Source of the DNA: Macrostomum lignano
Lineage: Eukaryota
DNA length: 64,000 nt
NCBI GenBank assembly: GCA_002269645.1
Contig: NIVC01001403.1
Location: forward strand, 124,001 to 188,000
Reading direction: 5' to 3'
The translations under genes were made by a program, and so were the position numbers. The notes under the pieces are model-generated. The model saw nothing but the letters and a program-made list of their open reading frames with translations. It ran no database searches and was not told the DNA's origin. Below, piece after piece: positions 1 to 64,000 of the stretch (position 1 is the stretch's first letter; each line of letters opens with the position of its first letter).

Positions 1-1440
1 ATCTCCCATTAGATCTTCTCAGTGTCCTTTCCTACAAATGAGATCTCCCATTAGATCTCCTCAGTGTCCTTTCCTACAAATGAGATCTCTCATTAGATCT
101 TCTCAGTGTCCTTTCCTACAAATGAGATCTCCCATTAGATCTTCTCAGTGTCCTTTCCTACAAATGAGATCTCTCATTAGATCTTCTCAGTGTCCTTTCC
201 TACAAATGAGATCTCCCATTAGATCTTCTCAGTGTCCTTTCCTACGAATGAGATCTCCCATTAGATCTTCTCAGTGTCCTTTCCTACAAATGAGATCTCC
301 CATTAAATCTTCTCAGTGTCCTTTCCTACAAATGAGATCTCCCATTAGATCTTCTCAGTGTCCTTTCCTACGAATGAGATCTCCCATTAGACCTTCTCAG
401 TGTCCTTTCCTATAAATGAGATCTCTCATTAGATCTCCTCGGTGTCCTTTCCTACAAATGAGATCTCCCATTAGATCTTCTCAGTGTCCTTTCCTACGAA
501 TGAGATCTCCCATTAGACCTCAGTGTCCTTTCCTATAAATGAGAGATCTCCCATTAGATCTTCTCAGTGTCCTTTCCTACGAATGAGATCTCCCATTAGA
601 CCTTCTCAGTGTCCTTTCCTATAAATGAGATCTCCCATTAGATCTTCTCAGTGTCCTTTCCTACAAATGAGATCTCTCATTAGATCTCCTCAGTGTCCTT
701 TCCTACAAATGAGATCTCCCATTAGATCTTCTCAGTGTCCTTTCCTACAAATGAGATCTCTCATTAGATCTTCTCAGTGTCTTTCCTACAAATGAGATCT
801 CCCATTAGATCTTCTCAGTGTCCTTTCCTACGAATGAGATCTCCCATTAGACCTCAGTGTCCTTTCCTATAAATGAGATCTCCCATTAGATCTTCTCAGT
901 GTCCTTTCTTACAAATGAGATCTCCCATTAGATCTTCTCAGTGTCCTTTCCTACAAATGAGATCTCCCATTAGATCTCCTCAGTGTCCTTTCCTACAAAT
1001 GAGATCTCTCATTAGATCTTCTCAGTGTCCTTTCCTACAAATGAGATCTCCCATTAGATCTCCTCAGTGTCCTTTCCTACAAATGAGATCTCTCATTAGA
1101 TCTTCTCAGTGTCCTTTCCTACAAATGAGATCTCTCATTAGATCTTCTCAGTGTCCTTTCCTACAAATGAGATCTCCCATTAGATCTCCTCAGTGTCCTT
1201 TCCTACAAATGAGATCTCTCATTAGATCTTCTCAGTGTCCTTTCCTACAAATGAGATCTCCCATTAGATCTTCTCAGTGTCCTTTCCTACAAATGAGATC
1301 TCCCATTAGACCTTCTCAGTGTCCTTTCCTACAAATGAGATCTCCCATTAGATCTCCTCGGTGTCCTTTCCTACAAATGAGATCTCTCATTAGATCTTCT
1401 CAGTGTCCTTTCCTACAAATGAGATCTCTCATTAGATATC
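1..1440. repeat. Tandem array, 42-bp unit ATGAGATCTCCCATTAGATCTTCTCAGTGTCCTTTCCTACAA
   Basis: Direct periodicity; truncated by the window start; probably intronic in adducin. Confidence 0.97.
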
Positions 1441-2449
1441 CGAGTGACGTTTCCTAGATACCTAATCTCATGGTGTATCTTCGCTGCTTTCTGTTCTTAG
1501 AAATCACGTCTCATGACTTGCTCTAGTAGTATAGTTTCGAGCTGATTGCTCACCTTCCTTTCTTAGCAGTAGGATCTTAAATTATATTTTTTGGTCTTCT
1601 TTAGTTCCCCACAGGCGTTAGCAATACTACATCAGCTGTAGATACTAAAGGCTAGAGATTGTTTTTATACGACACGTCAGACTGTCTGGGCAGTGCACTC
1701 GAGCTTAGATATCTGAATGCACAGCTAGAGTTTATCTAATTCTAGGCCTTAGCTGAAGGATTTTACAAGCTATAGAACGGATTACAAGGAAAGAGTTATG
1801 AGCTGAACTCGCGGGCACTAGCTAGTGCAATTGCTCATGCTCACATGCAGCAATTGCCTGTCAGTCAGCCAGCTCATTTCTCCTTTCCCCCGCCCTGCCC
1901 CCATAAGTACACGGCCTCTAATAGCTTTTCTTCCCACTCTCCCCGTTTTTGTGCCTATGAATCCCGACTAGCCTTAGTCAGCTGTCTACGCCTCGCGCAT
2001 GAGTCACACCCGATCCGATGCCTCATATTACCCGTAGCTCATATTTTATTTGATTTTTTTCAAAAAAATTTCCTTCGCATCTCTAAGTCACTCGAGAACG
2101 ATAGGAAAGAGGCTTAGCCCTCGCCTAAGCCCTCATGTCTACTTGATCTCCAGACTCCAGTCTTGGCTCTTTAGTTAATTGCCTATCCGATCCAATGTCT
2201 GATGAAATTATGCTAATCTCAAGAATAATTACGGATTGCTTTAGACATTTTTTCTGAGATTTTAATTTTGAAACTCTGCTTATTGGAGTGGCTTAATATC
2301 TCAAACAAATTATGTCAATGTTTTCTGATTTCCCAAAGTTTAAATCAAATATTAGAAACAAGAGACGGCAGTTCAATTATCAAGAGTTCGATCGCAAAGG
2401 GACTATTAAAAATTATTTTAACCAGAAAACCACAATATAAATTAATTTC

Positions 2450-3000
2450 CCAGTCCACTGTCTCAATCTCAAGTCAGTCCCCTGTCTCAATCTCAAGTCA
2501 GTCCCCTGTCTCAATCTCAAGTCAGTCCACTGTCTCAATCTCAAGTCAGTCCCCTGTCTCAATCTTAAGTCAGTCCCCTGTCTCAATCTTAAGTCAGTCC
2601 ACTGTCTCAATCTCAAGTCAGTCCACTGTCTCAATCTTAAGTCAGTCCCCTGTCTCAATCTCAAGTCAGTCCACTGTCTCAATCTCAAGTCAGTCCACTG
2701 TCTCAATCTCAAGTCAGTCCCCTGTCTCAATCTCAAGTCAGTCCCCTGTCTCAATCTCAAGTCAGTCCCCTGTCTCAATCTCAAGTCAGTCCACTGTCTC
2801 AATCTCAAGTCAGTCCCCTGTCTCAATCTCAAGTCAGTCCACTGTCTCAATCTTAAGTCAGTCCACTGTCTCAATCTCAAGTCAGTCCACTGTCTCAATC
2901 TCAAGTCAGTCCACTGTCTCAATCTCAAGTCAGTCCACTGTCTCAATCTCAAGTCAGTCTATTGTCTCAATCTCAATTCAGTCCACCGTCTCAACCTCGC
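2450..3000. repeat. Tandem array, 24-bp unit CAGTCCACTGTCTCAATCTCAAGT
   Basis: Direct periodicity with A/C and C/T variants. Confidence 0.97.
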
Positions 3001-3208
3001 TTAAGTTAGTTAGCAAAAATATCTAAAGATATTGAGACAGTGCACTCATCATGACAAAAAAATTTGTTAACATACGAGTATGGTGTATTGAACTGCGCTT
3101 TAGTGTCACAAATTAGTTAAGCACCCATAAAAAAATGAAAGTATCTTTTTTAAAGATAAACACCCTTTGGTTCCTCCGGTTTTTTACGAGCGCTCACGTC
3201 ATGCTTGG

Positions 3209-3362
3209 GCGCAACCTAGGGATTCACCCGGCCGTTTCTATTGGCAACACACACATGTAAGTCGCTATTGGACGGAATAGTAGTCGTGACTGCTCTCAGC
3301 CAATAGCGACTTACATGTGTGTGTTGCCAATAGAAACGGCCGAGTGATTCCCAAGGTTGCGC
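3209..3362. repeat. Long inverted repeat / hairpin (63-bp arms, 28-nt loop)
   Basis: 3209-3271 is the reverse complement of 3300-3362 with 3 mismatches; the inner 43 bp pair perfectly. Confidence 0.9.
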
Positions 3363-3928
3363 ATGTATGGTTCACGTGCTGTGCTTCAGTCAGCCTCATC
3401 TGCGTCTCTGTTGTCTTCTTTGATTTGGTCCTTGCAAGTTGAACTTTTAAAACGACATTGGACATGAGACTCTGCTTACCCAGACTAACTTTTACTGAAA
3501 TATTGCTTCTGCTTGCGTCCCTCCTGATTGTAGCTCATAAAAAAATTGTTTTTTTTCAATTTCCAACGCTTTCGCAACGCGTTCAATTTGACCTTGACTT
3601 TAATTTCGATACATTTACTTATGAATCAATATAAGCATTCTAAGGGTCTCCGTTTGTGTATTTACGAGTACAAAGAATATTCTATTTGCTTACTTCAAAA
3701 ACCATAATACCGAGAGTATTTTATCAATTTTTTGAGTCGGATATTGTTATTTATTATAGCAAATATTTTCCTGTCCCTATCTGGGGATGTCCACCATCCC
3801 TATCCGAGGATGTCCAGTGTCCTTATCCGAAAATTTCATCTTTCCCAATTCAAAGATGTCTAGTGTCCAAAAACAGTGGTGTCCACTGCCCCTATCCAAG
3901 GATGTCCACCGCCCATATTCCATGACAG

Positions 3929-4125
3929 AGCGACCGGCGGCGTCCTCGCGCGGAGCAGCCGCAGGCGGTGACACCAGCGGCACGGAGGAGGGCGGCGGCG
4001 CCGGCCCGTCGACCTCGGGCGCCGCAGCCGGGTCCTCAGCCGAGAAAAAGAAGAAGAAGGGCTTCCGCATACCCAGCTTCTCCAGCAAGGACAAGGACAA
4101 GGACAAGAAGAAGAAGAAGAAGTAG
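3929..4125 (+). CDS. ADD1: Terminal coding exon of a probable adducin (hts-like) gene, with MARCKS-like basic tail; upstream exons are outside the window or not found
   Basis: GC-rich open frame after CAG (3926-3928) ending EKKKKKGFRIPSFSSKDKDKDKKKKKK-stop (TAG 4123-4125). This resembles the adducin C-terminal KKKKKFRTPSFLKK motif from memory. Only one exon is seen, so the family call rests on this motif. Confidence 0.6.
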
Positions 4126-7100
4126 AGTCCGCCCTGTTATGTTGGAAAAGAAATATTTTAAGGAGCTTTGCTTTTTTAACACTCGCCTAAACTACAAGCA
4201 AATACATTGCTTGTGAAAGTGCAAAAGATTCGAGTTCGCAAACTGATTTGGACCCCGAGCTTGTCAATAGCTCTCATTTACCTATCGTTAATTATTATTT
4301 ACCTGCAATCTGTTATAATATAATTATAATTATTCAACTTTAATCTGCTGTCCCACCGCTAAAATTTGCTTCTTGCTAGCTCGTGAATACTGTTTTCTAC
4401 CAACTGGATCCTGTCAACCTCTTCCGCATCCCATCTCCTGTTTAACTATTGTTTTTGATTTATAGCTTTTTCTATTAGTTAATAGTTTCAATTTAATCCA
4501 ATAGCCGTTAAATGGCATATATTATCGATGCTAATTACTACTTGGACTTTAGTACGAGTTAATTTTGCCTTAATTTCGTATTCAGATCAGAGAATTATAT
4601 AAATTCTGGCGAGAAGCTTCTCATAGTAAAATTCCCTCGCGTTTATTGCAGTTTTCGTGATTCAGGATTATTATAAGTTTAGGCTTTGTGTATCTGTCTA
4701 GGGATTTTTGTTTTATCTAAGCGAGCTTGGACCACCACATACATTAAGGTTGGCCATTGTTGGCTTGGCTTCCCACCCACCCACGACCTGGTGGGTCCCT
4801 GGTGTCGAATATTTATTTATAAGCCGCTTTAGTTCATTGTTAGTATTGCTTGGATTGCTAAAACTCTGTCTCCCAAGGCCAGGGAATATAATAATATAAA
4901 TATGAAACTTAAAACTGCTTTTACGTTTGGGAATTGGCAAGCCGTGACACAGCCCTTGGTTGGCCCTCCCTGTCGATCGACCCTCCAGCCAAACCATGGC
5001 CTGTTGTGCGGTGTATATATGTATGTATTGGCCTGGATCCCGTTCGGCGTTGCAGCACTGCACTAACAGATACTAGCGCTGCATGTCAGTGTCCTGAAGC
5101 CTGGGGTAGGGGAAGGAATCGCGAAGGGGGATGGGATAGGAAGACCGACGCTGCCACGTCCCGGCAACCAAAAAAGGCCACCAACCCCTTGATTTCGATT
5201 CCCGCTGCTTTTAAAAAGTTGTAGCTAGGCTGTAGCGGAGGCAGAGAGAAATATGGAATAATAATATATCTAGAGAAAAAAGATCTGATCAAAACTGTAG
5301 ACCGCGGAAGAAAAAAGTACAGATCCGATCGTGCAGTTCTCGTGTTTTGGCGGGGAGCCACGTCACCCTTCTCTGTTATTAATGCGCAGTGTGCGCTTTC
5401 ACGGCCTTCCTCTCCGCTTTCTTTCCACACTCAAATTCTCTCCGTTTTCCAGCCCCAGCCCCGTCATGGGGAGTTGACGTAGTTGTGTACATTCTAGCTT
5501 TTTATCAGGCTGTACGTTGCCCTTCGTACCCCGCCCTCTGATTTGGGGTGGGTGACCACGCGCTCGTGTCGGATAGCCTTTATAATGTTATTGATTTTTG
5601 GGGGAGAGAGGGCCAGGGGCAGTCGCCCAGACCCAGACCTTCCCTTACCCCCCCAAGCCTTGTCAACTATTTTTTGGTGCAAACTTCCTATTAACTTACT
5701 CCAGTCCCAACTACCTACTGGACAGTAGCAAGTATTGAAAGCTTTAGCTAAACTTATGGTTTTCCAGACTGCTATAACGTCTTCTTAACCACTGCCTTTC
5801 TGTGTGAAATATAATTAGAATTTGAGCGGCCTAATTACTAGTGTTAGCGTTTGTTTCATTCGTACTAAAAAGCCCCATCCAACAATCCAAGTTGTGTTCG
5901 ATCTTTGCACTAACTTACTCGAAATCACGCGCCTGTCATTTTCGTTTCTAACGAGGGTAATATAGTACTGCTTCTGCGCCGATAAGCACGTCAGAATTTC
6001 CGTTTACAAAGGCCTAATTTTATAATGCCTTTATATGCTATCAATTCGGTTCAAGTGTGACTCGAGCACTGAGGCAGATCGCCTAAAAATGTTTTTTTTT
6101 ATTTTAAGTGTTCGAAAAGATGCTAAACAAGCATCCAGGATTGCCTAAGTATTTTCGAATGTGTTTTTAGGTTTAAAAAAGCAAAAAAACAACTATAGAC
6201 ACTTTTACTGGCTCTGATTCTGTTTCGACTTAAAAAAACCGGAGTATTAAGTTTTTTGCTTATTATGTATGCTTCGCTTCTCCGTTCATAAATTATTACA
6301 AGTATGATTTAGTAATTTTCTATTCATAATTCCACTGCTTTCTGTTGGATAAGTGATTATTAAATTCTTTAGTAACAACAGCACTGAGTAATATAATCTT
6401 TGCTTTGGCTAAGCCTACTCAGATCCTTTCGCTTCCTGTTTTTTATTCACTAACCAAGAAGACCAAAATGTGAAAGCAGGACTCCTGCATAGTTTATATT
6501 ATAATGCAGTTTTATATTCACCTGCTATTTGCTTAGTTCAGCGCTGCTTTAGGCTTTATAAATTTATGTTTAGCTCATGTGCGTTTTGCTCATCAATGTC
6601 ATTGTTGTTATTTCCAATCGTGTACTTTAATTATGTGTTCAATTAAATCAGTATCAAGTTTTTAAAAGTCTGAAATTGAAATTGAAACCAAAAAATGGCT
6701 CCGGTTTAGCTCTAAATCTGTTATTAACAATTAGCAACACTTGGATGATTGCAGCAGCTGCCAGTTATATTTGTTTAATTTGGCAAGTTGTCCCCTATGT
6801 TTTGCTTATTCTCTAAGTTTGAAATTAGAAGCATCTGCTCCAACCTTTGCATACTTTTCACCGGTTAATAATCAGTGCAGCAGTAACCTTTGATGTCTGC
6901 GAGCCTTGTTAACTTATTAATCTACTTGATTAATTATGTTTAGTTTTGCTTATCTTTTTTTCTTGAAGACTGGCTATAAATCAATAGATCACTCCCATGT
7001 TTTTTTCACTAATAAGCAAATCCTATTGCCTCGAGTTAACTGTTTTGTCAGCTTGCGCGCCTTCAAATCTTTTTTATTGTTTTTTTTTTCTTCCGCGCAA

Positions 7101-7811
7101 CCTTGCCGCAGAAGTTAATCGGACAGTTGGTTTGAGTTCCTTCTAATATTGCCCCCTCCCCCTTATATGTACTCGTATTGATCCCAACGCTTAGGACGCA
7201 TATATACAACACGCAGTTCATGTTAACCCCAACTTTTTCTATGCTAACATGCTTAGTCCCCGACTCCATACAGCTTACTGCTCCCTGCAAATACTGAAAT
7301 CTATTTCTCACATATATTATTATTATTATTATTATTATTAATATTATAAAATTAAGAAACATTTGGCGCAAATTTTGCTTTGAAGTAGGCGAGACAAACT
7401 TCAGAAATTGTTTGACTTGGTCTTGATTATTTTATTCATTTTTGCTTTCCGAATACTACTCGTGTTGTTCAGTAGTCTAAGTCGGTTGTTCGCAGTAATT
7501 TATTTGTAGTATGCTTTAAATCAGCTTCAATGGGGAAATCCCTTTTCTCTCTTCTTGTCCGTCGTTTCTCTGTTTGAAGTTTCCACAGCAAATAAACACT
7601 GTACGATAAAGTACGAGCGCTAGTGTATAATCGCTTATACTGTACCGGTATCTATGAGCGAATTGCTATTCCCCTTTTCTTCACCGCAACGGGCGTGGCC
7701 TTCCCATTCTAAGGGCGGGGTTTTGTCGGGATCTGGGAGGGAGAAAAGAATCAATAACTTTCTTTCCCTCCTACTGCGTACATTTTCCTCAAGCATCTTT
7801 CTCCTCTGCAG

Positions 7812-8309
7812 TGTAAGAAGCTCCCGACCACTGAAAACTTATCGATCTGGGTGAGTATGGAGAAGGAAATGCCTGCATCGACTAGGGAGGTAGGGATCTT
7901 GCTTTGGGCTTGGGCTGGGACTTGAGAGGTTGGGAATTAGGATGAATGGAGCGCCTCTTCTGCTGCTGCAGAAGCAACTACCTGCCGCTCCCTGGGTCTC
8001 GGCCAGCAAAAGCATCTTTATGCTGCTGCTACTCTCCTTTTCTTCCGTAATTCTTTGCTTGCCTCCTGCTTTTTTAGCTTGCTTTCTGTTAATCTGTTTA
8101 GAAGCAACCGACGCGCAACCATACAAGAATATTTTCTCTTTGTTTCCTTGCACGACTTTGAAGAAGCCATTTCTGTGTGATGTCTTTCTTTTTCAGCGGT
8201 GCCAATATGAACGAGATATCCAAGGCGGTTTATTCAATTCCTCCTAGATGGATTCTACCTATCCGCTAAATAGCCAGTCTCGGAACTGTCAGGCTCAGAA
8301 AGCCAAACG
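7812..8309 (+). other. Candidate small plus-strand exons (7812-7850; 8197-8309) of an unassigned transcript
   Basis: Acceptor/donor pairs ctctgcag|...|gtgagt and tttttcag|...|gtaaga. The second has stops in all three frames upstream of an ATG at 8248, so it would be a UTR/start exon or non-coding. Confidence 0.3.
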
Positions 8310-11300
8310 GTAAGATTTTGATTTTAAATTCATTTGTTTATTTCATAAGTTGATTATGAATTTAGCCTTCTGTCTTATCAAATTCGAATACCTTACCATC
8401 TTTCTCTGTGCAAGAAATATTGATGAACTAACTTTATCATCAGCTAGTTTATCAGCTGCATCCTGACGCCAGAGGGCCATGCAGCTAAGTGAAGTAAATC
8501 AGTTTACCACCTTATCCGGATATTTTGCAGAAATATTGAATTGGCACTCGTAATGTTTATGGTTATTTACGTAACATGGATTAGTCAGTTACTTTGATTA
8601 TTATCTTTAATTTTGCCAATTGCAATGCTAAATTTGCATCGATTGTTTGAATTTGCATAGGCTATGCGCTAATTGCTAATACCTTTCCGTTATCTATGGA
8701 CAGTATGGTGACGTGGGTTGATATTCCTGTCACGGTTGTCATTCATATTATATTGTGTAGTCCCTCCACTCGTATTTCAATATGCGATTTAAGTTATTCA
8801 ACCCATTTATCATATAGAATGAGTGGTCGACTGGTCGCCTCCATTCGCCTGTTTAGATAAGTTTATATTTTCAGTTAAATATTAAAAGGCTTTAGTTTGG
8901 GCGTGGCGTGCGTGGCTGGCTGGCTAAGGGTTCGCAGAACGGCTGAATCACTCCAGTCTGTGCCCGCCGCCACCCGCGCTCCTAGACCCTTCACCCCACC
9001 CACCCCCTCTGCCCGTTCAATTGGAGTCGCGTGCCCCGTTGTGCTGGCACTGGCGGCTTAGTTGTATTCGTAAGCCCCAACCCCCGTCCCCACCACCCCA
9101 CTGACTGGGCCTTCTGCTGCAAAATTGCTTTGGGCCGCTTATATACGGCTATATGCGTGTGTTATGGACGATTTCCTGATTCGCATGCGGTCTTGGACAA
9201 TGGTTTCATAACTCATAAAAATTGTTTTCATTATTCATTACTCTCCCGTAACCCGTTGCGTACGTGTACATGACGTTAAGTAGTTTTCGTTACTTTTCTA
9301 ATCTTGCGTTGCTCTGTATGAATGTAGAGTGTCTGTGCAGATTAGCCAGTTTTCTTATCGGTTATATTGTCCTTTATATCTATCTATCTAGCTTTAAAAG
9401 AACATTTTTGGAAACTAAAAGTAGTTTTAAACGTTTAAGATTTAATCATTTTTCTAGGATTCAGTTCTTCGAAATTCGAGATTTAATTAATAGATAGTTC
9501 AGTGGGAAAACAACTGAACTTGTCGTTTATTCCACTCCTAGGCCCTAGCCCAATGAGTTTTCGATTCTATTGCAATAGTATACTCGGCAACATTTGACGA
9601 CCACCACCCTAGAGCTTTGGCAGAGCGATTGACTTCAGCTCACTTACACAGCAATGACGTGCGGTTTTTCCACTTTCGACTCAAAGTCTACTGCCAGCCA
9701 TTTTTGATTCATTCGATTTCGACCTAATAGGGATAATTGAGCCGTTCAGTCATTTTAAAGTTGCCTTAGTTTGCCACTTCACGCTATTTTGGTTGATTTA
9801 GTCCCGACCCGACATCCAACCAACCTTCAACCCCGCCGTTTAGCTCACTGTACATGGCCGGGCGCTGATAGCGGAGCTGTTTGTGCGTTCAGTCACTTCA
9901 GTGTACAAGTACAATGTACATCCACAACCCCGGGGAAGCGTTGACGGCCCCAACAAGTTTTGGCTAGCTATAAGGCAGAAAGAAGTCTTCACGCCTTTCT
10001 ATCGGGTGCACATTGGATTATTTCTCTATCCCTCCCAAGCCCTAGAAGAAGAATCTAGCGTTCATGTCACAACACAGGACACTCGCTCTCTCATGTATTC
10101 TCTGTCCTAGCCTGCCTCAACCTAGAGGATGGCGTAGATCTGTAGCTATGGCGACAGCATTGATTCCCCCAAAAGAGGACAGAGAGAGCGTGAGTGTGCG
10201 CCTCTTGGCCTTCACATTTTTGGAAACATTTTACTGCACGATCGCTTCTCAGTGAGTCAGTACAGTCCTTCTGCAGGCAGCTGCCGGTCTGGCTAGAACT
10301 AGAAGCTAATCCCGCACACTGCTGCCGCCCACCCCATTCCTGTATTGCTTTCCTTTCCTAACCCGACCAAACCTAAACCTCAGTGCATTTGTATCGCCCA
10401 GTCCTTCTTGTCTCCTGAATGGCAAACAACCAACCTCATCCCCGTGCACCCGCCCGCACCACGGCCTCGCCCTTGGCGTTATTTTAACTTGCGAAAAGAT
10501 CAAAACTAACCCTCTCTCCCCTCCCCCCTCTCCCTTACCAATGCGCCTTTCTCTTCAATTTGCGGCTGACTATCTCTTTAGTCTGTATCTACACATCTAG
10601 ACACCGTGCCCAACTGCCGCAGCTGTTTGCACCTCTCCCCCTTACTGTTCCAACCTCAATTCGCGCACACCTGGCCTTACCAAATTTGTTATATATAAGC
10701 AGAGCCTTAGTCCGAATCTAAGCCGCCGTCGTTCCTCCTAAGTCTACCTTTTTATTTATTATATCACAATACGCCTATTTACTATTATTTCCTGCAAAGC
10801 AGATCGCTCGTTTGGATTTCCAGCTCAGCTTACCAACCGGGACATCCGTCCAATTTGATTCGAAGCAAGTAATTTCCTTAATTTTTGTGAGTTAATTCAG
10901 TAGCTAGCTAGGTGACTAGAATATTTTTATACGCATCAAGGTCTCTTTAGTGAGTAAGTCGACCCTCTTTGTACTGGAAAATCTTGCCTCCTCCATTTGC
11001 CCAACTTTAAATAAGCGTGCTACTCTTATATCAATTTTCCTCATGACTCGTTCCACTACCCGCCTCCCAGACCACAGTCGTCTCGTCTCCATAAAGAGGA
11101 AGCGAGAGGACTGTGGCTGTGGCGTCGGGAATTAGAGGAAAAGAGTCAGGGACCTCGTTTCCTTCCCCAGTCCCCCAGTCCCATTCCCATTCCATTAGAA
11201 GTTCCCATTGCATTTGCTAGGATTTTGCCATATGAGAGGAGGGTTGAGTGTAGAGCAATGAGGTTTGAACAAGGGCTTGCCCGTGACTCACCCTCCCTCC

Positions 11301-13144
11301 CCCCAAGGGGTAAGACTGGAAACCCCGCGCAGACTGTACATTCCGCCTCTCCCCCCTGCCCCCTCCTCTTTCCGTCCCTTATCAAAATATAAATGTTAAG
11401 ACGAGTCACCCATTTCAGGTCCCCCCATTCCCACACCCCGGCCTTAACTAACCCCCTCCCTCTCCGTCTCGCGCACACCAAACCCAACAAAGCCCGCCGG
11501 TAAAACCTTACAAGATATGCATCTGCTGAACCGGCGCTTGTTTTTGACCAGCTTTTTCCGCACATCGTGTAGTTTATTTTCGTTAGTAAATTAGTTTTAT
11601 TGTAACTTTTTAATACGATATTTAATTGTGGTAAGTTAATTTTGCTTGATTGTTTTTTTTATTTTCAAAAGATTTGAAAATTTAGAAATCGGACAATAAA
11701 TAATATAGTAATTAACAATACCAAAATGATAATAACCAACAGCTTCCAACTCCGAGACCAGTATGTGCATTTGCAGTGTGCTGTTGCATTCGTCTAACTT
11801 GATGATCAATTAATTGCCTTTCGGCCAGGCCCCTTTATCCATTCCAACTCGGACTGGAAGGTGTGTTTAGCCCAAGCGCGATTTTGTAAATGCATATTCT
11901 GGCTCAGATCTGGCCGCTTTAATCGACTTGAAAGAACACGCTTTACTTTACACTGAGCTGCCGCACGACATGGCAAGCTGTTGTTAATTTACTCGCTTAT
12001 TCTTGTACGGACCATCGAGTGTGCATTTATGCTACGCGAGCGCGTCACAACACTTTCGACTGACTGTTGATTGAAACTTCTGTCATTGTGTTGTAAATTT
12101 TGTTGTTTTTTCAACAAAAAGACGAGCGGTCTGTTTTAAGCAAATGCATACTCTGGCCCGTACGCGAAGCGACTGTTCGACTTTAAGTTGCTCCCCGAAA
12201 TTCACCCCCAGTTTGTGTTGTGTATACCTGCTTGTTTGCCCGACCTTCGGTGGGTACCAGAGACTGCAGTTTGTGCCGAGATTAACAACTTCAACTGCTG
12301 AATTCGACCGCCTAAATGCATTCTCTGGCCCATCGGGTCACTCGAGGCTTGATCGACTGCCCCTTCCCATTCGATTTGTTTCTTACTCTCCCTATCCCAA
12401 TTTTCCCCAACTATCGCAAAGCAAAAGATTATTGCCTGCGTACTGGCTTGTGCATTTCTACCGAGTCTAAGTTTGGCTTGCCAAGTATAAATGCATGATC
12501 TGGTATGTAAACCATAATCTGAGCGCGTCCGTGATGTGTCTTTGCCATTGTTTTAACAATAATTGCGGTATGAGATCGAAACATATTAAAATATAATTTC
12601 AAGTCGCTCTTCATACTTTTAACACTTTGTTCTGTCATCTTTATTATTTAATCAATTGATTCGAAAAACTTGCTTGTATTTATGATATTATAAGAGTGAC
12701 TAAATAAAGATTAGCAGCTGACAGCTACTTGAAAGAGACCAATTGTTATGACTACTAAATCTCTTAATTTATCTAATCAATTATAATTATCAATACGCTC
12801 GTACATCGGGTCTAGAGTAAAGAAACTGTTAAACTCAAAGAGCAACATTTCGCATTAACACGTGCTCTGCAAAATTGAAAAAGCAGCTCCGATATCTGGA
12901 AAATAAGTCCGTTTAAATGGTGTCCGTGTCAGATTTCGACTGAAGTCCCGTCAGATGACGCTAAATCTCAGCAGCAGGTGTTACTTGCACACCGTTTTCA
13001 CTGGTTCGTCGCACACTTTTGTCGTGGTGGTGTACACGCGCTGAAGTTGGTTTAGCGAACAAATTGAATCTGATAGATTTTGTGTCTCAAAATTGACAGT
13101 TCGTTGCTGAAAATACATTTATGACAGACGCCTTGTTACTTCGG

Positions 13145-14020
13145 GCTGCCATTCCTGTCCCCCCCGTCCTTCAAGCTGACATGCCTGTTCCCCCGGTCCT
13201 TCAAGCTGGCATGCCTGTTCCCCCCGGTCCTTCAAGCTGCCATGCCTGTTCCCCCCGGTCCTTCAAGCTGGCATTCCTGTTCCCCCCGGTCCTTCAAGCT
13301 GGCATGCCTGTTCCCCCGGTCCTTCAAGCTGGCATGCCTGTTCCCCCGGTCCTTCAAGCTGGCATGCCTGTTCCCCCGGTCCTTCAAGCTGGCATGCCTG
13401 TTCCCCCGGTCCTTCAAGCTGCCATTCCTGTCCCCCCCGTCCTTCAAGCTGACATGCCTGTTCCCCCGGTCCTTCAAGCTGGCATGCCTGTTCCCCCGGT
13501 CCTTCAAGCTGGCATTCCTGTTCCCCCGGTCCTTCAAGCTGGCATGCCTGTTCCCCCCCGGTCCTTCAAGCTGGCATTCCTGTTCCCCCCCGGTCCTTCA
13601 AGCTGGCATGCCTGTTCCCTCCGGTCCTTCAAGCTGACATGCCTGTTCCCCCCGTCCTTCAAGCTGGCATTCCTGTCCCCCCCGTCCTTCAGGCTGTCAT
13701 GACTGTTCCCCCGGTCATTCAAGCTGGCATTCCTGTTCCCCCGGTCCTTCAAGCTGGCATTCCTGTCCCCCCCGTCCTTCAAGCTGGCATTCCTGTTCCC
13801 CCCGGTCCTTCAAGCTGGCATTCCTGTTCCCCCCGGTCCTTCAAGCTGGCATGCCTGTTCCCTCCGGTCCTTCAAGCTGGCATGCCTGTTCCCCCCGGTC
13901 CTTCAAGCTGCCATGCCTGTTCCCCCCGGTCCTTCAAGCTGCCATGCCTGTTCCCCCCGGTCATTCAAGCTGGCATGCCTGTTCCCCCCGGTCATTCAAG
14001 CTGGCATTCCTGTTCCCCTG
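13145..14020. repeat. Tandem array, 30-32-bp unit GCATGCCTGTTCCCCCGGTCCTTCAAGCTG with variable C-run
   Basis: Direct periodicity. Confidence 0.95.
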
Positions 14021-14086
14021 TTCTTTCAGACATGGCTATCTTCATTTAGTTTAGACTTAGATTTCACTAATCACTTTATAAAGATT

Positions 14087-14539
14087 TTATTTGCGCCTCG
14101 ATGATGCACTTATTTTTACTTTCTGAACCATAACGCAGCAGGATTTTTTAGGCTTGCAGGGCTGCTTGCAGACTGGCGCGCGGGGCTTGCAGACTGGCGC
14201 GCAGGGTTTGCAGACTGGCGCGCAGGGCTTGCAGACTGGCGCGCAGGGCTTGCAGACTGGCGCGCAGGGCTTGCAGACTGGCGCGCAGGGCTTGCAGACT
14301 GGCGCGCAGGGTTTGCAGACTGGCGCGCAGGGTTTGCAGACTGGCGCACAGGGCTTGCACTCAGTTTTTTTGCAGCTGCTGTTACTGCTTGATGAGGAAG
14401 ATGATGAAGAAGACGATGAGCTCGAAGAAGAAGAAGAAGAGGAACAGGAAGGCATGGCGTTCGATTTCGATGACTTCTTTGCTGTTTTTTTTGTTTTTAT
14501 GCGCTGGACTTTAACCGTTATTGGGCAGAGGTGCGAAGT
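14087..14539 (-). CDS. Terminal exon encoding poly-Ser plus (CKPCAPV)n Cys/Lys/Pro repeat protein
   Basis: Acceptor aatttcag at 14540; in-frame ATG at 14455; poly-Ser with mixed synonymous codons; about 9 x 21-bp units; stop TAA at 14089-14087 overlaps an AATAAA. Confidence 0.65.
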   Translation of the reverse strand, partial: TSHLCPITVKVQRIKTKKTAKKSSKSNAMPSCSSSSSSSSSSSSSSSSSSSSNSSCKKTECKPCAPVCKPCAPVCKPCAPVCKPCAPVCKPCAPVCKPCAPVCKPCAPVCKPCAPVCKPRAPVCKQPCKPKKSCCVMVQKVKISASSRRK

Positions 14540-15114
14540 CTGAAATTGGGGTTATGGTTTGTAAATTACGCGCAAGTTTAAATTTCTGAATTATGAATAC
14601 GAAAATGAAAGAAAATTAGCGCAGGCAAAATTACAAACTTACAATTGTTTTATTAATCCAGAAAAAATACTAGCAAAATCAAACAAATCCAATGTTTATT
14701 TCAAATTTAATTTTTAGAATCCGATTAAACTAATCCATGTAACATAGGCTAACTGAGAAATGAGATGAAAAGTACATGCAGAAATCTTGAATTGTGTCAA
14801 TAAGGTATTGTATTGGACCTGTGAAGTGATAAATCCGGACAGTCGATTGCATTTTTTTAAAAGCTGCAATTAAGTGTGTTCATTTACTTGTACAGTATGC
14901 AAGCCTACTGAATAAATTAAGTAGCGTGTTTCGAGAGTATGAGCTTAATTAAGTATATTTAAATTAATTTAAAATAAAAAGGTTAATTTGTCATCAGATA
15001 ATGAATGATGAAAATTGGAAAAAAACGTAACTCAACAAGACTTCAATTCCATATTTTAATAGCACAGTTCGGAAATAAAGAAAACACTTAGTCACATACA
15101 GCCGTTCGTTGTAC

Positions 15115-15970
15115 TACTGAAGAATCTAAGGAAGGGCAGTGACACCCCACTGAAGAATCTAAGGAAGGGCAGCGACACCCCACTGAAGAATCTAAGGAAG
15201 GGCAGCGACACCCCACTGAAGAATCTAAGGAAGGGCAGCGACACCCCACTGTAGAATCTAAGGAAGGGCAGTGACACCCCACTGCAGAATCTAAGGAAGG
15301 GCAGCGACACCCCACTGTAGAATCTAAGGAAGGGCAGCGACACCCCACTGAAGAATCTAAGGAAGGGCAGCGATACCCCACTGCAGAATCTAAGGAAGGG
15401 CAGTGACACCCCACTGTAGAATCTAAGGAAGGGCAGTGACACCCCACTGAAGAATCTAAGGAAGGGCAGCGACACCCCACTGCAGAATCTAAGGAAGGGC
15501 AGCGACACCCCACTGAAGAATCTAAGGAAGGGCAGTGACACCCCACTGCAGAATCTAAGGAAGGGCAGTGACACCCCACTGCAGAATCTAAGGAAGGGCA
15601 GTGACACCCCACTGAAGAATCTAAGGAAGGGCAGTGACACCCCACTGAAAAATCTAAGGAAGGGCAGCGACACCCCACTGAAGAATCTAAGGAAGGGCAG
15701 TGACACCCCACTGCAGAATCTAAGGAAGGGCAGCGACACCCCACTGCAGAATCTAAGGAAGGGCAGTGACACCCCACTGCAGAATCTAAGGAAGGGCAGC
15801 GACACCCCACTGCAGAATCTAAGGAAGGGCAGCGACACCCCACTGAAGAATCTAAGGAAGGCAGTGACACCCCACTGCAGAATCTAAGGAAGGGCAGTGA
15901 CACCCCACTGCAGAATCTAAGGAAGGGCAGTGACACCCCACTGCAGAATCTAAGAAAGGGCAGTGACACT
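15115..15970. repeat. Tandem array, 33-bp unit GAATCTAAGGAAGGGCAGCGACACCCCACTGCA
   Basis: Direct periodicity. Confidence 0.97.
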
Positions 15971-16040
15971 CTACAGGTATATTCAAACAGTGATTCATAG
16001 GTTCAGCGATTGTGTTTGTTTCGCTGTCAACTCCATCTTT

Positions 16041-16418
16041 CTAAGCCTTCTTGCTAGAAACTTTGCCGTAGTGCAGGAACGCCGAGGTCGGTGTCGGCTC
16101 GTCTGCATCCGCGGCGGCGGCGGCAGCAGCAGAAGCGGCGCGATCGCCGAGTTCGTCGTTAGCTGACAGGCGATGATGGTGCTGGTGCAGGTGATGCGGA
16201 TGCGACCGGTGATCCCGGTAGTGCGGCGGCGAGCTGCACCTCGTGACTCCGCTGGCAGCTTCGACATTGTGTCGCCTGGTGGCCAGGTGCCGTCGCGTCC
16301 CGCCGTACTGCTCGGGAGTCTCTGCCGCCGATGTTGAATTGCCGGCTGGTCTACAGTTGCTGGCCGAAGTCTGCTTTGAGAGGAGGTCGGAGCGAAAATG
16401 ATTGTCAAGAACTACTTT
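16041..16418 (-). CDS. Orphan low-complexity exon (His/Ala-rich), possibly part of the same gene
   Basis: GC-rich island open throughout in one minus frame (DHRSHPHHLHQHHHR...AAAAAAADADEP); all plus frames are interrupted by stops. Splice partners not resolved; a possible weak donor AAA|GTTTCT at 16061 would be in phase with the exon at 14539. Confidence 0.4.
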   Translation of the reverse strand, partial: KVVLDNHFRSDLLSKQTSASNCRPAGNSTSAAETPEQYGGTRRHLATRRHNVEAASGVTRCSSPPHYRDHRSHPHHLHQHHHRLSANDELGDRAASAAAAAAADADEPTPTSAFLHYGKVSSKKA

Positions 16419-16435
16419 ACAATTTGTAGTGTACG

Positions 16436-16588
16436 CCCGTACCCAAGTACCCAAGTACCCAAGTACCTAAAGTACCCAAGTACCCAAGTACCCAAAGTAC
16501 CCAAGTACCCAAAGTATCCAAGTACCCAAGTACCCAAGTACCCAAGTACCCAAGTATCCAAAGTACCCAAGTACACAAAGTACCCAAA
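16436..16588. repeat. Short tandem array, 8-9-bp unit GTACCCAA
   Basis: Direct periodicity. Confidence 0.92.
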
Positions 16589-16939
16589 GCGGCATCGGCA
16601 ATGACTGCAGGGCCCAAGCCACCCTGCGATCAACTTCCTCAACAGAGGCGGGGCAAAATCAGAACGAGGTGCCGAGCCAAACAGCACGATTGCCGGACGA
16701 ATTCTGTGCCCGTCTCGATGAAAAAATAGTGGCGCAATATTTTAGCCTTTGTCAAGGCCCCATCAGCTGTCGGACCCAGCTGCAAGTCGGCCTGGACGCG
16801 AAAGTCCTCTGAAGGATGTAATCGCTGGCTTAATTTTACTTGACACAGCTGCGCCTCTGTCCGACACCTGTACTCTGTAGCTCGCTTGCTCTGACAGTTT
16901 GCACTGAGGGCTGCTTAGCGATGGCTTACGCCGGCGGGG

Positions 16940-18245
16940 AGAGAGGGAGACCGGGGAGAGATGGAGATCGGGGAGAGATGGAGACCGGGGAGGGATGGAG
17001 ACCGGGGAGAGAGGGAGACCGGGGAGAGATGGAGATCGGGGAGAGATGGAGATTGGGGAGAGATGGAGACCGGGGAGAGATGGAGACCGGGGAGAGATGG
17101 AGACCGGGGAGAGATGGAGACCGGGGAGAGAGGGAGACCGATGAGAGATGGAGATCGGGGAGAGATGGAGACCGGGGAGGGATGGAGACCGGGGAGAGAG
17201 GGAGACCGGGGAGAGATGGAGATCGGGGAGAGATGGAGATTGGGGAGAGATGGAGACCGGGGAGAGATGGAGACCGGGGAGAGATGGAGACCGGGGAGAG
17301 ATGGAGATCGGGGAGAGATGGAGATTGGGGAGAGATGGAGACCGGGGAGAGATGGAGACCGGGGAGAGATGGAGACCGGGGAGAGATGGAGACCGGGGAG
17401 AGAGGGAGACCGATGAGAGATGGAGACCAGGGAGAGATGGAGATCGGGGAGAGATGGAGATTGGGGAGATATGGAGACTGGGGAGAGATGGAGACCGGGG
17501 AGAGATGGAGACCGGGGAGAGATGGAGACCGGGGAGAGATGGAGACCGGGGAGAGATGGAGACCGGGGAGAGATGGAGACCGGGGAGAGATGGAGACCGG
17601 GGAGAGATGGAGACCGGGGAGAGATGGAGACCGGGGAGAGATGGAGACCGGGGAGAGATGGAGACCGGGGAGAGATGGAGATTGGGGAGAGATGGAGACC
17701 GGGGAGAGATGGAGACCGGGGAGAGATGGAGACCGGGGAGAGAGGGAGACCGATGAGAGATGGAGACCAGGGAGAGATGGAGATCGGGGAGAGATGGAGA
17801 TTGGGGAGAGATGGAGACCGGGGAGAGATGGAGACCGGGGAGAGATGGAGACCGATGAGAGATGGAGACTGGGGAGAGATGGAGACCGGGGAGAGATGGA
17901 GACCGGGGAGAGATGGAGACCGGGGAGAGATGGAGACCGATGAGAGATGGAGACCGGGGAGAGATGGAGACTGGGGAGAGATGGAGACCGGGGAGAGATG
18001 AAGACTGGGGAGAGATGGAGATTGGGGAGGGAGGGAGATCGGGGAGAGAGGGAAGGAGATTGGGGAGGGAGGGAGATTGGGGAGAGAGGGAAGGAGATTG
18101 GGGAGGGAGGGAGATCGGGGAGAGAGGGAAGGAGATTGGGGAGGGAGGGATATTGGGGAGAGAGGGAAGGAGATTGGGGAGGGAGGGAGATTGGGGAGAG
18201 ATGGAGATTGGGGAGGGAGGGAGATCGGGGAGAGAGGGAAGGAGA
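16940..18245. repeat. Purine-rich tandem array, 17-bp unit GAGATGGAGACCGGGGA, degenerating to the right
   Basis: Direct periodicity; 17-aa pseudo-protein repeat in the ORF track equals 3 units. Confidence 0.95.
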
Positions 18246-18439
18246 TCAGCTAGATGCGGGATAGAGGGGCTCGCTAGCATGAGCGAGTTCAAATGGGCAC
18301 TCACACTGGGTGAGGATCAGAGAAGGGGAGTATAGTTTGTTTCCGGATCTCTAAACCCAACGCACTACATAAGTAGCCTGTTAAGAGCACAATTAGGGCA
18401 AATAATAGAAAGTGACCAAAGCCAAAAAAGCATTCGAAC

Positions 18440-19856
<1,417 letters not shown>

Positions 19857-19984
19857 GATGGAGAGCAAAGCTGAAAAGTAGATCCGTGTGAAGTCTGTTG
19901 TGTGTAGGATACTGGCCACTCAACTACTACCTCTAGAGACTGCGGGAGTCATGGTCCGTGAAGACTTAATGGCTGTTTTTGTGT

Positions 19985-20648
19985 GCCTCAGTGTGTGCCT
20001 TCAGCTCCCTTCATTGAGTGTCCCAGTGTGTGCCTTCAGCTCCCTTCATTGAGTGCCTCAGTGTGTGCCTTCAGCTCCCTTCATTGATTGTCCCAGTGTG
20101 TGCCTTCAGCTCCCTTCATTGAATGCCTCAGTGTGTGCCTTCAGCTCCCTTCATTGAATGCCTCAGTGTGTGCCTTCAGCTCCCTTCATTGAATGCCTCA
20201 GTGTGTGCCTTCAGCTCCCTTCATTGAATGCCTCAGTGTGTGCCTTCAGCTCCCTTCATTGATTGTCCCAGTGTGTGCCTTCAGCTCCCTTCATTGAATG
20301 CCTCAGTGTGTGCCTTCAGCTCCCTTCATTGATTGTCCCAGTGTGTGCCTTCAGCTCCCTTCATTGAATGCCTCAGTGTGTGCCTTCAGCTCCCTTCATT
20401 GAGTGTCCCAGTGTGTGCCTTCAGCTCCCTTCATTGAGTGTCCCAGTGTGTGCCTTCAGCTCCCTTCATTGATTGTCTTAGTGTGTGCCTTCAGCTCCCT
20501 TCATTGATTGCCTCAGTGTGTGCCTTCAGCTCCCTTCATTGATTGTCCCAGTGTGTGCCTTCAGCTCCCTTCATTGAATGCCTCAGTGTGTGCCTTCAGC
20601 TCCCTTCATTGATTGTCTCAGTGTGTGCCTTCAGCCCCTTCATTGAAT
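19985..20648. repeat. Tandem array, 35-bp unit CAGTGTGTGCCTTCAGCTCCCTTCATTGAATGCCT
   Basis: Direct periodicity. Confidence 0.96.
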
Positions 20649-21572
20649 AATTTCAATACTTTCCAAAAAATCATCTCTCAACTTAAAATTTTAAATATTT
20701 AAACCTGCTACTTGGTATAGTACAATAAAAATTTAATGAATTGTGCACGCTGCAATAAAATTATTGTCTGATTTGAACCAGGTGAACTCTAAGACGTAAA
20801 CCAAAAAATTAGGCAATCCATTTTTGGTAAAAATAATATTTAGTGCTGCTCAACAAAAATAGAAAATAAAAAGTGCATTTTTAAAGTGGTCCGTTTATTT
20901 TAGGAAACAAAAAATAACATTGTGCGTAAATTTCACGATTTAGAAGTCCTAAATACTAAGATAATGCTTACAAAGTTTTAAATAACAATGGCGGTCAACG
21001 CGTAGGATAAAATGTGTTCCTTTTTTGTTACAATGCACCTCCAATGTTGTCAATTTATTAAAAAAATATAACAAAAAATCTCTTTTATTATCATGGCGGG
21101 AAGACATGGACAGCTTAGATAAAATTTAATACCGTTATGAAATTATAAATGATAGAATTAATTAATAAGTAATGCTAGCTTGGAATGTGCATTCAGTACA
21201 GTTGGAAGACAAAGTAACGTAGCTATCGATGGCATACATAAACTATTAGATAAAAGGTGAGATTTTTCACTTTAGTAAAACCTACTACTAAGATTTTTGC
21301 TGTGACAAAGTTGGGGTGGCACTGTGGGGTGTGTTGGGGTGGCACTGTAGAGTGTGTTGGGGTGGCACTGTGGGGTGTGTGTGTTGGGGTTGCACCGCGG
21401 GTTTGCAATTTGGAGTGTCCTTCGAGTTAATTACGCGTTTTAAAAAGTAATGAAATATTGAAAAATTATTTTTAAAAATTGTAAATAACAGTACAAAAAT
21501 GGAAACTTCTCAGTCCTGCAGCTGTGTTTCGTTAAAGGTCTAACGAACGAAAGGTCTAACGAACGGTGCACT

Positions 21573-24500
21573 CTAGTCTGCATAATATGAGCCAGTCCTG
21601 CCTTTGGCGGCCGCTGCGGCTGCCTCTGTGGCGGAGTGGCTGGCAGTGCCAGATTCTCTGGTTGGCTGACCTGCGGGTTGGGGAATAGCCGGGTAGATAG
21701 ATGGGAAAATGGGTAGATAGATGGGGAAATGGGTAGATAGATGGGGAAATGGGTAGATAGATGGGGAAATGGGTAGATAGATGGGGAAATGGGTAGATAG
21801 ATGGGGAAAGTGACAGATGGATGGGGAAAGTGGCAGATGGAAGGGAAAAGTGGCAGATGGATGGGGAAAGTGGCAGATAGATGGGAAACTTGTCAGATAG
21901 ACGGGAAAATTGGTAGATAGATGGGGAAGGTGACAGATAGATGGGGAAAGTGGAAGATAGATGGGGAAAGTGGCAGATAGATAGAGAAAGTGGCAGATAG
22001 ATAGGGAAAGTGGCAGATAGATAGGGAAATTTGCAGATAGATAGGAAAAGTGGCAGCTAGATGGGGAAATTCGCAGATAGATAGGGAAGCGGTAGGTAGA
22101 TGGCTAGAGTGGCAGTTGGCTTCGCAGTCTCACCGGACTCCAGCCCCCTGGCAGGCGAGCCAGATCTTGATCCGAAATTTCTAGAAGTACTCCGTGTTCT
22201 TTGAGTCTAGAAACGGGATGTTTGAAGATATACTATAAATGATTTTTTGTTGCTGAAGATAATCCCAGCTAATGCTAACGATAATCCCACATGTTGTTAA
22301 CGATAATCCCACCCGTTGTTAACGATAATCCCAGCTGTTGCTAACGATAATCCTGGCTGTCATTAACGGTAATCCCAGCTGTTGTTAACGATAATCCCAG
22401 CTGTTGCTAACAATAATCCCAGCTGTTGCTAACGATAATCCCACCTGTTGTTAACGATAATCCCACCTGTTGTTAACGATAATCCCACCTGTTGTTAACG
22501 ATAATCCCAGCTGTTGTTAACGATAATCCCAGCTGTTGCTAACAATAATCCCAGCTGTTGCTAACGATAATCCCACCTGTTGTTAACGATAATCCCACCT
22601 GTTGTTAACGATAATCCCACCTGTTGTTAACGGTAATCCCAGCTGTTGCTAACAATAATCCTAGCTGTTGTTAACGATAATCCTAGCTGTTGTTAACGAT
22701 AATCCCAGCTGTTGCTAACGATAATATCACCTGTTGTTAACGATAATCCCACCTGTTGTTAACGATAATCCCACCTGTTGTTAACGGTAATCCCAGCTGT
22801 TGTTAACGATAATCCCACCTGTTGTTAACGATAATCCCAGCTGTTGCTACGGATAATCCTAGCTGTTGTTAACGATAATCCCACCTGTTGTTAACGGTAA
22901 TCCCAGCTGTTGTTAACGATAATCCCACCTGTTGTTAACGATAATCCCACCTGTTGTTAACAATAATCCTAGCTGTTGTTAACGGTAATCCCAGCTGTTG
23001 TTAACGATAATCCCACCTGTTGTTAACGATAATCCCACCTGTTGTTAACAATAATCCTAGCTGTTGTTAACTATAATCCCAGCTGTTGTTAACGATAATC
23101 CTAGCTGTTGTTAACGATAATCCCACCCGTTGTTAACTATAATCCCAGCTGTTGCTAACAATAATCCTAGCTGTTGTTAACGATAATCCCAGCTGTTGCT
23201 AACAATAATCCTAGCTGTTGTTAACGATAATCCCAGCTGTTGCTACCGATAATCCTAGCTGTTGTTAACGATAATCCCAGCTGTTGCTAACGATAATATC
23301 ACCTGTTGTTAACGATAATCCTAGCTGTTGTTAACGATAATCCCAGCTGTTGCTAACGATAATATCACCTGTTGTTAACGATAATCCCACCTGTTGTTAA
23401 CGATAATCCCACCTGTTGTTAACGGTAATCCCAGCTGTTGTTAACGATAATCCCAGCTGTTGCTACGGATAATCCTAGCTGTTGTTAACGATAATCCCAG
23501 CTGTTGCTAACGATAATCCTGGCTGTCATTAACGGTAATCCCAGATTTTGTTAACGATACTCCTAGCTGTTGTTAACGATAATCCCAGATGTTGCTAACG
23601 GTAATCCCATGTAGCCAGTTACCATCAACCGCCTCTTCAAAGCCAGCAAATCCACGTTCCATCTGACGCCAAGCTGGTAATCGCTTGCGACACTGGCAGG
23701 ATTAGGGTTAGAGTTAGAGTTAGATTGGTTAGCCGTGTTAGCAGTTTCTTCTTTGGGAGATTTGCAGCCTGAGCCGCTGGTCTCTTCCTCATCTTCATCG
23801 CTGTCGCTCGTGGGAGTTGCCAGGCAGGACAGCGGGATGGCGCAGCGCGGGTTGAGCACCGTCTGGAGTTGAGTAGAGGATTGAGTATAGTAGGGGATTG
23901 AGTAGGGGATTGAGTAGAGAACGGTGTAAGGAGTTGAGTAGGGGTTGAATAGGGTTGAGTATAGTAGGGGATTGAGTAGGGTATTGAGTAGGGTATTGAG
24001 TAGGGGATTGAGTAGGGTATTGAGTAGGGTATTGAGTAGGGGTTGAGTAGGGGTTGAGTAGGGTATTGAGTAGGGTATTGAGTAGGGTATTGAGTAGGGG
24101 TTGAGTAGGGGTTGAGTAGGGTATTGAGTAGGGTATTGAGTAGGGTATTGAGTAGGGGTTGAGTAGGGGTTGAGTAGGGGATTGAGTAGGGTATTGAGTA
24201 GGGTATTGAGTAGGGTATTGAGTAGGGTATTGAGTAGGGTATTGAGTAGGGGTTGAGTAGGGGTTGAGTAGGGGATTGAGTAGGGGTTGAGTAGGGGTTG
24301 AGTAGGGTATTGAGTAGGGTATTGAGTAGGGTATTGAGTAGGGGTTGAGTAGGGTATTGAGTAGGGGTTGAGTAGGGGATTGAGTAGGGATTGAGTAGGG
24401 GTTGAGTAGGGGTTGAGTAGGGGTTGAGTAGGGGTTGAGTAGGGGTTGAGTAGGGGTTGAGTAGGGGTTGAGTAGGGGTTGAGTAGGGGATTGAGTAGGG

Positions 24501-27500
24501 GATTGAGTAGGGGGTTGAGTAGGGGTTAGTAGGGGTTGAGTAGGCGACTATTGAAGTAAATGGAGTTTGACGAACTGTTGGATAACGGAGTTGGGAAACT
24601 ATAAAACTCTGAGGCATTATACAGTTTATCGATGAAAAACCGGGTACAGTGTGGGGATGCAGCAATGTCTCACCCTGTTGCAGCACTGGGTGCTCCGGCC
24701 GCCGCAGCAGCAGCAGCAATGCGAGACTGCTGCAGCCATCGAAGCGACGCTGCCGGGAATACTCGACGGCGGCGGTTTGACTTGCCGGTTGCCATGGTAA
24801 CCAGTGTGATGAGGATGCCGGTGCAGCTGATGGCAGTCAAGGCCGCCGCTCAGGTCTATCGCTTCAGTCTGTTGCGTGTTGATAGCTTGTGACTCAAAGT
24901 TAAAGAAGGCACTCTCAAGCGTTGTTAATAAAATATATTAGTAAGTTAGCATCCTATGGCGCTACAAAGTTATGCTCTGGCATTATGATTCAACTCACAC
25001 TTGAGGTGGCTGCACCTCGACGGGTGCAGGCCTCGCCTCTGGCTACGACTTCGGAGCCTTGGACAAGCGCTGGCCAGGTGTAGTGAGCGACCAGCGGCGC
25101 AGTGAACTCGGAATCGTACGTGCGGCGGTACCTGGCAATTGTTTTTATTGCTGTTCTCTTGCTGGATTGGAAGCCGCGACCGGGCTCAACGAATGACGGG
25201 AGCTCAGACCAAGAGACAGGGGCGCCCACCAAGAGACAGGGGCGCCCACCAAGAGACAGGGGCGCCCACCCAAGAGACAGGGGCGCCCACCAAGAGACAG
25301 GGGCGCCCACCCAAGAGACAGGGGCGCCCACCAAGAGACAGGGGCGCCCACCCAAGAGACAGGGGCGCCCACCCAAGAGACAGGGGCGCCCACCCAAGAG
25401 ACAGGGGCGCCCACCAAGAGACAGGGGCGCCCACCCAAGAGACAGGGGCGCCCACCAAGAGACAGGGGCGCCCACCCAAGAGACAGGGGCGCCCACCAAG
25501 AGACAGGGGCGCCCACCCAAGAGACAGGGGCGCCCACCAAGAGACAGGGGCGCCCACCCAAGAGACAGGGGCGCCCACCAAGAGACAGGGGCGCCCACCA
25601 AGAGACAGGGGCGCCCACCAAGAGACAGGGGCGCCCACCCAAGAGACAGGGGCGCCCACCAAGAGACAGGGGCGCCCACCAAGAGACAGGGGCGCCCACC
25701 AAGAGACAGGGGCGCCCACCAAGAAACAGAGGCGCCCACCCAAGAAACAGAGGCGCCCACCCAAGAGACAGGGGCGCCCACCAAGAAACAGAGGCGCCCA
25801 CCCAAGAGACAGGGGCGCCCACCAAGAGACAGGGGCGCCCACCAAGAGACAGGGGCGCCCACCAAGAGACAGGGGCGCCCACCAAGAGACAGCGGCTCCC
25901 ACCCAAGAGACAGGAGCGCCCACCAGAAGGCAGGGGCACCCACCATAAACAGGGGCGCCCACCAAGAGACAGGGGCGCCCACCAAGAGACAGGGGCGCCC
26001 ACCAAGAGACAGGGGCGCCCACCAAGAGACAGGGGCGCCCACCAAGAAACAGGGGCGCCCACCAAGAGACAGGGGCGCCCACCAGAAGGCAGGGGCGCCC
26101 ACCAAGAGACAGGGGCGCCCACCAAGAGACAGGGGCGCCCACCCAAGAGACAGGGGCGCCCACCAAGAGACAGGGGCGCCCACCAAGAGACAGGGGCGCC
26201 CACCAAGAGACAGGGGCGCCCACCAAGAGACAGGGGCGCCCACCAAGAGACAGGGGCGCCCACCAAGAGACAGGGGCGCCCACCCAAGAGACAGGGGCGC
26301 CCACCAAGAGACAGGGGCGCCCACCAAGAGACAGGGGCGCCCACCAAGAGACAGGGGCGCCCACCAAGAAACAGAGGCGCCCACCCAAGAAACAGAGGCG
26401 CCCACCCAAGAGACAGGGGCGCCCACCAAGAAACAGAGGCGCCCACCCAAGAGACAGGGGCGCCCACCAAGAGACAGGGGCGCCCACCAAGAGACAGGGG
26501 CGCCCACCAAGAGACAGCGGCTCCCACCCAAGAGACAGGAGCGCCCACCAGAAGGCAGGGGCACCCACCATAAACAGGGGCGCCCACCAAGAGACAGGGG
26601 CGCCCACCAAGAGACAGGGGCGCCCACCAAGAGACAGGGGCGCCCACCAAGAGACAGGGGCGCCCACCAAGAAACAGGGGCGCCCACCAAGAGACAGGGG
26701 CGCCCACCAGAAGGCAGGGGCGCCCACCAAGAGACAGGGGCGCCCACCAAGAGACAGGGGCGCCCACCCAAGAGACAGGGGCGCCCACCAAGAGACAGGG
26801 GCGCCCACCCAAGAGACAGGGGCGCCCACCAAGAGACAGCGGCTCCCACCCAAGAGACAGGAGCGCCCACCAGAAGGCAGGGGCACCCACCATAAACAGG
26901 GGCGCCCACCAAGAGACAGGGGCGCCCACCCAAGAGACAGGGGCGCCCACCAAGAGACAGGGGCGCCCACCAAGAGACAGGGGCGCCCACCAAGAGACAG
27001 GGGCGCCCACTAAGAGACAGGGGCGCCCACCAAGAAACAGGGGCGCCCACCAAGAGACAGGGGCGCCCACCAGAAGGCAGGGGCGCCCACCAAGAGACAG
27101 GGGCGCCCACCAAGAGACAGGGGCGCCCACCAAAAGACAGGGGCGCCCACCAAGAGACAGGGGCGCCCACCCAAGAGACAGGGCGCCCACCAAGAGACAG
27201 GGGCGCCCACTAAGAGACAGGGGCGCCCACCAAGAAACAGGGGCGCCCACCAAGAGACAGGGGCGCCCACCAGAAGGCAGGGGCGCCCACCAAGAGACAG
27301 GGGCGCCCACCAAGAGACAGGGGCGCCCACCAAAAGACAGGGGCGCCCACCAAGAGACAGGGGCGCCCACCCAAGAGACAGGGGCGCCCACCAAGAGACA
27401 GGGGCGCCCACCAAGAGACAGAGGCTCCCAAGTGATCCAGGTGATGGAGCATCGAAGACGGAATTGCTGATGAAGAACAAAAACAAACTATCTTTGAAGC

Positions 27501-30500
27501 GCACTCTTACTCAATATTTTATGACTCACTTCTTCTCGTCGAATATTTCGCCATCTCGACACCTGGCCAATTCTAGCGGCTGCGCCAGGGTGGCCATCTC
27601 CCAGGCCAGCTGACAGGCAGCTCGAATGAAGGGACCGATGACGTCATAGCTGATTCCGGGCGGCAGGTAAAGCCGGTTGTCTCGCGTTAGGGCCCGAATG
27701 ACGTCCTTGAAATTCGACGTTAGGACGGTGAGAGAACTTAATTAAAAGAATAAATTCTGTGCTTTTCATTGGAGAACTTCAGTAACTCTGTTTTGGGATT
27801 TGACCCTCCCTTTTAGGACCCTTTTGGGATGTTAAAATGTCAAGACTCATGGGGCTCATAGTGGATGCTGATATCTTAGGCTAGATCACTGGCTTTCGGG
27901 GTGAATGCTTTTCTGCCTCAAAAAAAGATTTTCCTTAAAAGGTTAACAATTACGAGGTCAAAGCGTTTATGTTTTTTATTCAAAAATAAACAATTTTTAT
28001 TCCTTTATTTGCTGCCTCCCCAACTGGGGGGGGGCTGATTGCTGGTATTCATTTTAAAACTAAATGACTAGTGTAGCATAACAGGACACAAAACTCAAAT
28101 GGAGTAATTTGTTAGAGGCCGATTTCCTGCAAAAAGACACTGCGGAGATTTTTTTGCCACAAAATCAATTATTGTATTTGATCTGTGGGCAGTGAAGATT
28201 AACCATTCAAAAGTTGTAAACAAAAATTTTTGTGTTTTTCCTTTTTGAATTAAGAATATTTGTAATAAAAATGTTAAATCCAGGTACTCTTAAGCTATTC
28301 TTAAGCACGGACCCTACATACATGCATAATTATGCAATCATTGATTATTTGATCCCATCTTCGCAGTATATTTTTCCCAGGAAATCGGCCTCCAAAAAGG
28401 TCCAGAAGCTTTACCTCAGTCATGCTCTGCAGATCCTCCGGCTGGTGATGGCAGTTGATGAAGTCTTGTACAGCCTCATCTAGACTAGCCGGCCCCACGT
28501 GGCTCAGCAGCAGTTGGGTTCGAACCCGGGACTTGTACTCGCGGAAAGTCAACTTGGCTAATGAAAATGCTTCCTGCCATAGTTTCATGTGTTTTATCTG
28601 GCTAGCAGTTGTAGAAAAACTGAATTGAACTGTTTAATTAATTAGTACTGTCCTACCTGAACTGCCGCGCCAATTATTCTTTGATTGTTCTCCTCGTCGT
28701 CATAGCAACGACGCAGCGCGTCGCTCGCTTCGCGCCTGGCTGACCCAGCCAGATCCAGGTAGCGGGCTATCAGTGCCTGGTTTAAAAGTACAAAAGTTTG
28801 GAAAATGTCGGCTTGCTTATAAAATGCTAGTTCTAGATGACGTGTGAATAATAATGATTAAAAGTGACAGGCACTCTGCTCACTGCACTCTGCTCACTGC
28901 ACTCTGCTCACTGCACTCTGCTCACTGCACTCTGCTCACTGCACTCTGCTCACTGCACTCTGCTCACTGCACTCTGCTCACTGCACTCTGCTCACTGCAC
29001 TCTGCTCACTGCACTCTGCTCACTGCACTCTGCTCACTGCACTCTGCTCACTGCACTCTGCTCACTGCACTCTGCTCACTGCACTCTGCTCACTGCACTC
29101 TGCTCACTGCACTCTGCTCACTGCACTCTGCTCACTGCTCTCTGCTCACTGCACTCTGCTCACTGCACTCTGCTCACTGCACTCTGCTCACTGCACTCTG
29201 CTCACTGCACTCTGCTCACTGCACTCTGCTCACTGCACTCTGCTCACTGCACTCTGCTCACTGCACTCTGCTCACTGCACTCTGCTCACTGCACTCTGCT
29301 CACTGCACTCTGCTCACTGCACTCTGCTCACTGCACTCTGCTCACTGCACTCTGCTCACTGCACTCTGCTCACTGCACTCTGCTCACTGCACTCTGCTTA
29401 CTGCACTCTGCTCACTGCACTCTGCTCACTGCACTCTGCTCACTGCACTCTGCTCACTGCACTCTGCTATAGCATTAACCAGACATTCTGCTCATAGCAT
29501 TGACCAGACATTCTGCTCATAGCATTGACCAGACATTCTGCTCATAGCATTTAACCAGACATTCTGCTCATAGCATTAACCAGAAATTCTGCTCATAGCA
29601 TTTAACCAGACATTCTGCTCATAGCATTTAACCAGACATTCTGCTCATAGCATTTAACCAGACATTCTGCTCATAGCATTTAACAAGACATTCTGCTCAT
29701 AGCATTTAACCAGACATTCTGCTCATAGCATTTAACCAGACATTCTGCTCATAGCATTAACCAGACATTCTGCTATAGCATTAACCAGACATTCTGCTCA
29801 TAGCATTTAACCAGACATTCTGCTCATAGCATTTAACCAGACATTCTGCTCATAGCATTAACCAGACATTCTGCTCATAGCATTAACCAGACATTCTGCT
29901 CATGGCATTAACCAGACATTCTGCTCATAGCATTTAACCAGACATTCTGCTCATAGCATTTAACCAGACATTCTGCTCATAGCATTTAACCAGACATTCT
30001 GCTCATAGCATTTAACCAGACATTCTGCTCATAGCATTTAACCAGACATTCTGCTCATAGCATTTAACCAGACATTCTGCTCATAGCATCTAACCAGACA
30101 TTCTGCTCATAGCATTTAACCAGACATTCTGCTCATAGCATCTAACCAGACATTCTGCTCATAGCATTTAACCAGATATTCTGCTCATAGCATTTAACCA
30201 GACATTCTGCTCATAGCATTTAACCAGACATTCTGCTCATACATAGCATTAGCCTGAATTCTGCTCATAGCATTAGCCAGTCAAAGCTCTTTCCCGACCT
30301 TTCACTGAAGCATCCAGCAACGTTTTCTCACCTGTCGACGCGACCGGAGCAGCGGATCCGCCTGGGACAGCGGCGACACCGCAGGCGGAGGTCCGTGCAG
30401 CCCCGCCAGGTGTCCGCTGATGGACCTGGCCAACCGGCCGTCCGCTGGCGTCAACGGAGGCGGCGGCGGCGGCGGTGACATCGGCGGCGGAGCGAAGTAG

Positions 30501-33500
30501 TCAGGAAAGCCGCAACCCCCAGGGCCTGGCAGCCTTAGCGGCAGCGGCGGCAGCGGCGGCGGAGGCAGCGGCGCGGGGCCGTACAGCCTGGCGTGAAGGT
30601 CGTCGATTTCTCCTCGAAGTAGGCGAACTCGGCGATCATAGTCGTCTACTAAGTCGGCTCGGCTCTGAAGGCGACTGCGGTCCGCCTCGGCCTCGGACAG
30701 TCTGGCGTTCCGGATGAGGGAGTGACAGCTGGTGGAGTGATAGCTGATGGAGTGATAGCTGGTGGAGTGACAGCTAGTGGAGTGACAGCTGGTGGAGTGA
30801 CAGATGATGGAGTGACAGAAAATGGAGTGACAGCTGGTGGAGTGACAGCTGGTGGAGTGATAGCTGGTGGAGTGATAGCTGGTGGAGTGATAGCTGGTGG
30901 AGTGACAGATGATGGAGTGACAAATAATGGAGTGACAGCTGGTGGAGTGACAGCTGGTGGAGTGACAGCTGGTGGAGTGACAGATATGAGACAGAAGACA
31001 GCTGGCAGAGTGACAGGTGAGAGACAGCTGGCAGAGTGACAGGTGAGAGACAGGTGACAGAGTGACAGGTGAGAGACAGCTGGCAGAGTGACAGGTGAGA
31101 GACAGGTGACAGAGTGACAGGTGAGAGACAGCTGGCAGAGTGACAGGTGAGAGACAGCTGGCAGAGTGACAGGTGAGAGACAGCTGGCAGAGTGACAGGT
31201 GAGAGACAGCTGGCAGAGTGACAGGTGAGAGACAGGTGACAGAGTGACAGGTGAGAGACAGGTGACAGAGTGACAGGTGAGAGACAGCTGACAGAGTGAC
31301 AGGTGAGAGACAGCTGGCAGAGTGACAGGTGAGAGACAGGTGACAGAGTGACAGGTGAGAGACAGGTGACAGAGTGACAGGTGAGAGACAGCTGACAGAG
31401 TGACAGGTGAGAGACAGGTGACAGAGTGACAGGTGAGAGACAGCTGGCAGAGTGACAGGTGAGAGACAGCTGGCAGAGTGACAGATAAGAGACAGGTGAC
31501 AGAGTGACAGGTGAGAGACAGGTGACAGAGTGACAGGTGAGAGACAGGTGACAGAGTGACAGGTGAGAGACAGCTGGCAGAGTGACAGGTGAGAGACAGG
31601 TGACAGAGTGACAGGTGAGAGACAGCTGGCAGAGTGACAGGTGAGAGACAGGTGACAGAGTGACAGGTGAGAGACAGCTGGCAGAGTGACAGGTGAGAGA
31701 CAGGTGACAGAGTGACAGGTGAGAGACAGCTGGCAGAGTGACAGGTGAGAGACAGGTGACAGAGTGACAGGTGAGAGACAGCTGGCAGAGTGACAGGTGA
31801 GAGACAGGTGACAGAGTGACAGGTGAGAGACAGCTGGCAGAGTGACAGGTGAGAGACAGGTGACAGAGTGACAGGTGAGAGACAGCTGACCGGGTGAAAC
31901 TTACCTCTGCTGCAGTTGGCGCAGCTCGGCCTCGTCGAACATCTTCTCGCTGGCGGAGGCCCTGCCCTGCCGCTCCAGCTCCTGTCGGGTGCTCTCCAGT
32001 CTGGAATCCGTGTGCGATGCAAAATATAAAATTCAATATAAAGCTGACCTATCGAAAAAAAATATTTCATTTCAATGAGTCAATTGAAGCATTTAAATAT
32101 CAGGCGGAGCTGCTCGGGTATTTGCCAGCACAGGAAGCGGTGAGCAGCATTCTAAGAAACGGGACTGCAGCCCTACTCGATAGAGCGGAATACTTCTCAT
32201 TGCCACTCCAACTCAGCCCTCAGCTGCGCCATCCGGCAGCGCTGCGCAATAAAATTTCTACTGCATGAAAAACTGTCTTCCTGTACCCTGCTTGGCCGCG
32301 AAGAACTTGGCGATGCTGAATATTGGTCTGCCTGCCCTTATAAACTGCGCTTAATTATAAACTCAGCCACCTTTGCAGTTCTGTTTTCATTGCTAGTTTA
32401 ACATAAAACTCTGTGTTTTCATTAACAATAAGTATGGTGCTGGCGCCCCTGGTGCTGGCGCCCCTGGTGCTGGCGCCCCTGGTGCTGGCGCCCCTGGTGC
32501 TGGCGCCCCTGGTGCTGGCGCCCCTGGTGCTGGCGCCCCTGGTGCTGGCGCCCCTGGTGCTGGCGCCCCTGGTGCTGGCGCCCCTGGTGCTGGCGCCCCT
32601 GGTGCTGGCGCCCCTGGTGCTGGCGCCCCTGGTGCTGGCGCCCCTGGTGCTGGCGCCCCTGGTGCTGGCGCCCCTGGTGCTGGCGCCCCTGGTGCTGGCG
32701 CCCCTGGTTTTAAAATAGTGCTCCCGATTTTTTCCGCCATAGACAAAAGCTCAGAGCCAATGAAAACCTAAACATCGTACTTGACTAGACGCTATGAATT
32801 TATCAAAAATTGAAATTTACATTTATGAATAAGTTCTAAACAGATGGCCAAATTAAATTACATTAAGAGTGGCCTATACACATGTAATGTTTTTTTAAGT
32901 ATGTCTACATGTACATGACATCGTTTCCAGGAGGTTCGCTGTTTCTGCTGACATGAACTCACTCAGCTTTGATATCTTCATTCTCGGCTCTGGACCGGCT
33001 CAAAGCTTCTTCTAGCTGGGCAAGCGACTCCTCGTACGACTTTTGCGCTTCGTTTGCTCGGCACTCCTTGCTGACGGCGTCCTTGATGACGCTTAAGGAG
33101 GCGTCGGAGCTCAGGCCGCTGGCGAAGAAGCCCTGGCCCAGCAGCGGCAGCAGGCGGGACTTGATGCCCGCGGCGCCAGCTCCGTACAGTCGGCCTGTTG
33201 GTTTCATTGGGGGATTGGGGTAAATTGGGGTAAATTTGTAGAAATTAGGGGAAATCATGTGGACAATACCGGTATTTCTTCGAAAATTCAAAAATTCCTA
33301 TGCTTTTTAGCCTACTTGCAGTAGCTGAAGTTTTTTATGTTTTTCTATCTATTTAACTCCAGTAAATGTTTAATCTACTACATGTGAGTCATGACAAAGG
33401 CGAAAACAGGTGCTAGCTGCTGTATATGGGTTCGGGATTCCTGTGTTACAAACTTTTTACTGGCTGAACTTTGGAATGGAAATTAACCAAATTCATGTGC

Positions 33501-34175
33501 AGTTACTTATGGACGCCACAATTATGGACTAAAAAATGGTTAGGTTAAGTAATCGTTATATTTATTTGTATCTCAACTAAACAGAGGTATTTAATTACCT
33601 TCCGACGCGCACAGACTGAGCAGTTTGAATAGCTGACCTTGAAGTCGAGCGTTCAGTTCGACAATTTCACAAGCTTTGGCCAGGTTTTCGTCAGCTGTAT
33701 TTATCTTAAAATCGAAAATGTGCATAGTTGAGTAAATATATTTTCATGGTACAGTGTATGTACGAGTATAACATTGATCTATCTGTCTTTAAAACGGTCT
33801 GTATTTCTCAGTTACTGAAGTCTGATGTGTCATTGACCAGTACATGTAAAGTACAACATGTACATTTAGTCAGCACAAGCCTGTTCCTGGCTAAGTCTAA
33901 GTTGGAAGCTGGACCCTAAGTTAGACCTGACGCATCTCAATAACAATAAGACAATTTCAATTAGCGAGCGCATTATCCTATGAAAACAGTTGAAAAAGTT
34001 GTAGCGTGCATCCCTGACGAAGCAAAGTACTTCAAAACCTTAGCAAACGTTTTGTTGGCATCGATTTTTTTCAAATCCACCACCTTACCTTGTACTCGTC
34101 ACTCCATTTCTGCAGTTTCCCATGAAGATGTGAGAAAACACCGATTTCCACTAGACGTTGTAACGACTCTGACAT
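21573..34175 (-). CDS. SPATA18: Mitochondria-eating protein (Mieap / SPATA18) orthologue, multi-exon
   Basis: Phase-consistent GT-AG exons: 34175-34089, 33704-33599, 33194-32963, 32000-31905, 30701-30332, 28776-28657, 28573-28415, 27705-27530, 25131-24999, [24868-24674, 23862-23623], 22206-22134, 21670-21573. N-terminus MSESLQRLVE..KLQKWSDEYK-INTADENLAKACEIVELNARLQGQLFKLL..IKSRLLPLL and C-terminal domain [45 protein letters not shown] match the human SPATA18 motifs as I recall them (QGQLFGIL, IKSRLLPWL, YRRSYDSDFTAPLV). The first 9 exons (493 codons) are secure; the last 4 are less so. Confidence 0.93.
21690..22100. repeat. Tandem array, ~20-bp unit GATAGATGGGGAAATGGGTA
   Basis: Direct periodicity, diverging to the right; in a Mieap intron. 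Confidence 0.9.
22257..23610. repeat. Tandem array, 22-bp unit AACGATAATCCCACCTGTTGTT
   Basis: Direct periodicity; in a Mieap intron. Confidence 0.96.
23623..24868 (-). CDS. Two candidate in-frame cassette exons of Mieap (24868-24674, 65 codons; 23862-23623, 80 codons)
   Basis: Both are open in phase 0-0 with AG/GT ends (caacag|ACT...AGG|gtgaga and ctccag|ACG...ATG|gtaact). They encode His/Cys-rich (SHCCCCCGGRSTQCCNR) and acidic (SDSDEDEEE) low-complexity peptides. No homology recognised. Confidence 0.55.
23866..24545. repeat. G-rich tandem array, 11-12-bp unit GAGTAGGGTATT / GAGTAGGGGTT
   Basis: Direct periodicity; abuts the acceptor at 23863. Confidence 0.95.
25208..27425. repeat. Tandem array, 20-21-bp unit CAAGAGACAGGGGCGCCCAC with higher-order blocks
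   Basis: Direct periodicity; fills Mieap intron 8. Confidence 0.97.
28870..30280. repeat. Compound array: 14-bp GCACTCTGCTCACT (28870-29468) then 25-26-bp AGCATTTAACCAGACATTCTGCTCAT (29468-30280)
   Basis: Direct periodicity; shared core TCTGCTCA. Confidence 0.96.
30720..31890. repeat. Compound array: 15-bp GGAGTGACAGCTGGT (30720-30985) then 26-bp GACAGAGTGACAGGTGAGAGACAGGT (30985-31890)
   Basis: Direct periodicity; shared core GAGTGACAG; fills Mieap intron 4. Confidence 0.95.
32436..32707. repeat. Perfect tandem array, 15-bp unit GGTGCTGGCGCCCCT (about 18 copies)
   Basis: Identical units; in Mieap intron 3. Confidence 0.97.
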
Positions 34176-34782
34176 TCTGTCGAAGTAATATAAATAAATG
34201 AGTACTTAGACTTCTTAACGTTGCAATCACTCGAGAATATATATAGTTCGATAATGATATTTTTGTATATTTTTGCAAATAGACGCATAGAAGTAAGTTA
34301 GTGGCCCAACTGATTTATTCCTATAAATATAATATATTAATTACCACCTGCCGTATCAAATTTAAGAATGAATATCTTAGATACGAGTTAAAACAAGCAC
34401 ATTGCTTCCAATGTACTTTAAATGTATTAAACAAAAGTTAAAGATGCTCCTTGCTAAAAAGAAGCAACTTCTTAAAGTTTATTTTGTATACCTTAAATTT
34501 AGTTGATAGTAGTTTGAAAAAAGTTCATGCAAATAAATGCATTGAGCAAAACATGTTTTGCATTTTTAAATTCCTACTTTAGAACATTTTTATCTGATTT
34601 CGTAAACACGATTTTTTTACGCAAAGCAGACGTAAACTTTCACGGGATCTTGTAAAAATGCTTTATAAACATTATTTCAAAGTGACTTCTATACCTTCCA
34701 TTTTAGTTTAACACATTTTAATTAGTTCATTAGTTCATTAGCAGAGCACCTATATGAGAATATTTAAAAAAATGCAGTATCT

Positions 34783-34978
34783 GCAGTTGCAGTTGTGAAA
34801 GTAGATGACATTTAGCAGTTGTGAAGCTTCGCAGTTGTAAAGTTTCGCATTTGTGAAAGTGACTGCAAAAAATTTGCAGTTGTGAAGTTTTGCAGTTGTG
34901 AAGTTTCATGTTTGTGAAGTTTCGCGTTTATGAAAGCAAGTTCTTTTAGCAGTTGTGAAATTTCGCATTTATGAAACT
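34783..34978. repeat. Cluster of degenerate ~15-17-bp motifs GCAGTTGTGAAGTTTC
   Basis: About 10 imperfect copies in the AT-rich spacer between Mieap and KMT2C/D. Confidence 0.7.
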
Positions 34979-37339
34979 TACCCATAAAAAGTTAGGCCTT
35001 ATATGCTATTCTGCAATCATTAAAAAACATGAATAAACTTATTGAAATTGTTAAAAATTTAAATAATAGGCCTACTAAAAGCAAGTAAATTCTAGGTCTA
35101 GGATCAAAAACAAAATAATTTTTGATGTTGTAGCATTCACATTAATTATAATTAGGCTTATTATAAACAAGAAAAAACTAGGCCTACTTATTAGCAATGT
35201 TATTACAGGCTTTACTATATAAGTATAAATGTAAAATCAAAGATTAATTAGGGCCTATATCTTTAAATGAAAATAAAGTGTATAAGTAGGGATTCCAGTG
35301 AGATTTTGAATCTTCCAAGTTTCTATTTTTTGACTATATAATATAGTATGATAGATCTTGTTTGTATGACACAGTATGAGTAAAAAGACATCTCACTTTT
35401 GAAATTTCATTGTCATTGAGTTCTTTGGCTTATAATTTATTTTGCCAATAAGGGACTATGATCATTTTTGTAGATGATTTCATATTAAAAACATTTTTTC
35501 TATAACTTTTATGCCTTATCCAATTTCATGTGTGATACTTTATTCTTTTGCATTTTTTTCTCTAGTTTCAAGAATTGTATCTTTAATTACATGTCATTTT
35601 CACCTTCTTTATTTGTATTCTTCTACTCTATAGTTACTATTTGCCACATCACATTATTGTTTCAACCTGCCTACATGTGTACCAAGTGTTAAAACATGCT
35701 TATTTGTTAAATGGTATTCCCTAAGTACTTTGTAATTATATATAATTAACAAGAAATAAGATGTGTAATCTGTTTGTTTGCAATTCAAAATGCATGCATA
35801 GTTCCTAAAACTATTTTTTATCTATATATGTAAAGTAGGTACTTTAGGCTCTAGGTGCACAAAACTTCAAAAGCACAGCATGTTATGAAAATGTCACTCA
35901 TTATATTATGTTCTTCAATAAATTCTATATTGGAAAATCCATTTCCAGATTGCAGCATTTGAAATTGCCTATTTGAAAAAAAATTAAATGGTAAAAAACA
36001 ATTTTTGGTTGAATCTAAAACTTAGGAAAAAAATTGGCCTTAAAATAAAACAAATATTTTTTAAAGAATATATTTAACCACACAAATTTATGTAAAAATG
36101 TACTGTTTCTTAGAAAAATTCAAAATACAAAACAAAAATATTTTTACTATAGTCATAGTGGCAAAATTCTTGCAAAAATTGCGAAACTTGTCAAATTTGT
36201 CCAATTAGTCTATGTTTTGTCTCATTTTAAAACATTTTTATTGCTCTTTAAAAAAATTATTGACTTATACATTGAAGTTTGCCTATTTTATAGTATGTAA
36301 CTATTTTTTACATTAAGTAGCACTGTTTTGGTCATATTTTGCATTTTTTAATTTGTGCCACAATCTTATTTGAGTCCCTAATATAAGGCTAGCTTTTTGG
36401 TTTATGCTAGCTATTAAAAAGAAGACTCCTATAAGGTTTTGAAAGTTTTTAAAATGTTTTTTCTTTTGATTAATCTCATTTTCCTAATTAAAAACACCTT
36501 ACTTTTGAGAATTTCTTAAGTAATAAAAAGTTATTTAATTCTTTTGATCCTAATTTATCAACTATTTTGTAATTATTTGCCAATAATATTAGGCACTATG
36601 ATCATTTTTGCCTAAAAAGTTTTTTTCTTTTTTAACTAATATAGTTATTCTTATTTTTTATAAAATTCTATGTCCAACATGTCATTTTTAGCTTTTTATC
36701 TTTTATCTTATTGATAAAAATAAATTTAATATAACTAAAAAAGTCTAAACCTTTGTATCAGTACTAAAAAAGTTAGCCTTAGGCCAAAAATGCATAGAAA
36801 AACTATAGATAGACATTTTGCCATTTTTATTATAACCCATATTTAAATTAATTCACTTTCAATTTGTATTAATTGCATTGCTAAGTTATTCATTTATGGA
36901 AAACTTACTTTTTATTTAAATTTGTATTTTGCATCCATATGCATATTTGAAAGTTATAAAAGCCTCATTAAAGCCAGACTCCTGAAGGTTAACTTGTATG
37001 TCAAAAATTTTCAGCACGCAAATGACCTCTTTCAAAGTTTGTATACATATTTTGGCATACAAATTCATGCCAATTTTTGGTGTACAATTTTGGTATGCAA
37101 AAAATATACAATTTTTTTAGAGTGCACATATATTTAGCAATAAAATAAAGAATAATTTGCATACTATACAAAGTCAATGATGAAATAATTGCCAAAAACT
37201 GCTGAAATAAGCTGCTCTAAAGCTAAATAAGTAGTTTATATTAGAATATTTACAGATTTTTCAATTAGGAAATTAAAAGTTAATTAAAAAGGTCAAACTT
37301 CAAACTACACCATGTTTATGTAGGTATATCTATAGCTAC

Positions 37340-37608
37340 CAGGGGCGTAGCCAGGATTTTTTTTGGGGGTATCGGTTAGCTGTTATCAGAAAGCAAGGGC
37401 TTGAGATCCACATATCCCCTTAATGTATTTCTAGTGCATAATACATATAATTACTCTATTTGTTTGTTAATTGTTATTCTTTCGATTTGGATACCTTTCT
37501 CTTCCTTAGTTAATGGTCACAATTGCAACTGAAAAAAGGAAAAAAATGTTGCTTTGGAAATTTGGGGGTATCGGCCGATATACCGATACCCCCCTCGCTA
37601 CGCCCCTG
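37340..37608. mobile_element. Non-autonomous hAT-type DNA transposon (MITE), 269 bp
   Basis: 12-bp TIRs CAGGGGCGTAGC (37340) / GCTACGCCCCTG (ends 37608); perfect 8-bp direct repeat ATAGCTAC at 37332-37339 and 37609-37616; subterminal TTGGGGGTATCGG motif near both ends. An 8-bp TSD is characteristic of the hAT superfamily. Confidence 0.88.
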
Positions 37609-37775
37609 ATAGCTACCATGGAAACCTATTTTTGCATAGTTGGCATGTAATCTGTGGCTGTAGACTGTCAATAAACAGCTCACGATTTGAAATTTCAGAA
37701 ATGCCAGGCTAATCTTAATCGCCAACAGAACTGCTTAACTGTCAGCTCCCTGAGCCAATCAGCAGTTGGCGCACC

Positions 37776-40700
37776 ATGCAGCAGCATCAGCAGTCTGATG
37801 ACAGCTGCTTAGATGAAACAGACGATTCGCCTGCGGCTAACCGCCGCTCCACTGCCGCTAGTAGACGTAGCGGCGGCGCTGGCGGCAGCGAAAACATTGC
37901 TAGTGTCAACGCCGGTTCGACGCGCCGTCGTAGCAGTCGTCGCAGCGCTCTGCTACGTTGCGGTGGCAGCAGCGTCGATGGCGCAGCCGGCCCGGAGGCT
38001 GGCAGCTCCGCGTCCGCGACAACGTCGTGTTTGCGTCCTCAACGTCGGTTGCCTCAGCAGCTGGTGCCGCAGCCGCTGCCAGCGTCGCCTTCTCTGTCGG
38101 CGGCTTCGGCAGCATCGCCGGAGGAGCCCTCTGAGCAGGAGGATGTCGAAGACGAGGAGGCCGCGTCGGAGGCGTTCAGCGCCACGGCCAGCGTCAACGA
38201 AGCCGAAGCAGCGGAAGACGACGAGGATGGAGACAATGAGGAAGACGCCGATGAAGATCTCGACGAAGACTACGAGGCGGAGGAGGAAGAGGATGAAGAA
38301 GAGCAATCTGCTGGCGCTGTCACTTCTTATTCGCGTTCTCGGCGACGCCTGCCTGAGACTCGGCCGCCGTCGGCAGCATTGCCAGCTTCGACGGTGTCGG
38401 CTGATGGGTCGGCAACCGGCGGTGGAGCGCGGAGTCTCCGATTGCGCAGTCGACTACGACAGCTTCGCCGGGCCGGAACGAAGCGACGTTCCGGTTCCGC
38501 TGAGTCCGATGACGATTTGTCGTCTGCTGACAGGTGAAAATTTATTGTCTATGTGTATGTTTTAAACGAATAAGCATCAAACAACTTTCAATTGAGCCTT
38601 GACAACTTGGCACTTTTATTAGGCATGCACATGAAGCGTCTTTGAATTTTTATAGTGCATGCGCACTTTTAAAGTACAAGTGGTTTTGATGTTTTAGTAC
38701 TTTACCCGCACCCGTTAAGTACGTACTTGTACTTTAGTAGTTTTGAGTTTTCCATACCGCCTGTACTTTGCTGCTTGTTTATATTTGTAGTGTATACGAG
38801 TCAGCTGATCAGTCAGCCAGCCAACAGCAGCAGCAACAACTAGAACAAGATCAACAACATGAGCAGCAGCAGCAACAGCTTTGTTGCTTTTGCAATCTAT
38901 CAGATTGCAACACAACTTTTGGCCAAGGCGACATGACCAGATTCCGCTTGGCTTCAATGCCTAGCAGCAGCAGGCGGCTGCCGCAGCATCAGCAGGCGAT
39001 GGCGGACGATGACGTCGGCTGTCTGGATGTAATTCGACGCCGCCGCGACGGTCAGCCAGTCGATTCCGACAGGCCCGGCGTGCCGAACCCCTGGCTGGAC
39101 GCCGACGGCCGGCCCTACGGCCTGGTGCACGAGCTGGCCCGGATCGGGCACGCCGAGTTGCCAGACCTCTCCAGCCTTGCTGATCCCGACGGCGGCGCCT
39201 GGGCGCATCACTGCTGCGCCGCCTGGTCGCCGGAGGTTGTCATGAATGCCGCCGGTGAATTGGAGAACGTCGATAAAGCGCTTGGCAACAGTCTGTGGCA
39301 GCGGTGCGCCTTCTGCAAACGGCTGGGCGCCAGCATTCCCTGCTGCGCTGCTCGCTGCTCCAGGCGCTATCATTTTGTGTGCGCCGCGGCTGCCGGCTGC
39401 TTTCAGGTACTGTGTCTAATTGCTTCTGTCTAATTGCTTCTGTCTAATAGCTTCTGTCTAATTGCTTCTGTCTAATTTGCTTCTGTCTAATTGCTTCTGT
39501 CTAATTGCTTCTGTCTAATCTGCTTCTGTCTAATTGCTTCTGTCTAATTTGCTTCTGTCTAATTGCTTCTGTCTAATTGCTTCTGTCTAATTGCTTCTGT
39601 CTAATTGCTTCTGTCTAATTGCTTCTGTCTAATTGCTTCTGTCTAATTGCTTCTGTCTAATCTGCTTCTGTCTAATTGCTTCTGTCTAATTGCTCCTGTC
39701 TAATTTGCTCCTGTCTAATTGCTTCTGTCTAATTTGCTTCTGTCTAATTTGCTTCTGTCTAATTGCTTCTGTCTAATTTGCTTCTGTCTAATTTGCTCCT
39801 GTCTAATTTGCTTCTGTCTAATTTGCTCCTGTCTAATTTGCTTCTGTCTAATTTGCTCCTGTCTAATTTGCTTCTGTCTAATTTGCTCCTGTCTAATTTG
39901 CTTGTGTCTAATTTGCTTCTGTCTAATTTGCTTCTGTCTAATTTGCTTCTGTCTAATTTGCTTCTGTCTAATTGCTTCTGTCTAATTGCTTCTGTCTAAT
40001 TGCTTCTGTCTAATTGCTTCTGTCTAATCTGCTTCTGTCTAATTGCTTCTGTCTAATTGCTCCTGTCTAATTTGCTCCTGTCTAATTGCTTCTGTCTAAT
40101 TTGCTTCTGTCTAATTTGCTTCTGTCTAATTGCTTCTGTCTAATTTGCTTCTGTCTAATTTGCTCCTGTCTAATTTGCTTCTGTCTAATTTGCTCCTGTC
40201 TAATTTGCTTGTGTCTAATTTGCTTCTGTCTAATTTGCTTCTGTCTAATTTGCTCCTGTCTAATTTGCTTGTGTCTAATTTGCTTCTGTCTAATTTGCTT
40301 CTGTCTAATTTGCTCCTGTCTAATTTGCTTCTGTCTAATTGCTTCTGTCTAATTGCTTCTGTCTAATTGCTTCTGTCTAATTGCTTCTGTCTAATTTGTT
40401 TCTGTCTGCTTTTGTTTTCTTTTGTCTGTTTTTGTGGCAGTTTCTGTTTAAATTATGCTTTTCTCGTGTCTCCGTGTGCTTGTATCTGCTTGTGTTGCTC
40501 TATTGAGTTTCTGCTTGCCCTATTTAGCTGCATTATGCTATATTACCCCCGGCTCTCCTTTGTTCCGCAGGACTACAGCACGCTGCGCCTGTGGTGCTGG
40601 GACCACCTGGCCCTGGCGGACACATCGGACGAGCACGCCATGTGCTACGTGTGCGACAAGGCCCTGCCAGACCTGGCGGACCTACTCTACTGCACCGCCT

Positions 40701-43700
40701 GCGGTCAGCACTACCATGCCAGCTGCTTGGAGCCGCGCGTCACCCTCAGCCCCACAGTCCGGGTCGGCTGGCAGTGCCCCGACTGCAAGGCCTGCATTCA
40801 CTGCGGCGAAAATAAAAACGAAGAGAAATTATTAATATGCGACGTCTGCGATAAAGCATTTCATACTTACTGTCTGAGGCCCGCTATGCGCTGCATTCCT
40901 AGGAGCGGCTGGAAGTGCACCCGCTGCCGCGTCTGCTGGGACTGCGGCGCCAGGAGCCTCGGCATCGGCTCCGCGCCCTCCTCGCTATCATCGTCACCAA
41001 CGTCGAGTCGAGTTGCGGTCAGATGGCACGCCAACTATACTCAGTGCGACCGCTGCCATCACGCCGTTAGAACTAGACAGCAGCAGCACCAGCGACGGCC
41101 TTCCGCGTCGCCCACCCAGTCCGAGGCTTCCATGGCGTCGTCGACGCCTTCGACAGTCGGACCAGCGACTATTGCTGCTGCTGCTGCTGCTGCTGCTACT
41201 AACAGCAATACTACTAATAGCAGTAGTAATAACAGTTCGCTGTCGTCTCCGTCTAGGAAAAAGCGCCGAAGATTGTCCGCTGCGCCGCCAGTATCGCCGA
41301 CTCTAGCGGCGCCGACCATGCCGCCACCGCCTCCACCGCCGCCTCCGCCGCCTCCGTTATCTTCGTCGACCAGATCGGCATCCGGTTTCAGGACTAGCGG
41401 CACTACTAACAGCACCGCTAGTAGTAAGCATAGAAAATTGGCATCATCGGCTGCTGATACCGGGGACTCCGTGTTAGACAAAGACGATCATCCCATCACT
41501 GTGGTGGTCTGCCGCCAGCCAGACGAATCGTTCTTTTGCTCTCAAGACGTCTGCGTAGCCTGCGGTTCTATTGGCGACGGCCAGTCTCAGTCGCTGCTGT
41601 GCTGCTCCCAATGCGGCCAGTGCTATCACACTTTCTGCGCTGGCGTTTCCAAATTGGCGCAGGTGAACTTTTTATTCTTTAATTGCTTTTGTGTTGAGAT
41701 TTGACTACAGTTATTGTTGGATTCTTTCCAATATGTCTTCATTCAAACAAATCAGATCTCAGTGTTTCAATGTTTTCTTAGAAATCAGCGTTTCCGATGT
41801 TTCCTAGAAGTCAGGGTTCCTGATGCTTTCCTAGAAATCAGGGTTCCTGATGCTTTCCTAGAAATCAGCGTTCCTGATGTTTTCCTAGAAGTCAGGGTTC
41901 CCGATGTTTTCCTAGAAATCAGGGTTCTTGATGATTTCCTAGAAAACCTGCGTTTCCGATGCTTTCCTAGAAAACCTGCGTTTCCGATGTTTTCCTAGAA
42001 GTCAGGGTTCCCGATGTTTTCCTAGAAATCAGGGTTCTTGATGATTTCCTAGAAAACCTGCGTTTCCGATGCTTTCCTAGAAAACCTGCGTTTCCGATGT
42101 TTTCCTAGAAGTCAGGGTTCCCGATGTTTTCCTAGAAGTCAGGGTTCCCGATGTTTTCCTAGAAGTCGGGGTTCTTGATGATTTCTTAGAAATCAGGGTT
42201 TCCGATGCTTTCCTAGAAAACCAGCGTTTCTGATGTTTTCCTAGAAAACAGAGTTCTTCATGAATTCTTAGAAAACAAGGGTTTCCAATCCTTTCCTAGT
42301 AAATCTTAGAAAATCAAAGTCTCCAATGTTTTCTTAGAAAGTTAATGTTCTCTATGCTCCTTAAAAATCTATGTTCTTGAGAATAAGTGATCCCAATGAA
42401 CCCCGCAGAATAATCACTAGGAGCATATTCATATACAGCCAAATGAAATCAATCCCACACAATTCACTCCGCAGGTGATGGCCGACAAGGGCTGGCGGTG
42501 TTTCGACTGCACAGTGTGCGAAGGCTGCGGCAAGAGCAATCGCGAGTCTCTACTTTTGCTGTGCGACGACTGCGACATATCTTATCACACGTTCTGTCTG
42601 GACCCGCCGCTGACTGAGGTGCCCAAAGGCGCTTGGAAATGCCGGCACTGCGTTGTTTGCACCCTGTGCGGCAGCCGATCGCCAGGCTACAACTGCTCCT
42701 GGCAGCATAACTTCAGCCGCTGCGGCCCCTGCCACTCGCACTACGCCTGTCCGCTGTGCACCGCCCAGTACAGGGAGGGCGACCTTCTAGTGCACTGCGC
42801 CCAGTGCGAGCGCTGGTGCCACGCACTGTGCGACGGGTTAGCCAACGAAGCCGAAGCTGAATTAGCCACCGACCTTAATTATCTGTGCTATTATTGTCGG
42901 GGCCAGGTGCCGCTCCGGTTGCCGGGCGGTTGCCAGGCAGATCTGCCAGCATATTGCTCATCGGATAGCGGCAAACAGTTTTTCATGGACGGTGTTGTAC
43001 TGTCCGAGATCGGCATGCTGCTGGTTCGGGGTGCTATGCTCAAACTGCCAGCTAAAATGTCTGCTCAGCAGTTGCACCAGCAGCACATGCTGCAGCACCC
43101 TCATCATCAGCCTCCTCAGCAGCAACAAACCTCCCCAGCAGTAGAGTACTCCTCACCGATGCAGCCGCAGGATTCGAATAAATTGCGCAAACCAACTAAT
43201 TTAGGGGTTGGCGGATTTCGGCCAAGGCAGCAGAGGGGCCGTCAGCCGTCTCAGCTTCCCCTTCATCATTCGCATGATCAGCAGCAGCAGCAGCTTCATC
43301 AGCATCATTTTCACCGGCAGCAGTCTCTGCCAGGCGGCGTCTCTCAGCTTCAACAGCAGCTTCAGAGACCGCAGCAGCAGCAGCAATCGCTAATGCAACA
43401 GTTGCAACAGCCCAAACGGCGAGGTCCTCGCCGAAAAATTAGCGATATTGAGGAGAATTATCCCGAATATCTGATGGAGGCTTTCCTTGGCCGGCCAATT
43501 TTAACTGGGGCGAGAGCAGTTGCGGCTGGCGGACCCTCTGCTGCTTCCGGTTCCCAGGCTGCCGCTGCTGCGGCGTCGGCTGCCGCTCCTGGCTGTGCTT
43601 CCGGTTCCGCTTCCGGTGCTGCTGGCGTTGCCGCCCCAGCAGCCGGAAGCAGCCTGGCGGCCGCTGCTCTGACACCTGCTGCAGCATCGAATGCAGCTTT

Positions 43701-46700
43701 GTCGCCTGAGACAGCTCAGTCAGCCGCGGTCGCTTCAGTCTCCGGTGCTAAAACTGCCGACGATCCCGAAGCTGAAGACTCCGACGAGACCAGGTCGGTG
43801 GACGATCTGATGAGCATGCCAGCCATGGCGCCCGCAGGTCCCGCAGCTGCCGCTAACTCCGCCTCCGCTGCCGCCACCTCTGCCGCTACCGCCACCGTTT
43901 CCTCCTCGTCGGCCTCCGCCGCCGCTGCAGCCAAAGTTGACGATGCCGAAGCTGATCGGGACGATCTTGGCGACATCATCCCGGATGTTGTCGGCGTTGC
44001 AGGCGTTGGCGTTGTGGATGACGACGATGAGGACCTGCTGTTCACCATGCTGCGCGAGGACATGCGCAGCGTTGGCATTCGCAAATCCGACCTGCAGCCT
44101 TCGCAGCCGCCGCCTCCCCCGCCGCCTCAGCCGCCTTCGTCGGCTGCTTCAACTTCGGGTGCCGCTGCCGAGGACGATCTGGACATTGACAATCTGGATC
44201 CCAGCCTCACCCAGCTGTGCTGCGATCACACCACCGTGCAAGATGTTATCAAAGGCCTCGGCGGGCCGCTGCCACCTCCGCCGCCTCCATCCGCTCCTTT
44301 GTCGTTGCAGCCAGCTAGCAGTGGCGAGGACGCCGCGGCGGCCAAGCGTCGCATCAACACCCAGCGCTGGTTGGAAGACGAGAGCCTCGGCGATCGGGCC
44401 ACGGCCGCCTCGATTCTCTACGCCAATCAGCGAGCCCCGAACCTGCGGCAGGAGATGCCCAATAGCGAGGAGCGATGCCGGCACGTAAACAAGATGTGGC
44501 GCAAATTGCCAGCTGAGGAGCGGCACCAGTGGGTTGTGAGTGACGCTTTAGTTCTATGTGGATTAAACAGTCATATCGCCCACAGCACCCAATGAGAATC
44601 GCCCACAGACTCGAAAAAAAATCGCCCACAGACCCCAATGAGAATCGCCCACAGACCCCAATGAAAATCGCCCACAGACCCCAATGAGAATCGCCCACAG
44701 ACCCCAATGAGAATCGCCCACAGACCCCAATGAGAATCGCCCACAGACCCATTGAGAATCGCCCACAGACCCCAATGAGAATCGCCCACAGACCCCAATG
44801 AGAATCACCCACAGACCCATTGAGAATCGCCCACAGACCCCAATGAGAATCGCCCACAGACCCCAATGAGAATCGCCCACAGACCCATTGAGAATCGCCC
44901 ACAGACCCCAATGAGAATCGCCCACAGACCCCAATGAGAATCGCCCACAGACCCCATTGAGAATCGCCCACAGACCCCAATGAGAATCGCGCACAGACCC
45001 CATTGAGAATCGCCCACAGACCCCAATGAGAATCGCCCACAGACCCCAATGAGAATCGCCCACAGACCCTAATGAGAATCGCCCACAGACCCATTGAGAA
45101 TCGCCCACAGACCCCATTGAGAATCGCCCACAGACCCCATTGAGAATCGCCCACAGACCCAATGAGAATCGCCCACAGACCCAATCAGAATCGCCCACAG
45201 ATCCCAATCAGAAACGCCCACAGACCCCAATGAGAATCGCCCACAGACCCATTGAGAATCGCCCACAGACCCCAATGAGAATCGCCCACAGACCCAATGA
45301 GAATCGCCCACAAACCCCATTGAGAATCGCCCACAGACCCAATGAGAATCGCCCACAGACCCCAATGAGAATCGCCCACAAACCCCATTGAGAATCGCCC
45401 ACAGACCCCAATGAGAATCGCCCACAAACCCCATTGAGAATCGCCCACAGACCCCAATGAGAATCGCCCACAAACCCCATTGAGAATCGCCCACAGACCC
45501 CAATGAGAATCGCCCACAGACCCCATTGAGAATCGCCCACAAACCCCAATGAGAATCGCCCACAGACCCCAATGAGAATCGCCCACAGACCCCAATGAGA
45601 ATCACCCACAGACCCATTGAGAATCGCCCACAGACCCCAATGAGAATCGCGCACAGACCCCATTGAGAATCGCCCACAGACCCCAATGAGAATCGCCCAC
45701 AGACCCCAATGAGAATCGCCCACAGACCCCAATGAGAATCGCCCACAAACCCCATTGAGAATCGCCCACAGACCCAATGAGAATCGCCCACAAACCCCAT
45801 TGAGAATCGCCCACAGACCCCAATGAGAATCGCCCACAAACCCCATTGAGAATCGCCCACAGACCCCAATGAGAATCGCCCACAAACCCCATTGAGAATC
45901 GCCCACAGACCCCAATGAGAATCGCCCACAAACCCCAATGAGAATCGCCCACAGACCCAATGAGAATCGCCCACAGACCCCAATGAGAATCGCCCACAAA
46001 CCCCATTGAGAATCGCCCACAGACCCCAATGAGAATCGCCCACAGACCCCAATGAGAATCGCCCACAGACCCCAATGAGAATCGCCCACAAACCCCATTG
46101 AGAATCGCCCACAGACCCAATGAGAATCGCCCACAGACCCAATGAGAATCGCCCACAAACCCCAATGAGAATCGCCCACAGACCCCAATGAGAATCGCCC
46201 ACAAACCCCATTGAGAATCGCCCACAGACCCCAATGAGAATCGCCCACAAACCCCATTGAGAATCGCCCACAGACCCCAATGAGAATCGCCCACAAACCC
46301 CATTGAGAATCGCCCACAGACCCCAATGAGAATCGCCCACAAACCCCAATGAGAATCGCCCACAGACCCCAATGAGAATCGCCCACAGACCCCAATGAGA
46401 ATCGCCCACAAACCCCATTGAGAATCGCCCACAGACCCAATGAGAATCGCCCACAGACCCCATTGAGAATCGCCCACAAACCCCATTGAGAATCGCCCAC
46501 AGACCCCATTGAGAATCGCCCACAGACCCCAATGAGAATCGCCCACAAACCCCAATGAGAATCGCCCACAGACCCCAATGAGAATCGCCCACAGACCCCA
46601 ATGAGAATCGCCCACAAACCCCATTGAGAATCGCCCACAGACCCAATGAGAATCGCCCACAGACCCCATTGAGAATCGCCCACAGACCCAATGAGAATCG

Positions 46701-49700
46701 CCCACAGACCCCATTGAGAATCGCCCACAGACCCCAATGAGAATCGCCCACAGACCCCAATGAGAATCGCCCACAGACCCCAATGAGAATCGCCCACAGA
46801 CCCATTGAGAATCCTCTGCAAAATCGCTCTACTCTCTACATCTGCCCTGTGTTCAAACTGCATAAAATTGGCAAATTCCATCTGTAATTAACATTTTTCG
46901 CAGGTGATGGCTCGCGCGAATAAGTCGCAGCAGCAACAGCAACAACCTCAGCAGCAGCAGTCAAAGAAAGCCTCCGGCCCGTCGCTAATGGACAGCTCTT
47001 CCGCATCGGGCGCGCAGATTCCGCGCACGCCAACCTCTCTGTCGTCGTCTTCGTCGCCGCTGATGTCTTCTACGGTTTCGCCGACTGCCGCTCTCTATCA
47101 GCAGTCCAAGCAGGCTGGGGTATGCGGTCTGGCAGGGGATGAGACATAAGTGGCAATGGGAGAGGGGAGACGAGAGGAGATATAGAGAAGGGAGATGAGA
47201 CTGTGAAAGAATCACAGGATTGTGAGATATCGTGCATCAGTATCACGCCAGTGCATAATCGCCAACGCCAATATCCCTAATTCGCAGAGCGCAGACAGTT
47301 TTCGACAGTCGCCTGTCGACCAATCAAATAGCGAAGCTGAAAGTGCTGAAAAGCGTAACCAGGTACGCGATTTGATTGCTAGACAGTCGAAAGAGCGTCA
47401 AATACAAAGGACAATGCAAATTTCCGGGCCGCAACAGCAGCAAAGTCTGCAACAGCAACAGCAGCAGAGTCTGCAACAACAGCAGAGTCTGCAACAGCAA
47501 CAGCAGAGTCTGCAACAGCAACAGCAGAGTCTGCTACAGCAGCAGAGTTTGCAGCAGCAACAAAGTCTGCAACAGCAACAGCAGAGTCTGCAACAGCAGC
47601 AGAGTCTGCAACAACAACAGCAAAGTCTGCAACAGCAACAGCAGAATCTGCAGCAGCGGCAGCAGCAGAGTCTGCAACCACAGACTCAACAGCCCTGGTT
47701 AACTAGGCCATCACTGTCTCTTCGAATGCAATGCAGTAAGTAGAGCAAGCACAATCAGTACAATTTATTCAGATGCAGCGCAGCAGCAACTTTTTGGCAC
47801 CAACATTGTGTGTTATAACTTTTACATTTCCAGCGCCCGATGTGCCACCCGGAATGGCCACTGTACAGCTAGCTCACGGAAAATGGGCAAGCGTTCCTCA
47901 GGTAGGACTCGGCACCTAGTTAATGCATACTTAATTAAAGGTTTTCCTTGGTAATTCTAGTAGAAACTGTTGTGGCATTTTTTAATTTCAGTTGACGCGC
48001 CCAACATCGGCCGCCTCGTTTGGACCCTTGCTGCTTCAGCAGCAGCAGCAGCGCCAGCAATTCCATTTGACGCCTGCCCTGTATAGGTCGCCAACTGGTG
48101 CCCCGACTTCCTTCATCGCTCCGCAGCCTCCGCGACCTCCATCGCAATTCGCGTCTAGCTTTGCGTCGCCTGCATTGTCGGAGGCTCTGCTAAGAAGCGG
48201 CGCGCCTACGTCCATTACGCTGCAGCAGCCGCAACTTCAGCAACAACCGAATCAAGCCGCTGCAACATCTCTTGCTTACTCTAACTCGGCTTTACGGCCT
48301 GAGAATGCGTCTAGGATACAGGAAAACAGTATTAGCTCTCGTGTGATGAGTAATGAGCTGCAGATATGCACGCAAGCCACCGCCAGCGAAAGCGCTGTGA
48401 TAACTACAAAATCGACCTCTTCTCAAAGCAAAACAGAATTTAACAATAGCAATCGCGTTAATAACGACAAACCATTGGATGATGTTGCCTCGTTGACAAC
48501 TGCTAATAACTCTGGTGTGCAAAACTTCGCTGCTGAAACTTATAGTACCAATAAGAACCAGCAAGAAGTCGCAGCTTCGCTGCCTCAAAGCATCGAGAAT
48601 AGCAGTGGAAACTGTGGTTCGACTAATGAAACTGATGAAGCAACACAAATAAATCATCAAAACTGTGAGTCAGTTGAAAACAGCGGCTCAGATATGGAAG
48701 CTAATGATACACAAAGGCCTGCGTGTGAACCAGGAAGTGGAAACTGCGGCACAGATGATGAAGCTGATGATGCGCCAAAGCCTCGCTGTGAGCCAGGCAG
48801 TGGAAACTGCGGCACAGATGATGAAGCTGATGATGCGCGAAAGCCTCATTGTGAGCCAGGCAGTGGAAACTGCGGCACAGATGATGAAGCTGATGATGCG
48901 CCAAAGCCTCGCTGTGAGCCAGGCAGTGGAAACTGCGGCACAGATGATGAAGCTGATGATGCGCCAAAGCCTCGTTGTGAGCCAGGCAGTGGAAACTGCG
49001 GCACAGATGATGAAGCTGATGATGCGCCAAAGCCTCGCTGTGAGCCAGGCAGTGGAAACTGCGGCACAGATGATGAAGCTGATGATGCGCCAAAGCCTCG
49101 TTGTGAGCCAGGCAGTGGAAACTGCGGCACAGATGATGAAGCTGATGATGCCCCAAAGCCTCGTTGTGAGCCAGGCAGTGGAAACTGCGGCACAGATGAT
49201 GAAGCTGATGGAGCATCAACAAAGCCTCGCTGTAAACCAGGCAGTGGAAACTGCGGCACAGATGATGAAGCTGATGGAGCATCAACAAAGCCTCGCTGTG
49301 AACCAGGCAGTGGAAACTGCGGCACAGATGATGAGGCTGATTGCAATGCTACTTCAAGGCCTTCGGTATGCAAACCTGGTAGTGGAAACTGCGGCACAGA
49401 TGATGAAATGGAGGAAGGTGAAACACCGAAATCAGAAACGTGTGAGGCAGCTCAGTCGCAGTCTGATATAGCTGCGGAAGTTAAGAATGCCGGGAGCTCA
49501 AAGTCCTCTAGTTGTGCTCCAGGTAGTGGCAACTGCGGCACGGATGATAAAGAAGATCAAACTAAGACTTCCGATCTTGAAGAATACCCTTCTGGTACTA
49601 CAAACTGCTACACTTTAGATAAGTCAGAAGAAAAGGGTAGCATATCATCGAAGGCTGAGAAAGAAACTGACACTCGGAACTCTGATAATGTCGATCTTGA

Positions 49701-51899
49701 ATATTCGAACAAATTAGAAGGCAAAACTGGCAGACCAAACTGCAACTCGAACAACGCTGCAGTGACAGATCACGCAGCAGACAATGTTAATTGCAAGTCC
49801 AGCGAGGAGAACAACGGCCCGAGCGGTATGGACACTTCAGAGGTGCCTACGTCAGTCGCTGCCGCAGCGGACGTGGCAATGTCAGAAACAGCTACAATGC
49901 TAGCGTCATCTACTCAGGGTACTACTGTTAATAAGTCGACCTCCTTAGCTTCCAAAGATGCAGCAGTCAGCAGCAGCAATGAATCGCAGTCTGTTTCTCC
50001 TAATCAATCAGAGACTTCTGCAGCATCTCAGCCGCCTCAGCGCTGCTCGCCGCCTTTGTCCTCCGCCGCTGTGCTTACTGGACAAATGCGACAGCTATTA
50101 ACCAACGTAGACTCCAAAGATGAATCCGCAACCGCAACCACCGTAGTGACCTCGTCGGCCCTTGAAAAGCAACCGGACCGTCAGAAGTCTGTTGAAGAGT
50201 CCAAGTCTGCCACGCCTTCGCAACAAGAGGAGCAAAAACAGAAAGAATCGACAGAATCAGTATCGCAGCCTCAGCTGCCCAGCAGTCTTGATGACGTCAT
50301 TTCAAGCGTGATAGCGGACTCCAGCAACTATAAGGCGCCGCCAGCTGCTACTGCAGCTTCGTCAGCTTCATCTGCATCCGTTGCTCCGCCGCCCCAACAG
50401 CGCCAGGGCCTATTTCCTATATCCGCTGAGGATGTTGAAATGCTTCTTGGCAATGAGCTGCCCGCTAAACCGCAGCCTCAACCGCCGCAGCCTCAACCGC
50501 CGCAGCCTCAACCGCTGCAGCCTCAACCGCCGCAGCCTCTGCAGCAGCAACGTCCAACTCTTCAGCAGCAGCCGCCGCCACCGCAGCCGCCACCGCAGCC
50601 GCCACCGCCACCGCCACCGCAATCTCCCGCCGGCTTCGTCATCTCTCCGCATCCTCCGCAGCATCAGCCGCAGCCGCCGTCCCACTTTTATTACGGCGGC
50701 CAGTGGCGCAGCCCCGCAATGCGACCTCCGCCAGCCATGCCGCAGCCTGAGCAGCAGCAGCATCAACATCAGAACTATCAGCGGCTGGAACTTGAAGCCC
50801 AGCTAAAGAATGTTGAAGAGAAACTGGCGTCGAATAGAAAACTTAAAAAGAATTTAAACGCTAAAGGACGAACGGTGAGTGATTTCTGCAAGATTTTCTT
50901 CATGATTTGGATAACAGTTAAAATTTAGAATAAATGATGAGAGAATTAAGATTTTGCGACTACCAAATCTCAGGTGTAAGATTTCGCATAGGAATTACCA
51001 AATCTTAGGGGTGAGATTTCGCATAGGTATAATCAAATCTCAGGGGTGAGATTTACCAAAGAGATTACCAAATCTCAGGGATGAGATTTACCAAAGGGAT
51101 TACCAAATCTCAGGGGTGAGATTTCGCACCGGGATTAACAATCTAAGGGAGTGAGATTTCGCACCGGGATTAACAATCTAAGGGAGTGAGATTTCGCACC
51201 GGGATTAACGATCTAAGGGAGTGAGATTTCGCACCGGGATTAACAATCTAAGGGGTGAGATTTCGCACCGGGACTAACAATCTAAGGGGTGAGATTTCGC
51301 ACCGGGACTAACAATCTAAGGGGTGAGATTTCGCACCGGGAATAACAATCTAAGGGGTGAGATTTCGCACCGGGACTAACAATCTAAGGGGTGAGATTTC
51401 GCACCGGGACTAACAATCTAAGGGGTGAGATTTTGAATTTGCACCGGGACTAACAATCTAAGGGGTGAGATTTCGCACCGGGACTAACAATCTAAGGGGT
51501 GAGATTTGGCATAGGGATTACCAAATCTCAGAGGTGAGATTTCGCATCGGGATGATAAAATAAATTTGCCGGCCTCCGCATTCCGCAGGCCAAGAAGAAC
51601 AACATTCCGCTCAGTCGGCAAGACCAAATCGAGGCTCAGCAAGTCGGCGAAGAGATCAAACGATTAAGCCAGGAGTCGGACAACCTGCGAGCTCGCCTAA
51701 AAGATTGCGGCTCTGGCAGCGCCGGCGCCAGCCAGTGGCCGGCCGGGTCCAGCAGGGCGCCAATGTCGGCGCCGCCGCTCCCTCAACCTCAGCAGCAGCA
51801 GCAGCAGCCTCTTCTGCGCTTCCATCCTCAGCACCAGCCGCAGATTATGGCCGGCGATAATAATCCTTTTAGCGAAGCTTTCCAACGTCAATTGGTGCA

Positions 51900-51935
<36 letters not shown>

Positions 51936-54900
51936 CCCTGACAGTAGCAAAGATGGACATTCGATGCTTCGTCCAGGATTTCAGCAGCTTCCAGAGCAGC
52001 AGCAACAGCAATTTGCTGCACCTCGCCTAGTAGTTCAGGGGCCGCCGCCGCCGCCGCCGGGCTTCCACCGCCAGGTGTCCTATCCATCCGGCTACATGGT
52101 GGCGCCTCAGTCGGCAGCTGAGCACCAGCAGCACCTGCACCAGTCACCGCATCTTCATCCGCACTTTCACCGGCCTCCGTTGCCACCGCCGCCGCCGCCT
52201 CCTGCGCCACCTCAGTTTCAGCACAATCAGCAGCAGCCCCAGTTGCTGCACTTTCAGCCACCAGCTCAAAGAGCTTTCCAGCAGCAGCAGCAGATGCAAC
52301 ACCATCAGGCTGTGCGAGGTGAGATTCTGGAGTGGCTAAATCTCTGGGATGAGATTCTAGAGTGGCTAGATCTCTGGGGTGAGATTCTGGAGTGGCTAGA
52401 TCTCTGGGTGAGGTTATAGAATGGATAATTCTCTGGGGTGAGATTCTAGAGTAGATAATTCTCTGGGGTGAGATTCTAGAGTGGCCAAATCTCTAGGGTG
52501 AGATTCTAAAGTGTATAATTCTCTGGGTTGAGATTCTAGAGTGGCTAAATCTCTAGGGTGAGATTCTAGGAGTGGCTAAATCTCTGGGATGAGATTCTAG
52601 AGTGGCTAGATCTCTGGGGTGAGATTCTGGAGTGGCTAGATCTCTGGGTGAGGTTATAGAATGGATAATTCTCTGGGGTGAGATTCTAGAGTAGATAATT
52701 CTCTGGGGTGAGATTCTAGAGTGGCCAAATCTCTAGGGTGAGATTCTAAAGTGTATAATTCTCTGGGTTGAGATTCTAGAGTGGCTAAATCTCTAGGGTG
52801 AGATTCTAGGAGTGGATAATTCTCTGGGGTGAGATTATGGAGTGGCGAGATCTCTGGGACGAGATTCTAGAGGGAATAGCTCAGTCTAGACTTATCGCAC
52901 TCTGATTCCCACAAAAGTTTCTGCATCTCGCATTCTCTCGCCCCTCATCTCTACCCGCATTCGCTTGCCGCAGCCGATTTTGAGCAGCCAAGGTCAGTCG
53001 GCCTTCTGCCCCAACATCAGCCATCGTCAGTGTCCATCAGCGTGGCAGCCACCGTCGGCGGCCATGTCGCTACGACAACGACGACAAACAGCGGGCAACC
53101 GCTGTCCGCTGCATCTGCCGACTCCGCCGATGCCGCCGCTTCAACTGCGGCGCCAATGTCCGACGAGAGCATCGGCAAGCTCAACGACACCTTCGACACT
53201 GTGCTGAGAAATGCTTCGGCAGCTGCCGAGGTCGGTGGCGGTGTCGGCGCATCGACTGCCTACCTGGCCGATCCGTCCAAAGCCGACGTGCTGGACAAAT
53301 TCCATCGCCAAAATCTTGCCGGCGGCGCGACGTCGCCTTCGTCAAAGAAAAAGCGTACCAGCGCCGGCGGCAAAGCGGCGACGCCGTCGACTCCGACGCC
53401 GCCTCTGTCGCTGTCCGCGTCGATGCCGTTAGGTGAAAATGGCTCGGCCGTCTACGACAGCTTGAAGCAGCGCCTGGCTGAACAGCGATTGGCTGGGCCA
53501 ATGCGAACTTTGCTGCAGGATCCGAAGGTTTGAGATGAGCAGTGGCGCCTACTGCTGTAGCGCTGGGGACTGAGGGGTTTGTAGCTTCAGTGGCTGAAGG
53601 GTTTGTAGCTTCAATGGCTGAAGGGTTTGTAGCTTCAGTGGCTGAAGGGTTTGTAGCTTCAATGGCTGAAGGGTTTGTAGCTTCAGTGGCTGAAGGGTTT
53701 GTAGCTTCAGTGGCTGAAGAGTTTGTGGCTTCAGTGGCTGACGGGTTTGTAGCTTCAGTGGCTGAAGGGTTTGTAGCTTCAGTGGCTGAAGGGATTTGTA
53801 GCTTCAGTGGCTGAAGGGTTTGTAGCTTCAGTGGCTGAAGGGTTTTCTAGCTTCAGTGGCTGAAGGGTTTGTAGCTTCAGTGGCGGATCTTTTAGCTTCA
53901 GAAACTAAAAACGTTTAACTCCACTGGCTCCTCCACCTTATACCAACCTACCAACCTCGCAATGGCTCCTAAATCCTCATCGCCAATACTGTTGCAACAG
54001 GTGTACACAGACCTGCGCCTTCTGTTGCCACCCGGAACCGGGTCTCTTGGCGCCTTCTTTGCCAGGCCTGACGGTTCAGTGGGGCGATATCGCTCCCAGG
54101 CGTCCCAGCCGGGAGGCGTCGAGCTGGGCCGATACAGCCTCAAACCGTACAGCTGTTCGAGGCATCCTTCTCATAAATTGCTGCTGGCCAACATCCCGGA
54201 TGTTCTGACCAGCTCCGTGCCTCAACCAGCCGATGAATTGATAGCTCCGGTTCAGACTCGCAGCGAGCTGCTGTTACCTCTCGGCGATTCTTGCGGATCC
54301 GAATCCAGTTTCCCGTGCGCCGTTGCGGTGCCGCCGGATTTCGGCGAAGACACAGACGACGCCGCTGAACAGATGGTTGAACGGCTGTTGGAATCTCTGG
54401 AGCCCGAGGCGGAGCCCGAGTCGCCTAGGGCTGGCACACCTCAGCTGCCCGGCTTCTGCTCCGGTGAGCTCTGCTTTGGGATTAAAAATCGCCTCTGATA
54501 ATCCCTCTGAACTGCTTCCTGTAATCTCTCTGAACTGCTTCCTGTAATCTCTCTGAACTGCTTCCTGTAATCTCTCTGAACTGCTTCCGGTAATCTCTCT
54601 GAACTGCTTCCTGTAATCTCTCTGAACTGCTTCCTGTAATCTCTCTGAACTGCTTCCGGTAATCCCTCTGAACTGCTTCCGTAATCCCTCCTGAACTGCC
54701 TCTGATATCTCTCCTGAACTTTCTCTGATAATCTTCCTGAACTTTCTTTGGTAATCCCTCCTAAACTTTCTCTGGTAATCCCTCCTAAACTTTCTCTGGT
54801 AATCCCTCCTGAAATTTCTCTGATAATCCCTCCTGAACTTTCTCTGATATCTCCTGAACTTTCTCTGATAATCCTCCTGAACTTTCTCTGATAATCCTCC

Positions 54901-57900
54901 TGAACTTTCTCTCTGGTAATCCTGAACTTTCTCTGGTAATCCTCCTGAACTTTCTCTGGTAATCCTGAACTTTCTCTGATAATCTCTCCTGAAATTTCTC
55001 TGATAATCCCTTCTGAAATTTCTCTGGTATCCCTCCTGAACTTTCTCTGATAATCTCTCCTGAAATTTCTCTGATAATCCCTCCTGAAATTTCTCTGATA
55101 TCCCTCCTGAACTTTCTCTGATAATCCCTCCTGAACTTTCTCTGATAATCTCTCCTGAAATTTCTCTGATATCCCTCCTGAACTTTCTCTGATAATCCCT
55201 CCTGAAATTTCTCTGATAATCCCTCCTGAACTTTCTCTGATATCTCCTGAACTTTCTCTGATAATCCTCCTGAACTTTCTCTGATATCTCCTGAACTTTC
55301 TCTGATAATCCTCCTGAACTTTCTCTCTGGTAATCCTGAACTTTCTCTGGTAATCCTCCTGAACTTTCTCTGGTAATCCTGAACTTTCTCTGGTAATCCT
55401 CCTGAACTTTCTCTGGTAATCCTGAACTTTCTCTGATAATCTCTCCTGAAATTTCTCTGATAATCTCTCCTGAAATTTCTCTGATAATCCCTCCTGAAAT
55501 TTCTCTGGTAATCCTCCTGAACTTTCTCTGGTAATCCCCCTGAACTTTCTCTGATAATCTCTCCTGAAATTTCTCTGGTAATCCCCCTGAAATTTCTCTG
55601 GTAATCCCTCCTGAACTTTCTCTGATAATCCCTCCTGAAATTTCTCTGATAATCCCTCCTGAACCTTCTCTGATATCTCCTGAACTTTCTCTGATATCTC
55701 CTGAACTTTCTCTGATAATCCTCCTGAACTTTCTCTCTGGTAATCCTAAAATTTCTCTGATAATCTCTCCTGAAATTTCTCTGATAATCCCTCCTGAAAT
55801 TTCTCTGGTAATCCTCCTGAACTTTCTCTGGTAATCCTGAACTTTCTCTGGTAATCCTCCTGAACTTTCTCTGGTAATCCTGAACTTTCTCTGATAATCT
55901 CTCCTGAAATTTCTCTGATAATTTCTCCTGAAATTTCTCTGATAATCCCTCCTGAAATTTCTCTGGTAATCCTCCTGAACTTTCTCTGGTAATCCCCCTG
56001 AACTTTCTCTGATAATCTCTCCTGAAATTTCTCTGATATCCCTCCTGAACGTTCTCTGATAATCCCTCCTGGAATTTCTCTGATAATCCCTCCTGAAATT
56101 TCTCTGATATCCCTCCTGAACTTTCTCTGATAATCCCTCCTGAACTTTCTCTGATAATCTCTCCTGAAATTTCTCTGATATCCCTCCTGAACTTTCTCTG
56201 ATAATCCCTCCTGAAATTTCTCTGATAATCCCTCCTGAACTTTCTCTGATATCTCCTGAACTTTCTCTGATAATCCTCCTGAACTTTCTCTGATATCTCC
56301 TGAACTTTCTCTGATAATCCTCCTGAACTTTCTCTCTGGTAATCCTGAACTTTCTCTGGTAATCCTCCTGAACTTTCTCTGGTAATCCTGAACTTTCTCT
56401 GGTAATCCTCCTGAACTTTCTCTGGTAATCCTGAACTTTCTCTGATAATCTCTCCTGAAATTTCTCTGATAATCTCTCCTGAAATTTCTCTGATAATCCC
56501 TCCTGAAATTTCTCTGGTAATCCTCCTGAACTTTCTCTGGTAATCCCCCCTGAACTTTCTCTAATAATCTCTCCTGAAATTTCTCTGGTAATCCCCCCTG
56601 AAATTTCTCTGGTAATCCCTCCTGAACTTTCTCTGATAATCCCTCCTGAAATTTCTCTGATAATCCCTCCTGAACCTTCTCTGATATCTCCTGAACTTTC
56701 TCTGATATCTCCTGAACTTTCTCTGATAATCCTCCTGAACTTTCTCTCTGGTAATCCTAAAATTTCTCTGATAATCTCTCCTGAAATTTCTCTGATAATC
56801 CCTCCTGAAATTTCTCTGGTAATCCTCCTGAACTTTCTCTGGTAATCCTGAACTTTCTCTGGTAATCCTCCTGAACTTTCTCTGGTAATCCTGAACTTTC
56901 TCTGATAATCTCTCCTGAAATTTCTCTGATAATCTCTCCTGAAATTTCTCTGATAATCCCTCCTGAAATTTCTCTGGTAATCCTCCTGAACTTTCTCTGG
57001 TAATCCCCCCTGAACTTTCTCTGATAATCTCTCCTGAAATTTCTCTGATATCCCTCCTGAACGTTCTCTGATAATCCCTCCTGGAATTTCTCTGATAATC
57101 CCTCCTGAACCTTCTCTGATATCTCCTGAACTTTCTCTGATAATCCTCCTGAACTTTCTCTGATATCTCCTGAACTTTCTCTGATAATCCTCCTGAACTT
57201 TCTCTCTGGTAATCCTGAACTTTCTCTGGTAATCCTCCTGAACTTTCTCTGGTAATCCTGAACTTTCTCTGGTAATCCTCCTGAACTTTCTCTGGTAATC
57301 CTGAACTTTCTCTGATAATCTCTCCTGAAATTTCTCTGATAATCTCTCCTGAAATTTCTCTGATAATCCCTCCTGAAATTTCTCTGGTAATCCTCCTGAA
57401 CTTTCTCTGGTAATCCCCCTGAACTTTCTCTGATAATCTCTCCTGAAATTTCTCTGGTAATCCCCCCTGAAATTTCTCTGGTAATCCCTCCTGAACTTTC
57501 TCTGATAATCCCTCCTGAAATTTCTCTGATAATCCCTCCTGAACCTTCTCTGATATCTCCTGAACTTTCTCTGATATCTCCTGAACTTTCTCTGATAATC
57601 CTCCTGAACTTTCTCTCTGGTAATCCTAAAATTTCTCTGATAATCCCTCCTGAAATTTCTCTGGTAATCCTCCTGAACTTTCTCTGGTAATCCTGAACTT
57701 TCTCTGGTAATCCTCCTGAACTTTCTCTGGTAATCCTGAACTTTCTCTGATAATCCCTCCTGAACTTTCTCTGATAATCTCTCCTGAAATTTCTCTGATA
57801 TCCCTCCTGAACTTTCTCTGATAATCCCTCCTGAAATTTCTCTGATAATCCCTCCTGAACTTTCTCTGATATCTCCTGAACTTTCTCTGATAATCCTCCT

Positions 57901-60900
57901 GAACTTTCTCTGATATCTCCTGAACTTTCTCTGATAATCCTCCTGAACTTTCTCTCTGGTAATCCTGAACTTTCTCTGGTAATCCTCCTGAACTTTCTCT
58001 GGTAATCCTGAACTTTCTCTGGTAATCCTCCTGAACTTTCTCTGGTAATCCTGAACTTTCTCTGATAATCTCTCCTGAAATTTCTCTGATAATCTCTCCT
58101 GAAATTTCTCTGATAATCCCTCCTGAAATTTCTCTGGTAATCCTCCTGAACTTTCTCTGGTAATCCCCCCTGAACTTTCTCTAATAATCTCTCCTGAAAT
58201 TTCTCTGGTAATCCCCCCTGAAATTTCTCTGGTAATCCCTCCTGAACTTTCTCTGATAATCCCTCCTGAAATTTCTCTGATAATCCCTCCTGAACCTTCT
58301 CTGATATCTCCTGAACTTTCTCTGATATCTCCTGAACTTTCTCTGATAATCCTCCTGAACTTTCTCTCTGGTAATCCTAAAATTTCTCTGATAATCTCTC
58401 CTGAAATTTCTCTGATAATCCCTCCTGAAATTTCTCTGGTAATCCTCCTGAACTTTCTCTGGTAATCCTGAACTTTCTCTGGTAATCCTCCTGAACTTTC
58501 TCTGGTAATCCTGAACTTTCTCTGATAATCCCTCCTGAACTTTCTCTGATAATCTCTCCTGAAATTTCTCTGATATCCCTCCTGAACTTTCTCTGATAAT
58601 CCCTCCTGAAATTTCTCTGATAATCCCTCCTGAACTTTCTCTGATATCTCCTGAACTTTCTCTGATAATCCTCCTGAACTTTCTCTGATATCTCCTGAAC
58701 TTTCTCTGATAATCCTCCTGAACTTTCTCTCTGGTAATCCTGAACTTTCTCTGGTAATCCTCCTGAACTTTCTCTGGTAATCCTGAACTTTCTCTGGTAA
58801 TCCTCCTGAACTTTCTCTGGTAATCCTGAACTTTCTCTGATAATCTCTCCTGAAATTTCTCTGATAATCTCTCCTGAAATTTCTCTGATAATCCCTCCTG
58901 AAATTTCTCTGGTAATCCTCCTGAACTTTCTCTGGTAATCCCCCTGAACTTTCTCTAATAATCTCTCCTGAAATTTCTCTGGTAATCCCCCTGAAATTTC
59001 TCTGGTAATCCCTCCTGAACTTTCTCTGATAATCCCTCCTGAAATTTCTCTGATAATCCCTCCTGAACCTTCTCTGATATCTCCTGAACTTTCTCTGATA
59101 TCTCCTGAACTTTCTCTGATAATCCTCCTGAACTTTCTCTCTGGTAATCCTAAAATTTCTCTGATAATCTCTCCTGAAATTTCTCTGATAATCCCTCCTG
59201 AAATTTCTCTGGTAATCCTCCTGAACTTTCTCTGGTAATCCTGAACTTTCTCTGGTAATCCTCCTGAACTTTCTCTGGTAATCCTGAACTTTCTCTGATA
59301 ATCTCTCCTGAAATTTCTCTGATAATTTCTCCTGAAATTTCTCTGATAATCCCTCCTGAAATTTCTCTGGTAATCCTCCTGAACTTTCTCTGGTAATCCC
59401 CCCTGAACTTTCTCTGATAATCTCTCCTGAAATTTCTCTGATATCCCTCCTGAACGTTCTCTGATAATCCCTCCTGGAATTTCTCTGATAATCCCTCCTG
59501 AACCTTCTCTGATATCTCCTGAACTTTCTCTGATAATCCTCCTGAACTTTCTCTGATATCTCCTGAACTTTCTCTGATAATCCTCCTGAACTTTCTCTCT
59601 GGTAATCCTGAACTTTCTCTGGTAATCCTCCTGAACTTTCTCTGGTAATCCTGAACTTTCTCTGGTAATCCTCCTGAACTTTCTCTGGTAATCCTGAACT
59701 TTCTCTGATAATCTCTCCTGAAATTTCTCTGATAATCTCTCCTGAAATTTCTCTGATAATCCCTCCTGAAATTTCTCTGGTAATCCTCCTGAACTTTCTC
59801 TGGTAATCCCCCCTGAACTTTCTCTGATAATCTCTCCTGAAATTTCTCTGGTAATCCCCCCTGAAATTTCTCTGGTAATCCCTCCTGAACTTTCTCTGAT
59901 AATCCCTCCTGAAATTTCTCTGATAATCCCTCCTGAACCTTCTCTGATATCTCCTGAACTTTCTCTGATATCTCCTGAACTTTCTCTGATAATCCTCCTG
60001 AACTTTCTCTCTGGTAATCCTAAAATTTCTCTGATAATCTCTCCTGAAATTTCTCTGATAATCCCTCCTGAAATTTCTCTGGTAATCCTCCTGAACTTTC
60101 TCTGGTAATCCTGAACTTTCTCTGGTAATCCTCCTGAACTTTCTCTGGTAATCCTGAACTTTCTCTGATAATCTCTCCTGAAATTTCTCTGATAATTTCT
60201 CCTGAAATTTCTCTGATAATCCCTCCTGAAATTTCTCTGGTAATCCTCCTGAACTTTCTCTGGTAATCCCCCCTGAACTTTCTCTGATAATCTCTCCTGA
60301 AATTTCTCTGATATCCCTCCTGAACGTTCTCTGATAATCCCTCCTGGAATTTCTCTGATAATCCCTCCTGAAATTTCTCTGATATCCCTCCTGAACTTTC
60401 TCTGATAATCCCTCCTGAACTTTCTCTGATAATCTCTCCTGAAATTTCTCTGATATCCCTCCTGAACTTTCTCTGATAATCCCTCCTGAAATTTCTCTGA
60501 TAATCCCTCCTGAACTTTCTCTGATATCTCCTGAACTTTCTCTGATAATCCTCCTGAACTTTCTCTGATATCTCCTGAACTTTCTCTGATAATCCTCCTG
60601 AACTTTCTCTCTGGTAATCCTGAACTTTCTCTGGTAATCCTCCTGAACTTTCTCTGGTAATCCTGAACTTTCTCTGGTAATCCTCCTGAACTTTCTCTGG
60701 TAATCCTGAACTTTCTCTGATAATCCTCCTGAACTTTCTCTGATAATCCTCCTGAACTTTCTCTCTGGTAATCCTGAACTTTCTCTGGTAATCCTCCTGA
60801 ACTTTCTCTCTGGTAATCCTCTTGAACTTTCTCTGGTAATCCTCCTGAACTTTCTCTGGTAATCCTGAACTTTCTCTGATAATCTCTCCTGAAATTTCTC

Positions 60901-63900
60901 TAATAATCTCTCCTGAAATTTCTCTGATAATCCCTCCTGAAATTTCTCTGGTAATCCTCCTGAACTTTCTCTGGTAATCCCCCCTGAACTTTCTCTGATA
61001 ATCTCTCCTGAAATTTCTCTGGTAATCCCCCCTGAAATTTCTCTGGTAATCCCTCCTGAACTTTCTCTGATAATCCCTCCTGAAATTTCTCTGATAATCC
61101 CTCCTGAACCTTCTCTGATATCTCCTGAACTTTCTCTGATATCTCCTGAACTTTCTCTGATAATCCTCCTGAACTTTCTCTCTGGTAATCCTAAAATTTC
61201 TCTGATAATCTCTCCTGAAATTTCTCTGATAATCCCTCCTGAAATTTCTCTGGTAATCCTCCTGAACTTTCTCTGGTAATCCTGAACTTTCTCTGGTAAT
61301 CCTCCTGAACTTTCTCTGGTAATCCTGAACTTTCTCTGATAATCTCTCCTGAAATTTCTCTGATAATCTCTCCTGAAATTTCTCTGATAATCCCTCCTGA
61401 AATTTCTCTGGTAATCCTCCTGAACTTTCTCTGGTAATCCCCCCTGAACGTTCTCTGATAATCTCTCCTGAAATTTCTCTGATATCCCTCCTGAACTTTC
61501 TCTGATAATCCCTCCTGGAATTTCTCTGATAATCCCTCCTGAACCTTCTCTGATATCTCCTGAACTTTCTCTGATAATCCTCCTGAACTTTCTCTGATAT
61601 CTCCTGAACTTTCTCTGATAATCCTCCTGAACTTTCTCTCTGGTAATCCTGAACTTTCTCTGGTAATCCTCCTGAACTTTCTCTGATAATCTCTCCTGAA
61701 CTTTCTCTGGTAATCCTCCTGAACTTTCTCTGATAATCTCTCCTGAAATTTCTCTGGTAATCCCCCCTGAACTTTCTCTGGTAATCCCTCCTGAAATTTC
61801 TCCGGTAATCCTCCTGAACTTTCTCTGGTAATCCCCCCTGAAATTTCTCTGGTAATCCTCCTGAACTTTCTCTGGTAATCCCCCTGAACTTTCTCTGATA
61901 ATCTCTCCTGAAATTTCTCTGATATCCCTCCTGAACTTTCTCTGATAATCCCTCCTGAAATTTCTCTGATAATCCCTCCTGAACTTTCTCTGATATCTCC
62001 TGAACTTTCTCTGATAATCCTCCTGAACTTTCTCTGGTAATCCCCCCTGAACTTCCTCTGGTAATCCCTCAAACTAATTCAAACACCCCATATCCCCCCA
62101 GAATCCGTTACCGTTGTTGCCGACGCTGCGGAAGATTCCATGGACATAGAGGCCAACCTGACGGACACCACCGACACCGGAGTGGCCGGGTCGCCAGCCG
62201 ATCATCAGGCAGACGAAGACCAGTTCAGCGCCGACTCTCCAACAGTGCAGAGCGGGCAGCGAAATGGAGTTTCAACTCTAAGCGGCAATGTTATGCGCTC
62301 CCTCACTTGCCTGCTCGGGTTGGATTTCAACAGCCAACTGGAGCAGCTCATCCATCGGAATAAAAAGCACCGATTGAACTCTGCCAGAGACTCAGCCAGG
62401 CCAGCCATCGCCGCTCCGCCGCCGGTTCCGCCGGCGCGTAGGCACGCCGAAGACGCGGTGACCGTGTCGTCGTTAATCTCCGCTAAGCAGCCTGTCGTAT
62501 GCGCCAGGTGCGACCTGCCGATATCGTCGGCGTCTTCGGCTGTGCGATGCCGTTCGAATCAGTTGGCTACCGACACTGCTGGAGCCTCTCTTGGCGACGA
62601 TCTTTCCAATTCTACTACTGCTACTACTACTAACCAAGTAGTAGCTCAAGCGTCGCAGCAGCAGGATGAATTGCTGTTCTGCAGTTCGCATTGCATGTCG
62701 CTGCATTCGAGGTCGCTCGCCGATGAGGCCCAGCTTCCTGGTAGCGGAACAAAGGTACGAATGTACTTTAGTGCTGCTACGTTTCTTTTCATTGGCAGTT
62801 TTTTAAAGACTGAACTTTAATGGTATCTAGTTAAGTTCCATGGTTTGTTACATATGCTGTACGAGCTCGACAGATTTTAGTATATTATTGCTCGCTCTAG
62901 AGCGTTATGGACAAGCAAGCATACAAACAAACCTTAGAGATTTAGTATATTTAGATTGGTCAAGAATTGCAATCTCTAGAGCGTACTTACAAACTTACAA
63001 GACAAACTTAGTATATTTAGAAGATGTCTACTCTCAGTGCCTTTAGATACTTCTCGAAGTCTGGAACTTCTCAAGGAAAGGTCCCGATGCCTCTAGATAG
63101 GTCCCAATGCCTCTAGATAGGTCCCAATGCCTCTAGATAGGTCCCAATGCCTCTAGATAGGTCCCAATGCCTCTTGATAGGTCCCAACGTCTCTAGGTAG
63201 ATCCCAATGCCTCTAGGTTAGTCCCAATGCCTCTTGATAGGTCCCAATGTCTCTAGGTTAGTCCCAATGCCTCTTGATAGGTCCCAATGTCTCTAGATAG
63301 GTCTCGATGCCTCTAGATAGGTCCAGAAATCTGACCCCCTTGATCCGCAATGTACTTCTCCACTACAGTATATACTTATATCAAATTTTCGAGTAAAATC
63401 CCAAATTTTCAATCTCGCCATCTCTGCAAATCTCCCCCCCACCGGCAGCGCTCGGACGATTGGCTTGGCATTGCGGGCGAGCTCCGGCCCCAGCTCTACG
63501 TTGGCGACGACGATCAGCCGACCTCCGTCCCGGTGCTGCTGCAGCCGTCAGCCCCTGGCAACCGGGCGCGGCAGCACCTGTTGGATCGGCCGCCCAGCCA
63601 GGCCCTGGGCGCCACCATCATCGGTATTCGGGCCGCCGCGGCCGCCGGCCTGGTGTCGCCCGCCTCTATCGCTCCGCCTTTGAGCTCCTTGGCTGCGACT
63701 GCGGCCTCCGCTCAATCGGCCGGCTTCTTTGGCGGCAATACCTCGTCGGCGTCCGCTGCCGCCGCCGCCGCCGCATCCGCCGCCGCGCTGTCCCGACGTC
63801 GGAGCTTGTCATCAGCCGCGTCGACCCTGGATGGCAGCGGCGGTATCGGCGGCGGCCTTTCTGAATCGTCCGGCGGTGGCGGTGTGCCAACTAAGAAATG

Positions 63901-63985
63901 GAAAGGGCTGCGCTGGCGAAAGTTCGGGCCGGATTTCCGGCCGGCTCAGGAGTACAGGCCGATGTCCGAGACCGAGATTGAAGAG
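37776..63985 (+). CDS. KMT2C: Histone-lysine N-methyltransferase 2C/2D orthologue (MLL3/MLL4; trr+Lpt), 5' part; runs off the window end
   Basis: Phase-consistent exons: 37776-38533, 38791-39406, 40571-41662, 42475-44535, 46904-47119, 47288-47735, 47834-47901, 47992-50874, 51589-52318, 52974-53527, 53902-54463, 62102-62754, 63449-63985. Diagnostic motifs: ePHD (CCFC..GQGD..WAHHCCAAWS..ENVDKA..RCAFCKRLGA..RYHFVCAAAAG), tandem PHDs (CDVCDKAFHTYCL; CSQCGQCYHTFC; LLLCDDCDISYHTFCLDPPL..VPKGAWKC), HMG box (RWLEDESLGDRAT..ILYAN..KMWRK), coiled segment NRKLKKNLNAKGRT|AKK, and KKWKGLRWRK. The pre-duplication orthologue cannot be assigned to 2C versus 2D. Confidence 0.96.
39410..40400. repeat. Tandem array, 14-15-bp unit GTCTAATT(T)GCTTCT
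   Basis: Starts a few bases after the donor at 39407; internal imperfect duplication with ~367-bp offset. Confidence 0.96.
41770..42330. repeat. Degenerate tandem array, ~27-bp unit TTCCTAGAAATCAGGGTTCCTGATGCT
   Basis: Direct periodicity; KMT2C/D intron 3. Confidence 0.9.
44580..46812. repeat. Tandem array, 22-23-bp unit GAGAATCGCCCACAGACCCCAAT
   Basis: Direct periodicity; fills the intron that splits the HMG box. Confidence 0.97.
48724..49550 (+). repeat. Coding 63-bp repeat (CEPGSGNCGTDDEADDAPKPR) within KMT2C/D exon 8
   Basis: 12 copies of CxPGSGNCGTDD; all unit-length variants keep the frame. Confidence 0.9.
50960..51550. repeat. Tandem array, ~34-bp unit TAACAATCTAAGGGGTGAGATTTCGCACCGGGAC
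   Basis: Direct periodicity; KMT2C/D intron 8. Confidence 0.92.
52319..52875. repeat. Tandem array, ~31-bp unit GTGAGATTCTAGAGTGGCTAAATCTCTGGGG
   Basis: First unit begins at the splice donor 52319. Confidence 0.93.
53565..53901. repeat. Tandem array, 24-bp unit GAAGGGTTTGTAGCTTCAGTGGCT
   Basis: Direct periodicity; the last degenerate unit ends at the acceptor 53901. Confidence 0.95.
54495..62070. repeat. 7.6-kb pyrimidine-rich satellite, 21-25-bp units (CTCTGATAATCCCTCCTGAAATTT-type) with higher-order repeats
   Basis: Direct periodicity; fills KMT2C/D intron 11. Confidence 0.98.
63085..63325. repeat. Tandem array, 20-bp unit GCCTCTAGATAGGTCCCAAT
   Basis: Direct periodicity; KMT2C/D intron 12. 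Confidence 0.93.
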
Positions 63986-64000
63986 GTGAGTCTTAATATC

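What the first reader, a model, noticed from the sequence alone, without database searches (positions are those of the whole stretch)
48601..49620. Novel 12-copy Cys-pair acidic repeat (CxPGSGNCGTDD) inside KMT2C/D
Seen: 7 near-identical 21-aa units, 2 of 22 aa, and 3 diverged copies that keep CxPGSGNCGTDD while the spacers change, plus relics (SSGNCGS before, PSGTTNC after). Conservation of the core with drifting spacers, and frame-preserving length changes, suggest protein-level constraint. I know no such C-x6-C repeat in MLL3/4/trr proteins (human KMT2D has an unrelated Pro-rich repeat). Inference: a metal-binding or redox-sensitive, histone-binding acidic module in a chromatin enzyme, or an exonised minisatellite.
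Basis: partly seen in the sequence, partly recalled or inferred. Interest (0 to 1): 0.75.

Follow-up and report, generated by a model that had tools for sequence, protein, structure and literature searches.

The report
Conserved Cys-pair "CGT" repeat in KMT2C/D
A flatworm chromatin-enzyme gene (KMT2C/D) carries 12 in-frame copies of a short two-cysteine motif that is under selection and also fills, in spiders, ticks, a ribbon worm and a limpet, the stretch of the cell-cycle regulator HCF where other animals have protease cutting sites, so it may be an unrecognised protein-processing signal.

Summary
There are 12 exact C-x-PGSGNCGTDD cores at 48724-49548: seven 21-aa units, two of 22 aa and three diverged copies. 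They lie in frame in a 978-codon open frame, 3.4 kb downstream of exons encoding a KMT2C/D PHD cluster and HMG box. The source is probably Macrostomum lignano. All codon variation in the 11 fixed core positions is synonymous, while the spacers of copies 10-12 have diverged beyond alignment, so the core is under selection.

The motif is not unique to this gene. An exhaustive profile search found the shared core (C-x2-G-x2-3-C-G-T) in tandem arrays in about 19 protein clusters. These include HCF of a nemertean (11 core residues identical) and three spiders, XK-related scramblase tails, and several uncharacterised low-complexity proteins. Tick and limpet HCF genes carry variants.

In HCF the arrays sit between the same landmarks that bracket two canonical Taspase1 sites in leech HCF. 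HCFs with arrays have no Taspase1 site. My leading but unproven reading is a repeated processing or recognition signal. Metal binding and a phospho/O-GlcNAc site array remain live rivals. Similarity to the vertebrate HCF-1PRO repeat is not statistically detectable.

The parts
48724..49164 (+). Seven near-identical 63-nt (21-aa) units, CEPGSGNCGTDDEADDAPKPR. Copies 3 and 5 are identical, and so are copies 4 and 6, which indicates a recent 126-nt two-unit duplication.
49165..49296 (+). Two 66-nt (22-aa) units, C[EK]PGSGNCGTDDEADGASTKPR.
49297..49368 (+). Copy 10 (24 aa). The core is intact (35/36 nt); the spacer has diverged (ADCNATSRPSV).
49369..49512 (+). Copy 11. The core CKPGSGNCGTDDE carries three synonymous changes (TGC, CCT, GGT) and is followed by a 35-aa unrelated spacer.
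49513..49575 (+). Copy 12. The core CAPGSGNCGTDD carries three synonymous changes (GGT, GGC, ACG); the tail has diverged (KEDQTKTSD).
48601..48621 (+). Upstream relic half-motif SSGNCGS.
49588..49608 (+). Downstream relic PSGTTNC. Further degenerate Asn-Cys remnants have their Cys codons at 48664, 49741 and 49792.
47992..50928 (+). The 978-codon open frame (large exon) holding the array. It is flanked by Q-rich and P-rich low-complexity coding sequence. The true splice boundaries were not determined.
   Evidence: its flanks are identical to the M. lignano gene model P0002
42478..42909 (+). PHD fingers of the second KMT2C/D PHD cluster.
   Evidence: KMT2D 9yl3_K E 4e-49; KMT2C 6mlc E 6.9e-22; Pfam PHD
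44338..44535 (+). HMG box of the KMT2C type. It is the last recognisable domain before the array.
   Evidence: 2yuk, MLL3 homolog, E 5.8e-11, query residues 622-687
40631..40939 (+). Tandem PHD fingers.
   Evidence: MLL3 2ysm E 1.5e-34; KMT2D 9atn E 1.1e-27
39176..39403 (+). Extended-PHD (zf-HC5HC2H) segment.
   Evidence: PF13832, 5.6e-12; KMT2D 9yl3_K, 4.1e-12

Best explanation
The segment is a translated, in-frame tandem array of a short, intrinsically disordered linear motif. Its shared core is C-x2-G-x(2-3)-C-G-T; here it reads C-x-P-G-S-G-N-C-G-T-D-D-E with an acidic tail and a K-P-R lead-in. It lies in the linker just downstream of the PHD-HMG reader module of a flatworm KMT2C/D.

Shown:
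- The array expands and contracts like the many minisatellites of this genome, but the core is held by purifying selection.
- The core belongs to an old motif family shared with the central region of protostome HCF proteins.

Inferred mechanism: each unit is a recognition and cleavage site for a site-specific maturation activity. That activity could be a protease, or an enzyme such as OGT or a Taspase1-like hydrolase acting around the invariant Cys-Gly-Thr. The precursor would then be cut between the N-terminal reader part and the C-terminal catalytic part, as HCF and MLL1/Trx are. This is the same place where flies (from established knowledge) and planarians (PMC6128892) encode KMT2C/D as two genes.

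The enzyme, the scissile bond and cleavage itself are not shown.
For: 1. Selection. Seven of 7 variant codons in the 11 fixed core positions are synonymous (expected fraction 0.21; P about 1e-4). The cores of copies 10-12 are retained next to unalignable spacers.
2. Cross-phylum identity. Lineus longissimus HCF has 15 units of CLPGSGNCGTDDE, with 11 contiguous residues identical to the window's core.
3. A rare, specific family. The profile search gave only 19 representatives among 1.84 billion proteins. They include spider HCFs, XK-related scramblase C-terminal tails and three or more families of large low-complexity proteins. Tick HCF has at least 17 units of CTDGVHCGTPEP. Lottia HCF has about 11 units of GDCGTPHGCPGDG.
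4. Positional equivalence. In Lineus and spider HCF the array lies between the landmarks KQxxVIAAP and LATLATAAIS. In leech HCF the same interval holds two canonical Taspase1 sites, IPQFD|GTCDDDD and IPQFD|GMGDDDD, and no array.
5. Mutual exclusivity. HCFs with arrays have no Q[FILVM]DG site.
6. Multi-copy cleavage sites in the central region are the hallmark of vertebrate HCF-1, and invertebrate HCF is cut by Taspase1 (PMC4549301, PMC4840301). MLL1, MLL2 and dHCF are the bona fide Taspase1 substrates (PMC8410044).
7. The prime-side G-T-D-D-E resembles the acidic prime side of the leech sites (G-T-C-D-D-D).
8. AlphaFold2 gives pLDDT 50 with no secondary structure, as expected for a linear motif. 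There are no Pfam hits.
9. The array follows the HMG box. Planarians encode the N-terminal and C-terminal parts as separate LPT and trr genes (PMC6128892).
Against: - No cleavage has been observed in any of these proteins, and no RNA or peptide evidence exists for this exon.
- The position equivalent to the Taspase1 P1 Asp is Cys, and the IxQ[LV]D non-prime side is absent. The key Glu10 of the HCF-1PRO repeat is Gly.
- The unit HMM scores the human HCF-1PRO consensus at -0.9 bits, rank 7037 of 20001 against shuffles. The profile finds nothing in the PDB at E<=10. The link to known cleavage repeats is therefore positional, not sequence-based.
- Only one Taspase1-bearing invertebrate HCF (leech) was examined here.
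- Two conserved Cys in an intracellular disordered region are also a classic signature of metal binding.
- The invariant Thr sits in kinase consensus contexts: T-D-D-E (CK2 type) or T-P.
- Several carrier proteins (families B and C, P0003, P0006, P0008, P0012) are unidentified.
- Whether the gene continues into a SET domain lies outside the window.
Confidence: 0.4

Rival explanations
1. Metal-binding beads. The paired cysteines of adjacent units chelate Zn2+, or Cu or Cd. In arthropods and molluscs the His and Asp of the core would add ligands. This would turn a disordered acidic linker into a string of small metal knots with a structural, redox-sensing or buffering role.
For: Two invariant Cys per 12-24-aa unit occur in intracellular proteins (HCF, KMT2C/D, XKR cytoplasmic tail), where disulfides are unlikely. 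A C-x-D-G-x-H-C heptad with Cys, Asp, His and Cys is seen in spiders, ticks and Pomacea. A conserved Gly could make a knuckle-like turn. AF2 without metal would also call such a peptide disordered.
Against: The flatworm/nemertean version replaces both extra ligands (D to P, H to N) yet keeps C...C-G-T, so four-ligand binding within one unit cannot be the conserved function. The invariant Gly-Thr after the second Cys is unexplained. In Lottia the half-motifs are rearranged and the Cys spacing alternates between 5 and 12 residues. There is no match to any Pfam zinc-finger or knuckle model or to any PDB chain.
Confidence: 0.22
2. A multisite modification or docking array without cleavage. The invariant Thr would be phosphorylated (T-D-D-E and T-D-S-E-D-E fit CK2; T-P fits proline-directed kinases) or O-GlcNAcylated. 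The repeated marks would recruit a partner multivalently, like the CK2-phosphorylated acidic S-D-T-D repeats of MDC1 or the S-T-D-E sites of XRCC1 (from established knowledge).
For: Thr is invariant across all variants. It is always followed by an acidic run or by Pro. The motif is disordered and multicopy. HCF is a major OGT partner and O-GlcNAc substrate (PMC4549301).
Against: This does not explain the two invariant Cys and the Gly. The +1 to +3 context differs between lineages (DDE, DSE, PEP, PPP, PHG), so no single kinase consensus is conserved. It does not by itself explain why arrays and Taspase1 sites alternate at the same HCF position.
Confidence: 0.22
3. A functionally neutral in-frame minisatellite. 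This extremely repeat-prone genome expanded a 63-bp unit inside a tolerant low-complexity exon, and the sequence has no specific role.
For: 44% of the window is minisatellite. Simple and tandem repeats make up 15% of the M. lignano genome (PMC5730564). Copies 2-7 are 95-100% identical at the DNA level and show a two-unit higher-order duplication, so the expansion is recent. Neighbouring coding microsatellites (Q-rich, P-rich) lie in the same exon.
Against: Core variation is synonymous only, while old copies have saturated spacers. The 11-residue core is identical in a nemertean HCF, and the shared core occurs in chelicerates and molluscs. Neutral DNA cannot retain this across phyla.
Confidence: 0.05
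4. The array is not in the mature protein. It would be removed as a cryptic or alternative intron, or the open frame would not belong to the KMT2C/D transcript.
For: No transcript or peptide data were available. The only public model (P0002) is frame-scrambled across the array. All three forward frames are open across the repeats.
Against: Frame-preserving indels and synonymous-only core changes imply translation in this frame. The open frame continues for 245 codons before and 440 codons after the array. Related arrays sit in annotated HCF coding sequences and in a Tara Oceans metatranscriptome protein (P0014, source merc, ERR1711972).
Confidence: 0.06

Closest known systems
HCF-1PRO repeats of vertebrate HCF-1, cleaved by OGT at C9|E10
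   Same: Both are tandem multicopy units of about 20-26 aa in the central region of HCF, between the Kelch/ST-rich part and the acidic/Fn3 part. Both have two Cys 4-6 residues apart, with the second Cys followed two residues later by Thr and then by acidic residues (V-C-x4-C-E-T-H-E against V-C-x5/6-C-G-T-D-D-E). Both are disordered linear motifs.
   Different: The essential Glu10 is Gly here. The Thr-rich OGT-TPR-binding half (T14-T24) is replaced by an acidic tail or by Pro. There is no statistical sequence similarity (-0.9 bits, no better than shuffles; no PDB hit). In the window the host is KMT2C/D, not HCF. The literature states that HCF-1PRO is vertebrate-only with no related cellular sequence (PMC4840301).
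Taspase1 cleavage sites (IxQ[LV]D|G, acidic prime side) in MLL1/MLL2/Trx, TFIIA and invertebrate HCF
   Same: The host protein families are the same (HCF and a KMT2 methyltransferase). The position in HCF is the same as the two leech sites. The prime side G-T-D-D-E is like the leech G-T-C-D-D-D.
   Different: P1 is Cys, not Asp, and there is no I-x-Q-[LV] non-prime side. There are many tandem copies rather than one or two. No canonical Taspase1 site occurs on the + strand of this window or in array-bearing HCFs.
CK2-type acidic phospho-repeats (MDC1 S-D-T-D repeats, XRCC1/XRCC4 S-T-D-E sites; from established knowledge)
   Same: Both are multicopy acidic linear motifs with an invariant Thr followed by D/E in a chromatin protein, and both are disordered.
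   Different: Those repeats have no conserved Cys pair or Gly. The tick, Lottia and family-C variants here have T-P rather than an acidic context.
Drosophila Lpt/Trr and planarian LPT/trr-1/trr-2 (KMT2C/D encoded as two genes)
   Same: The array lies just after the PHD-HMG module, which is roughly where those lineages separate the N-terminal reader protein from the C-terminal SET protein (PMC6128892; the Drosophila part is from established knowledge).
   Different: In those lineages the separation is genetic. Here it would be post-translational, and that is only inferred. Whether this gene continues into FYRN/FYRC/SET lies outside the window.
Low-complexity repeats of vertebrate KMT2D (Pro-rich and poly-Q tracts)
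   Same: Both are in-frame coding repeats in disordered linkers of KMT2C/D. Q-rich (47431-47693) and P-rich (50470-50621) tracts also occur in this exon.
   Different: Those are compositional repeats without a fixed motif. This one has an 11-residue invariant core conserved across phyla.

Membership tests
KMT2C/D (MLL3/4, Lpt+Trr) gene | N-terminal PHD clusters including an extended PHD | tested here: met
   Pfam PHD and zf-HC5HC2H_2. Best PDB matches are MLL3 2ysm at 1.5e-34 and KMT2D 9yl3 at 4e-49 and 4.1e-12.
KMT2C/D (MLL3/4, Lpt+Trr) gene | HMG box after the second PHD cluster | tested here: met
   Window 44338-44535 matches the MLL3 HMG box 2yuk, E 5.8e-11.
KMT2C/D (MLL3/4, Lpt+Trr) gene | C-terminal ePHD-FYRN-FYRC-SET module in the same transcript | not testable with these tools
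   The downstream exons in the window have no Pfam hits. The gene runs off the window, so it could be full-length or Lpt-like.
Protostome 'CGT' Cys-pair repeat (family delineated here) | Core C-x2-G-x(2-3)-C-G-T | tested here: met
   The invariant columns of alignment A1 are C, G, C, T, D, E, with the Gly after the second Cys at least 90% conserved. All 12 window copies fit.
Protostome 'CGT' Cys-pair repeat (family delineated here) | Tandem array of 12-24-aa units in a disordered, low-complexity region of an intracellular protein | tested here: met
   AF2 gives pLDDT 50 with no secondary structure.
Protostome 'CGT' Cys-pair repeat (family delineated here) | Significant profile match to the other members | tested here: met
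   phmmer of the exon against Lineus HCF gives 1.6e-101 and against Pomacea P0003 gives 1.5e-24. These values are inflated by repetition, but a single unit shares 11 contiguous identical residues.
HCF-1PRO repeat | Glu at the cleavage position (C9|E10), essential for OGT-mediated cleavage | tested here: not met
   The residue after the second Cys is Gly in all 12 copies and in the relatives, rarely Ser. The requirement is taken from PMC4840301.
HCF-1PRO repeat | Thr-rich region (T14-T24) that binds the OGT TPR domain | tested here: not met
   The tail is acidic (DDEADDA), or PEP/PPP in relatives.
HCF-1PRO repeat | Detectable sequence similarity to the 26-aa consensus | tested here: not met
   -0.9 bits, rank 7037 of 20001 against shuffles. 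No PDB chain at E<=10.
HCF-1PRO repeat | Located in the central region of HCF | tested here: inconclusive
   Not met for the window, whose host is KMT2C/D. Met for the relatives in Lineus, spider, tick and Lottia HCF.
Taspase1 cleavage site | Asp at P1 within IxQ[LV]D|G | tested here: not met
   P1 is Cys and P2/P3 are N/G (H/I in spiders). No Q[FILVM]DG occurs on the + strand of the window.
Taspase1 cleavage site | Gly at P1' followed by an acidic prime side (G-x-D-D) | tested here: met
   G-T-D-D-E in 11 of 12 copies and G-T-D-D-K in copy 12. Compare the leech G-T-C-D-D-D.
Taspase1 cleavage site | Actual cleavage by Taspase1 | not testable with these tools
   Needs an enzyme assay.
Zinc finger / zinc knuckle domains | Match to a curated Zn-binding domain model, or four ligands at canonical spacing | tested here: not met
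   0 Pfam families at E<=1. There are only two Cys per unit in the flatworm version.

The most novel reading that the evidence does not exclude
The C-x2-G-x2-3-C-G-T repeat would be a third, previously unrecognised class of site-specific maturation signal for HCF and KMT2-type chromatin regulators in protostomes, alongside Taspase1 sites and OGT-cleaved HCF-1PRO repeats. The Macrostomum KMT2C/D would then be split post-translationally at the place where flies and planarians split the gene. The motif could also be the missing 'related cellular sequence' bearing on the unexplained origin of HCF-1PRO repeats.
Probability: 0.3. Interest if true: 0.85.

Novelty: new variant of a known kind. Interest (0 to 1): 0.7.

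Why it matters
HCF proteolytic maturation is conserved in function, but its mechanism differs: OGT in vertebrates, Taspase1 in flies. The origin of the vertebrate HCF-1PRO repeat is an open question. Kapuria et al. 2016 (PMC4840301) invoked a viral origin because no related cellular sequence was known.

This work turned up a conserved multicopy Cys-pair motif at the same HCF position in chelicerates, a nemertean and a limpet. The same motif recurs in a KMT2C/D and in XK-related scramblase tails. That gives a concrete, testable candidate for a further processing or recognition signal.

For KMT2C/D it suggests that separating the PHD-HMG reader part from the catalytic part may be achieved in three ways: as one polypeptide, as two genes, or by cleavage.

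Even if the motif proves to be a metal-binding or phospho-docking module, it is a strongly conserved and apparently unannotated linear motif. It has no Pfam model, and the literature searches found nothing on it. It occurs in central chromatin regulators.

Tried and rejected
1. Pfam on the array exon and on carrier proteins gave no domain.
2. The profile of the repeat against the PDB gave nothing at E<=10. phmmer of carrier families B, C and E against the PDB gave nothing either, so these families stay unidentified.
3. The word-indexed homologue search with the repeat profile returned only one 68-aa fragment. This is a sensitivity artefact; the exhaustive HMMER search was needed.
4. The HCF Fn3 query meant to collect full-length HCFs returned only short fragments. 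I rescued it by fetching their genomic loci. The oyster locus L001 and the cockroach locus L005 did not reach the central region and were uninformative.
5. Exact-product look-ups for P0001, P0002 and P0003 found no contig. I therefore have no DNA for the Lineus or Pomacea arrays and no second M. lignano copy.
6. Sequence homology to HCF-1PRO is rejected as unsupported.
7. The idea that the motif is a caspase site (VCDD|G, ECTD|G in arthropods) is rejected as a general explanation, because the Asp is Pro in the flatworm and nemertean version.
8. Intein-like Asn-Cys chemistry is not conserved: the residue before the second Cys is N, H or D in different lineages.
9. Capotosti 2007 (PMC2168920) is not held, so the exact Drosophila HCF site could not be quoted.
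Full report
**The observation.** The window region 48400-49900 was read and translated. In the frame of a 978-codon open frame (47992-50928, + strand) there are 12 exact matches to C.PGSGNCGTDD, starting at 48724 and ending at 49548. Their spacing gives seven 21-aa units, two 22-aa units, then units of 24 and 48 aa and a last copy. Tandem Repeats Finder reports period 63, 11.3 copies and 92% matches. The relics SSGNCGS (48601-48621) and PSGTTNC (49588-49608) are present. The 284-aa array has a net charge of about -45 and 26 cysteines.

**Is it more than chance?** Repetition itself is ordinary in this window. About 30 minisatellite arrays cover 44% of it, mostly in what look like introns. The likely source genome, Macrostomum lignano, is 15% simple and tandem repeats (PMC5730564). 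The source is inferred from the flanks of the exon, which are identical to a UniRef M. lignano model, P0002.

Copies 2-7 are 95-100% identical at the DNA level. Copies 3 and 5 are identical, as are 4 and 6, so part of the array expanded recently through a two-unit duplication.

The conservation pattern is what is not ordinary.
- Copies 10-12 keep 31-35 of 36 core nucleotides, while the next 27 nt keep only 10-12, which is unalignable.
- In the 11 fixed core codons, all seven variant codons are synonymous (TGC, CCT, GGA, GGT twice, GGC, ACG). Only 21 of the 99 possible single-base changes would be synonymous, so P is about 1e-4 for six independent events.
- All length differences preserve the frame.

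The core is therefore under purifying selection at the protein level.

**The host gene.** Same-strand exons upstream encode four recognisable modules.
- An extended PHD at 39176-39403 (Pfam PF13832, 5.6e-12; KMT2D 9yl3, 4.1e-12).
- A PHD tandem at 40631-40939 (MLL3 2ysm, 1.5e-34; KMT2D 9atn, 1.1e-27).
- Further PHD fingers at 42478-42909 (KMT2D 9yl3, 4e-49; KMT2C 6mlc, 6.9e-22).
- An HMG box at 44338-44535 (MLL3 2yuk, 5.8e-11).

This is the N-terminal architecture of KMT2C/D. The array begins about 4.2 kb downstream of the HMG box. A 2.2-kb 23-bp minisatellite (presumably intronic) and Q-rich coding sequence lie in between. The SET end of the gene, if it is in the same transcript, lies outside the window.

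**Relatives elsewhere.** This is the main new result. A homologue search with the exon returned four proteins.
- 'Host cell factor 1-like' of the nemertean Lineus longissimus (P0001) has 15 units of CLPGSGNCGTDDE[ED]E, with 11 contiguous residues identical to the window's core.
- An uncharacterised Pomacea canaliculata protein (P0003) has 26 units of C[SD]DGIHCGTDDEEE.
- A spider HCF (P0004) has 7 units. It shares a cluster with Parasteatoda tepidariorum HCF.
- P0002 is the frame-scrambled M. lignano model that covers the window itself.

An alignment of double units (A1) has invariant C, G, C, T, D, E columns, with the Gly after the second Cys at least 90% conserved. The core shared across all variants is C-x2-G-x(2-3)-C-G-T.

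An exhaustive HMMER search of 1.84 billion cluster representatives found only 19 proteins at E<=0.001. They group as follows.
- HCF of the spiders Caerostris and Trichonephila.
- Two XK-related proteins with the array in the C-terminal cytoplasmic tail (Pfam PF09815).
- Family B, Q-rich, with C-x-DGIHCGTDSEDE.
- Family C, P/M/Q-rich, with ECTDG[IK]HCGTPPP.
- A protein with CSDGIHCGSENGD, and several singletons.
- One Tara Oceans metatranscriptome fragment (P0014), which shows that such arrays are transcribed.

None of these proteins matches a Pfam model in the array region.

**HCF loci.** I fetched genomic loci around HCF Fn3 fragments.
- Tick (Rhipicephalus appendiculatus): at least 17 tandem 12-aa units, CTDGVHCGTPEP, inside the Kelch-bearing HCF gene.
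- Limpet (Lottia gigantea): about 11 units of ATGDCGTPHGCPGDGxETQ. The CGT and CPGDG halves are both present but rearranged.
- Leech (Helobdella robusta): no array. Instead there are two canonical Taspase1 sites, IPQFD|GTCDDDD and IPQFD|GMGDDDD.

Two conserved landmarks, KQxxVIAAP and LATLATAAIS, bracket the array in Lineus HCF (residues 701, 887-1163, 1294) and in Trichonephila HCF (702, 1012-1122, 1234). The same landmarks bracket the Taspase1 sites in the leech (nt 7584, 8636 and 8729, 9565). None of the array-bearing HCFs has a Q[FILVM]DG site, and neither does the + strand of the window. At one homologous position, HCF therefore carries either Taspase1 sites or CGT arrays. In vertebrates it carries HCF-1PRO repeats (PMC4549301, PMC4840301).

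**What it most likely is.**

*Shown.* The segment is a translated-frame array under selection. It is predicted to be disordered (AlphaFold2 pLDDT 50, no secondary structure). It consists of an old linear motif shared with HCF and a few other intracellular proteins.

*Inferred.* It is a repeated recognition or processing signal. The argument has three parts.
1. In HCF, the one carrier whose biology is known, the motif occupies the proteolytic-maturation position, in mutual exclusion with Taspase1 sites.
2. Like the vertebrate HCF-1PRO sites, it comes in tandem multicopy form.
3. The other identifiable carriers belong to families that are matured by site-specific cleavage in model organisms. KMT2-family MLL1, MLL2 and Trx are cut by Taspase1 (PMC8410044). 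XKR scramblase tails are cut by caspases (from established knowledge).

In KMT2C/D the array follows the PHD-HMG module. That is about where Drosophila (Lpt/Trr, from established knowledge) and planarians (LPT, trr-1, trr-2; PMC6128892) encode the protein as two genes. I put this reading at about 0.4.

**What speaks against it, and the rivals.**
- The motif fails the defining features of both known cleavage signals. It has Gly where HCF-1PRO needs Glu10 and lacks the Thr-rich OGT-binding half. It has Cys where Taspase1 needs Asp at P1.
- A unit HMM scores the human HCF-1PRO consensus at -0.9 bits, no better than shuffles (rank 7037 of 20001). The repeat profile finds nothing in the PDB. The relation to HCF-1PRO is therefore positional and functional analogy only, not demonstrated homology.
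- *Metal binding by the Cys pairs (about 0.22)* is plausible on first principles. However, the candidate extra ligands Asp and His of the arthropod/mollusc version are both replaced in the flatworm/nemertean version. The invariant Gly-Thr is left unexplained.
- *A modification or docking array on the invariant Thr (about 0.22)* fits CK2-type T-D-D-E or proline-directed T-P contexts. It does not explain the cysteines.
- *A neutral minisatellite (about 0.05)* is contradicted.
- *Removal by splicing (about 0.06)* cannot be excluded without RNA data but is hard to reconcile with synonymous-only variation.

**Novelty.** Full-text searches found no description of such a repeat. The HCF literature states that HCF-1PRO repeats are vertebrate-only, that invertebrate HCF is cut by Taspase1, and that no related cellular sequence is known (PMC4840301, PMC4549301). 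Pfam has no model for it.

The public M. lignano model (P0002) reads most of the array in the wrong frame (ETAAQMMKLMM..., identical to the +1-frame ORF at 48665-49471). This hides the motif from protein databases. I rate the finding as a new variant of a known kind, namely a repeated maturation or recognition motif in HCF- and KMT2-type regulators, with the mechanism unproven. Interest is 0.7.

Noticed in passing
window 1-64000 (e.g. 1-1437, 25208-27430, 44575-46813, 54493-62070): About 30 distinct minisatellite arrays with periods of 4-71 bp cover 44% of the window, including a 7.6-kb array of 24/71-bp units. They fill the presumed introns of the KMT2C/D gene. Long ORFs on both strands inside them (e.g. 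45069-46881 on the minus strand) are repeat artefacts.
   Followed up: partly
window 48665-49471 (+1 frame) and protein P0002: The public M. lignano gene model (UniRef, named 'Protein kinase domain-containing protein') translates most of the array out of frame and switches frame repeatedly. This looks like indel errors in the older assembly, and it hides the motif from protein databases.
   Followed up: partly
window 47431-47693 and 50470-50621: Two further coding repeats lie close to the array: a Q-rich QQQQSL repeat (periods 21/39/117) in the upstream coding ORF 47222-47743, and a P/Q-rich PQPQPP microsatellite (periods 6-21) in the array's own exon.
   Followed up: no
window 48850-49101: Copies 3 and 5 are identical over 63 nt, and so are copies 4 and 6. 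They alternate CGC and CGT at the last codon, which points to a recent duplication of a 126-bp two-unit block.
   Followed up: yes
L003 6136-6860 (Rhipicephalus appendiculatus HCF locus): Tick HCF carries at least 17 tandem copies of a minimal 12-aa unit, CTDGVHCGTPEP. The array changes reading frame near 6660, which is either an assembly indel or a small intron.
   Followed up: partly
L002 8223-9467 (Lottia gigantea HCF locus): Limpet HCF has about 11 copies of ATGDCGTPHGCPGDGxETQ. The 'CGT' and 'CPG[DS]G' halves of the motif are present but in a different order and spacing. The JGI annotation splits this HCF gene into three models.
   Followed up: partly
L004 8588-9118 (Helobdella robusta HCF locus): Leech HCF has two canonical Taspase1 sites (IPQFD|GTCDDDD and IPQFD|GMGDDDD) in an acidic stretch, at the position where the other protostome HCFs examined (nemertean, spiders, tick, limpet) have the Cys-pair array.
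   Followed up: yes
proteins P0015 (array ~489-560 of 746 aa) and P0017 (~435-520 of 728 aa): Two XK-related (scramblase family) proteins from unnamed ENA assemblies carry 3-5 copies of C-D-D-G-[VL]-H-C-G-T-D-D-E in their long C-terminal cytoplasmic tails.
   Followed up: partly
proteins P0016, P0018, P0020 and P0007, P0009, P0013: Two unidentified families of very large low-complexity proteins carry 7-23 copies of variants of the motif: ECTDG[IK]HCGTPPP and C-x-DGIHCGTDSEDE. They have no Pfam or PDB match, and their source taxa are unknown.
   Followed up: partly
window 52318-52872: A 30-bp minisatellite starts inside the end of the open frame 51763-52419 and adds an EILEWL[ND]LW repeat to its translation. 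This probably marks the exon-intron boundary.
   Followed up: no
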